Notes under the pieces: generated by a model
Told to the model about the DNA's origin: nothing
The model's input: only the letters and a program-made list of their open reading frames with translations
Database searches by the model: none
Source: a candidate division TA06 bacterium B3_TA06
Lineage (GTDB): Bacteria; Hydrothermota; Tepidihabitantia; B3-TA06
Length of the DNA stretch: 64,000 nucleotides
Assembly (NCBI GenBank): GCA_005223075.1
Contig: NJBO01000003.1
Location: forward strand, 81,555 to 145,554
Direction: 5' to 3'
Translations under genes and position numbers: made by a program
Part shown: piece by piece, positions 1 through 64,000 of the stretch
How the letters are laid out: the number at the start of each line of letters is the position of its first letter
How positions within the stretch are numbered: position 1 is the stretch's first letter

Positions 1-645
1 GGGGACGAAAGGGTGCTGGACTTCTCACTGGCAAAGGAAAGACAACCCCGGGCTCAGCTTTCAGGGACCGTAAAGGATACCAAAAGCGGCGAGGCGCTCG
101 AAGGGGTGCTCGTATCATTCGGCAGGACCGATATACCCGAGGTTACTACCGACGCCCTGGGGATCTTCAAGGCTGCGGTTCCACAGGGAGACTACCTTGT
201 TACCTTCTCCAGGGAAGGCTACGCACAGGAAAAGCGTTCGGTCTCCTTGAAGGATGGCGAGGTTAGAGAACTAAATGTGAGCCTTTCACCGTCCGAACCT
301 GCCCGGATGCCTGAGTTCGAAAACGTGCTCTTCAATCCGGGCAGTGCGGTCATCATGCCTGAAAGCTACGCGGTGCTGGAAGAGGTGACCCGCTTCCTTG
401 AAACCTACCCTACGGTTCACATCCAGATAGGGGGACATACCGACAGCGTGGGCGAGGAGGAGGTAAACATGCGGCTCTCCCAGCAGCGTGCCGATGCGGT
501 CAAGGGCTGGCTTGTTGCCAGCGGGATAGATGCCTCGCGCCTCATGGCACGCGGATACGGTGAAACAAGGCCTATCGGTGACAACCGCACCCGAAGCGGT
601 CAGAGGGCAAACCGCCGCATAGAGTTCGTTATCCTTTCAGAGTAG
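1..645 (+). CDS. OmpA-family protein with N-terminal carboxypeptidase-regulatory-like domain (5' partial, continues upstream of window)
   Basis: The frame is open to the window start. The C-terminus is OmpA-like (GGHTDSVGEEEVNMRLSQQRADAV...NRRIEFVI). The N-terminal GTVKD...GVLVSF segment resembles a CarbopepD_reg domain. Confidence 0.7.
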   Translation, partial: GDERVLDFSLAKERQPRAQLSGTVKDTKSGEALEGVLVSFGRTDIPEVTTDALGIFKAAVPQGDYLVTFSREGYAQEKRSVSLKDGEVRELNVSLSPSEPARMPEFENVLFNPGSAVIMPESYAVLEEVTRFLETYPTVHIQIGGHTDSVGEEEVNMRLSQQRADAVKGWLVASGIDASRLMARGYGETRPIGDNRTRSGQRANRRIEFVILSE

Positions 646-1476
646 AAGCTCTTCGATCTCTTTAAGCTTCTTTTCAGGAACCCCCCTTTGCCTGGCCACA
701 TCAAGCAGCCTGCGGGAAAGCAAGCGATAGAGCCTCTTTTGGGCAGGCAATTTCTCAAGGCCGTTCAAGTTCTTAATGATAGTGTCCTTATCACCCCGAA
801 CAAGAGGGCCGGAGAGTGCATCCTCCAGGGAACCACTCTCAGCAGCGTTGCAGACTGTTTCTAAAGCAAGACGAGTTATTGAACCCCTTCTCTCCTCCTC
901 GCTCAATCCCAAGGATAAGCCTATGTCATCAGAGTACTTGAGCAATCCCACAACCAGGTTTGATGCAAAAATGCACATCGCGTGGTAGAGGGGTTTTTCT
1001 TTTTGAGAGATGATAAACGTTCTTGCACCTGTTCGTTCGAGCACAGGTCGGAAGAAAGCCATCGCTTGCTTGCTTCCCTCAAGGGCGAAGTAGACATCCT
1101 TGAATACGTCTTTTGCCAACTGAGGGTACGGGAAGGTCTGGGCAGGATGCGCTGAGAGGCGAAGAGGGACTTCAAAGACTTCACTCGTAAGGGCCCCGGA
1201 GAAGTGCACCAAAAGGCTCTTTGGATTGATGAAATCCCTCAACTCTTCATACAGCGATGCTATCCTGTCGTCAGGCACGGCAAAGAGAAGGGCAGTCGCC
1301 TCGCTTGCCAAGGAAGGTGCAGGAAACACCGGACACCTTAAGAGATCGGCACCCCTGCGCGCGGCCACAGGATCGGTATCTGATACCCCAACAAAGGTCT
1401 CGCCAGCGTTATATAAAGCCGCCGCCATGCTGAGCCCGATGTTGCCCGCACCATACAGACCAAACCTGAACTCCAT
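637..1476 (-). CDS. Rossmann-fold NAD(P)-binding protein (DUF2520-like oxidoreductase family)
   Basis: The N-terminus has a GxGxxG motif (LYGAGNIGLSMAAAL). The 279-aa size and layout fit DUF2520 or ketopantoate-reductase-like proteins. Confidence 0.5.
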   Translation of the reverse strand: MEFRFGLYGAGNIGLSMAAALYNAGETFVGVSDTDPVAARRGADLLRCPVFPAPSLASEATALLFAVPDDRIASLYEELRDFINPKSLLVHFSGALTSEVFEVPLRLSAHPAQTFPYPQLAKDVFKDVYFALEGSKQAMAFFRPVLERTGARTFIISQKEKPLYHAMCIFASNLVVGLLKYSDDIGLSLGLSEEERRGSITRLALETVCNAAESGSLEDALSGPLVRGDKDTIIKNLNGLEKLPAQKRLYRLLSRRLLDVARQRGVPEKKLKEIEELLL

Positions 1477-1767
1477 ACTAAGAAGTTACGCGCAAGAGCA
1501 GATATGTCAAGTGCAAAACCGGCAATACCCCCGTCTTTCCCCTACGGTGGTTGCGAACTTTCGCCTTGAAGAAGAGGATGAGATAAGGGGTGAGTAGTTC
1601 TCTTCGGCACGATAGACTTCTATAATGGTGAAGGTCAACATCCAGCGTAGCTACTACGAGAGCTAGCACCTCTGGTGTCCTGGCAAACATCTTTTGGCGT
1701 AGGAACACAGGGTTTTCTTACAGACCGAGTGTGTTGACCCACACTCAAGCATACGCTATAATGGAAG

Positions 1768-2394
1768 ATGCAATCCAACGAACGAGATCTCCAAAGGTTG
1801 ATCCACGCCCTGCGCAGCAAGGGCATAGGAGATGAGAGGATACTCAAAGCGTTCGTGAGCGTACCTCGTCACCTCTTCGTGCCGCCTGGGCTGGAACATA
1901 AAGCCTATACTGACGCAGCCCTTCCCATAGGCGGCTCTCAAACGATCTCCGCCCCATCCACGGTGGCAGCAATGCTTACCGCTCTCCAATTATCTTCTCG
2001 AGACCGCGTGCTTGAGATCGGGACAGGTTCGGGCTTTCAGACGGCGCTCTTGACCAAACTGGTCGCCGAGGTCTACAGCATCGAACGCGACCTTTCTCTA
2101 CTAAAGGAGGTAGGGGAGAGGCTCGTTCGTGCCGGGTGTGGGACAGCACATCTTCGTGCAGGTGACGGGATGCTGGGATGGTCAGAGCATGCCCCTTACG
2201 ACGCAATCATCGTGAGCGCTGGGACCGAGGAGGTGCCGTCTAACCTGGTGGATCAACTCAAGCCGGGCGGCCGGATGGTTATCCCGTTGAAAGGTCGTCT
2301 CAACCTGATAACCAAAACTCGAGGAGGATTGCGCTCACGCGAGCTCTCCGAGTGCCAGTTCGTGCCGCTCCTGCCTGGACACACGGAGAGTTAA
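1768..2394 (+). CDS. pcm: protein-L-isoaspartate O-methyltransferase
   Basis: The 208-aa protein carries a SAM-binding motif (LEIGTGSGFQTALL). Its length and overall motifs match PCMT. Confidence 0.85.
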   Translation: MQSNERDLQRLIHALRSKGIGDERILKAFVSVPRHLFVPPGLEHKAYTDAALPIGGSQTISAPSTVAAMLTALQLSSRDRVLEIGTGSGFQTALLTKLVAEVYSIERDLSLLKEVGERLVRAGCGTAHLRAGDGMLGWSEHAPYDAIIVSAGTEEVPSNLVDQLKPGGRMVIPLKGRLNLITKTRGGLRSRELSECQFVPLLPGHTES

Positions 2395-2777
2395 TCATCC
2401 ACCAGCTTACTGGTGAAAACCACCTCAGAATCACCGGCTTCGCGGCTATGATTCGATCCCCCTACATGGACCGATAGAAGTAAAGTCCTGCCGGAATATC
2501 ATCCGTTGCACAGAGAAGTTTGCGGGTGCCAGGTTGAATAGAGCGGCTGTAAACCTCTCGGCCCGAAGCATCGTAGATTTCAACCTGTTCAGAATAAGTT
2601 CTTCTCCCGCACGTTGCCGAACGGGTCCCGGATGGAGTTTACCCAAAGCTCAGCACTTAAGCCGAGAGCAAGAAGTAGTATCAAAATACTCATCTTACGT
2701 AATATATCTCCTCCTTAATGCAAATAGTTCATCCCCCAGGTGGCTATTGTCAAGGGGTTGGGGTATCCAAACATCGC

Positions 2778-2809
2778 TTGACATTTGAGGCTAAATTATT
2801 AGTATAGTT
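2778..2809 (+). promoter_or_regulatory. candidate sigma-70 promoter upstream of histidine kinase (TTGACA -35; weak TAGTAT/TATAGT -10)
   Basis: TTGACA lies at 2778-2783. A -10-like hexamer follows 16-20 nt downstream. The ATG at 2817 has no clear RBS. Confidence 0.25.
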
Positions 2810-2816
2810 TATACCT

Positions 2817-4739
2817 ATGACAGGCAAAAGCTCAAGGTCGGTTGACACCAAAGCGAGGGCAAGCAAGAGATCTCACGATTTTTCGGCACTCTCGCGGAGG
2901 ATACTGCAGTTCGCCAACCGCGGCGCGCCTAGGATTGAGTTCCAGCGCGAGGTCTCAAGGATGCTCATCCGCTTCTCCGGATGCGATGCGGTTGAGCTGC
3001 GCATCACCGACGGCAAGCTGCACTACCGGTGGGAAGCCAGGATGGAACCCAATGAGCGCTTTCAGTTCGAGAAACTCCCCTATATACAGGATGAGAAGGG
3101 GCTGGCGCTCCCATGCCTGCCGGATGGTTCAAGCCTGGAACAAACCTGTAAGATACTGTTAGGTGGTAACTTTGACAGCTCCTATCCTTACTTCACCAAA
3201 ACCGGCAGCTTCTGGACTGGCAACCTGAAGGAGGTGCTGAGTTCCCAAACGGGCGAGGAAACCCCTCCTGATCTGGCGTCTACCGGTGATTACTCCTCAC
3301 TCGCCATGATCCCTTTTGTAATAGACGATAACAATAACGGGCTGATTCAATTAAAAAGCAGAGAGAAGAACTTCTTTACCGTTGAAGAGATAGAGTTCTA
3401 CGAGGGCGTTGCCCAGACCATAGGGATAGCAATGGCAGGCCGCAGAGCACAGACCAAACTGCGTGAGCGCGTCAAGGAACTCTACTGCCTTTACGGGATA
3501 GCCCGACTGGTTGAGGAGCCGGGCATATCTCTTGAGAAGATCCTTCAGGGCATAGCCGATTTGTTGCCACCAGCCATGCGATACCCGGATATAGCCTCGG
3601 CTAGGATAATACTGGATGATAAGGATTACTGCTGCCCGCCGGAGTGTCACGAGACCCGCTACCGGCTGGCCGCGGATATCGTAGTCGAGGGAGTGAAACG
3701 AGGCGTGGTGGAGGTGTTCTACTCAGAGGAGAAGCCTGAGCTTGAGGTGGAGCTTTTCATCGCAGAGGAGCAGAGCCTTCTGGATGCTGTGGCCGCTCAG
3801 CTCGTGCTTATAATCGAACGCAGGCAGTGGGAAGCCGAACGGACCAAGCTTGAGGAACAGCTTCGTCACGCGGATCGCCTGGCTACTCTGGGCCAGCTTG
3901 CAGCAGGCGTGGCACACGAGCTTAACGAACCCCTGGAAGGTGTGCTTGGGTTTGCACAGCTTGCCCGCAAATCCGATGGTCTACCCAAGCAGGCAGGAAA
4001 AGATATCGAGAAGATCGAAAACGCAGCACTTCACGCCAGGGAGGTGGTAAGGAAGCTTCTCATATTCGCCCGTCAGATGCCCACCCATAAAACACTCCTC
4101 AACCTTAACCAGGTGGTGGAAGAAGGACTCTACTTCCTTGAGAGCCGCTGCGAAAAGGAGGGGATCGAGGTGGTGCGCGATCTTGCCGAGGGGCTGGCTG
4201 AGATCACCGCCGACCCGTCACAGCTGAACCAGGTGCTTATCAATCTGGTCGTAAATGGACTCCAGGCAATGTCTGGCGGAGGAAGGCTCACCATAAGAAC
4301 AAGAGCAACAGAGAAGAAGGTTATTCTGATCGTGGAGGATACGGGTGTGGGTATGGACGAGGAGGTTCAAAGACAGATATTCCTGCCCTTCTTTACCACA
4401 AAGGAGGTCGGGCAAGGAACCGGTCTTGGGTTGGCCGTGGTTCACGGGATCGTCACCTCACACGGGGGGACGATCGAGGTTGAAAGCAAGGAAGGCAAGG
4501 GATCACGCTTCACCGTAAAACTACCCCTTACCCGTACCCCTTCGGGGCATTCTCACAATTACTCGAAGCATACGCTCCGTTCAAAAGGGAATAACACCCG
4601 TAACACCCGTACCCCTTCGGGGCATTCTCACAATTACTCGGAGCATACGCTCCGTTCAAAAGGAAATAACACCCGTAACACCCGTAACACGCCTACGCGT
4701 CCTGAGGGACGCGATGAAACTAACAAGGAGACCGAATGA
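2817..4739 (+). CDS. cytoplasmic sensor histidine kinase (tandem GAF-like domains + HisKA + HATPase_c)
   Basis: H-box (LAAGVAHELNEPL), N/G boxes (NLVVNGLQAM, EDTGVGM, GTGLGLAVVHGI). No transmembrane segments are seen. The C-terminal tail is encoded by repeat DNA. The stop overlaps the start of the downstream response regulator. Confidence 0.85.
   Translation: MTGKSSRSVDTKARASKRSHDFSALSRRILQFANRGAPRIEFQREVSRMLIRFSGCDAVELRITDGKLHYRWEARMEPNERFQFEKLPYIQDEKGLALPCLPDGSSLEQTCKILLGGNFDSSYPYFTKTGSFWTGNLKEVLSSQTGEETPPDLASTGDYSSLAMIPFVIDDNNNGLIQLKSREKNFFTVEEIEFYEGVAQTIGIAMAGRRAQTKLRERVKELYCLYGIARLVEEPGISLEKILQGIADLLPPAMRYPDIASARIILDDKDYCCPPECHETRYRLAADIVVEGVKRGVVEVFYSEEKPELEVELFIAEEQSLLDAVAAQLVLIIERRQWEAERTKLEEQLRHADRLATLGQLAAGVAHELNEPLEGVLGFAQLARKSDGLPKQAGKDIEKIENAALHAREVVRKLLIFARQMPTHKTLLNLNQVVEEGLYFLESRCEKEGIEVVRDLAEGLAEITADPSQLNQVLINLVVNGLQAMSGGGRLTIRTRATEKKVILIVEDTGVGMDEEVQRQIFLPFFTTKEVGQGTGLGLAVVHGIVTSHGGTIEVESKEGKGSRFTVKLPLTRTPSGHSHNYSKHTLRSKGNNTRNTRTPSGHSHNYSEHTLRSKGNNTRNTRNTPTRPEGRDETNKETE
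4531..4700. repeat. two tandem 75-bp in-frame repeats (each with CCCCTTCGGGG hairpin) ending in ACCCGTAAC nonamer repeats; forms C-terminal tail of histidine kinase
   Basis: The period is 75 bp (4531 vs 4606). It encodes TRTPSGHSHNYS[K/E]HTLRSKGNNTRN twice, then NTRNT. Confidence 0.8.
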
Positions 4740-6073
4740 CGTCACCTGAAAGTGAACGCATCCTGATAGTAGATGACGCTGTTGATACCCTGGAGGTCCT
4801 ACAGCGTAATCTGGCATCACAGGGCTATCAGGTCTTTACCGCGCAAAACGTGCCGGAAGCCTTAAGGTTGCTTGAAGACACCCAGGTTGATCTGGTGATA
4901 ACCGATTTAAAGATGCCCGGGGCAAGTGGCCTGGATCTGGTGCGATACGTGCGGGAGAACCTTGCGGACACCGAGGTGATGATGATTACAGGATATGCCA
5001 CCGTAGAGGGTGCTGTTCAGGCGGTAAAGCAAGGGGCCGAGGAGTATCTTTCAAAGCCCTTTACCGACGAGGAGCTTTTCTTGGCGGTAAGAAAGGCGCT
5101 TGACAAACTACGTATGCGCAGGGCCGCGCAGGTATCCGAGGATATCCCGTCGCCTCATGGGATAATCGGCTCCTCAAAGGTCATGCGCGAGGTCTTCGGC
5201 GCCATCCATAAGGCGGCGTCAACCCCGGCTACGGTGCTCATCACAGGGGAAAGCGGCACTGGCAAGGAGCTTGTGGCCAGGGCTATCCACTACTCAAGCC
5301 CACGTGCCTCACCACCCTTCGTGCCTATCAACTGCGGGGCTATACCGCATGAACTCCTGGAATCGGAACTCTTCGGGTATGTTAAGGGTGCGTTTACCGG
5401 CGCGGCAACGACCAGGGCAGGTTTCTTTCAAACCGCAGACGGCGGCACCATCTTCCTTGACGAGATCAGTGAAACAAGTCCGGCCATGCAGGTTAAGCTC
5501 TTGCGGGTGCTGCAGGACAAGGAGATCTTCATGCTCGGCTCACGAAAATCCGAAAAGGTTGATGTGAGGATTATTGCCGCAACCAATAAAGACCTACAGG
5601 CCCTTGTCAAAAAGCAAAACTTCAGGGAGGACCTTTACTACCGCCTCAACGTCATTACCATTGATCTTCCACCGCTGCGGGAGAGGGATGACGACATACT
5701 CCTGATGCTGCGACATTTTACGGAAAAGTTTGCAGAGGAGCTTGGCAAACCCACACCTAGCTTCTCTGACGAAGCGCTTGAGGTTCTAAAGAACTACCAC
5801 TGGCCCGGTAACGTGCGGGAACTCGAGAACGTAACCCAACGGTTGGTGGTGATGGTGGAGGGGGATACGATAGATGTTAAGGATTTGCCGGCACTTATGC
5901 GCTTTTCTCCAAAGGCTCAGGGATTTGAAAGGACCTTGGCCGAGGTGGAGGCAGAACACATACGCAACGTGTTGGCAAGCGTTAACGGCAACAAAACCAA
6001 AGCAGCAGAGATACTCCAAATCGACCGAAAGACCTTGCGCGAAAAACTCAGGAAGATGGAAGAATCCCAGTAA
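4736..6073 (+). CDS. sigma-54-dependent response regulator (NtrC family: REC + AAA+ sigma-54 activator + Fis-type HTH)
   Basis: REC domain (D in VITDLKMPG), Walker A (GESGTGKE), GAFTGA motif present, C-terminal HTH (KTKAAEILQIDRKTLREKL). Confidence 0.9.
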   Translation: MTSPESERILIVDDAVDTLEVLQRNLASQGYQVFTAQNVPEALRLLEDTQVDLVITDLKMPGASGLDLVRYVRENLADTEVMMITGYATVEGAVQAVKQGAEEYLSKPFTDEELFLAVRKALDKLRMRRAAQVSEDIPSPHGIIGSSKVMREVFGAIHKAASTPATVLITGESGTGKELVARAIHYSSPRASPPFVPINCGAIPHELLESELFGYVKGAFTGAATTRAGFFQTADGGTIFLDEISETSPAMQVKLLRVLQDKEIFMLGSRKSEKVDVRIIAATNKDLQALVKKQNFREDLYYRLNVITIDLPPLRERDDDILLMLRHFTEKFAEELGKPTPSFSDEALEVLKNYHWPGNVRELENVTQRLVVMVEGDTIDVKDLPALMRFSPKAQGFERTLAEVEAEHIRNVLASVNGNKTKAAEILQIDRKTLREKLRKMEESQ

Positions 6074-6234
6074 GAAGGTGGGGCGTTTCTCCTCACCGGG
6101 ACACATCTCCCCGCCAATTTTAATCCAGGGGGAGACTGAAGCTGCATCCCAAAGCCCATCCATCCACTTCTAACTATTTAATCTAGCTTGACTTAACTAA
6201 GCCATCCTCATCGTAACTCACATTTAGGCTAGCC

Positions 6235-6250
6235 TGGCACGAATATTGCA
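6235..6250 (+). promoter_or_regulatory. sigma-54 (-24/-12) promoter: TGGCAC-N5-TTGCA
   Basis: An exact match (TGGCACgaataTTGCA) lies ~78 nt upstream of the ATG at 6328, which has AGGAGG as its RBS. It is immediately downstream of the sigma-54 activator gene. Confidence 0.7.
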
Positions 6251-6327
6251 AGCTAGGGGGTGAGTCGCTCACAAGGACGGCTCCTGGAAAAGCTCGTGAA
6301 AAGAAATCACACGCAAAGGAGGATTTC

Positions 6328-6630
6328 ATGCAGACATCAACAGTTCAAGAGACCAAAAAGGCTGTTAAGCCGAAGTATCGGGGGCTTTGCTCTACCTGCA
6401 AGAACGCTGCAACCTGCACCTTTCCTCGTGACCCCGCTCGTCCAATAATGCACTGCGACGAGTTCGACGGCTACGAGGGTCCAAAGACTAGGGTAGTCCC
6501 AAGGGTTGCCAAGCCAGAGGCCGCCGACGAGGTGGAGTTCAAAGGACTGTGCCGCAACTGCGAGAACCGTCATCACTGCGTCTTTCCCAAGCCTGCAGGC
6601 GGTGTTTGGCAGTGCGACGAGTATTGTTAG
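6328..6630 (+). CDS. small Cys-rich protein with internal duplication (2x C-x2-C-x4/5-C...C-D-E-F/Y); putative metal-binding, unknown function
   Basis: A strong RBS precedes the ORF. It has 8 Cys in two similar halves (CSTCKNAATCTFP...HCDEF; CRNCENRHHCVFP...QCDEYC). It is the first ORF after the sigma-54 promoter. Confidence 0.5.
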   Translation: MQTSTVQETKKAVKPKYRGLCSTCKNAATCTFPRDPARPIMHCDEFDGYEGPKTRVVPRVAKPEAADEVEFKGLCRNCENRHHCVFPKPAGGVWQCDEYC

Positions 6631-6671
6631 CAGGCTAAAGAGATGACAACCTAAAACCCAAGATTAGAGAT

Positions 6672-7934
6672 ATGAAAAAGGCGAGCGTTTACGATAACGT
6701 AACCAAGCAGTTTAACAAGGCTGCTGATTTGATGCATCTGGATCCTGAGATCCGCAAGGTACTTGCTAGAACCAACAATGAGGTAATCGTCAACTTTCCG
6801 GTTAAGATGGACGACGGCCACATCGAGATGTTCACCGGTTACCGGGTGCAGCACAACAACGTGCTTGGCCCTTACAAAGGGGGGCTGCGTTTTCACCCGG
6901 CGGTAGACATCGACGAGGTTCGCGCCCTTGCCACCTGGATGACATGGAAGTCGGCCATAGTGAACCTCCCGTTCGGTGGAGCAAAAGGCGGCATCCAGAT
7001 CGATCCATTCAAGTACTCGGCAAGCGAGCTTGAGCACATCACCCGCCGATTCACCTTTGCCCTGGGCTCGAACATAGGGCCTGAGTTCGACATCCCGGCA
7101 CCGGACGTAAACACCAACCCTCAGATAATGGCCTGGATCCTGGATACCTACCTCTCCACCATACCTGCCCACGAGCGTCAGGCGGCAGTCCATGTAGTTA
7201 CCGGCAAGCCTGTCGAGTCGGGTGGGAGCATAGGCCGCAACAAGGCTACTGGCCAGGGTGTGGTCTTTACCATCGAGCAGTGGGCCAAAGATACCAACTT
7301 TGATCTTGAGGGTGCGGCATACTTCGTTCAGGGATTCGGGAACGTGGGTTCCTGGGCGTCCCGTCTCCTCAAACCCCACGGTTCAAAGCTCGTTGCTGTC
7401 GAGGATGTAAGCGGGGCTATTGCCAATCCAAAGGGGATCGATCCCGACGACCTTTATGAGTATACGCAGAAGAATAAGGGATTGATTGGCGGCTACGCAA
7501 AGGCCAAACCTATTGATCACGAAACCTTCCTTGCGACCAAGGCCGACATCTTCATCCCGGCGGCTCTTGAGAACCAGATCACACTAAAGACCGCTCCAAT
7601 GCTTAACGTGAAGCTGGTTGCCGAAGGCGCAAACGGTCCCACCAATCCGGACGGTGATAAGATTCTTAATGAAAAGGGAACCGATCTTCTTCCAGACGTC
7701 CTTTGCAACGCGGGCGGCGTGATCGTAAGCTACTTCGAGTGGCTGCAGAACAAACGCAGCGAGTTCTGGGATCTTGAAGAGGTGGATGGAAAACTGCACC
7801 GCAAGATCGTTGCAGGCTACGAACGCGTTCGCGATACGGCTCGAGAGCACAACATAGACTGGCGAACCGCGGCCTACATCGTCGCTCTCTCACGTCTTGA
7901 AACGGTATACAAGGAACGTGGAATCTTCCCATGA
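6672..7934 (+). CDS. gdhA: glutamate dehydrogenase (Glu/Leu/Phe/Val dehydrogenase family), canonical
   Basis: PYKGGLRFHP and LPFGGAKGGI motifs intact; C-terminal NAD(P)-binding domain (VQGFGNVG). Confidence 0.9.
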   Translation: MKKASVYDNVTKQFNKAADLMHLDPEIRKVLARTNNEVIVNFPVKMDDGHIEMFTGYRVQHNNVLGPYKGGLRFHPAVDIDEVRALATWMTWKSAIVNLPFGGAKGGIQIDPFKYSASELEHITRRFTFALGSNIGPEFDIPAPDVNTNPQIMAWILDTYLSTIPAHERQAAVHVVTGKPVESGGSIGRNKATGQGVVFTIEQWAKDTNFDLEGAAYFVQGFGNVGSWASRLLKPHGSKLVAVEDVSGAIANPKGIDPDDLYEYTQKNKGLIGGYAKAKPIDHETFLATKADIFIPAALENQITLKTAPMLNVKLVAEGANGPTNPDGDKILNEKGTDLLPDVLCNAGGVIVSYFEWLQNKRSEFWDLEEVDGKLHRKIVAGYERVRDTAREHNIDWRTAAYIVALSRLETVYKERGIFP

Positions 7935-7937
7935 GCA

Positions 7938-7994
7938 GCCCCGTAACACCCGTAACACCCGTAACACCCGTAATACACGTAACACACGGTAACA
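7938..7994. repeat. (ACCCGTAAC)n nonamer tandem repeat, intergenic between the two gdh paralogs
   Basis: cccgtaac acccgtaac acccgtaac acccgtaat acacgtaac acacggtaac. Confidence 0.8.
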
Positions 7995-8008
7995 GCAAAC
8001 CGTAAGGA

Positions 8009-9277
8009 GTGATGATGAAGAAGGAAACCGGTTTCTACGGCGACGTTCTTGAGGGGCTCCATAATGCCGCGGATTTGATGAAGCTAGACTGTGAGGTTCT
8101 CAAAATCCTTACCAAGACTACCAACGAGATTACCGTCAACTTCCCGGTAAAGATGTCAAACGGTCTGGTGGAGATGTTCACTGGCTATCGTGTGCAGCAC
8201 AACAACGTGATGGGTCCCTACTCGGGCGGACTTCGCTTTCATCCCTGGGTTGATCTGGGAGAGATGCGCGCGCTTGCTACTGTGATGACGTGTAAGGCGG
8301 CTATCGCCGGTATCCCATTCGGCGGGGCTGCAGGCGGGATCCAGTTCAACCCCTCTGACTACAACTCCTCTGATGTGGAACGAATCACCCGCCGCTTTAC
8401 CTACTCACTTGGCTCGAACATCGGAGCGGAGTACGACATACTCACCTCGGACGTGAACACAAACCCCCAAACTATGGCCTGGATACTGGATACCTACCTC
8501 TCTACCATGCCTCCGGAAAAAAGGCAGGCCAAAACACACGTGGTCACCGGCAAACCCATCCACCTGGGCGGCAGCGTCGGACACGACAAAGCAGCGGGCC
8601 AGGGGCTTGTCTTTGCCATCGAGGAATGGGCAGCTGGTCACCGTTTCGATCTTGAGGGTGCTGCCTACACGGTTCAAGGATTCGGAAGTGTAGGTGTTTG
8701 GACCTCCATCTTGCTCAATCAAAAAGGAGCAAAACTCGTTGCCGTTGAGGATACCTCTGGGCCCATCCTTAACCCGGATGGAATTGATCCTGAAGACCTT
8801 TTCGCCTACGACAAGGAGAACGGACGCATAGCAGGCTACCCCAATGCAAAACCGATAGATCACGAGGCCTTCCTTGCTACAAAAGCCGATATATTCATCC
8901 CAGCCGCGTTGGAGTATCAGATCACCGCCCAGACCGCACCCAAGCTCAACGTCAAGTTGGTGGTCGAGGGAGCCGACTGCCCCTGCGATCGAGATGGCTC
9001 AAAGATCTTGAAGGAGAGGGGAATTGAGGTGCTCCCAGACATCCTGTGCAACTCCGGCGGCGTGATCGTGAGCTACTTCGAGTGGCTGCAGAACAAACGA
9101 AGCGAGCTGTGGGAACTTGAAGAGGTAGACCGCAAACTGCAGAACAAGATGAAGGACGCTTACCACCGGGTGCGCGACCGAGCAGCGGAGTTCAATACCG
9201 ACTGGTGCACCGCCGCACGCATCGAGGCACTTACCAGACTGGAGAGAATCTACAAGAGACGAGGTATCTTCCCGTAA
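8009..9277 (+). CDS. glutamate dehydrogenase-family paralog with substitutions at two conserved lysines (possible pseudo-enzyme or altered specificity)
   Basis: It aligns with the upstream GDH along its whole length. It has PYSGGLRFHP (K to S) and IPFGGAAGGI (catalytic K to A). The true start is probably the ATG at 8012 or 8015, after AAGGAG. Confidence 0.85.
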   Translation: MMMKKETGFYGDVLEGLHNAADLMKLDCEVLKILTKTTNEITVNFPVKMSNGLVEMFTGYRVQHNNVMGPYSGGLRFHPWVDLGEMRALATVMTCKAAIAGIPFGGAAGGIQFNPSDYNSSDVERITRRFTYSLGSNIGAEYDILTSDVNTNPQTMAWILDTYLSTMPPEKRQAKTHVVTGKPIHLGGSVGHDKAAGQGLVFAIEEWAAGHRFDLEGAAYTVQGFGSVGVWTSILLNQKGAKLVAVEDTSGPILNPDGIDPEDLFAYDKENGRIAGYPNAKPIDHEAFLATKADIFIPAALEYQITAQTAPKLNVKLVVEGADCPCDRDGSKILKERGIEVLPDILCNSGGVIVSYFEWLQNKRSELWELEEVDRKLQNKMKDAYHRVRDRAAEFNTDWCTAARIEALTRLERIYKRRGIFP

Positions 9278-9305
9278 CCCGTAACACCGTAACCCGTAAC
9301 ACGGG
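9271..9305. repeat. (CCCGTAAC)n repeat overlapping the gdh paralog stop codon
   Basis: The sequence is cccgtaacccgtaacaccgtaacccgtaacacggg. The TAA stop at 9275-9277 lies inside a repeat unit. Confidence 0.7.
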
Positions 9306-9310
9306 CATAA

Positions 9311-9360
9311 ATTTCCCCTAGAAGGGGTTCAGCTCAAACCAGGTCGGGGCCTGAGCCCCG
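9311..9360 (+). terminator. two GC hairpins (TTTCCCCTAGAAGGGG and CGGGGCCTGAGCCCCG) downstream of gdh operon; candidate terminator / palindromic element
   Basis: The stem-loops are visible directly. The first motif recurs at 61317-61340. Confidence 0.35.
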
Positions 9361-9448
9361 GCCTTTCTCTACACGTAGGTCTTTGTGAATAATACCGAGC
9401 GGATGAGCCTCAGAGGGTCGGGTGTCTGCCCTCAGACCGGGATTTATA

Positions 9449-10288
9449 TCACCGGAGGACGTAGCGCTGAGAACAAACAACCGCCTGGGAACCGAACACG
9501 CCCCAAGCACCTTCGATGTGCATGTAGTCTTCCACGCGGATGCCAGGGTCCCCGCGATCTTCTCCATAATACCGGTAGTCATAAGCGTTGGTGTCCAGAG
9601 CCGATACCCAGAACCAAAGGGAGTCGCCCCACAAATCAAGTTCCTCCAGAGGTATCGAGTAACTATCACCGGGCAACAACTCCGGATAGGTGAAAGCGGA
9701 ATCTATGTAGACTGTATCTGCGTCCTCATCCTCCCACGAGGCCCAGACAAATGCCTTCACCAGATAACCTGCGGCATCGCTGGACTTGCTCCACGCCAGG
9801 GTATCGGTAGTGGATATGGTGTCGGTCTGAAATCCCGTTATCTCGAAGCTTCCAGGAATAGTGGTCTGAGCCTCGATCTCCTCCCCCGAAGGATAGGTAA
9901 CCTCAAGCTCCCAGGTTTGGCCGGCCAAAAGCTGGATGGAATCTGAATAGTAGTATCCCACAGAGTCTTCGTTTTCGGCAAGAGCAAAACTCTGCTCGCC
10001 CTGTTTGAGGCTGACCTCTGCCCCGCTGACCCCGCTCCAGGGGAAAACTATCTCCAGCCAGACTTCAAACGTATCGTCATACCAGAAGGTATCCATGATG
10101 GTATCCGGCACCAGCGCCAGGGTATCGCCTACTGAAGTGGTTTTTCCAACCATGATGCACGCAAACGAGGAGTCGGTAGTGAGTACAGCATAGATATTAG
10201 GTTCACCTTCGTAGGTTTCCGGAGTGGTGTCGCAGGCGATTACGGATAAAAGAAGGATGATGGCGGGTATTATCCTGAATCTCATCAC
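9449..10288 (-). CDS. lipoprotein (DUF4249-like), partner of TonB-dependent receptor
   Basis: It has a signal peptide and lipobox (LLLSVIAC). It overlaps the stop of the upstream TonB-dependent receptor gene by 4 bp. Size and context fit DUF4249-type lipoproteins that follow SusC-like receptors. Confidence 0.5.
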   Translation of the reverse strand: MMRFRIIPAIILLLSVIACDTTPETYEGEPNIYAVLTTDSSFACIMVGKTTSVGDTLALVPDTIMDTFWYDDTFEVWLEIVFPWSGVSGAEVSLKQGEQSFALAENEDSVGYYYSDSIQLLAGQTWELEVTYPSGEEIEAQTTIPGSFEITGFQTDTISTTDTLAWSKSSDAAGYLVKAFVWASWEDEDADTVYIDSAFTYPELLPGDSYSIPLEELDLWGDSLWFWVSALDTNAYDYRYYGEDRGDPGIRVEDYMHIEGAWGVFGSQAVVCSQRYVLR

Positions 10289-12576
10289 AACCTGGCCCTT
10301 ATTCCAAAGCTGGGTATGGGGACGGGCAGCATCGGTACTGCTTCCCTTTGGGTGACTCCGTTTTCGTCAATCTCGTAGTCGTAGAAGAGTACGTTGCGCC
10401 TGGCGTAAACGTTGAGCACCTGGATGTAGAACTCGGCGTCGTAGCGCTTGAACAGCTTGAAGTGCTTGGTGAAGCCTGCGTCGAGGCGGTGATAGGGCGG
10501 ATAACGAACCTCGCCCCGTCTGCCCGAGATAGGCATCCAGTCAATCTCTCCCTCTTCATTAACATGCTGATACCAGCCTATCTGTGCTGTGAAGGGAAAA
10601 CCCGAACCGAACACCCACGCTGTGGTAAAGTTCCAGCCCTTGCCCAGAGGCAGCGCGAACGAGAAATTCACATTGTGCCGCGAGTCGTGCACCGGATAGA
10701 ACCAGTCGCTATCCTCAAAACGATACTTGGTAACCGAATAAGAGTAACCCAGCCAGGCCGAGCCGCGCTTGAGGAAAACCTCCGCACCGTATGAGTAGCC
10801 TTGCCCCATGGAGATGTCACCGGTATCTGTAGTGATCCCTTCTCCTCCAAACCAGGTGGCCTCGCGTATATTTCGTATATCCTTAAAGTAGGCCTCCACC
10901 GAAAGACTCATATCCTTACCAAAGAGGTGCTCTGTGCCCAAGGTAGCGAGTGTAGAGTGAAGCGGGGGATAGCGCTCGTCGGCCGGCATCCACTGCTGGA
11001 CGAACTGGACAGGCATCTTAAGCATCATCTCATCGCGGGGTAGGGGAACGCAAAGGTATTGATAGTAAAGCCCTGCTCCGGCCTTTATCGCCCAGGCGGC
11101 AGTGATCCGGCGCTTTATGCCTAACCGGGGAGAAACCCTCCAGTAATCTCCTTTAGAGAAGTACTCACCTCTCATGCCGGTTTCTATGACCCAGAAAGGG
11201 GTAGGTTCCCACTTATCCTGCACGTACGCAGCGGCAAGCCAGAAGGTGTCCCGCAGATCATAGAACACGGTATCCGTCTCCTCTTGAATGCTAGAGGTCT
11301 CAATAACCTTGCCCTCCAACCCGAACTCTAAAACATGTTCTGGTGCGGTGAACCAACTGAGTCCCCACTGCAGCCCCAGCTCACCGATTCCGCTGCGAAG
11401 CCTATAATAATACTCCTCACCGTTTCTCTCAACTACCTTGCTGTCAACCCGGTAACGAGTGGCATTGAATCCGAGAACGGAAAAAAGCTGAGGCGTGAAA
11501 AGGTAACGCCAGCGCAGCCCCAAAGTTCCATTCCCCCAACGGAAATCTAAATCCGTTACCCCTTCCTCCTCCTCATACCCTTCCTCTTCAGCCCCTTTCA
11601 ATGACAGCACGTCGTCGCCGAAGAAGCCGGAGACGGTGAACCGGGATCGTTCGCTGGCGTCCCAGTTCACCTTGGCCTGAAGATCGTAGAAGTGATAGGG
11701 GAGATAGATGGAGAAATCGGGATTGAATATCTTATCCAGCGTCCAGGTGATGGCATCAATGTAAGTCCTTCGTCCGGCAACAAGCCAGGAACCTTTGGCA
11801 CCCCAGGGAAGCGGCCCTTCCACGACAAGCTTGGAGGTCAAAAGCCCGATCTCTCCATAACCGGCTATCCGTTCGCTGTTGCCCGCCTTCATCTCCACGT
11901 CAAGCACCGAGGATATCGCTCCGCCGTAACGGGCCGGGTAACCGCCGGTATATAGCTCCGCCCCTTTGAGGGATTCGAGAATGAAGGTGGAAAAGAAGCC
12001 CAGCAGATGGTATGGGTTGTAGACGGTAACGCCGTCGAGCAGCACAAGGTTCTGATCCATGGTTCCCCCACGAATGTAAAGGGCAGAGGTAAAATCGGAG
12101 ACCGACACCACTCCGGGCAGCATATGTAAAGAACGAAACAGATCCTGCTCAACAAATCCCGGTATCTGCTTCAGCTCGCTGAGTTCAACGTGCCTTACCC
12201 CAACGTCGACCTCGTGCTCGAACCGCGCACGCTCCGCTGTTACCTCGACCGGTTCCATACCCAGGGGCTGGGGCTTAAGGTAGAAGTCGCGGCGCAGCCT
12301 CTTATCGGCTCTGACGTCTATCTCTAAGCGTTCCTCCCGATAACCTATCATCGAAACGATCAAGGTGTGCTTGCCCTCGGGTACACGTGAAAGCACGTAG
12401 TAGCCCTGCTTGTTGGTGGCGGTGCCCATGCTTTTATCGGCAAGATAAACGCTGACGTAGCTCAGGAACTCGCCTGACTCCGCTTCGCGCACGAACCCTG
12501 CAACCATTCCGGTCTCGGCGGCAAAAAGGAACTCCGTGAGAAAAAGCACTGCCCATATTATTCCCTTGCGCATACC
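10285..12576 (-). CDS. TonB-dependent outer-membrane receptor with N-terminal carboxypeptidase-regulatory-like domain
   Basis: It has a signal peptide (MRKGIIWAVLFLTEFLFAAE) and a CarbopepD_reg segment. A plug-like region follows (PVEVTAER...DLFRSLHMLPGV), then a long beta-barrel ending in aromatic residues. The ORF track start at 12639 is probably too far upstream. Confidence 0.75.
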   Translation of the reverse strand, partial: GMRKGIIWAVLFLTEFLFAAETGMVAGFVREAESGEFLSYVSVYLADKSMGTATNKQGYYVLSRVPEGKHTLIVSMIGYREERLEIDVRADKRLRRDFYLKPQPLGMEPVEVTAERARFEHEVDVGVRHVELSELKQIPGFVEQDLFRSLHMLPGVVSVSDFTSALYIRGGTMDQNLVLLDGVTVYNPYHLLGFFSTFILESLKGAELYTGGYPARYGGAISSVLDVEMKAGNSERIAGYGEIGLLTSKLVVEGPLPWGAKGSWLVAGRRTYIDAITWTLDKIFNPDFSIYLPYHFYDLQAKVNWDASERSRFTVSGFFGDDVLSLKGAEEEGYEEEEGVTDLDFRWGNGTLGLRWRYLFTPQLFSVLGFNATRYRVDSKVVERNGEEYYYRLRSGIGELGLQWGLSWFTAPEHVLEFGLEGKVIETSSIQEETDTVFYDLRDTFWLAAAYVQDKWEPTPFWVIETGMRGEYFSKGDYWRVSPRLGIKRRITAAWAIKAGAGLYYQYLCVPLPRDEMMLKMPVQFVQQWMPADERYPPLHSTLATLGTEHLFGKDMSLSVEAYFKDIRNIREATWFGGEGITTDTGDISMGQGYSYGAEVFLKRGSAWLGYSYSVTKYRFEDSDWFYPVHDSRHNVNFSFALPLGKGWNFTTAWVFGSGFPFTAQIGWYQHVNEEGEIDWMPISGRRGEVRYPPYHRLDAGFTKHFKLFKRYDAEFYIQVLNVYARRNVLFYDYEIDENGVTQREAVPMLPVPIPSFGIRARL

Positions 12577-13428
12577 GAACTCTATCCGTCTATTCCTGTA
12601 TGTCAAGAGGCAATACCGGACCCCCCGGCGACATGCCATCGCAGGCAGATACCGCCGGCAGGTTCGGGAACCGCTTTAACTCATCCGTATGCTGAGAGTT
12701 AATCTTAACGGTTATGATCCTGGAAGGATCGGGGGAGCTCGGAAAAGGTCTCTTCCCCTAGATCAACACCAACCACCTCATCGTTTACCCAAATCCTGGT
12801 TTCACGTTATCCCTCCTTGGATGCATACTATCTGCTTTGGCAGAGGAAGTCAAGTGGACAAATGTCTGTGCGCCAAGAGATTGTTACCAGGGTAGCGTGA
12901 TAGGGTGAGGGAAAGATGTGGAACAGCCTTACCTGCCTCTGTGCACGAGGGTGTCGCTCAATTCAAATTGCAAACTGCAAATTCTAAATTGCAAATTTGT
13001 CTGGATACAAGCGATAGAACTGTGGGCTTCGATTATGGAGAGATGAAGGGTATATGTTTGAGATTCTAATGAGTGTTGGTCCAGAGGGATAGATAAGCCT
13101 GGTTGTGGAGTATAGCTAATTACTAAGTCCAACAGTTTATAAAAACCGTCGCCGTCAATCTTGGGGTTATCCTTTAAGTTTGGGAATTGGCCATCACAGT
13201 GGACCAATTTAGCGAGTTGCAGGCCGATAAGTTCAAATAATCGGCAAGTTACCTTTGGCGGCAACCGCATTCAGACCATGCGGATAAGAATACCTCCTCA
13301 AGCAAAGGCCTTCTGTCTTCAGCACACTATCTTCTCCCTTGATGGGAAGGAGAGGTAACGAATGCTTCCTATCTTGACATCTTCGGCTGAGCCGTGTAGG
13401 ATATTCCTAATCCAACAAGGAGGAAAAG

Positions 13429-14565
13429 ATGAATAACCTTGCGTTCATAAAACGAGCAGCGCTCGTTATCCTTGCGCTGCTGATGCCCGTAACTGTTACC
13501 TGCAAGAAACAAGCCGGGAATAACAACCAAGTCGAGGAACGGTATCTCATCATCACTGAAGAAGGCGGGGACGAGAAAGAGATAGATGTCACCGGCTGGG
13601 AGCCTGGCGAAGAGTTCGTCTGGTTGAGTGGATTCGGCTACCCCTGGCAAGGTGAAGACAGCCTTGACTACCGTATCGAGGATGGTCTTCTATGGGTGAA
13701 CGGCAAGCTGGTCGGTGCGGACCTTGAAGAGGTCGCGTTCGCCGATCTGTCCAATCCTGAGGAGATAGTTAGCGTTCGCACGGATGCAGAGCATATGTTG
13801 GAGCTGAAGCGATTCCCCAATCTTACTGTAGTATTTCCTTTTGTCATAAAAGATGATGACTTGGCACACCTTAAGGGTTTCACCAACCTTAGGGCGTTGT
13901 ATCTGCTCGGGCCCCTGATCACGGACGCCGGGCTTCGCCACCTTTCAGGCCTCACCAACCTGAGGGAGTTGTATCTGTGGGAGACCGACATCACGGACGC
14001 AGGGTTTGTGCATCTCAAGGGTCTCACCAACCTGAGGGTGTTGAGTTTGTTCGAGACGGATATCACCGACGCCGGGCTTCGCCACCTTGAGGGACTCAAG
14101 AACCTGAGGGTGTTGGGTCTGCTCGGTACCGATATCACGGACGCCGGGCTTGCCCACCTTAAAGGTCTCACTAACCTGAAGGGGTTGTATCTGAACGGCA
14201 CCGATGTCACGGACGCCGGGCTTCGCCACCTTTCAGGCCTCACCAACCTGAGGGTGTTGGATCTGGGGGCCACCGACATCACGGACGCTGGGCTTACGCA
14301 CCTTAAAGGACTCACCAACCTGAGGGAGTTGAATCTGTGGTATACCGCTATCACCGACGCGGGACTTAAACACCTTAAAGGTCTCACCAACCTGAGGGAG
14401 TTGAATCTGCGGAATACCGACATCACGGACGCCGGGCTTCGCCACCTTGAGGGCCTCAAGAATCTGAGGATGTTGGATCTGTGGAGAACCAAGATCACGG
14501 ACGCCGGGGAAAAAGAGTTAAAAAAGGCGCTGCCGGAGTGTGGGATTTACCGTCATTATAGGTAA
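13429..14565 (+). CDS. secreted leucine-rich-repeat (LRR) protein
   Basis: Signal peptide present. There are about 9 tandem 24-aa repeats (LKGLTNLRxLxLxxTDITDAGLxH). Confidence 0.85.
   Translation: MNNLAFIKRAALVILALLMPVTVTCKKQAGNNNQVEERYLIITEEGGDEKEIDVTGWEPGEEFVWLSGFGYPWQGEDSLDYRIEDGLLWVNGKLVGADLEEVAFADLSNPEEIVSVRTDAEHMLELKRFPNLTVVFPFVIKDDDLAHLKGFTNLRALYLLGPLITDAGLRHLSGLTNLRELYLWETDITDAGFVHLKGLTNLRVLSLFETDITDAGLRHLEGLKNLRVLGLLGTDITDAGLAHLKGLTNLKGLYLNGTDVTDAGLRHLSGLTNLRVLDLGATDITDAGLTHLKGLTNLRELNLWYTAITDAGLKHLKGLTNLRELNLRNTDITDAGLRHLEGLKNLRMLDLWRTKITDAGEKELKKALPECGIYRHYR
13849..14497. repeat. about 9 tandem 72-bp coding repeats (LRR units)
   Basis: Near-identical 72-bp units are visible in the DNA. 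The antisense ORFs in the track are artefacts of these repeats. Confidence 0.8.
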
Positions 14566-15071
14566 GGATCGCAGAGGGAGCTAACGGCATGGACGCGGCT
14601 GCGCCGCTCATTTCAAATTTCAAAGTGCAAAATGCAAATTGAAGGTGCGCTAACGGCTAACAGCTCACCGCCGACCGCCCACGGCTGACAGCAAACGTGT
14701 ATAGGGTGTACCTTAAAGCATCCGTGGGATATTAGTTCGCTAGCGAGGCTGATACCCTATGAACGCATACAGTGCTCAAGGGATATGCTATACCTGACGG
14801 GAGCACGCTGTCCCATTAAGGGAGGAGAGTAATCTGCCTCCTCTATAAGAACCAGTCATGTAAACAGTTACACCTGTATCCAAACTCTAAACCCTCATGC
14901 ACCCCCCCTACCTCCCTATGCATCTTGCCAACCGACCCAGATTAACTTCCCTTAAAGGCATCTAACTAATATTCTCGAATCTCCCTCTACCCTCTTCTCC
15001 AGACCCCCCAATTAGTCCGCTCTCATGGTCAATTCCCTTAAGTTTTTCTATCCTTAGTTTAGCTGTATCGT

Positions 15072-15464
15072 TCATTGCGCCAGCCATTTCTCTATTGTGA
15101 CGGTGGTTCCATGACCTGGTTGGGTATTGATCTCCATATGGTCAGTAAGCCTTTTCGCACCGGGTAGTCCTTTCCCCATGGCCTTCATTGAGGACCAGCC
15201 GTCCTTTAGAGCCAGTTCCACATCATCTATTCCCGGACCATTATCGATGAAGCTTATGCGAATCCCGCTGTGAGAATCGGAGTGTTCTTCTATGTGAACT
15301 TCTCCTTCGCCTGCGTAGAGGTAGATGTTTCGGGCCAGCTCAGATACCGCGGTGCTGATCCGGGTCTGATCAACAAGCCCGAAACCTAACTTTCGAGCCA
15401 CCTCTTTTGCTGCGGCACGTGCGTGGACGATGTCAGATTCCTCTTTAATCGGAACCACTATCAT
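15072..15464 (-). CDS. rsbT: RsbT-like anti-sigma regulatory factor / serine kinase (stressosome switch kinase)
   Basis: The 130-aa protein has GHKL ATPase motifs (ELARNI, DNGPGI, GKGLPG). It is similar to B. subtilis RsbT. Confidence 0.8.
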   Translation of the reverse strand: MIVVPIKEESDIVHARAAAKEVARKLGFGLVDQTRISTAVSELARNIYLYAGEGEVHIEEHSDSHSGIRISFIDNGPGIDDVELALKDGWSSMKAMGKGLPGAKRLTDHMEINTQPGHGTTVTIEKWLAQ

Positions 15465-15882
15465 CCGCTTCCTCTTCTTCGCTTTCCTCCTCGAGACCTT
15501 GCTTCTCTGAGGCCTTCTCCTTCAGGCTCTCCTGCAGGAGTTCGTAGCCTTCGTCAAGGTTTATTGCTGTCCTTACCCCACCTAAGGAAAGCCCCAACTC
15601 CACCAATGTGATGGCAACCGCTGGCTGCATGCCCACGATCACGATCTCCGCATCAAGTGTAGAGGCCATCCTGGCTGTGTCCGCAAGGGTGCGCCCCATG
15701 AAGGAATCAACCATCTCCAAGGCTGAGATATCGATGAGTACGCCCTTGGCCTGAGTCTGGGAGATGCGCTCGAGGATATCTTGCTGAAGCTGCTGGGCTA
15801 TCCGGTCGTGCAGGTCAATCTGGATGGAGACGAGCAGGAAATCCTTCAGCTTAAGGATAGGAATAGAGGTGTTCTCTAGCAT
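15445..15882 (-). CDS. rsbS: RsbS-like STAS-domain stressosome scaffold protein with acidic C-terminal tail
   Basis: The internal start MLENTSIPILKLKDFLLVSIQ matches the RsbS N-terminus. A STAS domain follows. The tail is EEESEEEEADDSGSD. Confidence 0.8.
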   Translation of the reverse strand: MLENTSIPILKLKDFLLVSIQIDLHDRIAQQLQQDILERISQTQAKGVLIDISALEMVDSFMGRTLADTARMASTLDAEIVIVGMQPAVAITLVELGLSLGGVRTAINLDEGYELLQESLKEKASEKQGLEEESEEEEADDSGSD

Positions 15883-15884
15883 GG

Positions 15885-16535
15885 CTAGGCTTTCCGCTCT
15901 TCTACCATCCTTATGTTCAGACGCCCAAAGGCCCACTTCAAACCTTCAGCCAGGGTAGAGAGTGTCTCTACCCCTGAGAGATCCACCCCCAGATGCACCA
16001 TGGTCTGGGCGACCTCCGGTCGTATGCCGGTGATAACGCAGTCAGCACCCAGAAGCTGCACCGCGGCAATCGTTTTTAACATGTGATTGGCTACAGCCGA
16101 GTCAACCGTGGGAACGCCGGTGATGTCCAGTATGGTCACCTTGGTTTGGGTGGCCGCGATATCTGTCAAGAGGGACTCGGTGAGCCTCTGCGAGCGCCGG
16201 GTATCGAGCGTTCCGATAAGGGGCAGAACCAGCACACGCTCCCATATCTTGATGATGGGTGTTGAAAGCTCCTCAATTGCCTTGCGCTGTTGCTCGATAA
16301 GGGCGAGTTTTTCCTCAAGCTCTTCGGCCTTCTTCGTGCTCTCGCGAACCTCCTCGCCCATGTCGGAGATCACGAGATTTATCCCGGTCTCTACTGCGCT
16401 AAGGGCATCGGCCTTCTCTATATCGGTGTCGGTCTCAATCTGGACCCCGAAATCGCCGCACGCGGCCTGAGAAAGAATCTCTTCCATCCTTTCGATTCGG
16501 CTTTCCAGATCGGCTATCCCTTTCGTTTTAGCCAT
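15885..16535 (-). CDS. RsbR-like stressosome sensor protein (short coiled-coil N-domain + STAS)
   Basis: The motif STPIIKIWERVLVLPLIGTLDTRRSQ is typical of the RsbR STAS domain. The gene is adjacent to rsbS and rsbT. Confidence 0.7.
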   Translation of the reverse strand: MAKTKGIADLESRIERMEEILSQAACGDFGVQIETDTDIEKADALSAVETGINLVISDMGEEVRESTKKAEELEEKLALIEQQRKAIEELSTPIIKIWERVLVLPLIGTLDTRRSQRLTESLLTDIAATQTKVTILDITGVPTVDSAVANHMLKTIAAVQLLGADCVITGIRPEVAQTMVHLGVDLSGVETLSTLAEGLKWAFGRLNIRMVEERKA

Positions 16536-16561
16536 ACTTCACTCCTTCACAATGAGGCTAA

Positions 16562-16960
16562 TTACTTTGATTCCTTCTCTTTTCCCTTTTCGTCTTTCAG
16601 CCAGGCAAGGGCTTCTTCTTCCGTGTCGAAGAACTTGAGATCTCTCCCTCTTCCTATCGCTGTGAATACGATTTTGCCAAGCATCCGGAGTGTCGGGTTC
16701 GCTCCATGGATCGCTATCTTACCCCAGTTGACCAGGTTGATAGTTTCGCGGATTGTCTTGCGGGTCTGTTTATCGTGGAGAGTCTGAGACTCCTCGGCCA
16801 GCTCGATGAAGAAGTAGCGGTGTAGCTCGGGTTCAAAATTGTCTTTGACAAAATGGAAGAAGCCGGAGGTACCCTCCGAGTCTAATGCCTGATAGAGAAC
16901 CGCGCGCATCACCTCGTTTTCCTCGTCGAACCAGATCTTGTACTTCTCTTTCTCCTCCAT
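16562..16960 (-). CDS. SpoIIAA-like/STAS (DUF3478-type) small protein, copy 1
   Basis: The 132-aa protein ends in the pattern ...KFFDTEEEALAWLK, characteristic of the SpoIIAA-like family. A paralog lies at 18970-19362. Confidence 0.6.
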   Translation of the reverse strand: MEEKEKYKIWFDEENEVMRAVLYQALDSEGTSGFFHFVKDNFEPELHRYFFIELAEESQTLHDKQTRKTIRETINLVNWGKIAIHGANPTLRMLGKIVFTAIGRGRDLKFFDTEEEALAWLKDEKGKEKESK

Positions 16961-17121
16961 TTTTATTCTCCTTTCAGCGATTTAAAGGTTTTCTTGCGCA
17001 AGAAAAGCGAGTATCTTGCTTGCACCGAATCAGGTTTAGTCCCGATTCAGCTACGGCTAACATTATTCTGTCTTCATCTATGCCCACACTACCCATACTT
17101 GTAAGGGGGAAATCTTTGAAC

Positions 17122-17149
17122 ATATTACTGTTTTTCCTTCCCTTGTCAA
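17122..17149 (-). promoter_or_regulatory. candidate sigma-70 promoter (minus strand) for STAS-like gene copy 1
   Basis: Read on the minus strand, TTGACA is followed by a 16-nt spacer and TAATAT. This is conserved in the second copy. Confidence 0.4.
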
Positions 17150-17297
17150 CCCCATTTGATCAGCTCATCCTATTAATGCCCGAACATCCTTAAATAATAT
17201 TATTTTATTACATTTATCTAAAGGAACCAGCTAGATGGAGTCATTTCTAATTTTATTGGCTACTTCTTCCTATCTGAAAAATGACCTAAATGTTCAC

Positions 17298-17325
17298 TTG
17301 ACATATGCAGTTTTTTGATTATAAT
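17298..17325 (+). promoter_or_regulatory. candidate sigma-70 promoter for LuxE-like gene copy 1 (TTGACA-16-TATAAT), followed by ~160-nt conserved leader
   Basis: It has consensus hexamers and is identical in the second copy at 19696-19723. Confidence 0.5.
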
Positions 17326-17491
17326 CAATCAACGAACAAAAGGAGTCGTTCTTTGGAAATAAAAAACTGCTTCGCACACAGCGGGTGTTTCAGCAAAGAC
17401 TAACGCAGGCTTTACCGCTTCGAAAAGCCTGAAAACCTTAGCCAAAACTGCTTGATACATTTAAGTATCAAGTATTAAAAAGGAGAGCTAA

Positions 17492-18655
17492 ATGCCGAAA
17501 ACCACAAAAAAAACAAACAAGTATGCAACAGATTCGGAGTTCGTCCGCGATCTGGAGCATGACATCACTGCCTTCATAAAGGCCGGCGCTGAACAATCCG
17601 ATGTCGACGAAAAGTACAACGAACTCGCCCTTCGGTTGTTTGAGTACCAATACAACATGAACATACCTTACCAGAAGTACTGTGACAAATACGGCAAAAA
17701 ACCAGGCACCATAGATTCCTGGGAAGAGATTCCCGTGGTTACCACTTCCGCATTCAAGGAAGTGACATTCAGGACCTTTCCGGAGGAAGAAACTGTAATG
17801 CTCATGACCAGTAGCGGAACAGACGATCCTGAAAAGCGCTCAAAGGTCTATCTTAATAAGATGGGTCTCGAGTTATTCGACTTGTCCACCCAAACCGCAA
17901 TAGAACTTGGATTGTATGGTTCCCCGGATGAGAAGTTTCACGCATTGTTGCTCGGTCCCGATCCCGAATTAACGCCCGAGGCATCTATAGTGGTACGCGG
18001 ACTAATACAAGTGGTTGAAGGGCATTATATCGGGAAGCCGGAATTCTTCATAAAGCCTGATGGGTTCGATTTCGCAGGCCTTGCCGAAAGACTCAGGCAG
18101 GCCGAAGAGACCGGTGAACCGGTGGTGATCGCTGGAGCCACGTTCGGACATATCCACTTCTTTGACTATTGCCAATCCCAGGGCATCTCCTTCAAGCTGC
18201 CCGAAGGCAGCCGCTGCTTTGACGGTGGAGGCTACAAAGGCAAAGCAAGACAGATCACCAGAGAAGAGTACTGTCAACTGGCTAAAAAGGTACTTGACGT
18301 ACCGTCACATCTTCTTGTAAATTGCTACGGCATGGTCGAGGTACCCTTGCCTTTCATGGAAAACGTATTCTACAACCACAGAAAAGGCATAAAGGAACCA
18401 CGCTACAAGATGATTCCTCACTGGGGGAAAACCCTGGTTGTTGATCCCGACACCCTGAAGCCTTTGCCCAAGGGCGAACGAGGATTGCTTCGTCATTACT
18501 GTTTGGCTAATCTTGTGACCGCGCAGGCTATTCAAACGGATGATGTAGGTGTCGCAATCGGTTCCGGCTTCGAAATCTTGGGCCGTGCAAAAGGCTCCGA
18601 GGCGCGCGGCTGTTCCATTGCCATTGACGAACTCCTCAGCGCACAAAAAAAATAA
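17492..18655 (+). CDS. LuxE-family acyl-protein synthetase (fatty acid-activating, PaaK/LuxE adenylating superfamily), copy 1
   Basis: From memory it aligns with Vibrio LuxE: N-terminal F.YQ.N..Y..YC...G..P, central TSSGT, C-terminal GRAKGSEARGCSIAIDEL with the acylated Cys position. Size is 387 aa. Confidence 0.8.
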   Translation: MPKTTKKTNKYATDSEFVRDLEHDITAFIKAGAEQSDVDEKYNELALRLFEYQYNMNIPYQKYCDKYGKKPGTIDSWEEIPVVTTSAFKEVTFRTFPEEETVMLMTSSGTDDPEKRSKVYLNKMGLELFDLSTQTAIELGLYGSPDEKFHALLLGPDPELTPEASIVVRGLIQVVEGHYIGKPEFFIKPDGFDFAGLAERLRQAEETGEPVVIAGATFGHIHFFDYCQSQGISFKLPEGSRCFDGGGYKGKARQITREEYCQLAKKVLDVPSHLLVNCYGMVEVPLPFMENVFYNHRKGIKEPRYKMIPHWGKTLVVDPDTLKPLPKGERGLLRHYCLANLVTAQAIQTDDVGVAIGSGFEILGRAKGSEARGCSIAIDELLSAQKK

Positions 18656-18666
18656 TGGAGGACAGG

Positions 18667-18960
18667 ATGTCAGGGGCAGAAACATCTACCCCGGTGTTCT
18701 TCCTGTGTGCCCTGGATGAGACCCACGTTTAGAACCCTTTTGCCCTTGAGGTCCAAACCCGCGGGGATCGCGTCAGGAGAGATTCGCTGGCACCCACATC
18801 CTCCCTAGTTCTCCAATCATCGCAGAACCAAAACCAGCAAGGGAAAACTACCTATCCCATCTTGCGATTTATGAGTTTGTGGAGAGGATAGACAAAACCG
18901 TAGCCTTCTGGCGTGATCCCCGCTTTCCCTTTGCTCCTGTTCATGTCTTACTCCTTCAGA
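18667..18960 (+). pseudogene. 5' remnant of a LuxC-like gene (tandem-duplication junction)
   Basis: MSGAETSTPVFF... and YEFVERIDKTVAFWRDPRFPF match the LuxC N-terminus at 21050 (MRETSIPAFF..., YEIIETIDKAVALWRDPDYPL). The frame is broken in between. It is truncated where the second STAS-like gene begins. Confidence 0.55.
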
Positions 18961-18969
18961 GCGGGCTAA

Positions 18970-19362
18970 TTACTCTGATTCCTTCTCTTTTTCAGCCTTC
19001 AGCCAAGCAAGGGCCTCTTCTTCGGTTGCGAAGAACTTGGTATCCTTCGCCCTTCCAAGTGCCGTCGCTGCGATTCTGCCAAACATCCGCACGGCTGGTT
19101 TCGCGCCGCAGATCGCTATCTTGTAGAAATCAAGACTCGCAGCCCCATCCTTTAGTAATTTACGGCCTTCCTTCTCGGGTATAATCTGGCCACGTTCGGA
19201 AGAGATCTTGACTGATAGATAACGCCGTTGCTCCGGGGTGAATCCCTTTGCAGAGTTAATGAAACTTCCTACGTCTTCCGTCTCGAACTTATCAAAGATC
19301 TCCAGCCACAGTACCCCGTTCTCCTCGTCGTACCAGAGTTTGGATTTGTCTTTCTCTTTCAT
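18970..19362 (-). CDS. SpoIIAA-like/STAS (DUF3478-type) small protein, copy 2
   Basis: This 130-aa protein is a paralog of 16562-16960. It has the same C-terminal TEEEALAWLK motif. Confidence 0.6.
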   Translation of the reverse strand: MKEKDKSKLWYDEENGVLWLEIFDKFETEDVGSFINSAKGFTPEQRRYLSVKISSERGQIIPEKEGRKLLKDGAASLDFYKIAICGAKPAVRMFGRIAATALGRAKDTKFFATEEEALAWLKAEKEKESE

Positions 19363-19695
19363 TTTTCTCCTCCTTTTGGCGATTTAAGGGTTTCCTCGCG
19401 CAATAAAAGCGAGTCTCTTGCTTGCATCGAATCTGGTTTTAAGCCTGATTCAGTCACAGCAAGCATTACACTTCTCTATGCCCACACTACCCATACTTGT
19501 AAGCGGGGAATCTTTGGACATATTACTGTTTTTCTTTCCTTTGTCAAGTCCATTTGATTAGCTCACTCTATTAATGCCCGAACATCCCTAAATAATATTA
19601 TTTTATTACATTTATCTAAAGGAACCAACTAAATGGAACCATCTGTAGTCTTATTGGCTATCCATTTCTATTTGGAAAATGACCTAAATGTTCAC

Positions 19696-19723
19696 TTGAC
19701 ATATGCAATTTTTTGACTATAAT
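19696..19723 (+). promoter_or_regulatory. candidate sigma-70 promoter for LuxE-like gene copy 2
   Basis: TTGACA-16-TATAAT, as in copy 1. Confidence 0.5.
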
Positions 19724-19889
19724 CAATCAATGAATAAAAAGAGTCGTTCTTTAGAGATGAAGAACTGCTTCGCCCACAGCGGGTGTTTCAGCAAAGACTA
19801 ACGCAGGTGTTGCCGCTTCTAAAAGCCTGAAAACGTTAGCCGAAAACGCTTGATACATTAAAGTATCAAGTATTAAGAAGGAGGAACAA

Positions 19890-21041
19890 ATGCCGAAAAC
19901 AACAAAAAAAACAAAGAGGTATGCAGCCGATTCGGACTTCGTCCGCAATCTGGAACAGGACATCACAGCCTTCATAAAGGCAGGACGTGATCAAGCCGGC
20001 ACCGAGGAGCGCTTCAATGAACTGGCCCTTCTGTTGTTCGAGTACCATTATAACGCGAATGCGCCCTATCAGAAGTACTGCCAGAAAAGAGGAGTTGCCC
20101 CAGGCGAGATCCGCTCCTGGACACAGATCCCTGCGGTGCCCACAACCGCTTTCAAGGAGATCCCCTTATGCACCTTCCCACCGGAAAAGGCTGTGAAGGT
20201 CTTCACGAGCAGCGGGACCACCCAGCAGACCAAGCGCTCAACCCTTTATTTCGATGAAGCCGGGCTTCGCTTGCTTGAGCTGTCTCAGCAGACGGTGGTG
20301 ACTGAGACCATGTGTCGTGATTTCGACAAGGCTCGTCTTTTGCTCGCTGCTCCCCCACCAACTATGGCTCCCAATTTGGCGTTGACCAACTACCCGCTGC
20401 TCGCGCTTAAAGGCCGCCTGATTGGTGAGCCGGTGTATCTTATCGGCAAGGAAGGACTTGATTTCCCTGGATTGGTAGCGAACTTAAGAGAAGCCGAAGA
20501 TCCCCTGATTCTGACCGGAGCCACGTTCGCGTTCCTTCACTTCTTCGAGTACTCGAAATCCCAGAATATGTCGTTCCGGCTTCCCGAGAAAAGCGTTATA
20601 AACGACGGCGGAGGCTTCAAAGGGCAGGCGCGAGAGATACCCAGGGAAGAGTACTTCGAATTGGCCCGTCAGGTTCTCGGAATTCCACCGGAGCGCATCC
20701 TGAACGCCTACGGTTTGAGCGAGGTGGCCACGGGATTCAATGATAACGGATTGTACAACAAGACTAACGGCATAGATGGCCCACGTTACAAGATGATCCC
20801 GCACTGGGTTAAAGCGGTTGTGGTCGATCCGGATACGCTCAAACCCCTGCCCAAAGGCCAAACCGGCTTGCTGCGCTACCACTGCCTAACCAACTTTTCG
20901 AACGTGATGGCCGTGCAAAGCGACGATGTGGGTTATGCGGTCGAAGATGGCTTTGAGGTCGTAGGCAGAGCAAAAGGTGCTGAAGCACGCGGCTGCTCCA
21001 TTGCCATGGACGAGCTGATCAGTGCCCAAAAAATGAAGTAG
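19890..21041 (+). CDS. LuxE-family acyl-protein synthetase, copy 2
   Basis: It is a paralog of 17492-18655, roughly 55% identical by eye. The C-terminal Cys motif is retained (GRAKGAEARGCSIAMDEL). Confidence 0.8.
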   Translation: MPKTTKKTKRYAADSDFVRNLEQDITAFIKAGRDQAGTEERFNELALLLFEYHYNANAPYQKYCQKRGVAPGEIRSWTQIPAVPTTAFKEIPLCTFPPEKAVKVFTSSGTTQQTKRSTLYFDEAGLRLLELSQQTVVTETMCRDFDKARLLLAAPPPTMAPNLALTNYPLLALKGRLIGEPVYLIGKEGLDFPGLVANLREAEDPLILTGATFAFLHFFEYSKSQNMSFRLPEKSVINDGGGFKGQAREIPREEYFELARQVLGIPPERILNAYGLSEVATGFNDNGLYNKTNGIDGPRYKMIPHWVKAVVVDPDTLKPLPKGQTGLLRYHCLTNFSNVMAVQSDDVGYAVEDGFEVVGRAKGAEARGCSIAMDELISAQKMK

Positions 21042-21049
21042 CCGGCAAG

Positions 21050-22483
21050 ATGAGAGAAACATCAATCCCAGCGTTCTTCCTGCCCGAAGTTGCTGAGGCT
21101 GACCTTGGGGAGTTTACTACGCTTGAGTTCGGGCAAGGCCAGAACACGGTCAGGATGCATTCTCCCCTCCTTACACCTGCTTTGCTCTCCAAGATCATAG
21201 CGCAACTTAAAGAAGCGCGGGAGGAATACCTCGCCAAGCTCCCTGTCTATGAGATCATCGAAACCATAGATAAAGCCGTGGCACTTTGGCGCGATCCAGA
21301 CTACCCACTGCGTCGCAAGGCCGAAGCGCTACTTCCTCTCATCACCGGCTACTCCAGCGAGATGATTACCCAGACCCTGGACGAGATCGTACTCATGTTG
21401 CGGGGAGAAGACCTGAAGCTCCTTCTTGAAGAGGAGTTAGGCGACCCTCTGTTTCTGGATCAATTCAGGCCGCGGCCGAAAAGCACCGGGATGTGCAAGG
21501 TCTACGGGCCTCGTCTCACCACCGCCGTGTTCGCAGGCAACGTTCCAGGACTTCCTGTGGCAAACATCGTCTATGCGCTGCTCATGAAATCGGCGATCTT
21601 AGGCAAGTCATCCTCTGAGGAGCCTTTGTTCGGCGTTCTATTCGCACAAACTCTGGCTGAGATAGATCCTGAGCTGGCTCGCTCTGTTGCCATGGTTTGC
21701 TGGAAAGGCGGCGATGTGGAGATCGAACACCTGGCTTTTGGCTCCTCGGATGCTGTGGTTGTCTATGGCGGAGAGCATTCTGTAAACGAAGTCCGGAAGC
21801 GGGTTCCTTTCCGAACCCGCTTCATCGCCTACGGGCATAAACTCAGCTTCGGGGTCATAGGCCGCGAGCATCTAGCAGCGGACCGCGTCAGGCAGACGGC
21901 GGCCTGGGCAGCCGTAGACGCATCAGTCTTTGATCAGCAGGGGTGCCTGTCTCCTCACGTGTTCTACGTAGAAGAAGGCGGCCAGACCACGCCCAAGGAG
22001 TTTGCGAGGCTGTTGGCTAGCGAGATGGAGGCCTTTAACCAAAAGATCCCTCGCGGGAGGATCTCGCCTGACGAATCGGCACATATCAACCAGCTACGTG
22101 GCTCATACGAGTTCCGGGAGTTTGAAGACCAAGGTGTAGCACTGCATGCGAGCTCACGGGGTACGGACTGGACGGTTATCTACGAACGCGATCCGGCATT
22201 CGTGCCGTCGTGTCTGAATCGAACCATCCGCATCAAGCCGGTGAAAGACGTATCAGAAGTGGTTGGATTGATCGAACCCATAAAGGGCTACCTGCAGACG
22301 GTAGGCGCAGCTCTGCCACAAGAAAGGTTCTTATCCCTGGCGAATAAGATGGGCCAACTAGGGGCAGATCGCATCTGCCCTCTGGGCAAGATGACCGCTC
22401 CTTCCCTCACCTGGCATCACGACGGACGCTTCAACATACTCGATCTGCTCAGATGGACTGATATAGAACAAGGCTCAACATAA
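21050..22483 (+). CDS. LuxC-family acyl-CoA (acyl-protein) reductase, aldehyde-dehydrogenase-like
   Basis: The protein is 477 aa, the size of LuxC. It immediately follows LuxE. It has an NADPH-binding-like region (VFAGNVPGLP) and a conserved Cys (GCLSPH). Confidence 0.7.
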   Translation: MRETSIPAFFLPEVAEADLGEFTTLEFGQGQNTVRMHSPLLTPALLSKIIAQLKEAREEYLAKLPVYEIIETIDKAVALWRDPDYPLRRKAEALLPLITGYSSEMITQTLDEIVLMLRGEDLKLLLEEELGDPLFLDQFRPRPKSTGMCKVYGPRLTTAVFAGNVPGLPVANIVYALLMKSAILGKSSSEEPLFGVLFAQTLAEIDPELARSVAMVCWKGGDVEIEHLAFGSSDAVVVYGGEHSVNEVRKRVPFRTRFIAYGHKLSFGVIGREHLAADRVRQTAAWAAVDASVFDQQGCLSPHVFYVEEGGQTTPKEFARLLASEMEAFNQKIPRGRISPDESAHINQLRGSYEFREFEDQGVALHASSRGTDWTVIYERDPAFVPSCLNRTIRIKPVKDVSEVVGLIEPIKGYLQTVGAALPQERFLSLANKMGQLGADRICPLGKMTAPSLTWHHDGRFNILDLLRWTDIEQGST

Positions 22484-22517
22484 GCTGAGAACAAGAAAAA
22501 ACTGGGGGGCTAAACAC

Positions 22518-22560
22518 GTCCCCACGGGGTTGGAAACAACTCCGTGGGGACTTTGTTTTC
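22518..22560. terminator. rho-independent terminator (10-bp GC stem GTCCCCACGG/CCGTGGGGAC + T-run) between convergent luxC-like and SDR genes
   Basis: A perfect inverted repeat is followed by TTTGTTTTC. An A-run sits on the other side, so it may act in both directions. Confidence 0.6.
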
Positions 22561-22605
22561 TGGTTCACCTCCTTTAGGGTTTAGCTCACAGCTTGGTTGT
22601 TTTCT

Positions 22606-23526
22606 TCATGACGCCAGCCCTGTTAACTCCTCACTGATTTTCCACAGCCGCTGCCAAGCTTCTTGGTTGTAAGAGGCTTTGGACGAACGCTTGGGTTTTC
22701 GCTTGGAGAAATACTTTCCGGTGACGCCCTCCACCTCCGGCGAGGACGCCAGATAGATGCTGGTCAGCGCACCCTCCTCAGGGGGAATCGCCCATAAGAG
22801 GTTAAAACTCACCCACCTGACTATCCTAAGAGCACCCCTAACCTGATGCGCCACGTTGGTCTTCACAAAGCCAGGATTGAGGGCATTTACCGTGACCCCG
22901 GTGCCCGCCAGCCGCCGCGCGAGTTCGTAGCTGAACATGAGCAGGGCAAGCTTGGAGTGGGTATATGCTGGGATACCGAAGAATTTTTCCCTGGTTGGTA
23001 GTTCGTTAAGATTTAACCCCTTAACCCATGCGTGCATGAAGGAGGAAACATTGACTATGCGGGACGGAGCACTGGTCTTGAGGACATCAAGTAACAGGTG
23101 GGTCAACAAAAAAGGAGCGATATGGTTGACGGCAAAGAACATCTCGATACCGTCGGAGCTCTGGGCTCGTTCGGCAAGACCAATGCCAGCGTTGTTTATG
23201 AGCACGTCCAGGCGTTGATAGCGATCCTTAAACTCCTGGGCCAGTCGGCGAATCTGAGCCTGCGAGGAGAGATCGGCAAGCATCAAATCAACCAAATCGT
23301 TTCCGCTCTCCCTCTTGATCTCGAGCCTGGCTGCCTCGCCTCGTTCCTTGCTGCGGCAGGCCATAACTACGGTCGCGCCCATCTTTGCCAATCCCAGAGC
23401 GGTTTCCTTGCCTATACCTGAGTTAGCTCCTGTCACCAGGCAGACCTTGCCTTTCATTTCATTCATCTTAGCCTCCTTGGTCTTTAGACTTATGTCTTTA
23501 AAGTCTGCCATTGAAGTCGTTGACAT
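22606..23526 (-). CDS. short-chain dehydrogenase/reductase (SDR) family oxidoreductase
   Basis: TGANSGIG Rossmann motif, NNAG motif, and the catalytic YxxxK region. Confidence 0.85.
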   Translation of the reverse strand: MSTTSMADFKDISLKTKEAKMNEMKGKVCLVTGANSGIGKETALGLAKMGATVVMACRSKERGEAARLEIKRESGNDLVDLMLADLSSQAQIRRLAQEFKDRYQRLDVLINNAGIGLAERAQSSDGIEMFFAVNHIAPFLLTHLLLDVLKTSAPSRIVNVSSFMHAWVKGLNLNELPTREKFFGIPAYTHSKLALLMFSYELARRLAGTGVTVNALNPGFVKTNVAHQVRGALRIVRWVSFNLLWAIPPEEGALTSIYLASSPEVEGVTGKYFSKRKPKRSSKASYNQEAWQRLWKISEELTGLAS

Positions 23527-23789
23527 CCTATTATTTTTATCATTGACGAATTATAGATTAAATTCCGAACGATGTCAAGTTAATTATAAGTCTATTTTAT
23601 TGAAAGTTACAGGGGGGGACGGTGAATCCTTCAGTATCGTCTTGGTAAGGTCTTTCGCTTCGATCTTGCGCGGGTTGAGGAGTGGCTTGAGTCGCGGGGC
23701 GTGCAACCACAACTCATCCGAACCAACAGCGCCGATCTCGAACGTGATGTTGACAAGATACTTGCCTCAACTACAATTGGAGGTAAGGT

Positions 23790-24362
23790 ATGAGAGTTTA
23801 TCAATGTGGTAAGCGTTGGTATGTCGAGGACTCATACAACCCGAAAAGGTACCGCCGGTCCGCGGGTCGGACTAAGCGGGAGGCTCTTTTAAAACTTGGC
23901 GAGATTGAACGCTACAAAGAAGTCTGGATAGAGAATGTAAAGTCTGCTTCCGTTAACCGTGAGTTGGCGTTACTAAGGCATATGCTCCGTAAGGCAATAG
24001 ATTGGGATTACCTGCGGAAAGAAAATCCTGCAAGCAGGGTGAAACAGTTCAAGGAACCCTCAGGACGGGTAAGATACCTCTCCTTTGAAGAAAGAGAGCA
24101 ATTACTTGAAGCGTGTAAGCGGACTGGTATCGAGGATTTCCATTGTCACAGCCTTAGACACACCTTTGCCTCTTATCGCGTTATGGCGGGTGTAGACATC
24201 CGAACGGTTCAGGTACTGATGGGACACAAGGACATCAAGATGACCATGCGGTATTCGCATCTTTCCAAGAGATACCTCAGAAAGGCGGTAAACCGGATGG
24301 TCACAAATTGGTCACAAGTCGAGGATGCACCCGTCGAGCAATCTCCCAAGTTACGGAGTTAA
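23790..24362 (+). pseudogene. degenerate tyrosine-recombinase (integrase) remnant lacking most of the catalytic core
   Basis: The N-terminus is integrase-like (RRSAGRTKREALLKLGEIE). Box II is present (HSLRHTFAS...LMGHKDIKMTMRYSHL). The protein is only 190 aa, and the Box I Arg region between LSFEERE and HSLRH is missing. Confidence 0.5.
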
Positions 24363-24370
24363 AGAAACTT

Positions 24371-24442
24371 GCCGACGTAGCTCAGCGGTAGAGCAACGCT
24401 TTCGTAAAGCGTAGGCCGGTGGTTCGAATCCACTCGTCGGCT
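24371..24442 (+). tRNA. tRNA-Thr (anticodon CGU)
   Basis: A manual cloverleaf fold gives a 7-bp acceptor stem, D and T arms (GGTTCGAATCC), and anticodon loop TTCGTAA. No CCA is encoded. Confidence 0.9.
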
Positions 24443-24757
24443 TTTTCAATCGTTACCCAGTAGGGCGCAACCCGTTGTAACACAAGCACTTACAAGGGAT
24501 ATAGGTATCCCTTTGGGCGGGTGCAAGGTTTACCCTATCACACCTGAAAAGTAGGCGTTTGGGTGCAAAAATGGCTAAGAACCCCTAAAATAACACACCT
24601 ACTGACACAGCCCAAAAGGTGCTCGGAGAAACACAGCCCAAACACACCGCCGTCAGTTTGGGCCGCTGCCCAGAACTCAAAAGGTTAGTGCAGTAGGTCT
24701 ATATCTTCTCAAGCCGCTCTCTGAATCCGTCTTTCAAATGTACACGGGGCAACCTCG

Positions 24758-24973
24758 TCATTTTACCCGAATGTAAGTGTATCCTTCCTTTTTTATGTTT
24801 TGATCCAAATACTGACCTTTTGAAGGAGCATTCATAAGACCATCATATAAGGCAAGTGGAACACCAAAGTATTGATAGATTCTACCCCCATGAAACTCCA
24901 CCTCTAAGACTTGAGTAGATCGGTTGTACCCTACGGATACAAGATTACTCGATTGAACTGGGATTCTCTTCAT
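24758..24973 (-). CDS. KTSC-domain protein (71 aa)
   Basis: It matches the KTSC consensus (SSNLVSVGYNRSTQVLEVEFHGGRIYQYFGVPLALYDGLMNAPSKGQY). Its RBS overlaps the stop of the upstream ATPase gene. Confidence 0.7.
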   Translation of the reverse strand: MKRIPVQSSNLVSVGYNRSTQVLEVEFHGGRIYQYFGVPLALYDGLMNAPSKGQYLDQNIKKEGYTYIRVK

Positions 24974-24982
24974 CTTGTCACC

Positions 24983-27475
24983 TCAAATTTTCAGATTACC
25001 ACACCGACACTGCTTGAGTTTCGCATTGTTGGGTGAGTATTTTTTGCAAGCTTCTGTATTACAACTTGGACAAACGAAAAGGGCCTTAAATTCATCTATA
25101 TCTCTAAGAACCGTTTCCACATCCCCTCTACTTAAAGTAGTTGATTGCATGTTCCGATGATGTGAACCTAAATTTGTCAGCAGTTGACTTGCTCTTAAAT
25201 CATCAAAAATTGCTTTCCCATCCTTTGAACGCAGAGACTGGTTCTCATTTATGTAACTCCGCAGACCATCTAACAACTCGCTTGCTTCTCTTTGATCATT
25301 CCTAGGGCCTACACGAAATTCAAGGCTTTTCACACCGAGTTTAGAGCATTTGTCTTTCAACAATTCTTCAATTAAAGTTCTACAACGATTCGCAGCCTCA
25401 TGTATATTATTTCTCTCCAATTGCCATTTGATTCTTTCGTCTAATGTAGCTGGTGACTCTATGACCTCAACCCCTCTTTCAATTGACCATTTTTTCAACC
25501 CACGAAAACGCCATTTACCTGTAGGTGACAAGGTTTTCTTCAACTCTTCAAACCAGAGATCATCGTGTGTAAAAAGCAGAATCTGAACATCAGAAAACTC
25601 ATCACGGAGTAACCTTGCCAAAGCAAACCTGTGGTTCGAATCAAAACTGCTAATAACGTCATCGAGTATAATGAAATTGCTTACTTTGTTGAAGTATCTA
25701 ATGAAGGCTAAGAACAAACAGATACCAAGACTATTCATGTGGGATTCGCTTAGAACCTTTCGCGGTGGTGATATTTCCAAGCCGTGAAACAGAAGCTTGA
25801 ACTCGACACCCCTAAGTTCTGTTTGAATAAGCTGTATTTGATCTATTTTTTCGTCCAAATGAAGACGAGCAAAAAATTTTTCAACGTCGGAAGATATCAC
25901 CGAGATCACGGCGTTAAGCCCTTCCTTTTCTCGATTTTCAAAATCTCGTAGTACATGCCACATTGATGATATTTGTTCCCTGAATTTCTCAATCTTTTGA
26001 TTCAACCTTTGGATCTTTATAAAATTATCGCGCAATGAGTCAAGCCTGGCGACATTCCTGTAAAAAATCTTTTCTTCCTCGGTATCAGATAGTTCATCCT
26101 TGAGCGCTGCTAACTTCCCTCGTGTCTTTTGAATAGCTTCACTTAAGACTCTTAGACTTTCATCATTCGGCACTCCTACTTCAGTTGGTTCAATAACCTT
26201 CTGCATATTGATTGTCAAATCGTTCCACGCATTAAGGCGGTTCAGCCAGTTAATTATCTGATTCAATTCGTCGGGCAAGGTAAGGAGCTTCTTGTTTTCT
26301 TCGCTCTCGAATTCCTGGATTCCATCCATAGATGAAGTTATACTTACCCTCAATTGTTTCACGCTATCAATAAGTTCCTTTTTCTCTTTTAACAATGCTT
26401 CGAGCCTAATTACTTCTTCTTCCACAGTTTTTTGGAGTTGCAACGTATCAAATTTACTCTTACATAGAGGGCACTTGTTTGGTGCACCCCACCCTTTACT
26501 CAAAATCTGTTGGGCCTTGGCATAAAGACCTTCCCATGCCGAAGCAGCCAACAATTCCGGTTTCGCAACAAGTTTGTTGTGTTTGCCGGCGATGGTCTTT
26601 AACTGATTACAAATTTCTTCGGGTGTGCGTATTTTCTCAATGGCCCTCTGTAAAACCTCAACCGCAAGGCGCTTTTTACCTTTGTCGGTTCTCAATGTTT
26701 GTTCATCTAGGGTGTTGGCTACTGCAATTAGAGACTCAAAATCCGTTATTGGTTGAGGATGCTTTAGTTCTGCTCTTATTTGTTCAGTCGAACTGTCTGT
26801 CAAAGTCAGTCCCCTTAATTCGAGATGCTTTAGTTCTGCTCTTATTTGTTCAGCATAACTGATAATATCCTGAATTTCAAAAGTGTCGCGACCAATAATC
26901 CGACCGATTTCTTCTTTGCTATTCTGCAACCTAGCTTCATTTTGGATTAGTTCCTTGTCATCTTTCAACGCATTGTATACCTTCAGCAGAATCTCTCTCA
27001 TCTCCGTTACAACCCTAAACCCTACAATTTCCTCTATATCTTCAAGCTTTTCACTTTTTGTCTTGTCAACGAATCTTCCTATCGTAGAATGTCTTAAAAT
27101 GAATGATTCTTTCGCGACCTCCTCTATAAACTTATTAAATTCCTCAGATTGATTCGAAGAATAATACCCCCCTTTCCTTTTCAACGTCTTAACGGAGCTT
27201 AAGTTCACATCATCAAATTCAAGCGTAACAGTTGCATCTTGACTATCGGGCAAAGCCTTATTGAAGTAATCCTCTCTACCGCAACCTTCCTTTCTAAGGT
27301 CTTCTATTTCGTCAGTAAAGAACCATTCAATCGCATCTGTAAAGCTACTTTTACCATCACCATTGTTGCCGTATAAAACGAGATTTGGTGCATTATTGGG
27401 GAATTCAAGCACAACAGGCTTTAGAATGCCTCTGAAACCCTCTATGGTTAATCTCTTTAGACTAACTTTATCCAT
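24983..27475 (-). CDS. Rad50/SbcC-like ABC ATPase with coiled-coil zinc hook (CPLC) and C-terminal ~200-aa extension ending in a Cys4 Zn-ribbon; candidate RloC/PrrC-like anticodon nuclease
   Basis: Walker A is GNNGDGKSS. The middle is a long coiled coil containing CPLCKSKF. Near the C-terminus are Walker B/D-loop (FIILDDVISSFD) and an H-loop (LLFTHDD). The extension has an R-x3-E motif (RTLIEEL), SHH, and CPSC...CRCG. It sits next to a restriction-modification gene. Confidence 0.55.
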   Translation of the reverse strand: MDKVSLKRLTIEGFRGILKPVVLEFPNNAPNLVLYGNNGDGKSSFTDAIEWFFTDEIEDLRKEGCGREDYFNKALPDSQDATVTLEFDDVNLSSVKTLKRKGGYYSSNQSEEFNKFIEEVAKESFILRHSTIGRFVDKTKSEKLEDIEEIVGFRVVTEMREILLKVYNALKDDKELIQNEARLQNSKEEIGRIIGRDTFEIQDIISYAEQIRAELKHLELRGLTLTDSSTEQIRAELKHPQPITDFESLIAVANTLDEQTLRTDKGKKRLAVEVLQRAIEKIRTPEEICNQLKTIAGKHNKLVAKPELLAASAWEGLYAKAQQILSKGWGAPNKCPLCKSKFDTLQLQKTVEEEVIRLEALLKEKKELIDSVKQLRVSITSSMDGIQEFESEENKKLLTLPDELNQIINWLNRLNAWNDLTINMQKVIEPTEVGVPNDESLRVLSEAIQKTRGKLAALKDELSDTEEEKIFYRNVARLDSLRDNFIKIQRLNQKIEKFREQISSMWHVLRDFENREKEGLNAVISVISSDVEKFFARLHLDEKIDQIQLIQTELRGVEFKLLFHGLEISPPRKVLSESHMNSLGICLFLAFIRYFNKVSNFIILDDVISSFDSNHRFALARLLRDEFSDVQILLFTHDDLWFEELKKTLSPTGKWRFRGLKKWSIERGVEVIESPATLDERIKWQLERNNIHEAANRCRTLIEELLKDKCSKLGVKSLEFRVGPRNDQREASELLDGLRSYINENQSLRSKDGKAIFDDLRASQLLTNLGSHHRNMQSTTLSRGDVETVLRDIDEFKALFVCPSCNTEACKKYSPNNAKLKQCRCGNLKI

Positions 27476-27713
27476 TGCCTGCCTCTCTCAATTCCTTCAA
27501 CCCATTAAGAATCTCTTCTTTGGTAAATCTACTGCTATAAAAAAGGGAACGTAAAAGACCCATAACATCGGCATCGATCCGCAAAATGTCAAGTTCTTTA
27601 AAGAACTCCGCAACTAATTCCTTGCCTGTTTTTATGTCGGAAGCCTTCTCTCGCTCTTGTTCGCCCATTCCTATTTTCGGCTGTTCTTTTGTCTCGCCTG
27701 AAGATTCGGTCAT
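27468..27713 (-). CDS. hypothetical small protein (81 aa) between RM gene and ATPase gene
   Basis: A plausible RBS precedes the ORF. It overlaps the start of the downstream ATPase by 8 bp. No recognisable motif was found. Confidence 0.4.
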   Translation of the reverse strand: MTESSGETKEQPKIGMGEQEREKASDIKTGKELVAEFFKELDILRIDADVMGLLRSLFYSSRFTKEEILNGLKELREAGNG

Positions 27714-27921
27714 TTAATATCCTCTTTTTTGCCGATCTGCCAACCTCATAAGGAAATACTATACACTTAGACTATCCTTTTGTCAAGCCCCTTTGCCTAA
27801 AATTGCGACTTTAAGAAATTGCCTCTCTGAGATTTCAGAGCAGGATTAGGGCAAGGAATTGGTGCAAAAGTGGTGCAATTTTGGTGCAGGGGCTTAGGGT
27901 GAAATTATGGTGGGCGATAGT

Positions 27922-30900
27922 CTATCCCTTGCAGGGATTTCCCTTTCCTTCAACGATCTCGATTTCCTCAGGGGTTAAGGCATAAAGCTTGTAGACAAGG
28001 CGGTCAATCTCGCGGTCAGTTTCGGCGATCTCAGTTACGACCGGCGTGAGTTTGTTTTTGTATTTATCAAAACCTTTTGAGAGGAGCTCGTAGTTCCTGG
28101 GTTCGCGGGTGTTGAAGGCAAGCTTGCGGTTCTTTGCGATAAGGTCGGCAAGGGCGTTGGCATCGTCAAGCTTCTCAAGGCCGCGGATGCGCTCCCTGCC
28201 CGAAAGCTCAGCGAGCTTTGCCCCTATAAGGTGCTCCAGCCAGCCGGAGTATTCTTTAACTATCTCCTGCTTGCGCTTGTGCAGGTCAAGCATAGCTTGT
28301 ACAAGCTCAACCATATCGTTGTGCATCTTCTTGTCTTCGGGCTTGGAGAAGTCGATTGTGCGGATGGGCATAGACTCTACTTCGTTTGTTCCCACGTTGT
28401 TATTCGTACTTGTGATCTTAAATCTCCACTGGAACAACTTTGAATTTAACAAACCCATTAAATAATAAAGATCGTACTCCGTCCTAACATTCAAAGTAAT
28501 GGAATTTGTAGAATCCGCAAAATAGGTCGGTGGCTTTATAATCATTGCAACGATTCGCCATTTTTCATCAACTCCCGTTATTCTTTGAGTTGCTATACGA
28601 CGCTTGAATACTTCTTCAGGAATAGAATTTCCATCCTCCAAAAATTTCTTCTCATCGAACCATTCCCTTTCACCTTGACTTAACACATCTTGGAAATAGT
28701 ATCTCCCAATTTCCACTCCTTTCAATAATCTAGACATACTGGAATCACTGGTAATGAACTTGCTATATATTGTTTGATTGATTTCTCCTCTTCTTACATC
28801 AAAAGTATCTTCTTCTGCTAATCTTACAATACCTTCGGTTAGGTACATTTTCCGACAAACCTCCCAGTTACTCTGGTCAACTAAAGGAATAGGAATATTA
28901 TTTGGATCGAGCAATACCAAATCATCAAATTTGATTAAAGCCTCACGACATTCATCTTCAAAGCTGTTTCCAGGAAACACCCGGATATGAATTTGAGTCA
29001 TTTTGGGTGATTGAGGTTCGTTCATACAAGTAACAATCGTTGTGGACAGTTTTGCATCCTTAAAAATTCTCCGTTTAGAATTATCTTTTTGCGGGAAACA
29101 ATCTGCTAATAATTCGCAGGTTGAAAGCATCAAATTACGTCGCGCTTTTGAGCAACTTATATCTGCAACCAAAGATAAAGGCACAATCATACCAAATCGA
29201 TCCCCTCGTTGTAAAAGCCCTAATGCTCTTACAATAAATAATCGGTACAGATTAAGCTTACCACCTAGCGCTGCCTCGTACAGAGGGATATTCTTTACAT
29301 AATCACCCAATTCTTTATGGGGGCTAGAGATTCCTTTCCTTTCCTTCTCAAGAACGTCATACGGCGGATTCCCTATCACCGCGTCGAAGCCGGGATTGGC
29401 AAGCGGCCTGCCGTGCTTATCGAAAAACACTTCTGGAAACTCAAGCTCCCAGTGGAAAAAGTGATGCTTGTTCCAGAGCTTAGTTGCTTTATCCACCCAC
29501 TTTTCGCGCTCCAGCGCGGCAAATGCCTTTTTATCGTCTTGCCTCAGCGCTTCCACAAGCCGCGAGTAGTCCTTCGGCTTGACCTCGTTCCCGAAGTAGG
29601 TGGAGACCCAGACGTCGGCGGCCTGGCGAAAAGGTTTCATCATCCCCCGCGCCTGCTTGAGCCGCTTTATCTTGTCATCTATCTGGTCAATGGTATCCGA
29701 AGGCTCGTCCTCAATTTGCTTATAATAGACTATCGTGCGTGCCGAGTAGTGTTCAACTATCTGCTGAAACAGCGAGCCGGTTTTCTCGCCCGGCAGGTTG
29801 CCAAGCTCTGCAACCTTTGCGCCGATAAGCGAATCTCCAGGACGCAGGTGATGGTCAAGGAAGGAAAGCGGCTTGTTCGCGGCCACGGTTGAAAGCCACA
29901 AGGAAAGCTTGGCAAGCTCCACAGCAAGCGGGTTCTTATCCACCCCGAAGATGCAGCGCTCTATAATCAAACGCTTTGCCTTGCCGATCTCGTCCTCCGT
30001 TTCCTCAATCTCCTTAACTCCCAGAAGCTTGGGGGCAAGGAAATCGGTTGCCTCAACCAGAAAGTGTCCCGAACCCATTGCCGGGTCGAGCACACGGAGC
30101 GAAAGGAGTTCCTTCTCTTTAATGTCCTTGGTCAGCGGTTCAAGGGTGTGCTCGACAATGTATTTCACGATGTAGTCCGGCGTGTAGTAAGAGCCTGTGG
30201 CCTTGCGGTCGCCCCGCTCTGTCACGGGGTAGTATTCCCCTTTCCCTACGCTGTCCGTAGTTTTGCTTATCTCCTCTTCTTTGCGTTCCCGCAAGGGCTT
30301 CCATTGCTCTTTCTTTCCCTTTTTTACCGCGACCATCGGCTCAGAGGCAACCTCAAGATGATTTTCTAAAAGCCCCTCGTATATGCTCCCAAGGTCCCTG
30401 ATTTTCAAGCTCGAATAGTCAATGAACTCCTTTTTTGGCGTAGTCTTTGTCTGGGGTCTGGATAAAAGGTCAATAACCTCGGCAAGCCAGCGGTCGCCTA
30501 TTTTGTACTTCTTGAGGAACTCGTGCTGATTGTCATCGAAGAGACCACCGTTATAAGGGGCAATACCCAGGTCTTTTTCCCCCTGGTCTATAAGTGTTGA
30601 AAGGGCAGATAGTTTGCCCCACAGCATAGGTATGCTGCCGCCGTAAGGCGGCCCGTCCTTCCTTGCGTATATCTCCTCCTTCATACTCTCCAGGCTGTAG
30701 TGTTGAAGGTAGCTTCTGTTAGAGATTGGCAGGAGCAACTTATCTTCGGCGTAGAGTATAAACAAGAGACGGTAGAGAAGAACAAAGCAGTTTTCGCGTA
30801 TAAGCTCCTTGTCGCGCACAGGCTCCAAGCGGTTTTCTTTAAACTCCACGAATCCCTGAGCGAGTATTCGAAGCGCCTTGTAAACGTTGTCCTTAAGCTC

Positions 30901-31647
30901 CGCGCCGACGGCTTCAGCGTAACGGACTGAGCCGTCAAGCACGTAGTCGAGAAATCGCGGGAATGCTTGACAGCGAAAGAACATGTAGAAATACTTAAAG
31001 GCTTCAAGTTGTTCATCACGGCTTACGCCTGCTGCAAAGAGGGGCCCGTCGGAGTTTATTAGGCTTACAAGATTAACCTCGTAGTAGCGGTCAAGGTGTT
31101 TGCTTTGTTCCCGCTCATACAAACGCCAGATTCGCCCGTTAGTGAGTATGCCCCAACGTACCTCGCTATAGAGAAGATACAGGTGCATTTGGTAGGCAGG
31201 GTTGCGGTACTCGAAATCAAACAGGTCGGGCTCGTAACGCGATGAAAGGTCTAATTTGCGATTCCAATGCTTGGCTTCGCAAAGACCTATTGCTTTGTTG
31301 AAAAGCTCCCATTCCTTGCCCTTTTCCGTAGAGGCTTTCTTTTTTGCAGATTCCGTGTCGAATAACGCATAATCGGGCCTTCTGATGCCTTCGGCGGTTT
31401 TCTCTCGCGGTTGAACAATGTAATGGTGACCGAGTATTTCGAGTATGGGCCTGATGAAGTCGTTTTCCAGTTGAGGTTCGCTTAAAGCGGGGAGTCTCGT
31501 TAAATTCTCCTTATAGAGCTTGGAGATACCTTCAAAGGCTTCTTCAATCCCTTCGTGATCCCGCCATTCTCTTTCTTCTGGTAGTATTTCTTCAAGGTAG
31601 TGGTTTGAGAAGAGGTCTTGATTGGTGTGTAAAGAATTGGTACCCAT
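27922..31647 (-). CDS. type IIG/IIL restriction-modification enzyme (fused PD-(D/E)xK nuclease + N6-adenine methyltransferase + target-recognition domain)
   Basis: The N-terminus has a PD...E-x-K motif (RRPDYALFD...GLCEAKHW). MTase motif I is VLDPAMGSGHFL and motif IV is GNPPYD. A C-terminal region of about 450 aa is the likely target-recognition domain. Confidence 0.8.
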   Translation of the reverse strand: MGTNSLHTNQDLFSNHYLEEILPEEREWRDHEGIEEAFEGISKLYKENLTRLPALSEPQLENDFIRPILEILGHHYIVQPREKTAEGIRRPDYALFDTESAKKKASTEKGKEWELFNKAIGLCEAKHWNRKLDLSSRYEPDLFDFEYRNPAYQMHLYLLYSEVRWGILTNGRIWRLYEREQSKHLDRYYEVNLVSLINSDGPLFAAGVSRDEQLEAFKYFYMFFRCQAFPRFLDYVLDGSVRYAEAVGAELKDNVYKALRILAQGFVEFKENRLEPVRDKELIRENCFVLLYRLLFILYAEDKLLLPISNRSYLQHYSLESMKEEIYARKDGPPYGGSIPMLWGKLSALSTLIDQGEKDLGIAPYNGGLFDDNQHEFLKKYKIGDRWLAEVIDLLSRPQTKTTPKKEFIDYSSLKIRDLGSIYEGLLENHLEVASEPMVAVKKGKKEQWKPLRERKEEEISKTTDSVGKGEYYPVTERGDRKATGSYYTPDYIVKYIVEHTLEPLTKDIKEKELLSLRVLDPAMGSGHFLVEATDFLAPKLLGVKEIEETEDEIGKAKRLIIERCIFGVDKNPLAVELAKLSLWLSTVAANKPLSFLDHHLRPGDSLIGAKVAELGNLPGEKTGSLFQQIVEHYSARTIVYYKQIEDEPSDTIDQIDDKIKRLKQARGMMKPFRQAADVWVSTYFGNEVKPKDYSRLVEALRQDDKKAFAALEREKWVDKATKLWNKHHFFHWELEFPEVFFDKHGRPLANPGFDAVIGNPPYDVLEKERKGISSPHKELGDYVKNIPLYEAALGGKLNLYRLFIVRALGLLQRGDRFGMIVPLSLVADISCSKARRNLMLSTCELLADCFPQKDNSKRRIFKDAKLSTTIVTCMNEPQSPKMTQIHIRVFPGNSFEDECREALIKFDDLVLLDPNNIPIPLVDQSNWEVCRKMYLTEGIVRLAEEDTFDVRRGEINQTIYSKFITSDSSMSRLLKGVEIGRYYFQDVLSQGEREWFDEKKFLEDGNSIPEEVFKRRIATQRITGVDEKWRIVAMIIKPPTYFADSTNSITLNVRTEYDLYYLMGLLNSKLFQWRFKITSTNNNVGTNEVESMPIRTIDFSKPEDKKMHNDMVELVQAMLDLHKRKQEIVKEYSGWLEHLIGAKLAELSGRERIRGLEKLDDANALADLIAKNRKLAFNTREPRNYELLSKGFDKYKNKLTPVVTEIAETDREIDRLVYKLYALTPEEIEIVEGKGNPCKG

Positions 31648-32246
31648 GTCTACCCCCAGTATATCTAACTATAAGAGTACGTCAAGCATATTCCCCTTCA
31701 CCCCGCAGCAGTGTAGCACTAACCAGCAGGCGCGAGGCAGGGCTGCTTGTCTAAAAAGCGTTCCAAGGCTCAGGCGAAAACCGACTTTAAGAAGATAGAG
31801 GACGAAGTTAAGAAAACAGAAGAGGAGCAAGCTAGACTTGTCAAAATACGCAAAGAACAAGACAAGGAAGCCTGCCAAGACTTTATTATTTGAGATGATT
31901 AGATTTAGGGAAATAAAAATGCCCATAAATAACTGCCAGGGGAAGGAATTATTAAGTTGCGCAATTGCGCCACTTAGTAAACGCAAGCGTATTTATTGGT
32001 TTATTGGAAAAAATGGGGGAAATGGTGGATAAATCTATAATTAAGGAATAAATACAGCAAACTCAAGGCGACACTACGTCTATTGCTATCCCGTATTGAT
32101 GATTCCCTTCCCGCTCTATAGCCTTTCTTTCCTTCCGCACTTCCGAGCCTGCTGATTGCGATTACTTCGTGGCATACGGTTTTAATGAAGAAGAATTAAA
32201 AAACGCTCAAACTTGATAAATACATCATAGACACCATGCGTGGAGC

Positions 32247-33578
32247 TTGCGTGGAAGGGGGCTTGACACGAAGGAAATAGGGACTATTCTTATATCAACA
32301 ATGGGAATTCAAATGAATAAAAGACAAATTTTTTTCATCATCGCGATAGCCGTTGGCATATTGTTGCTGATTCTCCTTGCGAAGAAAATGGGAACGGTTA
32401 CGGATCAGCCTGTACTGCGAAGGAAATCGAGACACAAAAGGACACGTGAGGAAAGAGAGATAGGGCGATTAAACGTTAAGTCCCTTGACATCCGGGCAGG
32501 TGCGGATAGAATACCCGTAGACGTGGGCATCTACCGTAGGGAAAACGGGATGCTCTACGTGCGTGTAATGATTGACGGAAAGCTTATCCGCCGGTCTCTG
32601 GAGACTCGAAAAGAGTCTGAGGCTCTATTGAAAATCCGGAGTGTAATTATGGCTGCCTTGGAAGGTCAAAAAGCAAAGGAAGTCCCGACGCTTGCAGAGT
32701 TCACTAAGACCTATCTAGCCTACAGTAAACGCCAGTACTCAAAAAGCACCTATGCAAGGAACCTTTGCAGGATGTCGAAGCTCATAGAGAACTTTGGCTC
32801 TATGAGGCTTGACCAGATAGACAAGCGGGCGATTAAACTCCACTCTCAGAAACGTCTGCAGGAAGTGTCCCCAGCATCGGTGAACTGTGAACGGTCGTTG
32901 CTAAGCTCCATAATGGAGTATGCCTGTGAGCTTGACTTCATTCAAGAGAATCCTGTCAGGAAAGTAAAGAAGCTTAGGGAATCCCCAGGCCGAGAACGCT
33001 ATCTGACCCCAGACGAAATCAAACGGCTCCTTGACGCCTGCAAGGCGCTAAGCGAACGGAAAGGCGTTGGACACAACCCAATCCTGTATGAGATTGTCTT
33101 AACCGCTATCCTCACCGGCTTACGTAAAGGTAATCTACAGAACCTGAAGTGGAGTCAAGTGGATTTTAAGACAGGGAATATCATTATCCCCGCCGGTGAA
33201 CACAAAAACCGCAAGCCGCTCTACTTCCCGATTAACCCCTACTTGCAGGAGATATTGTCAGGACTAAGGCATAACTACCCTTACGCTGAATACGTCTTCT
33301 GCAAGGCTGACGGCACTGAATATGGAGATTGGAAAAGGAGCTTTAACACCGCGTGCGAAACAGCCGGTTTAGAGGACGTTCGCTTCCACGACTTAAGGCA
33401 TACATGTGGAACCCTTCTGAACATGCTGGGTACGAACCAATATACTATCCGTGCGCTTATGGGACACCGCACATTAGCTGCGTCCAAGCGATACGTCCAC
33501 ACCCCGCCTGAAACAGTCAGAGAAGCGTCTAACGCTTTAGGAGACCGCCTGAGACGTATCCTAGACGGCAGCGACTAA
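32247..33578 (+). CDS. int: tyrosine-type site-specific integrase
   Basis: Catalytic motifs HDLRHTCGT, LMGHRTLAASKRYVH. The annotated N-terminus has a hydrophobic segment, so the true start may be an internal Met around 32388. Confidence 0.85.
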   Translation: MRGRGLDTKEIGTILISTMGIQMNKRQIFFIIAIAVGILLLILLAKKMGTVTDQPVLRRKSRHKRTREEREIGRLNVKSLDIRAGADRIPVDVGIYRRENGMLYVRVMIDGKLIRRSLETRKESEALLKIRSVIMAALEGQKAKEVPTLAEFTKTYLAYSKRQYSKSTYARNLCRMSKLIENFGSMRLDQIDKRAIKLHSQKRLQEVSPASVNCERSLLSSIMEYACELDFIQENPVRKVKKLRESPGRERYLTPDEIKRLLDACKALSERKGVGHNPILYEIVLTAILTGLRKGNLQNLKWSQVDFKTGNIIIPAGEHKNRKPLYFPINPYLQEILSGLRHNYPYAEYVFCKADGTEYGDWKRSFNTACETAGLEDVRFHDLRHTCGTLLNMLGTNQYTIRALMGHRTLAASKRYVHTPPETVREASNALGDRLRRILDGSD

Positions 33579-33649
33579 CACACCTATTGACACAGCCCCG
33601 ATTTGGGCAGATGTAAGTTAAGGAATTAGGTGGCTTTGCATTCCGGTAA

Positions 33650-33696
33650 TCGCTTTCGTAAAGCGTAGGCCGGTGGTTCGAATCCACTCGTCGGCT
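33650..33696 (+). repeat. partial tRNA-Thr 3' half (attR-type direct repeat)
   Basis: Over 47 nt it matches tRNA positions 26-72 exactly (acgctttcgtaaagcgtaggccggtggttcgaatccactcgtcggct). The upstream sequence does not match the tRNA 5' half. Confidence 0.75.
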
Positions 33697-33858
33697 TACA
33701 GCCGGGCCACAAGGCCCGGTTCACCTTTATTGGTGAACGGGAGTTACTTGACAATAAAGCCCAACCGCTCTATACTGCCAAACCGAAGAGCAAACCTTTT
33801 GGGTCGCTTGTAGCGTCGAATAACGGTACAGATTCTAACAATTGAGGAGGAGAAAAGA

Positions 33859-34575
33859 ATGTATACCTTGATATTTCTCTTTATCGTGGGAGCAACCCCA
33901 CATCAAGCCGTGGATGCGGACAGAGACGGCTTCCCTGACGCGGCAGAGCTTAAAACATCAGCCGACCGCCACAACTTCCGCCGATGGTTTGTAACCATAG
34001 CGCTATCAAGACACCTTAACCCGCGAGATGACATCAGAGACTGCGCGGGCCTTGTTCTGTATTCATACAGGGAGGCACTCAAGTCCCATGACGAGGATTG
34101 GCGCGCGCAGTTCGGCGAGCTCTTAGACCCCTCGATCCCGGAGATCGCGGCGTTTCACTACCCGAAGGTTCCCTACATCTGGACAGAGATCTTTCGCCTG
34201 GCCGACGGTCCGTATGAGCCGGGCGACCGCGAGAGGGGCAAGCTGGGCAACTTTGCCGACGTTCCGCATCTTATGAATTACCATACGGTAAAGCTCACGA
34301 GAAGGTTAGACGATGGTGTGCTGGCAGGGGATTTGTTGTTCTTCACGCCAAAAGACAAGTCCTCGCACGTGATGATCTACCTACAGATCAAGGGTGAACC
34401 CCACTTGCTTTACCACACCGGGCCAGGGGATTATGAGTATTCTGGTGAAGAGAAGGCGGGGGAGATGAGATTGGTTAAGTTTGAGACGCTTATGTCACTT
34501 GACGAGGGGACCTGGCGGCCGGATGAGGCGAATCCAGCCTTTGCCGGGTTCTACATGTTCAAGATACTGGACTGA
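33859..34575 (+). CDS. DUF1175-family secreted protein (YfaT-like, alpha-2-macroglobulin operon partner)
   Basis: Signal peptide present. The size and its position upstream of the A2M gene match the yfaT/yfaS arrangement. Confidence 0.6.
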   Translation: MYTLIFLFIVGATPHQAVDADRDGFPDAAELKTSADRHNFRRWFVTIALSRHLNPRDDIRDCAGLVLYSYREALKSHDEDWRAQFGELLDPSIPEIAAFHYPKVPYIWTEIFRLADGPYEPGDRERGKLGNFADVPHLMNYHTVKLTRRLDDGVLAGDLLFFTPKDKSSHVMIYLQIKGEPHLLYHTGPGDYEYSGEEKAGEMRLVKFETLMSLDEGTWRPDEANPAFAGFYMFKILD

Positions 34576-34698
34576 CTGAACGTCTCTCGGAGGCTCCAGT
34601 CTCCGAGAGGCTTCAGAAGACGAGGGCCGAAGGCCCGAGTCTTAACTAAGATTGGATAATTTGAAAAGATATTGCCACTGCCCAGAAAGGAGGGTATC

Positions 34699-37600
34699 GT
34701 GAAAGTTCTTGCTTTGCTTGCCACCTTAACGGGAGGGCTTTTTGCCCACCCCTACATTCACCTCTCAACCTCCCGGATATACTCACCCGGGGAGGAAACA
34801 GAGATCCGACTGGAAACCAGAGACTTGGACGTAATCCACTTCCGATTGTACGCAATCGAGGACCCGATAGATTTCTTCGAAGCTCAGAAGAACATGCGCT
34901 CGCCCAGGGTGCGGGGCAAGGCCAAGCCTGTCAACTTCTTCCACATGCTGGAAGGCCTTGGCGATAGAACCAAGCGCAACACCCGCTATCTTGCCCGCGA
35001 GATGATGAGTAAGGAAAGCCGCATAGGGTTAAGGGATTATCTCGGTCTTCCACCGCTCGAGAAGAAGGAGGCCGAAACACCCGAACGCTTCGGGCCATCG
35101 AGTATCCCAAGGCTTGAGGGATACGAGGTGCTTCGGGAGTGGTCTATGGGGTTCGAGAAAAAGAAGAAGGATAAGGACGACTATTACTACTACGGTCGCT
35201 ATCATTACGAGACCATAGACCTTGAGATCACCAAGCCTGGCGTCTACCTTGTTGAGGCCTACTACGGGACGCGCGTTGCCTACACCCCTGTGGTAGTTTC
35301 AGAGATGTCTGTGGTAACCAAGCAAGACCCTCGGGAGGTATACGTCTTCGCAGTGAACGCAGAAGACGGCAAGCCTCGCCGAGGGGCAGTGGTGGTGGTG
35401 CTTTCGGACACCAACCGGATAGCCACCGGCCGCACCGACGGCAAGGGACTCTTCCATACCTCCTTCGACACCACCCGGTTAAGGGTGCTGGTCCAGGACG
35501 GCGATAACTTCGCGCTCCTGGATAAGTACTACTACTATTCCGATGAGAAGGATCAGGACGGGGCAATAAAGGTCTATCTGCACACCGAACGACCCATCTA
35601 CCGGCCTGAGCAGACCGTCTACTTCAAGGGAGTAGTCCGGCGGATGCGCCGCGGCACCTACCGTACCCCTGCAGGCGATGAGGTCGAGGTGGTGGTGACA
35701 GATCCAGAGGGCAACGAGATCTACCGACACACCCTCGCCAGTGACTCCTGGGGTGCGTTTGCGGACTCGTTGATAGTGCCCTCATCATCACGTCTGGGAA
35801 GATATACGTTAAGCGCCACCCTGGAGGAAACTTACCACTCGGTTCAGTTCCGGGTGGAGGAGTACCGCAAGCCCTCCTACAAGGTGGAGGTTGAGCTAGA
35901 CGCCGAGCAGTACGTGCAGGGCGATACGGTAAAGATCGAGGTGGCGGCCGACTACTTCTTCGGCGCTCCGGTTGCCAAGGCGGAGACCAAGCTGAAGATA
36001 TACCGACGCGAGCACCATCGCTACTACTGGTACGGCACCTCCTACATGGACGAGCTTGCCGGCAAGACCGACTCGCAGGGCCGCATCACCTTCACCTACG
36101 TCACACCCAAGAAGGACCGCAACTACCGCTACACCTTCGAGGCGCAGGTGCGGGACGAATCCCGTCGTGCTGAATCCGGTGAGGCCTCGGCGTTCGTGGC
36201 CTCCTCCGCGGTGCTGGTTGACCTGAAACCCACCCGCTACGTGGTGGAGCCTGGCGAGAAGCTTGAGATCGACATTCACACCCACGATATCCTCAATAAA
36301 CCTGTTCCCGGCACGGTCGAGATAGTAGTTTACCGGCATTACTGGGACAAGGAGGACAAGGTCCTCGCCCGCAGAACCATGTCCGTGGGCAAGATAGGAT
36401 TCACCACCTTCACCTTCACCCCCAGCCAAGCAGGCCCCTACTATGTTATAGCGAAGGCCAAGGACAAGCAAGGCAACCAGAGCGAGGAGAAACGCTGGTT
36501 CTACTCCTCCGAGCGCGGCGGCTACTACACCTGGAAAACCGACAGAATCCAGATCATCTTCGATGCAGAAACCTACGAGGTGGGTGACTGGGCCGAGGCG
36601 CTGGTGATAACCCCTTACGAGAACGCCAGCATAATCGCATCACTTGAGGCGGACAATCTGTACGACGTTGACATAATCGAACTTGAGGGGAACACCGCGA
36701 TGCTGCGCTTCAAGGTTCGCTCCGAGTTCGTGCCTAACGTGTTCCTTTCGGTGTGCGGGATTTATGAAGGGGAGTTCTTCGAACACAAGGAGAAGATGCT
36801 CGTGAACCGCAAAGCAAGGATGCTCACGGTGGAGCTTGTCCCTGAGAGACAGCGCTACGAGCCGGGCGAGCGGGCCAAGTTGAACGTGCTGGTCAAGGAC
36901 GTCCGTGGCAAACCCATCAAGGCGGATATCTCTCTTGCCGTGGTGGACGAGGCGCTCTACTCGCTTGCCGCAGAGATCGCACCATCAATCGAGGACTACT
37001 TCTACGGCGAGCGTGCCGATCAGGTTGCCACCTCTTCCTCTGTATACTACTCATTCTACGGCTACGAGCGGCAATATCAGATGCTTTCTGCCGCGGCAGC
37101 GGACAGCGTGGTGCTTGCCGCCTACAAGGGACGCGAAGAACCGAAGGTGCGCAAGAAGTTCAAGGACGTGGCATACTGGAACGCGTTTGTGAGAACAGAC
37201 GGCTCTGGCCGCGCACAGGTTGAGTTAATCTGGCCAGATAACCTAACCACCTGGCGAGCCACTGCACGCGCAATCAGCATGGACACCAAGGTTGGCGAGT
37301 CGCGAGAAAAGATCTTGGTGACCAAGGACCTTCTGGTTCGCATCATCCCGCCCAGGTTCGTAACCGAGCGAGACAGCCTTCTCATACCCACCATCGTCCA
37401 CAACTACACGCGCACATCCCAGGAGGTCAAGCTCTCCTTCTCGGTCAAAGGGTTAAAACTTTTCGACAACACCGCCCATACTGACACCATCCAGCCAGGC
37501 AGCACCTTCCGTGTGGACTGGCCGGTAAGATGCGAGGTGCCGGGTGACGTCACCCTTACCGCCAAGGCCATCGGCAGCAGTGCCTCCGACGCGATGGAGC

Positions 37601-39276
37601 TTACCATCCCGGCCAACCCTCACGGGATAGAGCGCAACCTCGTGATCTCGGCGTTCATGCCCAAGCCTGACCAAGGCATCTCCCGCACCTTCAGTATACC
37701 CGAGGAGGCCGAGCTGCGAACCATCACTGGCAAGCTGACACTTACCCCTACACTGAGCTCAGCACTCTTTGCAGGGCTCTCCTACCTTGCGAAATATCCA
37801 TACGGATGCGTGGAGCAGACCATGTCGTGCTTCTTCCCGGATCTTGTGGTCGCCGACCTCATCCGGGATCCCAAGCGCGGAGACCCGCAGCTTGCCGCCG
37901 AGCTGCCCAAGATGATAGCCAAGGGCCTTGCCAAGCTCTACGGCTACCAGCACTCAGACGGCGGCTGGGGATGGTTCGAGCACGACGAGACCATGCACTT
38001 CAACACCACCTACGTGATGCACGGGCTACTGTATGCCACCCAGCTTGGTTACGATGTGAACCCAACCGTGATAAGAAGAGGCTTGGAAGCCATCAACAGG
38101 ATGCTGCGCAAGGATAAAGACGTCGCCACCACCGACCGCGCCTACATGCTCTACGCTCTCTCTATGGCGCCCGACCAGGACAAAGAGTTCATAAAAGCCC
38201 AGCTTGCCGCCCTTGAGAAGACCCAACTCGACCCCTACTCGCAGGCGTTTATGGCGCTTTCCTACCACGAGATCGGTGAGGACCCCAAGGCGCGCCAGAC
38301 GCTCGAGCGTCTCAAGCAAGAGGCGATAGCAGACGAGGAGATGGTCTACTGGAGCGGCAGGGTTCACATTTTTGCGCGCTGGCAGGATGACCCGGTTGAG
38401 ATTACAGCTACGACCCTGCGGGCATTTCTTGCCATCTACCCCAGCGATGGGATGATCCCCAAGATCATATACTGGCTCCTGCGCGAGCGGCGTGGTAACC
38501 ACTGGAAATCCTCGAAGGATTCCGCCCTGGCACTCCTGGCTTTAGCCGAGTTCTTCAAAACCACCAAGGACACCAGCCCTCGGATGGAGATCGAGTTCCT
38601 GCTCAACAACCGCAGGATCGCAAGCTACAAGATCTCGCAGTACGAGATCTTACAGTTCAACCGTCCACTGGATCTCGAACTATCAGGTGTGGTGCACGGG
38701 GAAAACTCACTCAAGATTCAGAAGAAGGGCTCGGGTAACCTGTTCACGAGCCTGGTCTTTTCATACTACAGCAAGGAGGAGGGTATCACGGCAGGCGGAA
38801 CCGAGCTCAAGATCCAGCGTGAGTACTACCGGTTGATCCCGCGCGTGGAGAAAGACAGACTGGTCTACGACAAGAAGAGGCTCTCCGGACCGGTCAAGGT
38901 GGGAGAGCCTTTATTCGTGAAGCTCTATGTGGACTGCACGGAGAACTTCGAGTACGTGATGATTCAGGACCCGATCCCTGCCGGCTTCGAGGTGGCAAAG
39001 GACAACTCGCGCTACCCCATCTCGGGCGAGCGATACTGGTGGGGCTACTACGACTATGAGAGCTGGGGCTACATGTACTCCGGGCGCGAGATCCACGACG
39101 ACCACACCGCACTCTTCATAAGCCGACTGTGGGGAGGCAGGCGAGAGCTATCCTACGTCATCGAACCCTACGTTCCAGGGGTTTACCACACCATGCCCGC
39201 AGTGGTATCGCTCATGTACTTCCCGGATAAACGCGGGCACTCATCAGAAGCCGTAATCACCGTGATCGAGGAGTGA
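34699..39276 (+). CDS. bacterial alpha-2-macroglobulin (YfaS/ECAM-like) with thioester motif CVEQ
   Basis: The protein is about 1525 aa with a signal peptide. The thioester region is YPYGCVEQTMS (compare CLEQ in E. coli ECAM). The likely start is the GTG at 34699, after AAGGAGG. Confidence 0.85.
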   Translation: MKVLALLATLTGGLFAHPYIHLSTSRIYSPGEETEIRLETRDLDVIHFRLYAIEDPIDFFEAQKNMRSPRVRGKAKPVNFFHMLEGLGDRTKRNTRYLAREMMSKESRIGLRDYLGLPPLEKKEAETPERFGPSSIPRLEGYEVLREWSMGFEKKKKDKDDYYYYGRYHYETIDLEITKPGVYLVEAYYGTRVAYTPVVVSEMSVVTKQDPREVYVFAVNAEDGKPRRGAVVVVLSDTNRIATGRTDGKGLFHTSFDTTRLRVLVQDGDNFALLDKYYYYSDEKDQDGAIKVYLHTERPIYRPEQTVYFKGVVRRMRRGTYRTPAGDEVEVVVTDPEGNEIYRHTLASDSWGAFADSLIVPSSSRLGRYTLSATLEETYHSVQFRVEEYRKPSYKVEVELDAEQYVQGDTVKIEVAADYFFGAPVAKAETKLKIYRREHHRYYWYGTSYMDELAGKTDSQGRITFTYVTPKKDRNYRYTFEAQVRDESRRAESGEASAFVASSAVLVDLKPTRYVVEPGEKLEIDIHTHDILNKPVPGTVEIVVYRHYWDKEDKVLARRTMSVGKIGFTTFTFTPSQAGPYYVIAKAKDKQGNQSEEKRWFYSSERGGYYTWKTDRIQIIFDAETYEVGDWAEALVITPYENASIIASLEADNLYDVDIIELEGNTAMLRFKVRSEFVPNVFLSVCGIYEGEFFEHKEKMLVNRKARMLTVELVPERQRYEPGERAKLNVLVKDVRGKPIKADISLAVVDEALYSLAAEIAPSIEDYFYGERADQVATSSSVYYSFYGYERQYQMLSAAAADSVVLAAYKGREEPKVRKKFKDVAYWNAFVRTDGSGRAQVELIWPDNLTTWRATARAISMDTKVGESREKILVTKDLLVRIIPPRFVTERDSLLIPTIVHNYTRTSQEVKLSFSVKGLKLFDNTAHTDTIQPGSTFRVDWPVRCEVPGDVTLTAKAIGSSASDAMELTIPANPHGIERNLVISAFMPKPDQGISRTFSIPEEAELRTITGKLTLTPTLSSALFAGLSYLAKYPYGCVEQTMSCFFPDLVVADLIRDPKRGDPQLAAELPKMIAKGLAKLYGYQHSDGGWGWFEHDETMHFNTTYVMHGLLYATQLGYDVNPTVIRRGLEAINRMLRKDKDVATTDRAYMLYALSMAPDQDKEFIKAQLAALEKTQLDPYSQAFMALSYHEIGEDPKARQTLERLKQEAIADEEMVYWSGRVHIFARWQDDPVEITATTLRAFLAIYPSDGMIPKIIYWLLRERRGNHWKSSKDSALALLALAEFFKTTKDTSPRMEIEFLLNNRRIASYKISQYEILQFNRPLDLELSGVVHGENSLKIQKKGSGNLFTSLVFSYYSKEEGITAGGTELKIQREYYRLIPRVEKDRLVYDKKRLSGPVKVGEPLFVKLYVDCTENFEYVMIQDPIPAGFEVAKDNSRYPISGERYWWGYYDYESWGYMYSGREIHDDHTALFISRLWGGRRELSYVIEPYVPGVYHTMPAVVSLMYFPDKRGHSSEAVITVIEE

Positions 39277-40181
39277 GCGGACTTATCATCCTGGCCCTCG
39301 CGGCTGCGTTACCCGAGGGTGCGTTCGCCGAGCGCTGTGCCGAACTGATCGGCTCGAGAGGCGCTGTGGCGGTGATGGATCTTGCGACAGGTAGACTTCT
39401 TGCGGCGACCGATCCGGAGACCCTCTTTGCCAAGCACTACCCGCCAGGATCGGTCGCCAAGCTCCTCACCGGACTCGTGGCCATAGAAAAAGGAATAGAG
39501 CTTCCAGACGGCTTCTACTGTCCAGGGGACGAGACATTGCGCTGCTCGCTACGAGGAGGACACGGTATTGTGGACTTCTCAAGGGCTCTTTCACAATCAT
39601 GCAACCTCTACTTCCAGAGCCTGGCCAAAGAGCTAAGTGCGGAGGAACTTACCCAACTGCCGAGACGGCTCCGGCTGGATGAGAAGGTGGGGGTAGATCT
39701 TCCAGGGGAGGTGGAGAGTGTTCTGGAGACCCCCGGCACAGACTCGGCTAAATCGGCGTTTGCCATCGGTCAGGGTTACTCGATTCAGCTCACCCCAGTG
39801 GCGATGCTTGCGCTGATCTCAGGCATAGCAACGCAAGGAGAACTGCTGAGACCAAGGCTTTCTGAGGGGCCGCCAGAAGTGCTCTCCTCCTTCCCCAATC
39901 AAAAGGCTCTGGCTAAAATAAGACCGCTCCTGCGAGACGTGGTGCGAAGCGGAACCGGTAAACATGCCGATATAACAACGGTGCAGGTCGCAGGCAAGAC
40001 AGGTTCATCAACCGTGCTCGGCAACTGGGTCACACACGGCTGGTTCGCAGGTTTCGCACCATACGAGGCGCCCGAGATCGCGGTGGTCGTGTTCTTGAAA
40101 AGAGGCGAGGGCAAGGACGCGGCCCGCATCGCAGGACTTGTATTCTCGGATTACTTCAGAGGGGTCTATGCTGAGCATTAA
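39273..40181 (+). CDS. penicillin-binding-protein transpeptidase-domain protein (no glycosyltransferase domain)
   Basis: Transpeptidase motifs SxxK (SVAK), SxN (SCN) and KTG (KTGSS) are present. The GTG start overlaps the A2M stop (GTGA). Confidence 0.65.
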   Translation: MSGLIILALAAALPEGAFAERCAELIGSRGAVAVMDLATGRLLAATDPETLFAKHYPPGSVAKLLTGLVAIEKGIELPDGFYCPGDETLRCSLRGGHGIVDFSRALSQSCNLYFQSLAKELSAEELTQLPRRLRLDEKVGVDLPGEVESVLETPGTDSAKSAFAIGQGYSIQLTPVAMLALISGIATQGELLRPRLSEGPPEVLSSFPNQKALAKIRPLLRDVVRSGTGKHADITTVQVAGKTGSSTVLGNWVTHGWFAGFAPYEAPEIAVVVFLKRGEGKDAARIAGLVFSDYFRGVYAEH

Positions 40182-41190
40182 GTTAATCATGATAATCCTC
40201 GGGGTGAACGTAAACATCCTCTCCTCGTATCATCCAAGCCAAGTGACGGTGATAGCGGGAGATCGTAAGGGTAAACTGACGGCTAAAGGGAATACCATCT
40301 ACGTGAACTCCAAGAGCATTGAGCGTTACGGATGCTCGGCGGATTCCTTTACCCTAAAATGGCAAGATAAGACCCGAAGCTATGCGGGATCTCTTGAGGT
40401 TTGGGCAGAGGATGGGGAGCTGATTCTGGTTAATAAAGTAGAAGAAGATGCTTACCTTGCATCGGTGGTAGGTGCTGAGATGGTTCCGGGGGCTGAGCTT
40501 GAGGCACTCAAGGCCCAGGTCGTGCTCTGCCGGACGTTCATCTACACCGGCTGCAGGCATCAAGACGAGCCTTGGGACTTATGCGACCTCACCCACTGCC
40601 AGTCATATAGAGGGCTGGAAACGGTAACCGCCGCAACCGGGAAGGCGGTAGCCGAGACAGAAGGGATGTTTTTAACCTATCACGGGGAGCCTTGCAAGAT
40701 ATATTACCACTCAACCTCTGGCGGACGCACCGCAGACGCTCGCTCGATCTGGCCTGATGAGTATGCACCGTATCTTTGCTCGGTTCCGGACCCCTATTGC
40801 TCGGCTTCCCCTCACTACTCGTGGCGATGCACGCTCACCTCATCCCAGATCGCGCAGGCCTTGGATATCACCCACGTATCTGATATAGAGGTCGTTGAGT
40901 CTGCCCCTGACAATCGGGTGATAGAGATAAGGGTTAGAGGTTCGGAGTCAGTGATCTATCTTGGCTGGCAGTTCAGGATGATTATGACCCGAAAGCTGGG
41001 CTGGGGGACTCTTAAAAGTTCGTGGTTCGAGGTGCGCAAGGATGGAGAGGACTTTGTTTTCACAGGACACGGTCTTGGACACGGGGTCGGATTGTCCCAG
41101 TGGGGTGCAGTGGGCATGGCCGAGCAGGGGGCTACATTCAAAGAGATTCTGGCGCACTACTACCCTGGCACCGAGGTGAAGAGATGGTGA
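40168..41190 (+). CDS. SpoIID/LytB-domain protein (peptidoglycan amidase enhancer / lytic transglycosylase-like)
   Basis: It has the characteristic CDLTHCQSYRG and VLCRTFIY motifs, plus an N-terminal signal/anchor (MLSIKLIMIILGV). Confidence 0.75.
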   Translation: MLSIKLIMIILGVNVNILSSYHPSQVTVIAGDRKGKLTAKGNTIYVNSKSIERYGCSADSFTLKWQDKTRSYAGSLEVWAEDGELILVNKVEEDAYLASVVGAEMVPGAELEALKAQVVLCRTFIYTGCRHQDEPWDLCDLTHCQSYRGLETVTAATGKAVAETEGMFLTYHGEPCKIYYHSTSGGRTADARSIWPDEYAPYLCSVPDPYCSASPHYSWRCTLTSSQIAQALDITHVSDIEVVESAPDNRVIEIRVRGSESVIYLGWQFRMIMTRKLGWGTLKSSWFEVRKDGEDFVFTGHGLGHGVGLSQWGAVGMAEQGATFKEILAHYYPGTEVKRW

Positions 41191-41804
41191 AGCTGCTTTT
41201 GATTCTGTGGGGCGCGGTGATCGGGGTTGAGCGCTGGGTGATCATTACCCCTGGGGAGGAGGTGAACCGGCAGGAGATTTCGAGGTGGGTGGAGGTTTTG
41301 AGAACGGCTGAAAAGGTAGTGGACGATTTCTTCCCAGATCCCTCCGTGGGGGTAGGGTGGGAGAATGGTGTGTTACGGGTGTTACGGGTGGCGCCGTCTA
41401 GCGGGGATTTTGCCGCCTGGACCGGATGCTCGATCTGGCAGGGGGCTGCGTTAAAGAACGGAGAGCTGATCGTTCAGCCCCTGGCTGTTCTTGAACGTCG
41501 CGGGGTGCTTGAGGAGGTAGTGGTTCACGAGTACGTGCACCTTGTGCTTGAACCCTACAACGTCCCCCTTTGGGTGAATGAAGGGCTAGCCGTGATATGC
41601 TCTGGTCAGGTGAGAAAATTCTCACAGGATGCGGAGTTGAAGGATTTAACAGAAGACAAAGCCGAGATAGAAAAGCTGCTTGCAAGCAGTGATACGTTGG
41701 ATTTGCGGCTAGGTTATCTTGCAGCAGCGCGTTTGACTCAGGAAAAAATAGACGGAATAGGACTAGACAGTTTAGTCCGACTAATTAAAGAGGAGGCCTT
41801 ATGA
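41184..41804 (+). CDS. putative HExxH zinc-metallopeptidase-like protein
   Basis: HEYVH is followed by ...NEGLA, a gluzincin-like arrangement. The N-terminus is hydrophobic. The coding region contains an inverted nonamer repeat that encodes VLRVLRV. Confidence 0.45.
   Translation: MVKLLLILWGAVIGVERWVIITPGEEVNRQEISRWVEVLRTAEKVVDDFFPDPSVGVGWENGVLRVLRVAPSSGDFAAWTGCSIWQGAALKNGELIVQPLAVLERRGVLEEVVVHEYVHLVLEPYNVPLWVNEGLAVICSGQVRKFSQDAELKDLTEDKAEIEKLLASSDTLDLRLGYLAAARLTQEKIDGIGLDSLVRLIKEEAL
41369..41392. repeat. nonamer repeat (GTTACGGGT)n, the reverse complement of ACCCGTAAC, inside a coding region
   Basis: tgtgttacgggtgttacgggtggc. Confidence 0.6.
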
Positions 41805-43297
41805 ATAAGACCATCAAGTGGATTTTGATAGGGGCAGGAGCGGGCCTGGGGGTGCTCGTGATCGGAGCAGGTGTTGCCTACGCGGTGATGACCGACACCC
41901 CTGACCTGGAACGCGAGGTCGGTGTGCTGGAAGAGCTTCTGCCCAAAGGGCCGGTGAGTTACGTGGTGGGTGCTGATCTTAACGCGGCAGAAAAGCTCTA
42001 CAGGAACTCCAAGATAGGGCACCTGGCCCGCAAACACGAGATAGACAAAGACTTCTCAAGCCTTGAGAAAGTGAGCAAGGTTCAGGAGCAGACCAAGGGC
42101 AGATTCTGGGACGTCTTGGGCGCACGCTTCATCTACGCGAGATACGGCGAGGAGAACTATCTCATCATCACCCAGCCGGGCTGGAAGGTAAAGGCGATGT
42201 GGCGCACGATCATCACAAGCGGAGAAAAGAAGGAGGCTGGGGAAATCCCCTACACCGTTTTCACGGGCGGCACTGCGGCGTTCTTTGCCGGAGACTACTT
42301 CTGGTACGCTTCCTCGGAGAAGCTGTTGCTTTCAGCCTTGAAAATCGCAATGTCTGAAGATGTCGAGGAAAGGGCCTTTCCAAGAGACCACGACGACGAG
42401 CCTCTGGCCTACGGCATTTCGCGTAAGCCGGGCAAGTACCTGGTGTTTGATGAGGCACGATGGTTAATCCAGGAAGGTGCGAAGGGTCTGGAAGTCAAGG
42501 TCGAGATAGACAGCCCCTCGGGCGTGATCGGCGGATTCATCGCCAATGCAAAGCCTCCTGAAGATTACTCAAAGATACCTGCAGACGCCGCGCTCTTCAT
42601 AAACCTTACAGGGGTAGATCCCTACAGGGCCTGGAAGGAAGCAGGAATGCTTTCCAGCGAAGAAGGAATAACCGAGGTTCTGGGAGACTTTGAGGTAGAA
42701 AAGGAGTTCGCCCGGATTGCTGTCGACCTTGAAGACGAGGCCATGTTCATAATGCAGGGCTGGGATGTAGATAGATGGTATGCCCCGGCTCGCTGGCTTA
42801 TCTCGGTAAAGGCAGGCTCGGAACGCTCGTTCGAGAGCTGGGTCGCCCTTACCCCCTGGTTCTTCCCCGCAGCCTGGGACACCACCCTGACTCACGGCGA
42901 GGTTGCCTACACCATGCTCGATCTGGGCGAGGACCTGCCGCCGATAAGCTATCTATTCAATAACTCCTATCTTACCGTTACCTCGGACTCAGCGCTTGTC
43001 CCCTGGATACTTGATGCGTACTCTGCCGGTCTAACCCTTAAGGGCTCAGAAGATTTTGCAGTTTTAAGGGTTGCGGCAGGAATATCCGAACCTGTTGCCT
43101 GCGTCAACTGGCCGATGTTCAGGAAAGCGCTGAAGGAATATCTGATCTACGCAGCCGACCGCACCGCAGGCTTTACCCCGGCGAACGTGGAGCAAAAACT
43201 ATTCCCGATCCTGGACGCGTTTGAGATGAACGCCTTGCTGATAGGCATGGAGCACGAAGGTAATGCCTTGACCTTCACGATACGGAGCGCAAATTAA
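41801..43297 (+). CDS. hypothetical membrane-anchored protein (N-terminal TM helix), unknown function
   Basis: It has an RBS and a TM segment (IKWILIGAGAGLGVLVIGAGVAYAV). The protein is 498 aa. Confidence 0.5.
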   Translation: MNKTIKWILIGAGAGLGVLVIGAGVAYAVMTDTPDLEREVGVLEELLPKGPVSYVVGADLNAAEKLYRNSKIGHLARKHEIDKDFSSLEKVSKVQEQTKGRFWDVLGARFIYARYGEENYLIITQPGWKVKAMWRTIITSGEKKEAGEIPYTVFTGGTAAFFAGDYFWYASSEKLLLSALKIAMSEDVEERAFPRDHDDEPLAYGISRKPGKYLVFDEARWLIQEGAKGLEVKVEIDSPSGVIGGFIANAKPPEDYSKIPADAALFINLTGVDPYRAWKEAGMLSSEEGITEVLGDFEVEKEFARIAVDLEDEAMFIMQGWDVDRWYAPARWLISVKAGSERSFESWVALTPWFFPAAWDTTLTHGEVAYTMLDLGEDLPPISYLFNNSYLTVTSDSALVPWILDAYSAGLTLKGSEDFAVLRVAAGISEPVACVNWPMFRKALKEYLIYAADRTAGFTPANVEQKLFPILDAFEMNALLIGMEHEGNALTFTIRSAN

Positions 43298-43441
43298 TCC
43301 TCCTTCTCCCTACGGGGAAAAGATCGGAGATCGTGCGGGCCGAGCTGAAAACCAACACGCAAACCTCTGTGCAAATTCGTGGCGGAAAAACTAAAGCAGA
43401 CTTATCCGCTGGTTGCGGAAGAATGAACTGAAAGGATTACA

Positions 43442-43807
43442 TCAGGAACCCTCTAAAATAAACCGAGCCCATTCTTCTCCTGTGCCGACGGTTACCGCAC
43501 GGATAAGACCTGGGTAAGTCTTGACCAGATTCTCGGCCACCCAGATCGCGATATGTTCAGCTGTAGGCTGCATATTACTGAAGGCCTCGCAGTCGTTAAG
43601 AAGCTTACCCTGATACGGTTCAAGCAGTTCGGCAAGGTCTTTCTTTAACCCAACGAAATCTACGCTTGCGCCCCTTTGATCCAACGCAGCGGTGGCAAGG
43701 GTAACAGCAACATCCCAGGTATGTTCGTGAACCTTCTGGGACTCGCTCCCGAACCCTTCCAGGCGGTGACTGAAACTTAAGGGAACCCTAACCTGGGTCT
43801 CAAACAT
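43442..43807 (-). CDS. 6-pyruvoyl-tetrahydropterin synthase / QueD family protein
   Basis: The pattern SFSHRL...VHEHTW...VDF..LKK...PT.E.IA.W fits the PTPS/QueD fold with its zinc-ligand histidines. Confidence 0.55.
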   Translation of the reverse strand: MFETQVRVPLSFSHRLEGFGSESQKVHEHTWDVAVTLATAALDQRGASVDFVGLKKDLAELLEPYQGKLLNDCEAFSNMQPTAEHIAIWVAENLVKTYPGLIRAVTVGTGEEWARFILEGS

Positions 43808-44330
43808 CGCGCAGCTCTTTCTTCAAAAGCTCTCTTGCCTTTAAGAAGAATGCCTGTGCCGCTGGATCACGGTGGTCAGGATATGTCCAGGGCAACTCCT
43901 CGCAGTGCTCGCGCAGAAACCTTAAGGTAAGCTCGATCCATATCCCTTCATCAAGGTATGCGCGGTGCCCGGCCGGCTTTGTCGTCAAAAGCCACAGCCC
44001 GTCCAGCCGGATGAATCCGGGGTCTATGTTTATCCTGCGCTTACCCTCCCTACGTAGGTCATTCTCGACTTCGCAACTGGCAAGCTTGAACCGCCAGGAT
44101 TCCAAAAGGTTTACCGGACTAGAGAAGACAAGCCAGCGCCGTAGAATCTTCTCCCCCATCTCCGCGTTGTAGTAATCGGTCCAGGTGAAGGGGACGATCT
44201 CGCTGCGCAAGGCCGCAGGGCCGAAGTGTTCTACTAGTGTCGTTTCTATCTCCTTCATCAACCGGCTGTCGGCAGAAAGCAGCCCGCATATCAAAAGAGC
44301 CTGCGGCTTTTCTGGCTCAAGATTCTTCAC
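43800..44330 (-). CDS. hypothetical protein (DUF4416-like)
   Basis: A 176-aa ORF overlapping its neighbours by 8 and 14 bp. It has a TDYYNAEMG motif. Confidence 0.4.
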   Translation of the reverse strand: MKNLEPEKPQALLICGLLSADSRLMKEIETTLVEHFGPAALRSEIVPFTWTDYYNAEMGEKILRRWLVFSSPVNLLESWRFKLASCEVENDLRREGKRRINIDPGFIRLDGLWLLTTKPAGHRAYLDEGIWIELTLRFLREHCEELPWTYPDHRDPAAQAFFLKARELLKKELRDV

Positions 44331-45018
44331 TTTCTCCCCCTGCGGATGATTCTTCTTCCCTGAGTTCCTCTTTCTTCCTTGTCTTCTTCTCGATCCGGTA
44401 GCCTATAGCAGCCAACGCTTCTGAGGAAACCTCAGCGCTCTTTTCCTCCTCACGAGTTAGCTCCTCCGTCTCCTGATCGGCTTCTAGAGGGAGTATGTCT
44501 TCTTCTTTAACAGCAGGCTCCTCAAGATCTGGCAGCTCCTCCAAAGAGGCTAACCCAAAGAACTCAAGGAACTTGGGGGTGGTGACGTAGACATAAGGAT
44601 GCCCTGCACGCTTGTCCCGTCCCTTGATGCGTATAATACCGCGTTCAAGAAGGGAGGAAAGGATATAGGATGACTCGATCCCCCTTGCCTGATCGATATC
44701 GGGTTTGTTTATCGGCTGGCGATGGGCGATCACAGCCAGGGTCTCCAAAGCAGCCGTGGACAGGCGGCCGCGGCCCTTACGCTGCAAGAGCCGGGCAATC
44801 CACGGGGCAAAGCGCGGAAGGGTAACCATCTGCCAGCCGCCAGCCAGCTTACGGATTTGAAACGACCGGCCATGCCCTTCGTAATCCCTGTTGAGCTTTT
44901 GGATGCAGGCTTCTACCTCGGAAGGAGCAAGGTTGGTAGCATTCGCCAAGCGCCTGCTGCTGACACTCTCGGGCGAGGCAAAAAGCAGCGCCTCAATAAT
45001 CTGCCAGGGCTCGCTCAT
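44317..45018 (-). CDS. scpB: segregation and condensation protein B
   Basis: The N-terminus is IEALLFAS..., followed by two winged-helix segments. There is an acidic C-terminal extension. Confidence 0.8.
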   Translation of the reverse strand: MSEPWQIIEALLFASPESVSSRRLANATNLAPSEVEACIQKLNRDYEGHGRSFQIRKLAGGWQMVTLPRFAPWIARLLQRKGRGRLSTAALETLAVIAHRQPINKPDIDQARGIESSYILSSLLERGIIRIKGRDKRAGHPYVYVTTPKFLEFFGLASLEELPDLEEPAVKEEDILPLEADQETEELTREEEKSAEVSSEALAAIGYRIEKKTRKKEELREEESSAGGESEES

Positions 45019-45701
45019 TCGCCCTCGTTTTCTATGCGTATAAGCTTCATGTAGCCATCCTTGTTGTCGGTCCAGTAGATCATCCGGTGCGGTTCTCGAA
45101 CCTCGTAGTAGAAATCAAAGCTGCGCCCGGCCAAAAGCATCCTGTAGACCGTCTCCACAAACTTGCTCTTGAACCCCAGGGTCAGCTTGTGGCAGCGAAA
45201 CTCACCTGCATCCGTTTGGATAGTGTGAATCCCGCCGTAGGTGCAGGTTCCGGTGATGACCATCCCCACGTTGGACTCGAAGAACCCGAACTCGACGGTC
45301 TGGGGTCTCTCAAATGGAAAGCCCCGAAACGCCTCGATCAGCGTATGCCGGTCGTAGAAGCTCCCCTCATGTCTGACCTTCGAGGATTTGCCCTTGAACC
45401 CGTCGGAGACCAGGATGCCTTCAGGGATCGGCTGCACCCCCAACTGAAAACGGCCTGAGCGATCCTTTATCACCTTTATGGTTGAAAGGTCCGATGTCTG
45501 CACCCAGCACTTTACGATGATTCGCGTGGTATCGTGATGTTCGTGGACCGAGTAGTAGTTATCGCCGTTATCGTAGACCTCGTGGGATATCTCACGGGTG
45601 GTGCCCTGATCGTAGCCAAGATAGACTACCTTCTCCCCGTTGGGTATACCGGGGTCACTGAAACCCGCGGCGATCAGTAAAAGTGCTATTAAAGCGTTCA
45701 A
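45015..45701 (-). CDS. hypothetical secreted protein
   Basis: Signal peptide MNALIALLLIAAGFS. No catalytic motif was recognised. Confidence 0.5.
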   Translation of the reverse strand: MNALIALLLIAAGFSDPGIPNGEKVVYLGYDQGTTREISHEVYDNGDNYYSVHEHHDTTRIIVKCWVQTSDLSTIKVIKDRSGRFQLGVQPIPEGILVSDGFKGKSSKVRHEGSFYDRHTLIEAFRGFPFERPQTVEFGFFESNVGMVITGTCTYGGIHTIQTDAGEFRCHKLTLGFKSKFVETVYRMLLAGRSFDFYYEVREPHRMIYWTDNKDGYMKLIRIENEGE

Positions 45702-48304
45702 TTTCCCTCCCTTCGGGTCTTAACGATTTCTAAAAACGTAGACGTAAGGTCGTCAAGGGATGTTTCGGCGATGCTAGCCTCGGCAAGGGTGGCAGAACCG
45801 CCGCCTCCGCCCTTGAACCTGGAGGCGACTTTTTTAAGTATTTCTCCGGCGGGATAGTCTTTAGAAGTAGACTTAGAGGAGAAGCAGAGCACGGCCAACC
45901 GGTTCTTGTCAGGTGCGGCCAGGAGTCCTACGATGCGCTCTCGTCGGGACTTGAGGGAATCGGCAAGCAGACGCAACTCATCGCGGGAGATGCCTTCGAC
46001 ACGACCGGTAACAAACTCAACGTCGTCAATCTTTTGAGAGTTCTTAAGGACACCTTCGGCAAGACTCTCTACGTACCGGCGGGCGAGCTGCTCTCTTGCC
46101 TTGGTCTCGGCAGAGAGGGTGGACTTTAGCTCTTCGACCCGCTTGACCAGCTTATCCCGTTCTGTGCCTACAAGTTGAGCAAGCTCCGAGATCACCTCTC
46201 GGCCATTCTTGATCTCCTTCCATGCACGCTGGCCGGTAAGTGCTTCTATCCGGCGGATGCCTGCGGCAACACCGGTTTCTGAGGTGATAATGAACATCCC
46301 GATATCGCCGGTGCGATCGAGGTGGGTGCCGCCGCACAGCTCGGCGGATATGAGCTCCTCAGTATTCTTGTCTCTGATTTGAAGTACTCGGACTTCCTCA
46401 CCGTACTTTTCGCCAAAAAATGCCAATGCCCCGAGTTTCTCGGCTTCTTCCCGACTCATTTCGTCTGGCTTCGCTTCATGATTGGCAATTATCCATGCAT
46501 AGACCTGCTTCTCTACCTCTGCTATTTCCTCGGCAGTCATGGGTGAGGGGTGGTAGAAGTCAAAGCGCAGACGTCCGGGTTCTACCAGAGAGCCTTCCTG
46601 CTTTACGTGCTCGCCCAGAACCGCTCGAAGTGCGGCATGCAGCAGATGCGTGGCGGTATGCGCCCGCTCAATCTCCATGCGTCGGGTCAAGTCCACAATT
46701 GCCTTGACCTTTTTGCCCTTTAAGTCCTTGGGAGGCTTACCCTTAACGAACTTCCCATGTATTACCTGTACCCCAGCCTGATTGTAATCGGTATTGAAGA
46801 CTTCTATCTCAAAGTTCTCGCCTATAATCTTACCTGTATCCCCTATCTGTCCTCCCGCTTCAGCATAGAAGGGTGACTTCTCTAGCTGAATGTGAATCTC
46901 TTTAGATTTTTCATTGTAGAGCATCGAGACAATCTTTGTTTTAACTTCTGTTTCATTGTATCCAACGAACTCGCTAGACTCATAAGTGTCTGTCGCTTTT
47001 AGTGTCACTCCCCCAGTGATATCCATTTTCTTCCTCGACTTCTTCCTCTGACCCTCCATTGCCTTCTCGAAACCCTCCAGGTCGACCTCGATTCCCTTGT
47101 GCTTGGCCAGCCATTTGGTCAGATCTATTGGAAAGCCGTGGGTATCGTGCAGCTTGAAGGCATCTTCTCCCGATATCTTTCCCGCAGCCGCGGCATCGGC
47201 AAACAGCCGCATGCCTGCCTCAAGGGTTTTAAGGAAGCGTTCCTCTTCGCCCTTGATCATGAGCGCCACCTGCTCACGGCGTTCTTCGAGTTCAGGGTAG
47301 ACGTGACGCATCTGCTCAATCACATGGCCCGATAGTTTGTACAGGAGTGACTCCTGAATCCCTAAGAGGTAAAGTGCACCTATGGCGCGTCTCAGAACCC
47401 TTCTTATTACGTATCCCTGTTTGGTATTCGATGGCCGTACCCCTTCGGCAATCACGAAGGTGGCTGCACGAACGTGATCGGCGGTTATGGCCAGAAACTC
47501 CCAGGTTTCGGGTGAGATTTTGACTTTTAACGTATCCGCCGCAGCCTGCATTAAAGGATAGAAAAGATCGGTGTGAAAGACAGTTTCAACGTCCTGGGCG
47601 GCCAACACCATACGCTCAAGCCCTGCACCGGTGTCCACTCCGCGGTACTTAAGCAAGGGACGGGAGCCGTCTTCCTGCTGGTCAAACTGAGGGAACACCA
47701 GGTTCCATATCTCGGTGTAGCGCGCTTCGGAGTCGTCTTCTCCCGGACCCGGTCCGCAGTTGCCTTTTTCCCACTTCAAATCCCAGAATATCTCAGAACA
47801 CGGCCCACACGCACCCCTGCCGCCTGCAGGTTCCCAAAAGTTATGCTCATCGCCCAGATAGACCACACGCTCTTTAGGTACTCCCACCACATCACGCCAG
47901 ATCGAAGCCGCTTCCTCATCGGTTTCGTGAACCGAAACCCAAAGCCGTTCGGCAGGCAGCTTCATCACCTGGATGATGAATTCCCAGGCCCAGCGTATCG
48001 CCTCCTCTTTCTGGTAGTCACCGAAGCTGAAGTTGCCGAGCATCTCAAAGAAGGTATCGTGGGTGGCGTCAGAGCCTACTACATCCAAGTCTTCCAACCG
48101 CAGGCACTTCTGCACCGAGACGGCGCGGGTGTAGGGAAGTGGCTCGACCAAACCGGCCCACAACGGCTTGAACTGAACCATACCCGCAACGTTGAAGAGT
48201 ATTGTAGGGTCTCGTTTGGGAACAAGCGGTGCAGAATCCACCCGCGTATGTCCGCGCTCTTCAAAGAATCTAAGGAACGCCTCTCTAAGCTCGGCTGAGT
48301 TCAT
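45698..48304 (-). CDS. alaS: alanine--tRNA ligase
   Basis: The protein is 868 aa. It has class II aaRS motifs and the editing-domain HxxxH/CGGTH motifs (HTATHLLHAALR, CGGTHL). Confidence 0.95.
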   Translation of the reverse strand: MNSAELREAFLRFFEERGHTRVDSAPLVPKRDPTILFNVAGMVQFKPLWAGLVEPLPYTRAVSVQKCLRLEDLDVVGSDATHDTFFEMLGNFSFGDYQKEEAIRWAWEFIIQVMKLPAERLWVSVHETDEEAASIWRDVVGVPKERVVYLGDEHNFWEPAGGRGACGPCSEIFWDLKWEKGNCGPGPGEDDSEARYTEIWNLVFPQFDQQEDGSRPLLKYRGVDTGAGLERMVLAAQDVETVFHTDLFYPLMQAAADTLKVKISPETWEFLAITADHVRAATFVIAEGVRPSNTKQGYVIRRVLRRAIGALYLLGIQESLLYKLSGHVIEQMRHVYPELEERREQVALMIKGEEERFLKTLEAGMRLFADAAAAGKISGEDAFKLHDTHGFPIDLTKWLAKHKGIEVDLEGFEKAMEGQRKKSRKKMDITGGVTLKATDTYESSEFVGYNETEVKTKIVSMLYNEKSKEIHIQLEKSPFYAEAGGQIGDTGKIIGENFEIEVFNTDYNQAGVQVIHGKFVKGKPPKDLKGKKVKAIVDLTRRMEIERAHTATHLLHAALRAVLGEHVKQEGSLVEPGRLRFDFYHPSPMTAEEIAEVEKQVYAWIIANHEAKPDEMSREEAEKLGALAFFGEKYGEEVRVLQIRDKNTEELISAELCGGTHLDRTGDIGMFIITSETGVAAGIRRIEALTGQRAWKEIKNGREVISELAQLVGTERDKLVKRVEELKSTLSAETKAREQLARRYVESLAEGVLKNSQKIDDVEFVTGRVEGISRDELRLLADSLKSRRERIVGLLAAPDKNRLAVLCFSSKSTSKDYPAGEILKKVASRFKGGGGGSATLAEASIAETSLDDLTSTFLEIVKTRREGN

Positions 48305-48762
48305 CCGATCTCCTTTAGGGCTTCCTGGATAGCCTCCTGCGAGTAGCCCCTGCGGTAAAGGCCTTGCCTGATGCGTCCGCGGCGCTCGAAGCCCTCAAGT
48401 GAGGAATAACCTTCTGCTTTGGCTCTGGCCCACTCGCAGGCGGAGCGGATTTCCTGATCTGCATGTGCTGCCCATATCTTGGCGAAGAGCTCAGAGCTGA
48501 TCCCCTTTGCGGCAAGCTCGGCTCTTATCAAGCGCTTCCCCTTGTGGGAGATAGTAAGCTTGTGCCTGATCCAGATACCGGTGAAGCGTTCATCGTCAAG
48601 TAAGCCTTGCTCCTTGAGATTCTCGATCTCCACATCGATTGTCTCGTGATCGAATCCCTTGCGACGCAGCCGCTCTCGCATCTCGGCGACGCTTCTTTCC
48701 CGGTAACGCAGGAGTCTCAAAGCCGCTGCCCGAACCCGTTCGCGTTCGTCTTGGGCCTTCAT
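48301..48762 (-). CDS. recX: RecA regulator RecX
   Basis: A 153-aa Arg/Glu-rich helical-repeat protein immediately downstream of recA. Confidence 0.8.
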   Translation of the reverse strand: MKAQDERERVRAAALRLLRYRERSVAEMRERLRRKGFDHETIDVEIENLKEQGLLDDERFTGIWIRHKLTISHKGKRLIRAELAAKGISSELFAKIWAAHADQEIRSACEWARAKAEGYSSLEGFERRGRIRQGLYRRGYSQEAIQEALKEIG

Positions 48763-48771
48763 GGGCGAACA

Positions 48772-49842
48772 CTAATCCTTCTTCTCCTCTTCCGCTGCTT
48801 CAGGCTCCACGACCTCCTTGGGGGCGGTAGGGGTGGGGAAGAGCTTCTCTCTTGCCTCTTTTTCGAGTTTCTCTTTAGCCTCTGGATTCTCGGCGAGGAA
48901 AGCGATGGCCGCGTCACGGCCCTGGCCCATCCGCTCATCGCCGTAGGAAAACCAGGTGCCGGACTTCTGAACGAACCCAAGGTCCACACCGACATCAACA
49001 AGCTCACCAAGGTAGTTTACGCCCTTGCCGTAGAGGATGTCGAACTCGGCCTTGCGGAAGGGCGGTGCGAGTTTATTTTTTGCGACTTTGATTCTGGTGC
49101 GGTTGCCGATGACCTCGTCGCCCTTTTTGATAGAGGCGATACGCCGGATGTCCAGACGGATGGTTGAGTGGAACTTAAGCGCCAGACCGCCGGGTGTGGT
49201 CTCCGGGTTGCCCCACATCACACCAATCTTCATACGAATCTGGTTAATGAAGATAGCGCAGGTATTGGAGCGAGAGATAACCGCAGTGAGTTTTCTGAGT
49301 GCCTGTGACATAAGCCGCGCCTGAAGTCCCACGTGCGCGTCACCCATCTCCCCTTCGATCTCTGCTCGCGGCACAAGGGCCGCAACCGAGTCGATAACGA
49401 AAACATCTATGCCGCCGGAACGGGTGAGCACCTCTGCGATTTCAAGAGCTTGCTCGCCGGTGTCCGGCTGGGAGAGAAGGAGCTCTTCTACGTTGACTCC
49501 CAGCGCCTGGGCGTAGGACAGATCAAGGGCGTGCTCGGCATCGATGAACGCCGCCTGCCCACCCATCCTCTGAGCACTTGCCACTACCTGAAGCCCAATA
49601 GTGGTCTTACCTGAGGCCTCCGATCCGAAGATCTCGATCAACCTACCTCTGGGAAGCCCACCGATACCCAGAGCGACGTCAAGGGTCAGGGAACCGGTAG
49701 GGATGACCTGAACATTTATCCTTGCAGGACGTTCCCCAAGCCGCATGATAGCACCTTCCCCAAATTGCTTCTGGATTTGGCCGATCGCGGTATCCAACGC
49801 CTTGCGCCTATCGTCCTGCTCCTTTGCTTGACTCTTAGCCAT
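48772..49842 (-). CDS. recA: recombinase RecA
   Basis: Walker [11 protein letters not shown]1/L2 loop motifs. Confidence 0.95.
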
Positions 49843-49988
49843 GCATCCTCCTTAGCTCTCCCCGGATAAAGGAAGAGGTCTTAAGATTATTACGCCTCGC
49901 GTCCCTTCCCTTAATCCCTCCTACACCAGCCATACCCATCCTTCCCATCTCAAATATCCTTTTGTCCACATCCCTAACTGTTCTCATC

Positions 49989-51821
49989 TTACTCCACGGT
50001 CACGGTCTTGGCCAGGTTGCGCGGCTTGTCCACGTCGCAGCCACGGAAGCAGGCGGTGTGATAGGCAAGAAGCTGCAAGGGGATAACCGTAAGGAATGGA
50101 AGGATGTAGTCCGGGGCCTCTGGGATGGGGATAAACGCAGCACTGCGCTTGGCCAACTCATGGTCGCCTGCCGTACCCACTGCGATCACCTGTCCTCCGC
50201 GCGCGGCCACCTCTTCGATGTTTGCGTTCATCTTCTCATAGGTCGCATCACGTGGTGCTACGACCACAACAGGCGTCTTTGAATCGATAAGTGATATCGG
50301 CCCGTGCTTCATCTCACCCGCCGGGTAGCCGGTGGCGTGGATGTAGCTTATCTCCTTGAGCTTGAGCGCCCCCTCCAAAGCGGTGGGAAAGTTAACCCCA
50401 CGTCCCAGGAAGAGGTAGGATTTTCGTTTTTGGAATTGCCTGGCGATCTCGCGAATCCGGTGGTCCTGCTTGAGCACCTGGGCCATCTGGTCGGGCAAGG
50501 CCGAAAAGGCTGACTTGATCTTCCTTAACTGCCTTGGTTTCATCGTAGCTTTACGTCGGGCAAGCTCCAGGGTGAAGATAAGGAGTGCAAATAGCTCTGC
50601 AGTGTAGGCCTTGGTTGAAGCCACGCCTATCTCCGGCCCGGCGTGGATGTAGATTGACGAGTCGGACTCACGATCGACAGAGGTTCGTTTCACGTTGACT
50701 ATTGAAAGTACCTTAAGATTGGAGTTGCGACGCGCCGCACGCAGGGCGGCCAGGGTATCCGCGGTCTCACCCGACTGGCTGATGGCGATCATGAGCTCGT
50801 GCTTGCCGAAGATGGAGGTGCGATCTATAAGCTCGGATGCGATCTCGACCTCGGTATGCACGCCTGTGAAGCGTTCGATAAAGTAGCGTGCCACCAGACC
50901 GGCATGGTAGCTTGTGCCGCAGGCCTGGATAAGGATGTGCTCGAAATCAGCAAGCTCCTCAGGGTAAAAGCGATAGGCAGATCCCAGCACGATGCGCCCG
51001 TTGCGTATCCGGCGCTCGAGGCTATTTGCGATAACCTTGGGCTGCTCGAATATCTCCTTGCGCATGAAGTGTCGGTAACGCCCTTTGGAAACCGCCTTGG
51101 GACGGAACTCAATAGGAACAACCTTCGCCTTGATTCGTTTGCCGTCGAATGAATAAACCTCAGGTAGATTGCCCCTATGGATTAGAACCACCTCCCCGTC
51201 GTCAAGAGCTATCATACGCTGGGTGATACCCACAAGAGCCAGCGGGTCGGATGCGAGGGCAAACTCCCCCTTGCCTATACCGACCACCAGGGGTGAACCC
51301 ATCCGGACACCCAAAAGACAATCCGGACGATCGCGCATCACCGCAACCAGGGCAAAACTGCCCTTAAGACGCTTGAGCGTCCGAAGGACAGCCTTCAGTA
51401 GATTGCCCTTGTAGTAAGAGGCCAGAAGATGAGGTATAATCTCAGAATCTGTCTGCGAGACAAACTTATGCCCCTTGGCTTCGAGCTCACGGCGAAGTTC
51501 GGCGTGATTCTCGATGATCCCGTTATGGACGACCGCAAAAAGCCCTTCGGGATCGGTGAAGGGGTGGGCGTTACGCTGAGTTGGCGGTCCGTGCGTGGCC
51601 CAACGGGTGTGACCGATACCTACATCTCCCGAAAGGGGATGCTTCTCTAATGCATCCTTGAGATTCTGCAGCCTTCCGGTGACCTTGGTGATCTTGATCT
51701 TTCCTTCATCTGCGAGGGCGATGCCGCAGGAGTCGTAGCCCCGGTACTCAAGCCTCTCAAGACCAACAAGTATAACCGACTCTATGTCGCGGCTCCCGAG
51801 ATACCCAACTATCCCACACAT
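49989..51821 (-). CDS. glmS: glutamine--fructose-6-phosphate aminotransferase
   Basis: N-terminal MCGIVGY, two SIS domains, C-terminal VE. Confidence 0.95.
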   Translation of the reverse strand: MCGIVGYLGSRDIESVILVGLERLEYRGYDSCGIALADEGKIKITKVTGRLQNLKDALEKHPLSGDVGIGHTRWATHGPPTQRNAHPFTDPEGLFAVVHNGIIENHAELRRELEAKGHKFVSQTDSEIIPHLLASYYKGNLLKAVLRTLKRLKGSFALVAVMRDRPDCLLGVRMGSPLVVGIGKGEFALASDPLALVGITQRMIALDDGEVVLIHRGNLPEVYSFDGKRIKAKVVPIEFRPKAVSKGRYRHFMRKEIFEQPKVIANSLERRIRNGRIVLGSAYRFYPEELADFEHILIQACGTSYHAGLVARYFIERFTGVHTEVEIASELIDRTSIFGKHELMIAISQSGETADTLAALRAARRNSNLKVLSIVNVKRTSVDRESDSSIYIHAGPEIGVASTKAYTAELFALLIFTLELARRKATMKPRQLRKIKSAFSALPDQMAQVLKQDHRIREIARQFQKRKSYLFLGRGVNFPTALEGALKLKEISYIHATGYPAGEMKHGPISLIDSKTPVVVVAPRDATYEKMNANIEEVAARGGQVIAVGTAGDHELAKRSAAFIPIPEAPDYILPFLTVIPLQLLAYHTACFRGCDVDKPRNLAKTVTVE

Positions 51822-53119
51822 ACTCTTCTCACTCGTTTAAGAATCTTATCCGCCCGCTCCCTCGAATCCGCCTCAAGTATCAATCGCACCACCGGCTCGG
51901 TATTCGAGGGCCGCAGGTGCAGCCAGAAATCCCCCTCCGAGAGCCACAGGCCGTCTCGCGTATCCTTTCTGGCGGAAGGGAAAAAGGAAGAAACCATCTC
52001 CGCTAATCTCTCTGACCATTCCATCTCGAACTTCTCCTTGTGCCGGTGATAGGTAGGCAGCGCATCCACCATCTCGGCGAGAGAACCGTGCTTGCGCTTA
52101 AGCTGGACTAAAACAGCCATGGCCAGAAGCCCGTCACGGGTTCGGTTGAACGAAGGCAGGATAAATCCGCCGTTTCCTTCGCCTCCGCAACACCCCTCGA
52201 TCTCTAAAAGGCGATCAACCACGTGCGCTTCACCTACCGGTGTGCGATGCACGGCAACTCCAGCCTCCTCGGCGACCTGTTCGATAAGCCGAGAGGTTGA
52301 AAGATTGACGACAATATCTCCTTTCCTTCTCTCAAGCGCCCAGCGAGCGGAGAGCGGAACGGTGTACTCCTCGCCCGGAGCCCGACCACGTTCGTCCACA
52401 AAAGCAAGCCGGTCACCGTCCGGGTCGAAGGCGAATCCCACATCAAGCCCCTTCTCCTTTACCAGAGACCTCAACCCTTGAAGATTTTCGGACACAGGTT
52501 CACTGCCTCGTCCGAAACGACCGTTCGGCTCGAAGTTGACGGCATGAACCTCGCAGCCCAGTTCCTCAAGCAGCATTCTCGCCTCAGGTCCGGCCGCACC
52601 GTTCACCGGATCAAGCCCAACGCGCAGGCGAGGCTCCTTTGAGTCCTTTCCAAAAAGCTCAAGCAGTACGGCGAGGTGTCTGTCAAGGGCGTTGACACGC
52701 TCATACCCGCCGTTTAGACCGCCAGATACCGGCCCTTTATCCTTGACAAAATTGATAAATTCTTCGCTTCTAGCGGGTAAAAGGAAGCGACCCGGCTGGA
52801 GGAACTTAAGACCGTTCTGATCAGCTGGATTGTGGCTCGCGGTGATAACTAAACCTGCATCAGCATCAAAGGCCCTGGTGCCAAAGACCGCTGTGGGGGT
52901 AGTGACCATGTTCGCTTCAAGCACCTTGACGCCTAAACGTATCAGTCCCAGCTTAACCGCATCATAGATCTTTGCCCCTGATGTCCGCGCGTCCCTGGCC
53001 AAAAGCACTTCTTTGGCTTCCATGAACCGGGCGAACGCCTGGGAGAGGCCTACGAAATCACCTATCTTAAGGTCTTCCCCGACGACTCCTCGGAGACCTG
53101 CTACGGAAAACTTCACCAT
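51809..53119 (-). CDS. phosphohexomutase (likely phosphoglucosamine mutase GlmM)
   Basis: Active-site motif ITASHNPADQNGLKF. It is adjacent to glmS. The true start is probably MVKFSVAGLRG. Confidence 0.75.
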   Translation of the reverse strand: MVKFSVAGLRGVVGEDLKIGDFVGLSQAFARFMEAKEVLLARDARTSGAKIYDAVKLGLIRLGVKVLEANMVTTPTAVFGTRAFDADAGLVITASHNPADQNGLKFLQPGRFLLPARSEEFINFVKDKGPVSGGLNGGYERVNALDRHLAVLLELFGKDSKEPRLRVGLDPVNGAAGPEARMLLEELGCEVHAVNFEPNGRFGRGSEPVSENLQGLRSLVKEKGLDVGFAFDPDGDRLAFVDERGRAPGEEYTVPLSARWALERRKGDIVVNLSTSRLIEQVAEEAGVAVHRTPVGEAHVVDRLLEIEGCCGGEGNGGFILPSFNRTRDGLLAMAVLVQLKRKHGSLAEMVDALPTYHRHKEKFEMEWSERLAEMVSSFFPSARKDTRDGLWLSEGDFWLHLRPSNTEPVVRLILEADSRERADKILKRVRRVCVG

Positions 53120-53226
53120 CTGGATGATTTTAGCCCTTCTGAAGGGTGATGTCAAGGAGGGCAGAATCCGCCCCGCAACCCATGGCAACATTGGCTGTTG
53201 GAAGGTATTGATTTAGACGTCTGGAT

Positions 53227-53691
53227 TCAACCCTGGTTCTCCTCCAATGACTCCTCTGAGGTTTCGTCTTCCTCACTTTCTTCCTCTTTATCTGCGTCAT
53301 CAAAGAGGGTGCTTCTTTCCGGGAGCTCGATGGGTTCGTTCTCCTCGTCCTCCGGAAATACCGGCCGGCCTGACTTTTTCCCTAACCCCTGCACCTCATC
53401 CAATGATTCCTCATATGAATCTGGTTCCTTGCCTTCCTCGTCATCGCAATAGGATATCTCTAGTGGATTGTCACAGATAACCTTCAGCAACTCGCCGCAC
53501 TCGGGACATTCAAGCTTGTCCCCGACCTTGAGTTCTCTTCTAACAGAAAACCTTGCCTCGCAAGTCGGGCATTCTATCTCGAACATCGCAAGACCTCCGT
53601 GATAACCAGTAAACGCGATTATAAAATCAGGAACCGGGTTGTCAAGGTATCTAAGTTCTGCCCGCATAAAGATCGGCCCATCCAGATTCAT
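53227..53691 (-). CDS. zinc-ribbon protein with long acidic C-terminal tail
   Basis: It has CPTC...CPECG and a strongly acidic tail (EESEEDETSEESLEE). The start may be the internal MFEIECPTC. Confidence 0.4.
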   Translation of the reverse strand: MNLDGPIFMRAELRYLDNPVPDFIIAFTGYHGGLAMFEIECPTCEARFSVRRELKVGDKLECPECGELLKVICDNPLEISYCDDEEGKEPDSYEESLDEVQGLGKKSGRPVFPEDEENEPIELPERSTLFDDADKEEESEEDETSEESLEENQG

Positions 53692-53866
53692 TTCTGCGAG
53701 CTTTTAGCACTCCGGAGCACACGTCGCCTTCAGCGAAAAGGAGCATTAATTTTCGGCATCCCCGTGCGGAGACGAAGTATCCGCGTAGGGTAAGTTGTTG
53801 ACATTAACCCCCAGGGCGTTATCATCACAAATTACAACGATTGAACCAAGAGCTTAAGGAGGCTTT

Positions 53867-54826
53867 ATGATCGGATTTCTGATAGTCATACTCCTCATCG
53901 GAGTGGGTGTGCTTTTGTTCTTCGCCTTCAGGCTTCAGCGGATGCTCGTCAAGCAGCGGGCCACAGGCGAGGTGGGCAAGGGTGGACGCAGACGACCTAA
54001 ACCCCTCGCCTACATCCTGGGAGCGGTGGTTGTACTGTTTCTGGCCATACTGGCAAGCTTCATCCGAATTGTCCCTGTGGGCCACGCACTTGTTATCTTC
54101 TGGATCATCCCAAAGACCTACAGCGTTGCCCGTGAGGGCATCAACTTCATCCCGCCCGTCATCACTCAGACCTCGCTTTACGATCTCAGGCGCATCGACT
54201 ACACCATGTCGAGTGAGGCCGAGGAGGGGCGGCGCAAGGGGGCGGATGACGCGTTGTGGGCGCCTACCAACGAAGGCTTGCAGGTGGGACTTGATCTCAC
54301 CGTCTGGTACCGGTTGAACCCGGAAAAGGTCTTTGATATCCACCGCCTTATCGGACCCGACTTCGAGAATAAGGTGGTGAGGCCCGCTATACGCTCCATT
54401 GTACGCATGGCCATGTCCGGCTACGGTATCATGGACATCTACTCCAACAAACGCGAGGAGATCCAGGATCAAATATACAAGAAAATCAAGCGCCAGCTTG
54501 GACCGGACGGGATAATTATCGAAGGGGTGGCGATCCGAAATGTGCAGTTCACCGGGGAGTTCGCCAAGTCGGTTGAAGAAAAACAGATAGCCCAGCAGAA
54601 GGCCCAGAAGATGGAGTACGTTTTGGAGGAGGAACGCAAGGAGGCGGAGCGCAAGGAGATAGAAGCACAGGGTAAGGCAAAGGCGATCAAGATCGTTTCC
54701 CGTGAGCTTCGCACCAACCCGAACTACATCAAGTACCTCTACGTTGACAAGATCGCCGACGACGTGAAGGTTATCGTTTCCGATCAGTCCACCATCATAG
54801 ATCTCAAAGGGCTTATCGGTCCTTAG
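53867..54826 (+). CDS. SPFH/Band-7 (prohibitin/HflC-like) membrane protein
   Basis: An N-terminal TM segment is followed by a Band-7 core. The C-terminus is coiled-coil and EA-rich. Confidence 0.8.
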   Translation: MIGFLIVILLIGVGVLLFFAFRLQRMLVKQRATGEVGKGGRRRPKPLAYILGAVVVLFLAILASFIRIVPVGHALVIFWIIPKTYSVAREGINFIPPVITQTSLYDLRRIDYTMSSEAEEGRRKGADDALWAPTNEGLQVGLDLTVWYRLNPEKVFDIHRLIGPDFENKVVRPAIRSIVRMAMSGYGIMDIYSNKREEIQDQIYKKIKRQLGPDGIIIEGVAIRNVQFTGEFAKSVEEKQIAQQKAQKMEYVLEEERKEAERKEIEAQGKAKAIKIVSRELRTNPNYIKYLYVDKIADDVKVIVSDQSTIIDLKGLIGP

Positions 54827-54846
54827 ATGAGAGGTTTATCCTGGGT

Positions 54847-54877
54847 CCCCACAAGAGCGCTTAGCGCTCTTGTGGGG
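54847..54877. terminator. perfect 14-bp stem hairpin (CCCCACAAGAGCGC-TTA-GCGCTCTTGTGGGG) between the SPFH gene and recF
   Basis: The hairpin is visible directly. It overlaps the TTG start given for recF in the ORF track. Confidence 0.5.
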
Positions 54878-54884
54878 TGAAACT

Positions 54885-55940
54885 GTGTGGCTTGCTGAAA
54901 TCTCCGTCTCTGGTTTTCGCAACCTTGCCGAGCAGGGTCTGGAGTTCGATCCGCGGTCCAACATTATCTTCGGGCCTAACGGCTCGGGTAAGACGAATCT
55001 TTTGGAGGCGATCACCGTCCTTGCCTCGGGCCGCAGCTTCCGTACCATCCAGGACGATCAGCTCCTGGGTTTTGAAGCCCCTCATTTCCGTATAGCCGGG
55101 AAGGCAAGAAGTTCCAAGGATAAGGAGTGGTCTGCGAGGGTTTACTTCTCGCCTGCCGAACGCAAGCACTACTTCTTTGACCGGCGCGAGATAGCCAAAC
55201 GCTCCCTTTATGCCGGTTGGCTGCCTGTGTTCGTATTTCTCTTGGACGACCGCCGCATTGTGGCTGGTCCACCTGCATACCGCAGGGCGTTCATCGACGA
55301 AGCTGTAGCCAAGCTTTCTCACGCTTACCGATGGATGCTTTCAGAGTTCCGCAAACTGCTTGCCCACCGCAACGCGCTGCTGCGCAGGCCTGGAGGCGAC
55401 GATGAGCTTTCGGTATGGGATAAGCGCCTGGCCGAGCTGGCAGGCGAGATCCGCGAGCGGCGCTTGGAGTACTGGCAAAACTTCAATGGTCACTTCCAGC
55501 AGATGAGCCGGCGTTTCCTGCCCGCTGATGAGATTCGGTTGGAGTATCTTCCAAACGTGGGCGGGAAAGAAAACTATCTTGAGGTTCTGGCTCGAAGCAG
55601 GGAGGCGGAGCGTCAGGTTGGCTACACCCGCCGCGGTCCGCACCGCGACGACTTTCGTATTCTTCTCAACTCTCGCCCATTGCGTATCTTCGGTTCCTAC
55701 GGCGAGCATCGGCTTGCAGCCCTTGCCCTTGCCTTGGCCGAGGCCCAGACCGCGTTGGCCGCCGGACGCAGACCCATCTATCTCATGGACGATGTGGCTG
55801 CCGAGCTTGATAACGACAACACACACCTGCTCTTCGATCTTATTCGTTCCAAGGGTCAGCTTTTCTATGCCTCGGCCCACCCGCCCGCACTCGAAGGAAG
55901 ACGTTTTCATGTCAGGCAAGGAAAGATCAGGCCGGTTTGA
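54885..55940 (+). CDS. recF: DNA replication and repair protein RecF
   Basis: Walker A GPNGSGKTNLLEAI and the signature region are present. The start is probably the GTG at 54885, downstream of the hairpin. Confidence 0.9.
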   Translation: MWLAEISVSGFRNLAEQGLEFDPRSNIIFGPNGSGKTNLLEAITVLASGRSFRTIQDDQLLGFEAPHFRIAGKARSSKDKEWSARVYFSPAERKHYFFDRREIAKRSLYAGWLPVFVFLLDDRRIVAGPPAYRRAFIDEAVAKLSHAYRWMLSEFRKLLAHRNALLRRPGGDDELSVWDKRLAELAGEIRERRLEYWQNFNGHFQQMSRRFLPADEIRLEYLPNVGGKENYLEVLARSREAERQVGYTRRGPHRDDFRILLNSRPLRIFGSYGEHRLAALALALAEAQTALAAGRRPIYLMDDVAAELDNDNTHLLFDLIRSKGQLFYASAHPPALEGRRFHVRQGKIRPV

Positions 55941-56232
55941 GCCGCTGGGGCAGGCCCTGCAGCGGGTCATCAAAGGACGGCTGGGCAAGCGGCTTGCCTC
56001 CTATGATGCTTGTAAGGTTTGGCCCAAGGCCGCAGGACCAGAGATCGCTAAAAGATGTGTTGCATTGGGGATAAAATCGGGTATACTTTATGTTGCAGTG
56101 CCAACCAATGTCTGGCTCACCGAGCTTAGTGCTTTAAAGGAGAAGTTGATCCAGAGCATCAACGAGAAGTTGGGGAAGGAGGTGGTGAAGGGAATCAGAT
56201 TTCAAATCGGAGTTTCTAAGAGGAAGAGATGA
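55909..56232 (+). CDS. DUF721-domain protein (conserved recF-gyrB intergenic gene)
   Basis: A 107-aa protein between recF and gyrB. Its end overlaps the gyrB start. Confidence 0.6.
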   Translation: MSGKERSGRFEPLGQALQRVIKGRLGKRLASYDACKVWPKAAGPEIAKRCVALGIKSGILYVAVPTNVWLTELSALKEKLIQSINEKLGKEVVKGIRFQIGVSKRKR

Positions 56233-58124
56233 CAAACAACTACGATGCTTCGCAGATTCAGGTTCTTAAGGGACTTGAAGGGGTACGCAGGCGACCGGCT
56301 ATGTATATAGGCGATGTCGGGATGCGCGGACTGCACCACCTGGTTGTAGAGATCGTCGACAACTCGATAGACGAGGCTATGGCCGGGGTGTGTAAGCATA
56401 TAACCGTTACCCTTGAGGAGCCCAACAGGGTCTCTGTTGAGGACGACGGGCGCGGTATCCCTGTGGATGTCCATCCTGAACTTGGTCTTCCAGGCCTTGA
56501 GGTGGCGATGACCGTGCTGCACGCCGGAGCTAAGTTCTCGGGTAAGGTTTATATCATCTCCGGTGGGTTGCACGGGGTGGGCGCCTCGGTGGTAAACGCG
56601 CTTTCAGAGTGGATGGAGGTAGAGGTATATCAGCACGGCAAGATCTACGTCCAATCCTACGAGAAGGGGGTAACCACAGGGCCGATACAAATCAAGGGCA
56701 ATACGAAGAAGACCGGCACGAAGACGACCTTTATCCCTGATCCTACCATCTTCAAACGCACCAGCTTCAATCCTGAGATCATCGCCACCCGGCTGCGTGA
56801 GGTCGCCTATCTTAATCCTGATCTCGCTATCAAGCTTGCGGATAAGGTCAAGGGAACAGAGCAGGTTTTTGCCTTCAAGCGGGGCATCGTGGACTTTTTG
56901 GCCTACCTTGATCAGGGACGCATCAGGCTTCACAAACCGTTATACTTCAGGGATTCGCGCAACGGCATAGAGGTGGAGACTGCCATCGAGTACACAGACA
57001 GCTTCGCCGAGAACATCGTTACCTTTGTCAACACCATCAACACCCATGAGGGGGGGACGCATCTTGTGGGTTTCAAGGCGGCGCTAACAAAGACCTTAAA
57101 CGAGGCCGCGCGCAAATCCAACTCCAAGGGCAAGGCCATCGATCTTACCGGTGAGGACGTTCGTGAGGGGCTTACGGCGATAATCTCGGTGCGGATGCGC
57201 AACCCCCAGTTTGAGGGGCAGACAAAGACAAAGCTTGGCAACAGCGAGGTGCGAGGAGTAGTAGAATCCATAGTTTCGGAGGGACTATCCAGTCACTTCG
57301 ATGAGCAGCCGCGGGTTTTAAATCTCATCCTTCAGAAGACAACTTCAGCGGCGCGCTTGCGAGAGGCGGCGCGTAAAGCTCGCGAACTCGAACGAAAGAA
57401 GAGCCTTTTAGCCTCCGACACCCTGCCGGGCAAGCTTGCCGACTGCTCGTCCGACAATCCAGATGAGTGCGAGCTCTTCATAGTCGAGGGAAACTCAGCA
57501 GGCGGCTCGGCCAAGCAAGGACGCGACCGCCGCTTCCAGGCCGTGCTTGCCCTGCGCGGAAAGATCCTTAACGTGGAGAAGTCCGGACTTAATAAGATAC
57601 TGGCCAATACGGAGATAAAGGCCATCATCAGCTCGGTGGGGACGGGCTTCGGTGAGGAGAGCTTCGACGATTCACGGGTGCGATACTCCAAGATCATCAT
57701 CATGGCCGATGCGGACGTGGACGGCTCGCACATCCGAACACTGCTTTTAACCCTTTTCTACCGGCACATGCGCGATCTTATAGAACAGGGAATGATCTAC
57801 ATCGCGCAGCCACCGCTTTACCGAATCAAAAAGGGAAAGAAGGAGGCCTACCTTTACTCCGAGGAGGAGCTTGAGGCGTTCCGTAAGGATGAGTCCCATC
57901 CGGAGCGTCTGGAGGTGCAGCGATTTAAGGGACTGGGTGAGATGAACCCGGAGCAGCTGTGGGAGACTACCATGAATCCGGAGAAGCGCATCTTAAAGAA
58001 GATCAGCGTGGCGGATGCGGCCGAGGCTCACAAGGTCTTTTCGGTGCTCATGGGCTCGGAGGTCGCGCCGCGACGGGAGTTCATAGAAGAAAACGCACAG
58101 TTTGTTGAGAATCTGGACATCTAG
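56229..58124 (+). CDS. gyrB: DNA gyrase subunit B
   Basis: GHKL ATPase motifs, TOPRIM domain (EGDSAGG), and the C-terminal region. Confidence 0.95.
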   Translation: MTNNYDASQIQVLKGLEGVRRRPAMYIGDVGMRGLHHLVVEIVDNSIDEAMAGVCKHITVTLEEPNRVSVEDDGRGIPVDVHPELGLPGLEVAMTVLHAGAKFSGKVYIISGGLHGVGASVVNALSEWMEVEVYQHGKIYVQSYEKGVTTGPIQIKGNTKKTGTKTTFIPDPTIFKRTSFNPEIIATRLREVAYLNPDLAIKLADKVKGTEQVFAFKRGIVDFLAYLDQGRIRLHKPLYFRDSRNGIEVETAIEYTDSFAENIVTFVNTINTHEGGTHLVGFKAALTKTLNEAARKSNSKGKAIDLTGEDVREGLTAIISVRMRNPQFEGQTKTKLGNSEVRGVVESIVSEGLSSHFDEQPRVLNLILQKTTSAARLREAARKARELERKKSLLASDTLPGKLADCSSDNPDECELFIVEGNSAGGSAKQGRDRRFQAVLALRGKILNVEKSGLNKILANTEIKAIISSVGTGFGEESFDDSRVRYSKIIIMADADVDGSHIRTLLLTLFYRHMRDLIEQGMIYIAQPPLYRIKKGKKEAYLYSEEELEAFRKDESHPERLEVQRFKGLGEMNPEQLWETTMNPEKRILKKISVADAAEAHKVFSVLMGSEVAPRREFIEENAQFVENLDI

Positions 58125-58132
58125 GAGGATTT

Positions 58133-59191
58133 GTGGACAGACACGCGATGTTTGCAGAGTTGACCGAGGCTTTTGGGCCTTCCGGTTACGAGGGCGACGT
58201 TCGTGCTATCATGGCGGGGCACTTTTCAGGCTCTATGAGTGTATCCACCGACCGTCTCGGCTCGGTAGTCGCCTCACATGAGGGCGAGGCGAAAGGCCCT
58301 AAGATCCTAGTCGCCGCCCACATGGACGAGGTCGGGTTCATGGTCAAGCACATCACCAAGGAAGGCTACATCCGCTTCCTGCCCATAGGCGGCTGGTGGC
58401 CGCAGGTGCTTTTAAGCCAGCGGGTTAATGTGCGCACCCGCAAGGGTGATTTCGAAGGGATCATAGGCTCCAAACCACCGCACGCCATGAAGGAGGACGA
58501 ACGAAAGAAGCCTCCAGAGATAGACGAGCTCTTCATAGACCTTGGTGTGGTCGGAGAGAAGGGGGCAGCCGATGCGGGTGTGCGCCCCGGCGACCCTATA
58601 ATCCCTGTCTCACCCTTCAGGTTTCTTGCCAACGGAGTTCTAGCTGCCAAGGCGTGGGATGACCGGGTAGGGTGTGCGGTGCTCGCCGAATTAGCCAACG
58701 ATCTTCCAAAACATCCCTCAAGGCTCTATCTGGCCGGGACGGTTCAGGAGGAGGTAGGGCTTCGCGGCGCTCGAACCGTCGCCGGTCTGGTTGAGCCTGA
58801 TGTGGCGTTCGCCATAGACGTATCGCTTTCCTCAGACACCCCTGGTGCCGATTCCGACGCGGTAGAGAAGTTCGGGGCAGGAGCCGCAGTGCTTGTTCAC
58901 GACTCAACCATGATACCTAACGTAGCCTTGCGCGATTTCGTGTGCGAGGTTGCAGAGGCCGAGGGCATCAAGTATCACCTGACATCCCTTCACGGCGGCT
59001 ACGACACCGGTGCTATACACATCTCAAAGATCGGCGTCCCCTCCATAGCACTGGGTTTGCCATCGCGCTACATCCACTCACACGTCTCGGCAATCTATGA
59101 GGAGGACTACTCAGCTCTCCTTAACTTGATGAAGGCTGTTACCCAACGCCTGGACTCCAAAAAGCTTTCTGAGATTACCAAGTTTGTCTGA
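58133..59191 (+). CDS. M42-family aminopeptidase (glutamyl aminopeptidase/FrvX-like)
   Basis: HMDEVGFMV and EEVGLRGA motifs. The start may be the ATG at 58147. Confidence 0.8.
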   Translation: MDRHAMFAELTEAFGPSGYEGDVRAIMAGHFSGSMSVSTDRLGSVVASHEGEAKGPKILVAAHMDEVGFMVKHITKEGYIRFLPIGGWWPQVLLSQRVNVRTRKGDFEGIIGSKPPHAMKEDERKKPPEIDELFIDLGVVGEKGAADAGVRPGDPIIPVSPFRFLANGVLAAKAWDDRVGCAVLAELANDLPKHPSRLYLAGTVQEEVGLRGARTVAGLVEPDVAFAIDVSLSSDTPGADSDAVEKFGAGAAVLVHDSTMIPNVALRDFVCEVAEAEGIKYHLTSLHGGYDTGAIHISKIGVPSIALGLPSRYIHSHVSAIYEEDYSALLNLMKAVTQRLDSKKLSEITKFV

Positions 59192-59201
59192 AGGAGGTTT
59201 G

Positions 59202-61262
59202 GTGAACGATCCTAAGAAGATAAGGACCTTTGGATTCTTCGGACACGGCGGTTCGGGCAAGACCAGTCTGGCCGACGCTGTCCTTTACCTCACCAGTGCC
59301 AACTCCAGACAGGGCAAGGTGGACGCAGGCACCTCGATCTTCGACTTCGACGAGGCCGAGATAGAGAGAAAGATCAGTCTCAACCTTGCCCTTGCTTCGT
59401 GCGAGCATGCAGGCACCATCTTTAACATGGTCGACACCCCTGGCTATGCGGACTTCATAGGCGAGATGATCTCCGGTGCCCGCGCGGTTGATCTTGGTGT
59501 AGTGGTGATAGATGCCGCCGAAGGCATCGGGGTGGGCACCGAGATGAGCTGGAAACGTCTTGCCGAAGAAAAAAAGGGCAGGGCGCTCTTTATAAACAAG
59601 CTGGGCAAGGAGGATACCGACTTTGCCTCCGACTATAGCCAAATGGTTGATGCATACGGGACCTCGGTTGCGCCGATAACTATACCCATAGGTTCAGGCT
59701 CAAGCCTTTCCGGGGTGGTAGATCTCCTCAACGAAAAGGCCTATGTGACCAAGGACGGCAAGACCGAGGAGGCTCCGATCCCTGCCGACGTCAAAGGCGA
59801 CGTGGAAACCTACCGCGAGAAGCTCATAGAGGCTATTGTCGAGCTGGATGAGGACCTCTTGGAGTCCTATCTCGAAGGCAACATCCCAACGGTGGAGCAG
59901 CTTACCCCGGTGCTCAGGAAGGGTATCGCCGAGGGGGCAGCCTATCCTCTGTTCGCTGGAGACGCGCTCTCTCTCGTCGGTGTGAAGCCCTTCATCGAGT
60001 TCGCGGCCTCCTTATTCCCCTCGCCCCTTGAGATACTTCCACTAAAGGTGCAGGAAGGTGGTGAAGAGAAGGAAATCGCTCCCCATCCCGCGGGCGACGC
60101 GCTGGCCTACGTTTTCAAGACCGTCTCCGACCCTCATCTGGGTGATCTGCTCTACGTTCGTGTCTTCTCTGGCGAGATTGCATCCGGCTCCACCCTTAAG
60201 AACACCGATCAGGGCTCCTCGGAACGTATCGGACAGATCCTTTCCATCCAGGGCCGCGAGCGCTCCGAGATCGGTAAACTTTCCTGCGGCATGATAGGCG
60301 GGCTGGTTAAATTGAAGTCCACCGGCACTGGAGACACCCTCTCCTCCAAGGCGGCTCACTCCATTGGCAAGATGGAGTTTCCCAACCCGCCCATCTCGGT
60401 GGCTATCGTGCCCCAGTCCAAGGGCGACGAGGAAAAGGTCTCCAATGCGCTCGCCAGGTTGCACGACGAGGACCCCACCTTCGTCTACCGGTTTGACCCC
60501 GAACTCAAGCAGCAGCTTATTTCAGGCATGGGCGAGCTGCATCTCGACGTCATCCTGTCCAAGCTCAAGAAGAAGTTCGGGGTTTCGGTGGATACCCGCA
60601 AGCCGCGCATCCCCTATCGCGAGACCGTCACCCTAGAGGCGACCGCCCGGGGACGTCACAAGAAGCAGACCGGCGGTCGCGGTCAGTTCGGCGACGTGTT
60701 CCTTCGCCTGGAGCCTCTGTCCTTGGGGTCAGGGGCGGAGTTTGCCTCGGAGATCTTCGGCGGCGCCATCCCATCCAAGTTCATCCCGTCTGTGGAGAAG
60801 GGTGTGCGCGAGACCGTTGCACAGGGCTTTTTGGCCGGCTACCCGATGGTTGACCTCAAGGCCACGGTCTACGACGGAAGCTTTCACCCGGTGGACTCAT
60901 CGGATATCGCCTTCAAGCTTGCCGCACAGATAGCGTTCCGCGCTGCTTGTGAGAAGGCAAAACCCATACTGCTTGAACCCATCCTGACCGTCGAAGTAAC
61001 CGTTCCCGAGGAGTTCATGGGCGACGTGATAGGCGATTTGAACTCCCGGCGGGGCAAGATACAGGGCATGGACTCGGTGGGTCGCAACCAGGTGATCAAG
61101 GCTTTAGTGCCCGAGGCGGAGATGTATAAGTACGCGACGACTCTCAGATCGGTAACCCAGGGACGCGGGTTCTTCACCGCGACGTTCGATCACTACGAGC
61201 CGGTGCCTCGTGAGCTCTCGGCCAAGGTCATCGAGGAAGCGAAAAAGGCTAAAGAGGAATAA
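59202..61262 (+). CDS. elongation factor G family GTPase (EF-G paralog)
   Basis: G1 is GHGGSGKTSL and G3 is DTPGYADF. Domains II-V are present. The GTG start follows AAGGAGG. Confidence 0.85.
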   Translation: MNDPKKIRTFGFFGHGGSGKTSLADAVLYLTSANSRQGKVDAGTSIFDFDEAEIERKISLNLALASCEHAGTIFNMVDTPGYADFIGEMISGARAVDLGVVVIDAAEGIGVGTEMSWKRLAEEKKGRALFINKLGKEDTDFASDYSQMVDAYGTSVAPITIPIGSGSSLSGVVDLLNEKAYVTKDGKTEEAPIPADVKGDVETYREKLIEAIVELDEDLLESYLEGNIPTVEQLTPVLRKGIAEGAAYPLFAGDALSLVGVKPFIEFAASLFPSPLEILPLKVQEGGEEKEIAPHPAGDALAYVFKTVSDPHLGDLLYVRVFSGEIASGSTLKNTDQGSSERIGQILSIQGRERSEIGKLSCGMIGGLVKLKSTGTGDTLSSKAAHSIGKMEFPNPPISVAIVPQSKGDEEKVSNALARLHDEDPTFVYRFDPELKQQLISGMGELHLDVILSKLKKKFGVSVDTRKPRIPYRETVTLEATARGRHKKQTGGRGQFGDVFLRLEPLSLGSGAEFASEIFGGAIPSKFIPSVEKGVRETVAQGFLAGYPMVDLKATVYDGSFHPVDSSDIAFKLAAQIAFRAACEKAKPILLEPILTVEVTVPEEFMGDVIGDLNSRRGKIQGMDSVGRNQVIKALVPEAEMYKYATTLRSVTQGRGFFTATFDHYEPVPRELSAKVIEEAKKAKEE

Positions 61263-61316
61263 AACACCCCGCACGTCCACTTCGCGTCCGCGCTGGGACC
61301 CCGGCAATTAGTGCTC

Positions 61317-61340
61317 CTTTTCCCCTAGAAGGGGAAAAGA
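61317..61340. terminator. TTTTCCCCTAGAAGGGGAAAAGA palindromic hairpin after EF-G gene (same core as 9313-9327)
   Basis: An 8-bp stem including A/T runs on both sides. Probably a bidirectional terminator or repeat element. Confidence 0.4.
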
Positions 61341-61438
61341 TCGCAAGAATGAATCTGTAGGGGCCGATTTTAAGTCGGTCTCTTTTCTTTGCTTGCGATC
61401 TTTTGACCCCAAGGTCGGCCTTCTCTCTTTTCTGCGAA

Positions 61439-61461
61439 CTTTCGTTGCGTAGCAACGAAAG
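61439..61461. promoter_or_regulatory. perfect 10-3-10 inverted repeat CTTTCGTTGC-GTA-GCAACGAAAG upstream of znuABC; candidate Zur/Fur-family operator
   Basis: The palindrome lies about 80 bp upstream of the znuA start. A TTGACA hexamer sits at 61491. Confidence 0.35.
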
Positions 61462-61543
61462 GAGCATTCAAAAAGGAGCAAAATCTGGCTTGACATTTCG
61501 CTTTCTCTTCCTATTCTATTAGCCAAGAGACCAAGGAGGATTG

Positions 61544-62434
61544 ATGCGGCGTGTCGTGGCGATAATGCTAATCACTTTAAGTACCATTAGTCTCACAACT
61601 TGCAGGAAGAAACCGCCCGAACCCTCAACCGACAAGGTCAAGGTGGTTGTTACAATACCCGTCCTTGCGGCTTTCGCCAGACAGGTGGGCGGCGACCGGG
61701 TCCAGGTTACCACGCTGCTTTCTCCGGGGGCATCACCTCACACCTTTGAGCCCACACCCTCCCAGGCCAGAGCAGCGGCCCAGGCCGATCTTGTGGTCCG
61801 CATCGGTCTTGACGCCGATCGCTGGATCCAGGGGCTTCTGCCCCAAAACGTTCCAATCGTTACGGCCACCGAACTTGAAGGCATAGAATTGATCACCGAG
61901 AATCACGGTGAAGCTCACCTGCATGCCGGTGCCAATCCCCACATCTGGCTTGATCCTGCCTACGCCAAGATTATCTGCTCCGCCATAGCCGAGGAATTAG
62001 GGCGCATCGATCCTCGGGCCCAGTCGGTCTATGAAAAAGAGAGGGATCGGTACCTCACGGAGCTTGACTCGCTTCATATTCGCATCGAGGCCGCGGTAGC
62101 CGAGTTCGGCTCAAAAAAGTACGTCTCCTTCCATCCCGCCTGGATCTACTTCGCCTTACGTTACAGTCTTGAACGCGTTGCCGTAATCGTCTCCTCGCCA
62201 GGCAAGGAACCTACTCCGAGACACCTACAGGAGGTGATCGAGTCTATCAAGAAGACCGGTGCACGCGCGGTTTTTGCCGAGCCCCAGCTCTCGCCCAAGG
62301 CGGCCCAGGTTATCGCAAAAGAGGCAGGCGTTGAGGTGCTCTTCTTGGACCCATTGGGCAAGCAGAATGAATCCTACATCAAGCTTATGGATCGCAACCT
62401 GGCGGTACTTTCAGAGGCTATGGGGGGCAGGTGA
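61544..62434 (+). CDS. znuA: metal (Zn/Mn) ABC transporter substrate-binding protein (ZnuA/TroA family)
   Basis: It has a signal peptide and a His-rich metal-site region (ENHGEAHLHAGANPHIW), typical of cluster A-I substrate-binding proteins. Confidence 0.8.
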   Translation: MRRVVAIMLITLSTISLTTCRKKPPEPSTDKVKVVVTIPVLAAFARQVGGDRVQVTTLLSPGASPHTFEPTPSQARAAAQADLVVRIGLDADRWIQGLLPQNVPIVTATELEGIELITENHGEAHLHAGANPHIWLDPAYAKIICSAIAEELGRIDPRAQSVYEKERDRYLTELDSLHIRIEAAVAEFGSKKYVSFHPAWIYFALRYSLERVAVIVSSPGKEPTPRHLQEVIESIKKTGARAVFAEPQLSPKAAQVIAKEAGVEVLFLDPLGKQNESYIKLMDRNLAVLSEAMGGR

Positions 62435-63270
62435 GTTCCAAAATCCTGGTTAGCCTTGAGGACGTCAGTGTACGCTTTCAAGAGCTCACGGCTCTTCATG
62501 ATGTGAACATCCAGATAACGGCGGGCTCATCCACGGCGCTCATAGGTCCGAACGGGGGCGGGAAGACAACGCTTCTCAAGGTGATAGCAGGCCTTATCAA
62601 GCCTACCCAGGGAAGGGTGCGTTACTATGATCTCAAGCGCGCCAGGATAGGTTACGTTCCCCAGGAGAGCGTGGTTGACTGGCGCTTCCCTGTGAGTGCC
62701 CTGGATGTGGTGCTCATGGGACGGTACCCGGCTTTAGGGCTCATAAGACGAGCGGGCAGGCACGACCGCGAGATCGCACTTACTATGCTTGCTCGCGTGG
62801 GGCTTAGGGATGTGGCCAAGCGTCCGGTAGGGGCACTATCCGGCGGGCAGAAGCAGCGCGTGGCCATCGCCCGTGCGCTTGTTGGTGAGCCGAAGCTTAT
62901 CCTGCTCGACGAACCCACCTCAGGCGCGGACGTTGAGGCAAAGGACCGTTTCTATTCCCTTATCCGCGAGTTGAAGAAGGAACTTTCCCTCACCATACTG
63001 GTGGCAAGCCACGATCTTGTGGTGGTGCCGAGTTTCGTTGACGATGTGGCCTGCGTGGCGAAGAGTGTGCATCTGCACGCTTGTCCCTCCGAGATCTGGG
63101 ATGAGGAACATTTCCAGCGGTTATACGGGACCCAGATGGAGGCGATCTTCCACGGAAAGGTCCCCCACCGAATGGTTGCACCCCACGCGAAGGCGAAGCC
63201 TTCGCGTGGGGACCCCGCCCGTACCCGTAACACCCGTAACACACCAAAATCGGAGAAGGGGAAGAGATAG
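62431..63270 (+). CDS. znuC: metal ABC transporter ATP-binding protein (ZnuC-like) with repeat-encoded C-terminal tail
   Basis: Walker A is GPNGGGKTT, the signature is LSGGQKQR and Walker B is LILLDEP. The tail ...RGDPARTRNTRNTPKSEKGKR is encoded by the hairpin plus nonamer repeats. Confidence 0.85.
   Translation: MSSKILVSLEDVSVRFQELTALHDVNIQITAGSSTALIGPNGGGKTTLLKVIAGLIKPTQGRVRYYDLKRARIGYVPQESVVDWRFPVSALDVVLMGRYPALGLIRRAGRHDREIALTMLARVGLRDVAKRPVGALSGGQKQRVAIARALVGEPKLILLDEPTSGADVEAKDRFYSLIRELKKELSLTILVASHDLVVVPSFVDDVACVAKSVHLHACPSEIWDEEHFQRLYGTQMEAIFHGKVPHRMVAPHAKAKPSRGDPARTRNTRNTPKSEKGKR
63182..63246. repeat. perfect 11-5-11 hairpin (CCACGCGAAGG-CGAAG-CCTTCGCGTGG) followed by (ACCCGTAAC)n repeats, inside 3' end of znuC-like gene
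   Basis: It is visible directly. It has the same composite structure (GC hairpin plus nonamers) as the HK tail at 4531-4700. Confidence 0.7.
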
Positions 63271-64000
63271 TGTTTGAGGCTGCGTTTATGCAGCGAGCTC
63301 TGATCGCCGGGGTGCTGGTATCCGTACTGCTCTCCATTCTTGGGTTCTTCGTGGTCTTAAGAAAGATGAGCTTCATCGGTGTGGGTATCGCTCACGCCGC
63401 GTTCGGTGGTGTGGCCCTGGGACATCTTTTAGGTATTCCTGTCTTTCTTTCCGCCTCGGTATTCTCCGTGGCCGCCGGTCTTGGCATAGGTGCGGTAACC
63501 CGTCGTGGAAGGATCAAGGAGGACACGGCGATCGGCATTTTTTTTGCCGCAGGCATGGCTCTGGGGGTGCTTTTTCTCTCACTTAAACCGGGCTACATCA
63601 CTGACCTTGCAAGTTACCTGTTCGGCTCGATCCTGGCGGTTACCCCTACAGATCTCTGGATTATTGCCGCCGCAGCATTCCTCATTCTCGTCCTGCTTGC
63701 CCTCTTCTTCAAGGAGCTTATTGCCTCAAGCTTTGATGCCGAGCTTGCTCGCGCGTCGGGTATACCCGAGGGGTTCTTATTCTATCTTCTCCTTGGATTG
63801 GTCTCCCTTGGGATCGTTTCCGCGATCAAGCTCGTGGGGATAATCCTCGTCTCGGCACTACTTGTGCTGCCCGCGGCCACAGCGCTTCAGTGGTCCAGGC
63901 GCTACGGGTGGGTGCTTGCGCTTTCAGCGCTCTTCGGCCTTGCCTACACAGTGAGCGGGCTCGCAATCTCCTACTGGATCGATATCCCATCGGGTGCAAC
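63270..64000 (+). CDS. znuB: metal ABC transporter permease (ZnuB-like), 3' partial
   Basis: It is a hydrophobic multi-TM protein (LIAGVLVSVLLSILGFFVV...). The gene continues beyond the window end. Confidence 0.75.
   Translation, partial: MFEAAFMQRALIAGVLVSVLLSILGFFVVLRKMSFIGVGIAHAAFGGVALGHLLGIPVFLSASVFSVAAGLGIGAVTRRGRIKEDTAIGIFFAAGMALGVLFLSLKPGYITDLASYLFGSILAVTPTDLWIIAAAAFLILVLLALFFKELIASSFDAELARASGIPEGFLFYLLLGLVSLGIVSAIKLVGIILVSALLVLPAATALQWSRRYGWVLALSALFGLAYTVSGLAISYWIDIPSGA

Follow-up and report, generated by a model that had tools for sequence, protein, structure and literature searches.

Does the RsbR-RsbS-RsbT trio encoded in this stretch of DNA work without an output partner, as its gene neighborhood would suggest? 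In the stressosome, RsbR and RsbS form a pseudo-icosahedral complex of about 1.8 MDa, by which RsbT is sequestered. The initial annotation of the window, i.e., the whole 64-kb stretch that was analyzed, described the trio as a Bacillus-type stressosome core with no RsbU- or sigma-B-type output next to it. We examined the three genes, their surroundings in the window, a second locus of the source genome, that of the candidate division TA06 bacterium B3_TA06, and the corresponding loci of related genomes (L-numbers below).

The stressosome core genes

The three genes of the trio are as follows.

15885..16535, minus strand: RsbR-like co-antagonist, 216 aa, with an N-terminal helical hairpin and a C-terminal STAS domain
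15445..15882, minus strand: RsbS-like antagonist (TKJ43706.1), 145 aa, made up of one STAS domain whose C-terminal tail is acidic
15072..15464, minus strand: RsbT-like GHKL serine kinase (CEE36_03190), 130 aa, with Pfam HATPase_c and HATPase_c_2 domains

The true start of rsbS is the ATG at 15882 (MLENTS...), and a 163-aa ORF beginning at 15936 was rejected as an over-extension. The gap between rsbR and rsbS is 2 nt and rsbS overlaps rsbT by 20 nt, so that the genes form one tightly coupled operon in the order R-S-T. Pfam searches placed a STAS domain at residues 95-186 of RsbR (E = 5.5e-17) and another in RsbS (E = 3.4e-10), and identified HATPase_c (1.5e-11) and HATPase_c_2 (7.8e-10) in RsbT. 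Among PDB sequences, RsbR matched Listeria RsbR (E = 1.2e-32), and RsbS matched its counterparts from Listeria (E = 3.4e-30) and B. subtilis (4.9e-30). For RsbT, no PDB sequence reached E <= 0.001; its identity with Bacillus RsbT is 52-54%. The window RsbR is annotated as 'sigma-b regulator rsbr' in B3_TA06.

The phospho-acceptors of RsbR are T171 and T205 in B. subtilis and T175 and T209 in Listeria. Our alignments showed that S146 of the window RsbR corresponds to Listeria T175 and T178 to Listeria T209, and both of these predicted phospho-acceptors were invariant in 61 clade sequences. The predicted phospho-acceptor of RsbS, S60, aligned with Listeria S56 and B. subtilis S59; this position carries an Ala substitution in PDB 9o4r. 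The STAS motif that had been noticed in RsbR, LPLIGTLDTRRSQ, lies at residues 104-116. The GHKL motifs claimed for RsbT are likewise intact: N46, D74xGxG78 and G97xGxxG102 (N, G1 and G2 boxes) were invariant in 30 clade sequences. Mean column identity of RsbR was 61%, and the dN/dS values of rsbR, rsbS and rsbT against their orthologues (0.12-0.30) indicated purifying selection. Pfam domains, PDB matches, kinase motifs and phospho-acceptors all agree with the assignment of the trio to a Bacillus-type core. Judged from sequence, the three proteins are true orthologues that make up a stressosome core, probably a working one, and this core is of a type specific to the uncultured WOR-3/TA06 ("Stahlbacteria") lineage.

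The canonical RsbR sensor is an N-terminal non-haem globin domain (or a PAS, LOV or haem-globin domain) of about 130-150 aa. The N-terminal part of the window RsbR (about residues 1-90) is short and not globin-like, as the initial annotation had stated; AlphaFold2 modeled it as a short helical hairpin, with one helix at residues 10-25, a loop, and a second helix at residues 44-90 that runs into the STAS domain. It matched no Pfam family and had no globin, PAS or LOV sensor architecture. A HAMP reading of this domain, based on the pattern GDF...D.L..VE.GINL, was rejected when Pfam at E <= 10 gave no HAMP match. Standalone copies of the hairpin are present inside the arrays of STAS-like genes described below.

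A phosphatase fusion at a second locus

The core proteins are clearly orthologous to those of the sigma-B system of Bacillus subtilis and Listeria (rsbR-S-T-U-V-W-sigB-rsbX; E about 1e-30), whereas the window lacks RsbU, RsbV, RsbW and SigB. Neither the window nor the clade loci that we examined contained an RsbU_N PP2C, an RsbV/RsbW pair or a sigma-B gene. Pfam analysis of the 64-kb window (about 45 further ORFs) detected no PP2C/SpoIIE, sigma-factor or GGDEF domain, and there is no RsbX-type PP2C gene directly downstream of rsbT. These results bear out the claim that no PP2C, sigma-B-type or GGDEF output adjoins the module. The wider claim that no output of any such kind, two-component systems included, is nearby was correct for these three families but not for two-component proteins: a GAF-HisKA-HATPase kinase (2817-4739) and a sigma-54-type response regulator (4736-6073) are encoded about 9-12 kb from the module. 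Among 66 neighbor proteins of the loci, no output family recurred apart from response-regulator receiver domains, which were found in nine proteins (four of them sigma-54 activators) and at inconsistent positions.

The DNA 3' of rsbT (14566-15071) is a spacer of 506 bp with no ORF. It had been described as about 500 bp of CT-rich non-coding DNA; its length and non-coding nature were confirmed, but C+T amounts to only 54% on the plus strand. Beyond it, and on the strand opposite to the minus-strand module as annotated, is an LRR gene (13429-14565, plus strand; Pfam LRR_4, 1.3e-35). Comparison with relatives by blastn delimited the following feature, which is present in the window and in L088 and absent from L007, L090 and L092.

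13181..15032: insertion of ~1.85 kb, outside the system, containing the LRR gene and most of the 506-bp spacer

A phosphatase pseudogene remnant in the spacer was considered and rejected; tblastn found none, and the HATPase part matched only rsbT.

At the level of the genome, however, the module does have a partner. On another contig (122,677 bp), B3_TA06 encodes an RsbT-linked fusion of a HATPase domain and an RsbX-type PP2C domain (TKJ43145.1, CEE36_05185). Its neighbors, in an unbroken run of accessions, are another RsbT (TKJ43146.1) and a STAS/SEC14-like protein (TKJ43144.1). This locus, which spans CEE36_05180 to about 05190, was read via accession adjacency and via its orthologue L008 from Stahlbacteria E44_bin36. 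The best PDB matches of the PP2C domain were Moorella MtX (3zt9, 5.1e-14) and B. subtilis RsbX (3w40, 1.4e-13), and the N-terminal domain matched SpoIIAB. Thus, a PP2C partner was found elsewhere in the genome, but it differs from the conventional RsbU/V/W/SigB cascade.

Operon structure in relatives, a comparison that the initial annotation had proposed, joins the two loci. In WOR-3/Stahlbacteria, L010, L013, L167, L168 and L169 contain a full five-gene operon, RsbR-RsbS-RsbT-[HATPase-PP2C]-STAS-like, and in these five loci, as in L008, the end of the HATPase-PP2C gene and the STAS-like gene that follows it are translationally coupled. Together with the second B3_TA06 locus, the complete operon suggests that the window copy is a lineage-specific duplicate that lost its last two genes. 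A neighbor-joining tree (~125 columns, no support values) placed the phosphatase-linked RsbT as sister to the RsbR-linked Stahlbacteria RsbT, which also points to a lineage-specific duplication. From these comparisons, rsbS-rsbT appears to have been duplicated in Stahlbacteria, the window copy having kept rsbR with the upstream STAS-like gene and luxE, and the other copy having kept the phosphatase fusion with the trailing STAS-like gene. No rsbR was detected within the 20 kb read around L008, so that, on present evidence, RsbR is supplied by the window locus. The truncated arrangement, without the last two genes, has been kept in at least 8 related contigs. Outside the clade, a PP2C gene lies within 300 bp downstream of rsbT for 34 of 86 sampled genes and is absent from this interval for the other 52; the lack of an adjacent phosphatase is therefore not unusual.

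A minimal stressosome module, rsbRSTX, was reportedly defined by Pané-Farré and coworkers in 2005, and a Moorella rsbRSTX module is said to have been described by Quin and coworkers in 2012. A module of this type from Vibrio vulnificus served as a further comparison (PMC9237108). The system described here resembles rsbRSTX in its tight R-S-T order, an RsbR STAS domain with both phospho-acceptors, the RsbS serine, a 130-aa GHKL RsbT and the RsbX/MtX type of the lineage's phosphatase domain, and the window resembles most non-Bacillales modules in having no SigB cascade. It differs in that rsbX is not adjacent but elsewhere in the genome, beside the other copy of the duplicated rsbS-rsbT pair, and in that the phosphatase is not a single-domain protein but has an N-terminal RsbT/SpoIIAB-like HATPase domain. 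Furthermore, the place of a globin, PAS or LOV sensor in RsbR is taken by a hairpin of ~90 aa, rsbR is preceded in the clade by a single DUF7793 STAS-fold gene or by an array of such genes, and the system has no downstream module of the c-di-GMP, two-component or RsbU_N type.

STAS-fold and LuxE/LuxC genes beside the core

The genes and intergenic regions upstream of rsbR are listed below.

16562..16960, minus strand: Sp2AA_a (CEE36_03205), small STAS-fold protein, 132 aa; heads the operon and ends 26 nt before rsbR
16961..17491: IG1, conserved divergent intergenic region, 531 bp
17492..18655, plus strand: LuxE-like acyl-protein synthetase 1 (CEE36_03210), 387 aa; Pfam LuxE 4.7e-25; divergent from Sp2AA_a
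18970..19362, minus strand: Sp2AA_b (CEE36_03215), STAS-fold paralogue, 130 aa; monocistronic
19363..19889: IG2, second conserved copy, with a promoter pair as in IG1
19890..21041, plus strand: LuxE-like acyl-protein synthetase 2, 383 aa; Pfam LuxE 4.2e-27
21050..22483, plus strand: LuxC-like acyl-CoA/acyl-protein reductase, 477 aa; Pfam LuxC 1.1e-97, 328 bits
22606..23526, minus strand: short-chain dehydrogenase (SDR), 306 aa; Pfam adh_short 3.4e-41

The operon consists of four genes (15072-16960) and starts with a DUF7793/SpoIIAA-like STAS-fold gene. Sp2AA_a, a STAS/SEC14 domain protein by its UniRef name, scored 22.2 bits against PF11964 (E = 2.3e-4), short of the gathering score of 25, and Sp2AA_b, which is 45% identical to it, scored 25.5 bits (cut-off 25) and also matched DUF7793. 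At E <= 0.01, DUF7793 matched 49 and PF11964 matched 48 of the 57 family members, and the family profile matched PDB 3bl4 (6.4e-9), 2q3l and SpoIIAA. The AlphaFold2 model of Sp2AA_a (pLDDT 87.9 and pTM 0.80, from an input alignment of two sequences only) has the order beta-beta-alpha-beta-alpha-beta-alpha-beta-alpha, which is a STAS/SpoIIAA-like fold. Foldseek matched it to SpoIIAA, TM1081 and RsbS with a probability of 1.00 and TM-scores of 0.56-0.67, and its best matches were SpoIIAA chains from SpoIIAB complexes, as well as RsbS and RsbV.

The PF11964/DUF3478 family of SpoIIAA-like proteins (2q3l, 2ook, 3bl4) was described by Kumar et al. 2010, who noted a hydrophobic cavity in the structures and proposed that the proteins carry non-polar molecules (PMC2954212). 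The clade proteins share with this family the STAS fold, a length of ~125 aa, the C-terminus FF-x-[ST]-x-[ED]-[ED]-A-x-x-W-L and the lack of a phospho-Ser. However, sequence similarity is low, with Sp2AA_a below the Pfam threshold, and the clade family is closer to DUF7793; moreover, the Shewanella PF11964 proteins have no linkage to stressosome genes.

In the clade, such linkage is the rule. The STAS-fold family was found directly upstream of an rsbR with a short N-terminal domain at 17 of 20 non-redundant loci, the RsbR proteins being about 60-95% identical, and was absent from 73 non-clade rsbT loci, i.e., it was found only in the WOR-3/TA06 clade. Arrays of 11-18 divergent copies are present in L006, L010, L012 and L168; they are not obligatory, as the complete operons of L167 and L169 have no upstream array. 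Mean column identity of the family is 27%, versus 61% for RsbR, and its dN/dS values are 0.45-0.73. Only R67 and W120 were near-invariant in the 57 sequences, and these had no conserved Ser/Thr at the position of SpoIIAA S58 and RsbV S56, where antagonists of the SpoIIAA/RsbV type have a phosphorylatable Ser in the DSSG motif at the N-terminus of helix alpha-2. This absence is compatible with a non-substrate role but is no proof of it.

Both window LuxE proteins scored 88-95 bits with Pfam. LuxE2 aligned over its full length with P. phosphoreum LuxE (7xc6_E, E = 3.5e-23) and conserves the catalytic Lys238 and the C-terminal acyl-accepting Cys364 motif (RGCS), as judged against the residues of the P. 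phosphoreum enzyme (PMC9157457). The NCBIfam scores were 86.6 bits for LuxE1, versus an equivalog cut-off of 550 bits, and 106.9 bits for LuxC, versus a cut-off of 750 bits. No luciferase (luxA, luxB) or luxD family was detected in scans of the window. The genes resemble those of the LuxC-LuxE bioluminescence reductase (7xc6) in full-length homology, in the retained Cys motif and Lys, and in luxE-luxC adjacency, but the window has an extra luxE that lacks a luxC, and each luxE is divergent to a STAS-fold gene. The SDR gene keeps its position beside luxC in L002, L007, L009 and L011, and its product is a possible candidate for the aldehyde-to-alcohol step. Divergent luxE/STAS-like pairs number two in the window, five in L001, two in L002 and one each in L007, L009, L011 and L090-L094, counts that are inflated by shared ancestry, with close relatives making up much of the luxE-positive set. 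In Stahlbacteria, every copy of the STAS-fold gene has a luxE-like gene as its divergent partner. The pairing was absent from the large-array loci L006, L010 and L012, and L168 has no luxE either. The upstream STAS-like and LuxE/LuxC genes are, as had been supposed, conserved neighbors in relatives, and in this clade the core appears to travel with small, fast-evolving STAS-fold proteins, often together with fatty acid reductase genes.

IG1 and IG2 are 86% identical (mean column identity 93%), and the orthologous regions of relatives show 78-89% identity to IG1. A promoter-like site in IG1 (17149-17122, minus strand) faces the Sp2AA-rsbRST operon, and a perfect sigma-70 consensus (17298-17325, plus strand) faces luxE1, giving a leader of about 165 nt; the corresponding pair in IG2 is at 19547-19520 (minus) and 19696-19723 (plus). 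The two divergent transcripts, with which the motif ACAGCGGGTGTTTC is associated, would have leaders of ~160 nt. Rfam gave no match to a known RNA in the conserved luxE leader. Two other readings of these regions were rejected: a structured leader RNA, for which RNAalifold predicted no more than two short helices (-0.88 kcal/mol in total), and a sigma-54 promoter at the invariant ACAGC[GT]GGTGTTTC motif, which by eye fits one copy only.

Proposed mechanism and alternatives

With a probability of roughly 0.6, we favor the explanation that the window encodes a lineage-type stressosome core from a split operon, with its phosphatase provided in trans and small STAS-fold proteins serving as sensors or adaptors. 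By homology, RsbR and RsbS would build a scaffold that holds RsbT; upon a signal, RsbT would phosphorylate RsbS at S60 and RsbR at S146 and T178 and would then be released, and the phosphatase fusion, encoded in trans, would reset the complex. The kinase-like domain of the fusion may dock the phosphatase onto the STAS scaffold. In Bacillus, sensing diversity resides in paralogous RsbR N-terminal domains. In contrast, the RsbR N-terminal domain of the clade is conserved, and diversity is found in the separate STAS-fold proteins. The conserved hairpin on the one hand, and the hypervariable, amplified proteins encoded upstream on the other, suggest that the latter are the likely sensors or adaptors; from their context, they would most likely be exchangeable subunits that feed the core. 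Hydrophobic ligands, such as have been proposed for the PF11964 relatives, may be the signals that are sensed, and LuxE, LuxC and the SDR (fatty acid to aldehyde to alcohol) might be a ligand source or a co-regulated target in Stahlbacteria. We infer the roles of the STAS-fold and LuxE/LuxC proteins from gene neighborhood. A bolder version, which we offer tentatively and with the odds against it, is that the DUF7793 STAS-fold proteins are a hitherto unrecognized class of stressosome subunit, i.e., detachable, rapidly diversifying ligand sensors on the RsbR hairpin ("split RsbR") with up to ~18 paralogues per locus, which in Stahlbacteria would link fatty aldehyde/alcohol metabolism to the stressosome via LuxE/LuxC.

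Alternatively, the STAS-fold proteins could be the output, bound by released RsbT or by the HATPase domain of the fusion in the manner of SpoIIAB and SpoIIAA; each would control an effector by partner switching, with LuxE/LuxC as the effector at this locus. The structural matches of Sp2AA_a to SpoIIAA from SpoIIAB complexes, RsbS and RsbV are consistent with this idea, as are the one-to-one pairing of luxE with STAS-like genes and the coupling of a STAS-like gene to the end of the HATPase-PP2C gene, which resembles the RsbU/RsbV/RsbW arrangement. However, the family has no conserved phosphorylatable residue at the SpoIIAA S58/RsbV S56 position, the arrays of 11-18 paralogues (L006, L010, L012, L168) have no matching effector set nearby, and the genes precede rsbR in the same orientation rather than following rsbT. 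Hence, while the initial annotation was right to point to the STAS-like, LuxE and LuxC proteins as conserved neighbors, we consider the output role that it suggested for them unlikely.

It is doubtful, too, that the STAS-fold proteins are simply fatty acid or aldehyde carriers for LuxE/LuxC, with the link to rsbR representing inherited synteny and the core acting through the phosphatase locus. The carrier function proposed for PF11964 proteins (PMC2954212) would fit, some luxE/STAS-like pairs are not followed by rsbR (Sp2AA_b and several pairs of L001), and most luxE-linked loci are from closely related genomes. Nevertheless, large arrays precede rsbR at the four loci without any luxE (L006, L010, L012, L168), the adjacency to rsbR persists at 17 of 20 loci across RsbR identities of about 60-95%, and no sampled rsbT gene of another phylum had a family member beside it. 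Finally, the window module is very improbable as a decaying, non-functional duplicate cut off from its phosphatase, for although it lacks the final two genes of a complete operon and an unrelated 1.85-kb LRR insertion follows rsbT, the ORFs are intact with all catalytic and phospho-acceptor residues, dN/dS is low (0.12-0.30), the truncated arrangement recurs in relatives, and the window supplies RsbR on present evidence, none being found in the 20 kb around L008.

The signals perceived by stressosomes and the targets of non-Firmicute stressosomes are long-standing open questions (PMC9237108, PMC11821858). The absence of an output gene beside rsbRST is no proof that a partner is absent, as the phosphatase is here encoded elsewhere in the genome. 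The lineage represents a natural experiment: the sensor part of RsbR has been reduced to a conserved hairpin, and beside it a separate family of STAS-fold proteins has expanded. If the STAS-fold proteins are sensors, they are small, soluble and easily expressed, which would make ligand screening easier than with full stressosomes, and their recurrent association with luxE/luxC suggests a ligand class made up of fatty acids, aldehydes or alcohols.

Stressosome core and its surroundings

The genes of the window carry locus tags CEE36_03190 (rsbT) through CEE36_03215 and further. We found four closely packed genes on the reverse strand, in which a small STAS-fold gene precedes the three genes of the stressosome core:

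16960..16562, - strand: Sp2AA_a, the first of the four, 132 aa
16535..15885, - strand: rsbR, 216 aa, starting 26 nt past the end of the 132-aa gene
15882..15445, - strand: rsbS, 145 aa, with its true start (MLENTS) 2 nt past the rsbR stop
15464..15072, - strand: rsbT, 130 aa, with a 20-nt overlap with rsbS

Pfam placed STAS domains at residues 95-186 of RsbR and in RsbS, and HATPase_c / HATPase_c_2 in RsbT. Among PDB sequences, the RsbR STAS domain matched Listeria RsbR (E = 1.2e-32) and RsbS matched its Listeria and B. subtilis counterparts (E = 3-5e-30), while RsbT was 52-54% identical to Bacillus RsbT. In the alignments, the two RsbR phospho-acceptor positions corresponded to S146 and T178 and the RsbS phospho-Ser position to S60, which is Ala in PDB 9o4r. 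The N, G1 and G2 box residues of RsbT did not vary among 30 sequences of the clade, i.e., the WOR-3/TA06 ("Stahlbacteria") lineage that carries this rsbR with a short N-terminal domain. dN/dS of the three genes was 0.12-0.30 against orthologues in two relatives (L007 and L002). Thus, family matches, retained key residues and dN/dS confirm the RsbR-RsbS-RsbT trio proposed in the initial annotation and indicate that it is under selection; the core itself is unremarkable within the rsbRST(X) family. In GenBank, the RsbR of candidate division TA06 bacterium B3_TA06, on a 166,987-bp contig, is 100% identical to that of the window and is annotated as "sigma-b regulator rsbr". Tandem rsbS pairs lie between rsbR and rsbT at two other loci (L012 6427-7285; L096 980-1841).

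Among ~45 further ORFs from the entire 64 kb, Pfam detected no PP2C/SpoIIE, sigma-factor, RsbU_N or GGDEF domain, and the absence of such outputs near rsbT therefore holds. The accompanying statement that no two-component output is nearby does not, because a GAF histidine kinase and a sigma-54 response regulator are encoded at 2817-6073, 9-12 kb from rsbT. Nor is the 506-bp spacer past rsbT CT-rich, its C+T content being only 54%. This spacer, which holds no phosphatase-gene remnant, and the LRR gene belong to a ~1.85-kb insertion that is shared with L088 and absent in the close relatives L007, L090 and L092:

13181-15032: insertion between rsbT and a TonB-dependent receptor gene

The LRR protein is 378 aa long with a signal-peptide-like N-terminus. 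A PP2C gene lay within 300 bp downstream in only 34 of 86 rsbT loci outside the clade (those having ≥1.5 kb of downstream sequence; simple ORF calls; Chloroflexi-rich sample), and for most non-Firmicute stressosomes the output of RsbT is still to be found (PMC9237108).

Elsewhere in the window, a stretch of low GC content (23790-33578, 41-48% versus ~54%) resembles an integrated defence island. Besides two tyrosine integrases, one truncated and one full, it encodes:

24983-27475: SMC/AAA_23-type ATPase
27922-31647: Eco57I/MmeI-type restriction-modification fusion, 1,241 aa

Tandem Glu/Leu/Phe/Val dehydrogenase paralogues (6672-7934 and 8009-9277) are syntenic in L007, L088 and L092. A bacterial alpha-2-macroglobulin cluster (33859-43297) comprises a 1,534-aa A2M protein, DUF1175/NlpC-P60, a transpeptidase, a SpoIID-like protein and two ORFs without a Pfam family.

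An RsbX-type phosphatase at a second locus

In relatives, rsbT is often followed directly, with overlapping stop and start codons (L008, L010, L013), by a gene of 334-338 aa whose product fuses an N-terminal HATPase_c_2 domain, matching SpoIIAB, to a SpoIIE/PP2C domain, with Moorella MtX (3zt9) and B. subtilis RsbX (3w40) as best matches. Comparison of operon structure, as the initial annotation had suggested, showed the complete order RsbR-RsbS-RsbT-[HATPase-PP2C]-small STAS-like in L013, L167, L168 and L169, and with the S-T pair doubled in L010. A cluster look-up located the fusion of B3_TA06 itself (TKJ43145.1, CEE36_05185) on a 122,677-bp contig, alongside genes for another RsbT (TKJ43146.1) and for a small STAS/SEC14-like protein (TKJ43144.1, CEE36_05180). 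The trio thus has no adjacent output, as had been noted, but it is not without a candidate phosphatase partner in the genome. The orthologous locus of Stahlbacteria E44_bin36 (L008) reads STAS-like, RsbS', RsbT', HATPase-PP2C, STAS-like, and no rsbR was detected in its 20 kb.

In a neighbour-joining tree, the phosphatase-linked RsbT' was sister to the RsbR-linked Stahlbacteria RsbT, and the two L010 copies were sisters of each other, placements that point to probable lineage-specific duplications. Of the two halves, it is the window operon that retained rsbR. In L002/L003, where RsbR is 92% identical to that of the window, rsbT is followed by a ~1,150-aa TPR-repeat protein (11594-15058), the C-terminal region of which is, by eye, a CHAT-like His/Cys candidate.

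The RsbR N-terminal domain and the small STAS-fold family

As proposed, the RsbR N-terminal domain is short and helical: an AlphaFold2 model (61 aligned sequences, mean pLDDT 76.7) has a helix at 10-25 joined by a loop to a long helix at 44-90 that continues into the STAS domain. The sequence of the N-terminal domain is highly conserved throughout the clade, and neither a Pfam family nor HAMP was detected in it. Sequences 40-46% identical to this hairpin also occur as free-standing ORFs (75-85 aa) inside arrays of small STAS-like genes:

L006 4658-4915 and 9607-9846
L010 6887-7123
L098 1092-1319
L099 2701-2928

Upstream of orphan short-N rsbR genes that lack rsbS and rsbT (L004 8699-10654; L005; L100 149-2104) are genes for a conserved 162-aa protein and for a single-domain response regulator; in L004, PAS histidine kinases and sigma-54 activators lie alongside. 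At these loci, this RsbR type may be wired differently.

Sp2AA_a is 45% identical to a paralogue at 19362..18970 (- strand), and 49 of 57 family members match DUF7793 and 48 of 57 PF11964 (SpoIIAA-like). The family profile matched PDB entries 3bl4 (6.4e-9), 2q3l, 2ook and SpoIIAA, and the AlphaFold2 model of Sp2AA_a (pLDDT 87.9) matched SpoIIAA, TM1081, RsbS and RsbV in Foldseek. No conserved Ser/Thr was found at the canonical phospho-site of the family, in which only R67 and W120 are near-invariant. Of the 20 non-redundant short-N rsbR genes whose upstream sequence was available, 17 have a same-strand family member no more than 300 bp upstream, and a more distant member always follows the phosphatase gene. 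Arrays reach 11, 14, 17 and 18 copies (L012, L010, L006), with at least 13 in L168; in 73 rsbT loci fetched from other phyla, the family was not found. It evolves fast: orthologues are 58-66% identical, whereas those of RsbR are 89-92% identical, dN/dS is 0.45-0.73 and mean column identity is 27%.

The luxE-like genes and a model for the module

Both STAS-like genes of the window are divergent from a luxE-like gene:

17492-18655: luxE-like gene 1
19890-21041: luxE-like gene 2 (product LuxE2)
21050-22483: luxC, after the second luxE-like gene
22606-23526: SDR gene

The divergent pair occurs five times within 20 kb in L001 and also in L002/L003, L007, L009, L011 and L089-L094. It is absent from the big-array loci, which lack luxE, and the luxE link is therefore specific to a sub-lineage. 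The alignment of LuxE2 with P. phosphoreum LuxE was full-length, and LuxE2 retains the acyl-Cys motif and the catalytic Lys. LuxE and LuxC fall far short of NCBIfam equivalog cut-offs and the window holds no luciferase genes; they are fatty-acid-reductase-type enzymes, probably with a non-luminescent role.

The two intergenic regions, IG1 (16961-17491) and IG2 (19363-19889), show 86% pairwise identity, and 78-96% identity to the corresponding regions of relatives, whereas the flanking paralogous genes share only 59-62% nucleotide identity with saturated dS, such that conservation of IG1/IG2 exceeds that at synonymous sites of these genes. Each has a perfect sigma-70 consensus towards luxE (17298-17325; 19696-19723) and a 10/12 promoter-like match towards the STAS-like gene, predicting leaders of ~155-165 nt on either side. 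In the 5' leaders of luxE, both in the Stahlbacteria copies and in four distant ones from L001, a 14-nt motif, ACAGC[GT]GGTGTTTC (~17403-17416 and 19801-19814; A6 columns 84-97), is nearly invariant; in one copy from L002, the fifth base is T instead of C. The motif precedes a short hairpin that shows compensatory changes. Rfam gave no match, and no strong consensus structure emerged.

This module differs from the known rsbRST(X) family in its split operon, in the kinase-like domain borne by its RsbX-type phosphatase, in its minimal RsbR N-terminal domain, in the amplified, clade-restricted DUF7793 family and in the luxE pairing. Full-text literature searches found no paper linking stressosomes to DUF7793/PF11964 or to TA06/Stahlbacteria. 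By homology, RsbR and RsbS would scaffold RsbT, which would phosphorylate S60, S146 and T178 and then be released, and the system would be reset by the RsbX-type fusion encoded in trans. Judging from gene context, the most likely role of the variable small STAS-fold proteins is that of interchangeable sensor or adaptor subunits, which would act on the conserved RsbR hairpin. Structures of PF11964 proteins contain a large non-polar cavity (PMC2954212); the LuxE/LuxC/SDR genes could be a source of ligands for a cavity of this kind, or could respond to them.

Follow-up and report, generated by a model that had tools for sequence, protein, structure and literature searches.

A LuxE–LuxC–dehydrogenase gene set paired head-to-head with a stressosome operon in candidate division TA06 and related bacteria

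The LuxC–LuxE complex solved from the lux system of Photobacterium phosphoreum (PDB 7XC6; PMC9157457) represents two protein families that also occur away from luciferase. Flagellin glycosylation islands of Enterobacteriaceae carry non-luminous LuxE/LuxC pairs (PMC4875605), and LuxE-LuxC-SDR (short-chain dehydrogenase) or ADH-LuxE-LuxC sets of Paenibacillus, Chloroflexi and Gemmatimonadota form a luciferase-free core. These non-luminous loci lie among genes for permeases, ABC transporters or glycosylation, without STAS-like or Rsb genes; distant LuxE-LuxC-SDR sets adjoin Xan_ur permeases, a hint of non-fatty-acid substrates there. Stressosome operons, with the gene order R-S-T in B. subtilis, Listeria (6QCM, 7B0U), Moorella and Vibrio vulnificus (7O0I), are modular: the N-terminal domain of RsbR varies, and neighbour modules are lineage-specific, the "output module" concept of PMC9237108 and related papers. 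Finally, the SpoIIAA-like/DUF3478 (PF11964; PDB 2Q3L, 2OOK) and DUF7793 (PF25056) families comprise stand-alone STAS-fold proteins of ~120-130 aa, for which we found no published function or genomic association in the literature searched.

Here we describe a locus of an uncultured sediment bacterium of candidate division TA06 in which two LuxE genes, one LuxC gene and one dehydrogenase gene stand back-to-back with a stressosome operon that opens with such a small STAS-fold gene (Table 1); the window is the whole 64,000-nucleotide stretch analysed. That LuxE/LuxC pairs exist, and are widespread, beyond lux operons was known already, and that part is not new. Their pairing with a stressosome is kept across the lineage and has not been described before: in agreement with an earlier note on this DNA, which knew of no STAS-LuxE-LuxC module, our literature search found no paper tying LuxCE, or PF11964/DUF7793, to a stressosome.

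Enzymes, stressosome operon and tandem duplication

Every open reading frame of the earlier note was found exactly where it had been placed. Both LuxE copies and LuxC scored above the Pfam cut-offs (24.9 bits for PF04443, 21 bits for PF05893; 25 bits for PF11964), and the profiles named as counter-evidence, a phenylacetate-CoA ligase and a generic aldehyde dehydrogenase, were not obtained. The catalytic residues of the Photobacterium complex are retained in all three proteins. LuxE2 aligned with chain E of 7XC6, including the C-terminal Cys motif (E = 3.5e-23), and the proposed acylatable cysteine is present in both copies, Cys374 of LuxE1 and Cys369 of LuxE2 aligning with Cys364 of Photobacterium LuxE. 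Arg355 and Lys238 of the latter are also matched (Arg365 and Lys249 in LuxE1, which has TSSGT at 106; Arg360 and Lys244 in LuxE2). LuxC, which an NCBI protein from candidate division TA06 bacterium B3_TA06 matches at 100% identity, aligned with chain A (E = 1e-21; 'fdqqgcls' to 'ydqqacfs'), and its Cys299 matches catalytic Cys296. As in Photobacterium, luxE lies directly upstream of luxC, and the C-terminal subdomain of ANL enzymes is missing from LuxE, which ends in a short Cys-bearing tail (R..GC.).

Table 1 Features of the locus, in window coordinates
Feature	Position	Strand	Remarks
RsbT-like serine kinase, 130 aa	15072..15464	-	Last operon gene; Pfam HATPase_c_2 and HATPase_c
RsbS, 145 aa	15445..15882	-	From ATG at 15882; single STAS domain (Pfam STAS), Ser60 in VDSF motif
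RsbR-like, 216 aa	15885..16535	-	N-terminal HAMP-like helical domain (~2-90), C-terminal STAS
STAS-like small protein 1, 132 aa	16562..16960	-	PF11964 22.2 bits, just under cut-off 25
Control region 1, 531 bp	16961..17491		37% GC; back-to-back sigma-70-type promoters
STAS-like 1 promoter	17149-17122	-	TTGACA-16-TAATAT; control region 1
LuxE1 promoter	17298-17325	+	TTGACA-16-TATAAT; control region 1
LuxE-family acyl-protein synthetase 1, 387 aa	17492..18655	+	PF04443, 88.7 bits
Decayed luxC 5' end	18667..18730	+	MSGAETSTPVFFL..., then stop codon; just after LuxE1; left edge of duplication junction
Decayed STAS-like stop/rsbR start junction	18852..18969	-	Just below STAS-like 2; right edge of duplication junction
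STAS-like small protein 2, 130 aa	18970..19362	-	PF11964 25.5 bits, just over cut-off; DUF7793 20.4 bits
Control region 2, 527 bp	19363..19889		38% GC; promoters at 19547-19520 (-) and 19696-19723 (+)
LuxE-family acyl-protein synthetase 2, 383 aa	19890..21041	+	PF04443, 95.5 bits
LuxC-family acyl-thioester reductase, 477 aa	21050..22483	+	PF05893, 328 bits
Intrinsic-terminator-like hairpin, strong	22518..22551	+	15-bp stem; after luxC
Short-chain dehydrogenase (SDR), 306 aa	22606..23526	-	PRK06197/RDH-like; convergent with luxC
SDR promoter	23578-23550	-	Perfect TTGACA-17-TATAAT; SDR's own

Compared with the lux operon, the window proteins are distant, reaching only 87-107 bits against NCBIfam equivalog models with cut-offs of 550 and 750, and the gene set differs in having two LuxE per LuxC, an SDR partner and a divergent link to a stressosome operon, and in lacking luxA, luxB, luxD and luxG. 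The absence of luxA, luxB and luxD had been noted before, and a Pfam scan of all window ORFs of 150 aa or longer but for a few, mostly overlapping or antisense ones, turned up no family of these three types. The core instead resembles the non-luminous sets, whose LuxC is 48-54% identical to that of the window. The LuxE and LuxC assignments of the earlier note thus stand, but it overlooked the adjoining RDH-like SDR, which is conserved with the module and points to an alcohol end product; an SDR also adjoins LuxC in nine related loci (L007, L011, L012, L015-L017, L034, L035, L039) and in Paenibacillus (L013), and other phyla have ADH-LuxE fusions. The two LuxE paralogues diverge most at residues ~121-200, a segment that we infer lines the acyl pocket, so that the two copies probably supply different acids to the single LuxC.

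The rsbR-rsbS-rsbT module is genuine, as had been claimed. RsbR and RsbS match the STAS family and RsbT matches HATPase_c_2, and the STAS domains align with known RsbR and RsbS at E = 1e-30 to 1e-32 with phospho-acceptor positions kept. RsbR residues 80-213 match the Listeria RsbR STAS domain (E = 1e-32; 'vdsava' to 'vdtmva', 'aqtmv' to 'aqtiv') and carry Ser146 and Thr178; RsbS matches its Listeria and B. subtilis counterparts (6QCM, 6JHK; E = 3e-30; 'mvdsf' to 'midsf'). RsbT, which is 77-99% identical in relatives and whose gene has a 20-nt overlap with the end of rsbS, scored 48 bits against the NCBIfam anti-sigma F factor family, and a PDB sequence search with it gave no match. All these genes lie, like the STAS-like genes, on the minus strand, and we correct the earlier note in that STAS-like 1, 26 bp from rsbR, is itself the first gene of the operon, STAS-like 2 apparently being transcribed alone.

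Against known stressosomes, the window operon stands out in several ways. Its RsbR carries a short helical, HAMP-like head in place of globin; this head aligns with the part of soluble histidine kinases that Pfam assigns to HAMP, although the similarity is weak (phmmer E ~1e-7 to 1e-9) and the Pfam HAMP model does not match RsbR itself. No RsbU- or RsbX-type phosphatase that could serve as RsbT output partner adjoins the operon within the window, whereas in L026 the operon is followed by a HATPase_c_2-SpoIIE fusion. In front of rsbR stands an additional small STAS-fold gene, of a family expanded into arrays, and the neighbour module is an enzyme pathway where others have a sigma-factor, two-component or c-di-GMP module.

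The two STAS-like proteins are 44% identical and the two LuxE proteins 54%, and the tandem duplication proposed earlier is borne out at its junction, where the 5' ends of both luxC and rsbR persist in decayed form. The luxC remnant aligned to the LuxE2-LuxC junction (GAAACATC..CCC.G.GTTCTTCCTG), and the rsbR remnant comprises a decayed ribosome-binding site, an ATG and the first rsbR codons. The copied segment comprises 5'-rsbR / STAS-like / control region / LuxE / 5'-luxC.

Small STAS-like proteins and their partners

The SpoIIAA-like assignment of the small proteins holds: copy 2 passes PF11964, and copy 1, which has orthologue-like copies in L001 and L017 (64-65% identity), falls just short of its cut-off. 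In an AlphaFold2 model of copy 2 (pLDDT 91.9) the STAS fold is confirmed, and Foldseek matched this model to SpoIIAA, RsbS and DUF3478 proteins (TM 0.56-0.60; 0.59 for 2Q3L).

The earlier note suggested that these proteins are extra partner-switching components; spelled out, they would be RsbV/SpoIIAA-type antagonists phosphorylated by RsbT that relay the stressosome signal directly to LuxE/LuxC. The STAS fold, with anti-sigma antagonists as nearest structural matches, agrees with this, as do an RsbT that is a HATPase_c_2 kinase of RsbW/SpoIIAB type and the pairing of every STAS-like gene with a LuxE in the window, L007, L010, L034, L035 and L039. The family alignment, however, contains no conserved phospho-acceptor and no invariant Ser or Thr, its invariant residues being R67, A83, G86 and W120. 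The weakly aligned counterpart of the RsbS/SpoIIAA phospho-serine is the E of a 'KETR' motif (KEGR in copy 2), and across the family this position falls on Glu, Gln or Ala of 'K-E-T-R', the adjoining Thr being Gly in copy 2. As no Ser/Thr is conserved at this position, a classical phosphorylation-driven switch is not indicated. LuxE and LuxC, similar in length to the Photobacterium proteins, moreover lack an extra STAS-docking domain. We do not think that the small protein is a phosphorylated RsbV-type switch protein, and consider the direct relay improbable.

Gene neighbourhoods point to a different partner. WOR-3 genomes carry tandem arrays that reach at least 25 STAS-like genes and end in RsbR-RsbS(-RsbT), with RsbT included in L025 and L045; the N-terminal domain of RsbR also occurs by itself, in copies scattered among the array genes. 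These arrays contain neither LuxE nor LuxC, and most STAS-like genes are array members with no LuxE nearby; unlike the window proteins, which lie at or under the Pfam cut-offs, array members pass both (PF11964, DUF7793). In Dehalococcoidales, the same small gene lies directly upstream of a soluble HAMP-HisKA-HATPase kinase whose HAMP region aligns with the RsbR N-terminus. Because STAS-like and LuxE types reassort (L011, L009; see below) and arrays stand beside RsbR without LuxE, the primary partner of the small proteins, judged from sequence, is a protein with a soluble HAMP-like head (RsbR here, a HAMP histidine kinase in Dehalococcoidales) and not LuxE/LuxC. For the PF11964/DUF7793 families, both the arrays and the linkage to stressosome and HAMP genes are newly observed.

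One family member is named 'STAS/SEC14 domain-containing protein' by NCBI, and one may postulate that the small protein takes up what the neighbouring LuxE/LuxC makes (acyl, aldehyde or alcohol), or receives an acyl group from LuxE, which is an acyl-protein synthetase by definition (PMC9157457), and presents the lipid to RsbR; the stressosome would then be a lipid or aldehyde sensor. The divergent gene pairing around a common control region is compatible with such a carrier. Nevertheless, no Cys, Ser or Lys that could act as acceptor is invariant in the family, the reassortment of types gives no evidence of co-adapted STAS-like/LuxE pairs, and arrays occur without LuxE, which leaves this reading quite improbable.

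Conservation and reassortment around a shared control region

The layout SDR / LuxC-LuxE / ~530-bp control region / STAS-like-RsbR-RsbS-RsbT recurs in ~15 independent TA06, WOR-3 and "Stahlbacteria" loci (LuxC-LuxE against STAS-like-RsbR(-RsbS-RsbT) in L001-L012, L015-L018, L034-L036 and L039), at LuxC identities of 66% to 100%, so that the arrangement is conserved in related genomes. At 59% LuxC identity and below, the stressosome link is gone, and no STAS-like or Rsb genes lie beside LuxE-LuxC in the Paenibacillus, Chloroflexi and other-phyla contigs examined. The link is limited to one lineage, and inherited adjacency of two functionally unrelated gene sets could account for it; a STAS-like family that mostly occurs without LuxE fits this too. 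We regard it as unlikely, given that the STAS-like/LuxE pair outlives repeated rearrangement: its two genes were duplicated together in the window, L007, L008, L034, L035 and L039, and the pair occurs three times in L010 and stays while its flanks change (Por_Secre_tail proteins, an LRR protein, SDR orientation).

Further evidence against mere adjacency comes from the control region, which retains 81-98% DNA identity across loci while the genes on either side drop to ~65%. Within the window, the two copies share 87% DNA identity, against 65-67% in flanking coding DNA, and control region 2 is 95-98% identical to those of L001, L005 and L007_a. Predicted untranslated leaders from both promoters of control region 1 are ~155-165 nt long, and that of LuxE in control region 2 is ~165 nt (z-score -3.2). 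The control region 1 leader has a predicted fold with a hairpin adjoining the ribosome-binding site; an Rfam search of this region returned no family, and covariation support for the structure is almost absent (-0.11 kcal/mol, one convincing compensatory pair). Back-to-back promoters with long conserved leaders suggest that the two modules are co-controlled.

STAS-like and LuxE types reassort independently across this conserved intergenic region. LuxE1 is 79-80% identical to LuxE of the WOR-3 loci L010 and L011, yet where LuxE identity is 80% (L011) the STAS-like partners share only 41%, and in L009 the copy-2 STAS-like type is joined with a different LuxE type. The control region thus probably serves as a recombination junction. 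Several diverged types occur among genomes otherwise 91-98% identical, a pattern which, together with long arrays of small diverged paralogues resembling immunity-gene arrays and a defence island 1.5 kb from the module, could point to a role in biological conflict, as phage defence or as toxin-immunity arrays, and not in stress signalling or metabolism. PADLOC models match no module protein, however; the enzymes keep all catalytic residues, the arrays consistently end in RsbR-RsbS-RsbT (L025, L045) and hold RsbR-head paralogues with no toxin-like gene seen, and the defence island was inserted separately, at a tRNA gene, and is missing from L001. Such a role is very improbable.

A proposed stress-linked reductase pathway

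On balance, we lean towards a stress-linked carboxylate-to-aldehyde-to-alcohol pathway co-controlled with a stressosome whose input subunits would be small STAS proteins; what the pathway takes up and makes, which of the proteins touch and which way any regulation runs are inferred here by comparison. The lineage-specific locus would join two known modules head-to-head through the ~530-bp control region. The first would be a carboxylic acid reductase made up of LuxE, LuxC and SDR, with fatty acids as its most likely substrates: LuxE would adenylate the acid and load it onto its own C-terminal cysteine, the acyl group would pass to the LuxC cysteine and be reduced with NAD(P)H to the aldehyde, and the neighbouring RDH-like dehydrogenase would yield the alcohol. 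The second, divergently transcribed and probably co-controlled, would be a minimal stressosome operon (HAMP-like/STAS RsbR, RsbS and kinase RsbT) with the small STAS-fold gene first, its product, a detachable subunit serving as input or adaptor, acting on RsbR at the latter's soluble HAMP-like head. The earlier interpretation is retained in its families, cysteines, lack of luciferase and conservation, and only in part in its phospho-partner-switching idea. The arrangement probably serves to tie the metabolism of envelope lipids or aldehydes to the sensing of stress.

Gene content of the LuxE/LuxC-rsbRST locus

The reading frames that an earlier note had placed in this part of the window were all recovered by ORF calling (see the table below). 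Those for RsbT, RsbS, RsbR and STAS-like 1 form one tight operon, with a gap of only 26 bp between STAS-like 1 and rsbR. Both LuxE copies fall in PF04443, as claimed (88.7 and 95.5 bits, where the cut-off is 24.9; the matches span positions 25-389 of the 391-position profile), and the reductase falls in the LuxC family PF05893 (328 bits; cut-off 21). The window belongs to candidate division TA06 bacterium B3_TA06, and its LuxC is 100% identical to an NCBI protein entry. Their scores against the NCBIfam equivalogs for lux-operon LuxE (NF052244: 86.6 and 90.1 bits, cut-off 550) and lux-operon LuxC (NF052251: 106.9 bits, cut-off 750) are far under the cut-offs, which indicates family members rather than lux-operon orthologues. 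The Pfam scan took in nearly every ORF of 150 aa or more across the 64 kb, apart from a few mostly overlapping or antisense ones, and luxA-, luxB- and luxD-type families were absent from the scanned ORFs, which bears out the earlier statement that these genes are missing.

As a reference for catalytic residues we used a phmmer alignment to the solved Photobacterium LuxC-LuxE complex 7XC6, in which the key residues are the acylated Cys364, Arg355 and Lys238 of PpLuxE and the catalytic Cys296 of PpLuxC (PMC9157457). LuxE2 aligned full-length to 7XC6_E, with Cys369, Arg360 and Lys244 opposite these three residues ('grakgaeargcs' opposite 'rrlntreqkgcs', and 'gggfkg' opposite 'gggwkt'); this alignment applies to LuxE2 only, and Cys374, Arg365 and Lys249 of LuxE1 were located by motif search. 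The acylatable cysteine is thus retained in both copies, as had been proposed. The two proteins are 383-387 aa long vs 373 aa for 7XC6_E, and end in a short Cys tail without the ANL C-terminal subdomain. In LuxC, Cys299 lies opposite the catalytic Cys296 ('fdqqgcls' / 'ydqqacfs').

On the stressosome side, RsbR has a variable N-terminal domain followed by residues 80-213 that match the STAS domain of Listeria RsbR (residues 143-276; E = 1e-32), and at the phospho-threonine positions Ser146 stands opposite the Thr of 'vdtmva' and Thr178 opposite the Thr of 'aqtiv'. RsbS is a single STAS domain (E = 3e-30 to Listeria/Bacillus RsbS, 6QCM and 6JHK) whose Ser60, in 'mvdsf' opposite 'midsf', occupies the phospho-serine position (Ser59 in B. 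subtilis). RsbT scored 39 bits to HATPase_c_2 and 45 bits to HATPase_c; a sequence search for a solved-structure homologue returned none. The STAS domains, phospho-acceptor positions and HATPase_c_2 domain expected of an rsbR-rsbS-rsbT module are all present. The gene-content part of the earlier note is therefore correct.

Several other features lie around these genes. A leucine-rich-repeat (LRR) protein gene (13429-14565) sits between rsbT and a TonB-dependent receptor as an insertion relative to the close relative L001; a 276-aa antisense ORF within it (13668-14498) is probably a spurious by-product of the repeats, and LRR genes also adjoin the module in loci L011/L019 and L036. Nearer the start of the window, a GAF histidine kinase and sigma-54 response regulator (2817-6073) precede tandem glutamate/leucine-type dehydrogenase paralogues (6672-7934 and 8009-9277), which are ~69% identical in DNA and kept in L001. 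A low-GC (41-48%) genomic island (23790-33696), inserted at a tRNA gene and absent from L001, includes an 81-aa ORF besides the features tabulated below. Beyond it lies a bacterial alpha-2-macroglobulin cluster (33859-41190; 96-98% identical to relatives) with DUF1175/MagC-like, 1534-aa A2M, transpeptidase (PBP) and SpoIID-like genes.

Features of the window and of the compared loci (positions are in the window unless a locus handle precedes them)
Feature	Position	Strand	Details
RsbT	15072-15464	minus	ORF; 130 aa; gene overlaps rsbS
RsbS	15445-15882	minus	ORF; Pfam STAS
RsbR	15885-16535	minus	ORF; Pfam STAS
STAS-like 1	16562-16960	minus	ORF; PF11964 borderline
LuxE1	17492-18655	plus	ORF; PF04443
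STAS-like 2	18970-19362	minus	ORF; PF11964 borderline
LuxE2	19890-21041	plus	ORF; PF04443
LuxC	21050-22483	plus	ORF; PF05893
Terminator-like hairpin	22518-22551		strong; between luxC and SDR
SDR (short-chain dehydrogenase)	22606-23526	minus	ORF; convergent with luxC
LuxE promoter-like sites	17298-17325; 19696-19723	plus	perfect TTGACA-16-TATAAT
STAS-like promoter-like sites	17149-17122; 19547-19520	minus	TTGACA-16-TAATAT
LuxE leaders	17332-17491; 19730-19889		~165 nt; conserved
Island integrases	23790-24362; 32247-33578		truncated; full
Island tRNA	24371-24442		second, weaker tRNA-like match at 33607-33696
Island LmuB-like SMC ATPase	24983-27475		
Island DrmMI/type IIG methyltransferase-like protein	27922-31647		
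STAS-like array	L020:6469-16250		25 consecutive genes; WOR-3 MAG Zod_Metabat.887, JAFGSK010000031.1
Stand-alone RsbR N-terminal (HAMP-like) domain ORFs	L025:9912-10169, 14861-15100; L024:7215-7445, 9338-9574; L021:1097-1333		within arrays
Single STAS-like gene with the gene directly after it	L052:746-2397; L056:2288-3997; L027:2523-4174; L059:2675-3352		Dehalococcoidales-type contigs
HATPase_c_2-SpoIIE fusion	L026:4268-5272		after rsbT; Stahlbacteria MAG

Reassorting cassettes and their control region

At the protein level the STAS-like paralogues are 44% identical and the LuxE paralogues 54%, whereas DNA identity between the two divergent intergenic regions (~530 bp each) reaches 87%. Two gene remnants lie in the 315 bp that separate LuxE1 from STAS-like 2, a decayed luxC 5' end (MSGAETSTPVFFL, then a stop codon) and, on the opposite strand, a decayed rsbR ribosome-binding site, ATG and first codons, which together indicate that the copied segment was 5'-rsbR / STAS-like / control region / LuxE / 5'-luxC. 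The duplicated layout is also present in five of the compared loci (L007, L008, L034, L035 and L039).

Comparison with the closest relatives revealed that these cassettes reassort. The flanks of these relatives are 91-98% identical to the window in DNA, and at the protein level RsbR (89-97%), RsbS (85-98%) and LuxC (84-98%) are close to those of the window; within this background we found at least five types of STAS-like protein (45-65% identity) and of LuxE (54-65% identity). The control region is 81-98% identical. LuxE1 is 79-80% identical to LuxE of the WOR-3 loci L010 and L011, where LuxC is only 66-68% identical to that of the window and the STAS-like partner 41%. In locus L009 the copy-2 STAS-like type (86%) is found beside another LuxE type (70% to that of L012, 54% to LuxE2). 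Given this reassortment, the control region and the conserved gene termini look like recombination junctions, and STAS-like and LuxE do not look like co-adapted pairs; strict co-evolution of the two partners is rejected on these grounds. The LuxE types are least alike at residues ~121-200 (mean pairwise identity 0.32-0.43 vs 0.54-0.79 elsewhere), a stretch that, we infer from PaaK-type adenylating enzymes, may shape the acyl pocket. Across window positions 16001-20000 the GC content of the STAS-like and LuxE1 genes is 49-50% and that of the control regions 37-38%, below the 54-55% of LuxE2, LuxC and rsbRST and below the flanks, which is consistent with exchangeable cassettes.

Each control region has promoter-like sites in both directions and untranslated leaders of ~155-165 nt on both sides. 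A 9-10-bp hairpin lies directly 5' of the LuxE ribosome-binding site, its pairing preserved across 13 loci, where relatives show one compensatory double change (G-C to A-U); a further helix (GGUGUUU/AAAUGCC) could sequester the AUG. Against shuffled controls, folding of the LuxE leader gave z = -3.2 for copy 2 and a marginal z = -1.9 for copy 1, and overall covariation is negligible (RNAalifold term -0.11 kcal/mol, one compensatory pair). A cis-regulatory leader upstream of LuxE is therefore possible but unproven. Known riboswitches and small RNAs were discarded after Rfam gave no match at E <= 5, as was a hidden small protein, the intergenic region offering only unconvincing ORFs of 25-57 aa that overlap promoter elements. 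The contrast between intergenic identity (87% between units, 95-98% to some relatives) and that of the flanking genes (~65%) also raised the idea of an ultra-conserved non-coding element. This idea was rejected because the relatives are close, as their flanks show, and because the more distant loci L010-L012 keep the promoter, the ribosome-binding site and a long leader but not the rest of the sequence; the pattern is better described as diverged gene cassettes around a retained control region than as an ultra-conserved RNA.

The small STAS-like family and its partners

The earlier note had called the small proteins SpoIIAA-like. The fold part of this assignment stands: an AlphaFold2 model built with 42 homologues (pLDDT 91.9) has the beta-beta-alpha-beta-alpha-beta-alpha-beta-alpha order of STAS topology, and Foldseek matched it with probability 1.0 to 4HYL, 1THN, 6JHK and 2Q3L, the best PDB matches being anti-sigma antagonists (4HYL, SpoIIAA), RsbS (TM 0.60) and the DUF3478 protein 2Q3L (TM 0.59). 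Family membership by profile is borderline, with STAS-like 1 at 22.2 bits to PF11964, under the cut-off of 25, and STAS-like 2 at 25.5 bits to the same family and 20.4 bits to DUF7793 (PF25056; cut-off 26); paralogues from the arrays described below pass both cut-offs at 34-38 bits. We looked at the start of helix 2 for a conserved Ser/Thr that could be phosphorylated and found no invariant Ser/Thr in the 42 sequences, in which the invariant residues are R67, A83, G86 and W120. In a weak hhalign alignment (E = 0.011) the RsbS phospho-serine falls opposite the E/Q/A of a 'KETR' motif (KEGR in copy 2).

An exhaustive profile search recovered 1,630 cluster representatives of the family at E <= 1e-3, nearly all of which are 118-135 aa long and stand alone. 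The genes occur as tandem same-strand arrays in metagenomes and in genomes of WOR-3 and Stahlbacteria, with 25 consecutive genes at L020 and 10-17 genes at L021, L024, L025, L040, L043 and L044. The arrays at L020, L021, L023-L025 and L040-L047 comprise from 10 to 25 or more diverged paralogues, often with overlapping stop and start codons. Arrays L025 and L045 terminate in RsbR-RsbS(-RsbT); genes for a multi-PAS histidine kinase and a sigma-54 activator come before the one at L025. Between array genes lie ORFs of 76-85 aa that encode a stand-alone RsbR N-terminal domain (residues ~5-80). On the Dehalococcoidales-type contigs, where a single STAS-like gene is followed directly by another gene, the HAMP-like region of the downstream product aligns to the RsbR N-terminus in four of four cases (L027, L052, L056 and L059), and in L052 and L056 that product is, by Pfam, a soluble HAMP-HAMP-HisKA-HATPase kinase. 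Arrays and pairs together point to a soluble HAMP-like-headed protein, whatever its output domain, as the recurrent partner of the family.

These observations bear on the role that the earlier note suggested for the small proteins, as extra partner-switching components connecting stress sensing to LuxE/LuxC. In its phosphorylation-driven form this model lacks its defining serine, and both the reassortment of STAS-like and LuxE types and the existence of LuxE-free arrays contradict it. We propose instead that the small protein acts on the RsbR head as an input subunit or adaptor, mainly because the partner is recurrently HAMP-headed; a role as ligand carrier is a possible but unsupported alternative. 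The cassettes and arrays might also be read as a conflict system, which is unlikely: the enzymes remain intact, Rsb genes terminate the arrays, and PADLOC gave no matches. On the last of these grounds, membership of the module in a defence system was rejected. No RsbT target is encoded beside the operon within the window. In the Stahlbacteria MAG L026, a HATPase_c_2-SpoIIE (kinase-PP2C phosphatase) fusion follows rsbT; it is a candidate for the downstream partner, for which the window operon has no adjacent gene.

Conservation, proposed mechanism and significance

Searches with the small STAS-like protein, LuxC and an alignment of the small proteins identified ~15 independent loci in metagenomes and in genomes of TA06, WOR-3 and 'Stahlbacteria'. 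Every one has the order LuxC-LuxE / control region / STAS-like-RsbR(-RsbS-RsbT), in most cases with the SDR adjoining LuxC, over a range of 66% to 100% LuxC identity to the window; the arrangement is thus shared by related genomes and not peculiar to this one. L010 has three divergent STAS-like/LuxE pairs and two LuxC genes, and L011 two STAS-like-RsbR pairs. In a locus at 59% LuxC identity the neighbours are unrelated, and in other phyla LuxE-LuxC-SDR, or an ADH-LuxE fusion with LuxC, lies beside permeases or ABC transporters, with no Rsb genes beside the LuxE/LuxC core at the loci examined. The linkage of LuxE/LuxC to a stressosome is lineage-specific. Because it is confined to one lineage, a serious alternative is that the pathway and the stressosome are merely adjacent; the repeated co-duplication of the STAS-like/LuxE unit and the retention of the control region argue against this.

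The proposed mechanism comprises two modules. The first is predicted to be a carboxylic, probably fatty, acid reductase: LuxE would adenylate the acid and thioesterify it on its own tail cysteine, the acyl group would be handed to the LuxC cysteine, and LuxC would release the aldehyde, steps that follow established LuxCE chemistry (PMC9157457). The conserved RDH-like SDR could plausibly reduce the aldehyde to an alcohol; we infer both this step and the substrate. Different acids probably reach the one LuxC through the two LuxE paralogues. The second module is a minimal stressosome by gene content, and its RsbR head would be served by the small STAS-like protein(s). The shared control region suggests that the two are probably co-regulated: the pathway may be under stressosome control, its product may act on the sensor, or both may answer to a common regulator. 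Overall, the observation in the earlier note is confirmed and its interpretation is partly supported.

The input signals of stressosomes are a long-standing open question. Signals and the role of RsbR paralogues are disputed even in Bacillus (e.g., PMC11821858). LuxE/LuxC pairs without luciferase are already known, for example in flagellin glycosylation islands (PMC4875605), and stressosome modules with lineage-specific neighbours are also in the literature. Our literature search found no paper linking LuxCE, PF11964/DUF3478 or DUF7793 to a stressosome; nor did it find one on stressosomes of TA06 or WOR-3. The paper on the cultured WOR-3 isolate has no relevant text on its lipids. What is new here is that a stressosome comes with a novel accessory STAS family and that its conserved neighbour is an enzyme pathway.

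The consistent pairing of a stressosome with LuxE-LuxC-SDR provides a definite candidate for its signal or its output, namely a fatty aldehyde or alcohol, and natural LuxE 'specificity cassettes' that share one LuxC could serve the engineering of carboxylic acid reduction. The main interest, however, lies less in LuxE/LuxC itself than in the small STAS family linked to the stressosome, in the arrays that it forms and in its pairing with a metabolic module that can be tested. This uncharacterised STAS-fold family of ~1,600 representatives is genomically tied to HAMP-headed signalling proteins, which gives DUF7793/PF11964-like proteins their first genomic context, and its amplification to at least 25 tandem genes suggests a modular input layer. 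A bolder reading, to which we assign a low probability, would make the small DUF7793/SpoIIAA-like proteins sensor subunits of a new, detachable kind for HAMP-headed proteins of the cytoplasm (RsbR and soluble histidine kinases). WOR-3/TA06 would have diversified them into arrays of dozens that give one stressosome combinatorial input, and in LuxE/LuxC-linked loci a lipid aldehyde or alcohol, made through interchangeable LuxE cassettes, would be what is sensed or controlled. If true, a stressosome would for the first time be seen wired to a defined metabolic pathway and to a candidate small-molecule signal.

Follow-up and report, generated by a model that had tools for sequence, protein, structure and literature searches.

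The 64,000-nt stretch of the candidate division TA06 bacterium B3_TA06 genome analysed here (the window) very probably carries, between positions 24397 and 33697, a small integrative island with a two-layer defence cargo: a type IIG restriction-modification (RM) enzyme and an operon built around a RloC-like ATPase (Table 1). The original prediction had placed a tRNA-targeting integrative element here, and that reading is sustained by an exact repeat, an empty site in a relative, catalytic residues in the integrase, and sister elements lodged in other tRNA genes. The five genes that it had listed between the repeats (KTSC, ATPase, 81-aa ORF, type IIG RM, and a full-length integrase) are all present; its description of the cargo as entirely defence-related fits the RM enzyme and the RloC-like candidate but is slightly too strong, because the KTSC protein has, to our knowledge, no established defence role.

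Table 1. Coordinates of the features of the island and its surroundings, in window positions
Feature	Position	Strand	Basis or remark
Second tyrosine integrase, internally deleted, 190 aa, outside the island	23790..24362	+	Partial Pfam Phage_integrase, Int_N
tRNA-Thr(CGU), intact target gene	24371..24442	+	ARAGORN; Rfam tRNA model 71.8 bits; 100% identical in L001
attL core, 47-nt identity block	24397..24443	+	Exact direct repeat
Element arm at attL (P' arm), non-coding	24444..24757	+	Conserved start TTTTTCAATCGT...AACCCGTTG; conserved block 24588-24646
KTSC-domain protein, 71 aa, last gene of the operon	24758..24973	-	Pfam KTSC, E 1.9e-24
Likely RloC-like ABC/Rad50-type ATPase, 830 aa	24983..27475	-	Pfam, PADLOC, alignments, AF2 model, fold search
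In-frame 66-nt tandem duplication (22 aa) in the ATPase coiled coil	26758..26861	-	Repeat D2
Small partner protein, 81 aa	27468..27713	-	Overlaps the ATPase start by 8 nt; translationally coupled
Promoter-like site TTGACA-17-TATAGT, 5' of the small-protein/ATPase/KTSC operon	27758..27786	-	Consensus scan, 11/12 positions; pattern match
Predicted single-chain type IIG RM enzyme, 1241 aa	27922..31647	-	Pfam Eco57I, N6_Mtase, TaqI_C
Conserved non-coding region 5' of the integrase gene	31710..32300	+	87-88% identical to L017, L015, L019
Tyrosine integrase, 425 aa from ATG (open frame from 32247)	32301..33578	+	Pfam Phage_integrase 1e-25, Int_N
Element arm at attR (P arm)	33579..33650	+	Five-element alignment; third ACACAGCCC copy at 33590-33598; 23-nt repeat D12
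attR core, displaced original 3' part of the tRNA	33651..33697	+	Exact repeat; continuous with the host flank in L001
Terminator-like hairpin, 3' of the tRNA before insertion	33700..33721	+	Scan: 9 pairs, 7 G-C

The target gene, called as tRNA-Thr(CGT), is the sole tRNA that ARAGORN finds in the 64-kb window. A repeat search and a script identified one exact 47-nt direct repeat, with a spacing of 9254 nt between its copies and a chance expectation of ~1e-19 for an exact 47-mer to recur in 64 kb (N^2/2/4^47). The repeat had been reported at 24396-24442 and 33650-33696; on realignment its exactness is borne out (47/47 identical), and both copies lie one base further to the right, because 24396 is A and 33650 is T, while 24443 and 33697 are both T. 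The attL core begins in the 5' strand of the anticodon stem and ends one base beyond the discriminator; the 5' part of the tRNA is host-derived, and its 3' 46 nt lie within the repeat. The absence of similarity to the tRNA 5' half ahead of the distal copy also stands in essence, with no D arm and no ARAGORN call there, subject to one caveat: an Rfam tRNA-model match at 33607-33696 that is barely over threshold (31.7 bits vs a gathering score of 29) and has GCAGAUG paired to the 3' strand of the acceptor stem over an insert of 33 nt. Apart from this tRNA-like score at attR, no Rfam family was found in the island arms. No second copy of the tRNA 5' half was found with up to three mismatches allowed, and therefore no left boundary for an older element. 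As had been noted from the sequence, the interior is AT-richer than its flanks: GC is 0.446 in the island vs 0.524 and 0.556 in the left and right flanks, and GC3 is 0.33-0.55 in island genes vs 0.62-0.75 in host genes.

The 830-aa protein of the island is likely a divergent RloC-like module, with its function predicted from motifs and architecture. The earlier label, Rad50-like ATPase, holds for the head and hook. The head contains Walker A (GNNGDGKS, 36-43), signature (LSESH, 575), Walker B (601-606, with IILDD at 601), and H-loop (THD, 636) motifs and matches Pfam SMC_N and AAA_23, Rad50 and SMC lead the fold matches, and PDB sequence searches return SMC/Rad50 heads only; a helical insert of ~385 residues (154-538) carries a C335-P-L-C338 hook at its apex. 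In the AF2 model this CPxC motif occupies a non-helical apex (327-343) between long helices, and it is invariant in a set of 20 homologues as well as in a set of 59. The label is incomplete, since the C terminus adds a candidate RloC-like HEPN nuclease domain (~678-798, with E703-x3-K707, R729-x3-E733, and S771-H772) and a zinc ribbon (C802, C805, C823, C825). The tandem duplication in the coiled coil is specific to the window genome, where it appears as a 22-residue insertion relative to all 19 aligned homologues; residues 221-238 of the model have pLDDT values below 50.

RloC is a Rad50-like, zinc-hook-regulated, wobble-nucleotide-excising anticodon nuclease (Davidov & Kaufmann 2008, PMC2610378), defined by an Arg-X3-Glu-X36-52-His motif, often with Ser before the His, and a triad with that spacing was shown by mutagenesis to be catalytic (PMC2610378). 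Compared by this published definition, the window ATPase resembles RloC in its length of ~800 aa, its ABC motifs, its coiled-coil insert with a CXXC hook, its predicted C-terminal HEPN-type domain with Arg-X3-Glu-X38-(Ser)His, and an occasional to frequent RM linkage. The putative nuclease domain has the HEPN fold that characterizes RloC, and E703-x3-K707 matches the HEPN motif Ex3[KR] (PMC3710099). Within R729-x3-E733-x38-S771-H772, the alignment of 20 sequences shows no variation at R729, E733, or H772; across the 59 sequences the His never varies, and the Arg and Glu are each conserved to 90% or more. The family does not retain the arginine that canonical HEPN domains have in Rx4-6H: position -5 is T, A, G, or R, and N768 at -4 is invariant. 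For this reason, we infer catalysis from the RloC-type triad by itself.

The family also departs from RloC. Pfam AAA_13, which we take to be the PrrC/RloC family, scores below its cutoff on the window ATPase (16.1 bits vs 36), matches 21 of the 59 family members at E ≤ 1e-3 (best, 1.7e-14), and is passed at the cutoff by P0052 and P0053; the family thus lies at the fringe of AAA_13. Unlike RloC, it always comes with a translationally coupled small partner (54-93 aa) and carries a CxxC...CxC zinc ribbon at its C terminus, and its residence in type III and type IIG RM loci is far more frequent than the 8/72 reported for RloC. Counted through its C-terminal domain, the family comprises 746 clusters at 50% identity. 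In NCBIfam, none of the three operon proteins (ATPase, small protein, KTSC) matches an informative family.

A somewhat unlikely reading of the 830-aa protein is that it acts as an LmuB-like or Rad50/SbcC-like DNA-end sensor whose HEPN-like domain serves in binding or regulation and has no catalytic role, with killing carried out by the RM enzyme, by KTSC, or, in other clades, by a 155-aa GIY-YIG-like protein. Its best PADLOC matches are indeed LmuB models (1e-27), and LmuB was matched in the fold search as well (Rad50 and SMC on top); the unconserved HEPN arginine would also agree with a sensor, as would a weakly GIY-YIG-like ORF of 150-160 aa found ahead of the small gene at 12 loci in a subclade further removed. 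However, the island has no LmuA-type effector gene, R-x3-E...SH is kept in both alignments at exactly the spacing of the catalytic RloC triad (PMC2610378), and the C-terminal domain is almost confined to the ends of ~760-825 aa proteins that share this architecture. Lamassu, with its SMC-like sensor LmuB, LmuC, and the effector LmuA, is comparable in combining a Rad50/SMC-like coiled-coil ATPase with a small accessory protein and in a predicted course from DNA-end sensing to abortive infection; in the window, by contrast, the putative effector (HEPN) is fused to the ATPase with no separate LmuA, and the small partner has no detected similarity to LmuC. Membership in Lamassu was rejected for want of an LmuA-like gene in the island.

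PrrC, from the type Ic RM locus EcoprrI, likewise unites an ABC ATPase with a HEPN RNase and is encoded within or next to an RM system, and its logic of a second-line defence released upon restriction failure is comparable. Unlike the window ATPase, it measures ~400 aa, lacks a coiled-coil/zinc-hook insert, and is always type Ic-linked. The PADLOC PrrC model aligns only with the ABC C-lobe (65 residues, E 2e-5), and PrrC identity was rejected for a protein of 830 aa with a ~385-residue helical insert and a type IIG rather than hsd neighbour.

A homologous ORF of 54-93 aa stands immediately upstream of the ATPase gene at 42 loci (33 of them non-redundant). The 81-aa protein has no family match in Pfam, PADLOC, or NCBIfam, and PADLOC returns nothing for the 71-aa protein either. 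The KTSC gene begins 9 nt past the ATPase stop, an arrangement repeated in L009 and absent from more distant loci of the module; the domain is named after the lysyl-tRNA-synthetase C-terminal domain, and the literature on it yielded incidental mentions only. RM and integrase families are the commonest neighbours of the ATPase module. In L010, L022, and L023 it separates the type III mod gene from res, in L034 it follows type III mod-res, and in the window, L009, L005, and L050 its neighbour is a type IIG or type I-like enzyme; overall, it is RM-linked in 8 of the ~13 contexts with enough flanking sequence, and some loci (L002, L006, L081) have no RM gene nearby.

How the island relates to its insertion site was examined in a close relative (n = 1), the Ca. 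Stahlbacteria MAG contig SOJW01000020.1 (locus L001), in which the left flank is 85%, the tRNA 100%, and the right flank 92% identical to the window and the 9.25 kb are absent. There, tRNA-Thr continues directly into TACAGCCGGGCAACAAGGCCCGG, which in the window comes after the distal repeat, and a hairpin equal to that at 33700..33721 stands directly 3' of the tRNA. With the tRNA joined directly to the right flank, L001 is therefore an empty attB, and the search for an empty tRNA-Thr site among close relatives, proposed as a check on the original prediction, succeeds in this genome. Neither of the two refuting outcomes named with that prediction, an inexact repeat or a relative with the same gene content but no repeats, was seen. 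As a comparison with one related genome, it fits gain in the window lineage or loss by precise excision in the relative. It is nevertheless improbable that the 9.25 kb is ancestral at the locus, retained in the window with no recent insertion and deleted between the repeats in L001. A single comparison genome was recovered, and homologous recombination between the 47-nt repeats, or excision by the integrase, would yield exactly the empty site of L001; yet the repeats are themselves the product of site-specific integration, GC and GC3 are strongly unlike those of host genes, and the integrase/arm module occupies tRNA-Arg and tRNA-Thr(UGU) sites in other genomes with other cargo. Loss through precise excision would, moreover, still make this a mobile island.

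The integrase that would have inserted the island is intact and adjoins attR, the distal repeat copy. Its Phage_integrase match covers model positions 2-168 of 172, and R275, H363-x-x-R366, H389, and Y398 (425-aa numbering) are its catalytic residues; the catalytic Lys was not located in the 425-aa protein. It is 100% identical to NCBI protein CEE36_03265; for the DUF1175 flank protein, no exact-sequence record was found. The conserved region 5' of the integrase gene belongs to the shared integrase module, and promoter-like sites for both divergent genes, RM and integrase, lie within it. A 105-aa ORF at 31669-31986 (-) was rejected as a gene: it starts with TTG, its translation is hydrophobic and of low complexity, and it has neither a family match nor an entry in the NCBI annotation. 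In the P' arm, block 24588-24646 is 92-97% identical to L017, L020, and L009 and contains two ACACAGCCCAAA copies (24605 and 24631), candidate arm-type integrase sites; sister elements share a highly conserved P arm as far as ...CCGGTAA. The window holds three copies of ACACAGCCC, all in the two arms, where 0.34 are expected by chance and 0 of 100 shuffles reached three. These ACACAGCCC repeats, present in both arms, probably serve the integrase as arm-type sites.

The island belongs to a family in TA06/WOR-3-type bacteria. Sister islands have integrases 81-89% identical to that of the window and the same conserved arms, lie in other tRNA genes, and differ in cargo; their identity blocks start at the same tRNA position as the attL core. 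L017, L018, and L019 combine a 49-nt tRNA-Arg(UCU) repeat with three unrelated cargo genes, L020 joins a tRNA-Arg core to a cargo of type I RM and Mrr, the fragment in L015 and L016 is of the tRNA-Thr(UGU) type, and L009 carries the same cargo as the window island at 90% nucleotide identity. As read from these alignments, the family keeps its integrase module and both arms constant and exchanges its tRNA core (Thr-CGU, Thr-UGU, Arg-UCU) and its cargo.

Outside the island, the second integrase stops 9 nt short of the tRNA 5' end. It lacks ~100 catalytic-domain residues in the alignment, is closest to the L017 integrase, which abuts tRNA-Arg, and lies in a region of which ~610 nt are missing from L001. 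tRNA-targeting tyrosine integrases are typical of prophages, phage satellites, and integrative conjugative or mobilizable elements, and the remnant beside the tRNA would fit a degraded element of such a type, but this origin is very improbable for what reads as a minimal integrase-plus-cargo island: its five genes fill the 9.25 kb, and none of them serves structure, replication, or type IV secretion; the island ORFs likewise include no recognized excisionase, relaxase, or transfer gene, IMG/VR scans returned zero relatives of the integrase and a single relative of the ATPase, and the sister elements are equally small, with cargo swapped.

Genomic islands and integrative elements are known whose tyrosine integrases insert at the anticodon-loop sublocation of tRNA genes. 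The window island is a genuine member of this kind: its repeat reaches from the anticodon stem to the tRNA 3' end, the integrase sits at one end, the composition is foreign, the relative's empty site corresponds to attB, and the cargo is defensive. It differs in being very small (five genes) with no recognizable excisionase, in an integrase that adjoins the displaced tRNA fragment instead of the intact gene, and in sisters that, with integrases 81-89% identical, have cores for three tRNAs.

Judged by sequence features, the 1241-aa protein is a stand-alone type IIG RM enzyme in which all the features of that type are found. It combines a predicted nuclease motif (PD92...E124-x-K126), a gamma-class N6-adenine methyltransferase (motif I VLDPAMGSGHF at 525, motif IV NPPY at 760), and a TaqI_C-like specificity domain (1011-1094), and PADLOC matches it to REase_MTase_IIG (3e-70) and DrmMI (1e-104). 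PD-ExK, gamma N6A methyltransferase with NPPY, and TaqI_C-like parts in one chain agree with type IIG/IIL enzymes of the Eco57I, MmeI, and DrdV class, although similarity to solved examples is marginal (DrdV, 7lo5, E 1e-4). The copy in L009 is 90-95% identical to it except in the specificity region, which differs. That it is instead DrmMI of DISARM or PglX of BREX is highly unlikely and was rejected for lack of partner genes: DrmMI is the strongest PADLOC match, with weaker ones to PglX, but that match is limited to the methyltransferase core (residues 473-822), DrmA, DrmB (DUF1998), DrmC, and BREX genes are absent from the island, and the N-terminal 530 residues match the type IIG model and carry PD...ExK.

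On the reading favoured here, a circular element, whose attP consisted of the integrase-proximal arm, a 47-nt copy of the tRNA-Thr(CGU) 3' part, and the second arm, was recombined into the chromosomal tRNA-Thr gene by its own tyrosine integrase, probably in the anticodon-loop region. At attL the element's tRNA copy now makes the functional gene whole, and the original 3' part lies, with its terminator, 9254 bp further downstream at attR. The steps of this arrival are documented, apart from strand exchange in the anticodon loop and the role of the arm sites, which we infer. For the cargo, sequence and context suggest that the type IIG enzyme would cut unmodified incoming DNA as a first layer and that the operon of the small protein, the RloC-like ATPase, and KTSC would form a second. 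The Rad50-type head and zinc-hook coiled coil may sense DNA damage or restriction failure, as in RloC or PrrC, and may set the HEPN RNase free to attack RNA, whether tRNA or another kind, so that translation stops and a second line of defence comes into play; for the small coupled partner, our guess is that it most likely holds the ATPase in check or links it with the RM enzyme.

More tentatively, it is possible that the small protein and the ATPase serve as a "restriction guard" for RM systems, with KTSC as a tRNA-binding accessory, and that the island family retargets by core swap. The two genes would then form a distinct, uncharacterized system that physically monitors type III and type IIG enzymes, with the small protein as tether or inhibitor and blocked restriction leading to tRNA cleavage, and the 47-49-nt core would be swapped between tRNA genes while nearly the same integrase is kept.

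The proposed island offers a clean, well-bounded case of defence-gene transfer, with a comparable empty site, in a candidate phylum without cultured members, and it defines a small island family with a constant integrase and arms and an exchanged tRNA core and cargo. The cargo is moderately interesting, and its analysis is the more useful product, as it points to a moderately sized family of likely RloC-like ATPase-HEPN proteins with an obligatory small partner. If confirmed experimentally, this family would extend the "second-line" paradigm of PrrC and RloC from type I to type III and type IIG systems, and the small protein would be a testable regulator.

The island is an insertion in tRNA-Thr(CGT), bounded by an exact 47-nt direct repeat whose two copies are spaced 9254 nt apart and which was the sole long exact direct repeat returned by the repeat finder. 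The repeat extends from the 5' strand of the anticodon stem to one base beyond the discriminator, and by our arithmetic the chance recurrence of a 47-mer in 64 kb is expected ~1e-19 times. Realignment of the two copies by repeat finder, sequence reading and script confirmed that they are exact over 47 nt; because the identity is bounded by the flanking base differences listed in the table, the original prediction, otherwise right in describing the repeat, placed both copies one base too far left. The predicted attP junction reads ...CATTCCGGTAAT + 47-nt core + TTTCAATCGTTACCC..., and at the predicted attB junction the tRNA is followed by ACAGCCGGGCC.

An empty tRNA-Thr site, sought in a related genome, is present in a Ca. 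Stahlbacteria MAG locus (L001), the one locus returned by a scan of one genome per species using the right-flank DUF1175 protein as query. Both flanks are kept there, and its tRNA-Thr(CGT) is followed directly by TACAGCCGGGCAACAAGGCCCGG, the hairpin found after the distal repeat in the window; the L001 site is exactly the attB expected on removing 9254 bp by recombination between the repeats. The flanks carry ordinary chromosomal genes: to the left, LuxE/LuxC-like genes and one for a short-chain dehydrogenase; to the right, DUF1175, alpha-2-macroglobulin and transpeptidase genes. As proposed, the island is AT-richer than its flanks (GC 0.446 in the interior vs 0.524 and 0.556), and GC3 is 0.33-0.55 in its genes vs 0.62-0.75 in adjacent host genes. 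Every ORF that had been listed is present; CEE36_03250 of 'candidate division TA06 bacterium B3_TA06' matches the ATPase (830 aa) at 100% identity, as CEE36_03265 does the integrase. The original prediction is correct and well supported, 24397-33697 is very probably a genomic island, and the element is of a well-known kind whose intrinsic surprise is low. Elsewhere in the window there are two low-GC patches, and a segment holding the gene for a 378-aa leucine-rich-repeat protein is missing from the syntenic L001 region.

Positions of features in the window and in compared loci (window coordinates unless a locus is named)
Feature	Position	Detail
tRNA-Thr(CGT)	24371-24442 (+)	sole tRNA in 64-kb window (ARAGORN)
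attL core	24397-24443	
attR core	33651-33697	
Left end of repeat identity	24396 vs 33650	A/T (sequence reading and script)
Right end of repeat identity	24444 vs 33698	T/A (sequence reading and script)
Integrase start codon	32301	ATG; 425 aa
Integrase hydrophobic segment	32313-32390 (+)	KRQIFFIIAIAVGILLLILLAKK
attR tRNA-like region	33607-33696 (+)	Rfam tRNA model 31.7 bits (gathering score 29)
Second integrase gene	23790-24362 (+)	ends 9 nt before tRNA-Thr 5' end
ATPase tandem duplication	26758-26861 (-)	residues ~217-238
Segment missing from L001	13181-15034	
Leucine-rich-repeat protein gene	13429-14565	
Low-GC patches	16500-18000; 19000-20000	
L001 6574-9715	20603-23755	85% identity (BLASTN)
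L001 9765-9839	24369-24443	100% identity (BLASTN)
L001 9793-20580	33651-44422	92% identity (BLASTN)
L001 tRNA-Thr(CGT)	L001 9767-9838	
L009, island copy	24647-27855	90% nucleotide identity
L009 1-1603, type IIG gene	27933-29460	
L017 full-length integrase	L017 132-1382	
L017 sister island	L017 1981-8606	also in L018, L019
ORF6N-domain genes	L002 10818-11060; L005 10696-11250	
150-160 aa ORFs	L034 6338-6802; L044 2135-2596; L036 1024-1473	

The recombinase is intact: the Pfam Phage_integrase match spans nearly the whole model, and the catalytic residues R275, H363-x-x-R366, H389 and Y398 are present. Integrases 81-89% identical to it are found in WOR-3/TA06-type metagenomic contigs, in contexts of the same architecture as the window island; IMG/VR yielded no relative of the integrase. 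The island genes include no excisionase, relaxase, replication or phage structural gene (ORFs, Pfam, PADLOC). The predicted integrase N-terminus includes a hydrophobic, transmembrane-like segment with an internal ATG just after it; relatives P0061 and P0063 share the segment, and in P0066, P0068 and P0069 its place is taken by an unrelated N-terminal extension of 150-190 aa.

These sister islands are one family with different cores and cargo. In three of them (L017, L018 and L019) a tRNA-Arg(TCT) and an arm like the window attL arm lead into three cargo genes of unrelated kind, after which come the integrase and a 49-nt tRNA-Arg 3' repeat; L020 has a tRNA-Arg core in a different host flank, and its cargo combines a type I RM system with an Mrr-like gene and four hypothetical ones; and L015 and L016 have, after the integrase, a fragment with anticodon loop TTTGTAA, of the tRNA-Thr(UGU) type, and then an intact tRNA-Tyr. 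A second copy of the window island type, with the same cargo (L009), has an extra PDDEXK_3 gene and an RM specificity region diverged from that of the window. Alignment of five attR sides shows the integrase-proximal arm to be nearly invariant up to ...CCGGTAA, past which each element turns to its own tRNA sequence, starting 2-4 nt before the anticodon loop. The attL-side arm is likewise conserved among the sister elements and holds two copies of ACACAGCCCAAA; a third lies in the integrase-proximal arm, and this 9-mer is absent elsewhere in the window (3 found vs 0.34 expected; 0/100 shuffles reach 3). The ~590 nt upstream of the integrase gene are part of the conserved module. The three large genes of the L017-L019 islands encode 459- and 1201-aa proteins without a Pfam match and a 530-aa protein with CarboxypepD_reg and Por secretion-tail domains, so that not all cargo of the family is obviously defensive.

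At attR the Rfam tRNA alignment matches GCAGAUG to the 3' acceptor strand, bypassing the D arm by means of a 33-nt insert. A conserved arm motif of the sister elements, GCAGACGTA, is similar to the 5' end of tRNA-Thr, GCCGACGTA, and the equivalent attR regions of L015, L017, L019 and L020 fall below the Rfam tRNA threshold. Either coincidence or a remnant of a tRNA-like attP could account for the score. Just upstream of tRNA-Thr lies a second tyrosine integrase gene, from which ~100 internal residues of the catalytic domain have been lost; a stretch of ~610 nt here is missing from L001. This second integrase is 47-62% identical to the full-length L017 integrase, which abuts or overlaps the tRNA-Arg 5' end, vs 33-42% to the island's own, and suggests a second integrase lineage occupying the 5' side of the same tRNA genes.

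The RM enzyme (1241 aa) matches Pfam Eco57I, N6_Mtase and TaqI_C, and PADLOC type IIG models match its N-terminal 530 residues (3e-70). It carries nuclease motif PD92...E124-x-K126 and methyltransferase motifs I (VLDPAMGSGHF) and IV (NPPY). Its top PADLOC match, DrmMI (1e-104), is confined to the methyltransferase core, and no other DISARM or BREX genes are present; we therefore read the protein, from its sequence, as a probable stand-alone type IIG enzyme. Between the window and L009 the type IIG genes share a 95% identical stretch, fall to 75% near the 3' end and are unalignable between, a pattern that would be expected from exchange of the target-recognition domain.

The 81-aa gene overlaps the ATPase gene by 8 nt, the KTSC gene starts 9 nt after the ATPase gene, and a promoter-like site (pattern match only) precedes the 81-aa gene. 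The ATPase had been called Rad50-like, and Rad50 is the best PDB fold match of its AF2 model (pLDDT 82.5), with SMC heads and Lamassu LmuB also matching; SMC_N/AAA_23 ATPase motifs (Pfam) are present and LmuB is the best PADLOC match, but the protein carries RloC-type and HEPN motifs besides. Dehalococcoidia, Bathyarchaeota, Omnitrophica and others have full-length homologues (~807 aa, 43-47% identity). RloC is defined by ABC motifs, a coiled-coil insert with a CXXC zinc hook and a C-proximal triad, Arg-X3-Glu-X36-52-His, often with Ser before His; in the Geobacillus protein R692, E696 and H737 are each essential (Davidov & Kaufmann, PMC2610378). The window ATPase shares with RloC the ABC motifs, a CXXC-type hook and Arg-X3-Glu-X38-(Ser)His. 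Its C335-P-x-C338, mid helical insert, is invariant (alignment n=20) and lies in a non-helical apex between long helices of the model, and R729-x3-E733-x38-S771-H772 is invariant or nearly so in two independent alignments of the family, which also has the Ex3K motif of HEPN domains (E703, K707) and ends in a CxxC...CxC zinc ribbon.

A profile search with the C-terminal domain gave 746 representatives of clusters at 50% identity. The full-length matches are nearly all 760-825 aa long and carry the domain at their C-terminus, and 21 of 59 such proteins match AAA_13, which we take to be the Pfam family holding PrrC and RloC. Because the window ATPase is below the AAA_13 cutoff (16 bits vs 36), we call it RloC-like by architecture and motifs, as distinct from a demonstrated family member. 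We lean slightly toward its being a HEPN RNase-based abortive-infection protein. Its coiled coil contains an in-frame 66-nt tandem duplication (22 aa, TDSSTEQIRAELKH...), absent from 19/19 aligned homologues including one at 83% identity; the duplicated segment is the only low-confidence part of the AF2 model.

A small ORF lies directly upstream of the ATPase in every homologue context examined, usually overlapping its start. When the small-protein HMM was run on 80 further metagenomic loci, the small protein adjoined the ATPase wherever the latter exceeded roughly 490 bits to the family profile (42 loci, 33 non-redundant); Pfam, PADLOC and NCBIfam gave it no family assignment. The commonest Pfam families in 101 neighbouring ORFs were N6_N4_Mtase, Phage_integrase, ResIII, Eco57I, Methylase_S and N6_Mtase. 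In L010, L022 and L023 the ATPase module separates type III mod from res, and in L034 it comes straight after type III mod-res; in the window, L009, L005 and L050 its neighbour is a type IIG or type I-like enzyme. No RM gene was seen near it in L002, L006 or L081. PrrC and some RloC genes are likewise known for such an 'embedded in RM' position, which has guided the discovery of ABC-ATPase defences (bioRxiv 10.1101/2024.01.29.577857). A link by the small protein between the ATPase and the RM enzyme is, in our view, doubtful.

KTSC was found with the module only in the window and L009; elsewhere ORF6N-domain or other genes follow. L002 and L005, contexts otherwise unrelated to each other, both have an ORF6N-domain gene in the position that KTSC takes in the window, 270-400 nt past the ATPase gene. 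A more distant ATPase subclade (25-30% identity) has a three-gene operon in which an ORF of 150-160 aa directly precedes the small gene (the three loci in the table and 9 others), with a weak GIY_YIG_2 match in 3/3 tested (E 3e-4 to 2e-3).

The insertion and its boundaries, the intactness of the recombinase, the kinship of the sister islands, and the cargo's domain architecture and conserved residues are demonstrated by these results. We propose that the island integrates by strand exchange in the anticodon-loop region, for which the ACACAGCCC repeats would serve as arm-type integrase sites. The RM enzyme would restrict incoming DNA, and the ATPase, if the second-line RNase logic of PrrC and RloC carries over to it, may act as a second-line RNase controlled by hook, head and small protein. 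Both the core-swapping island family and the divergent RloC-like module with its conserved partner are worth following up.
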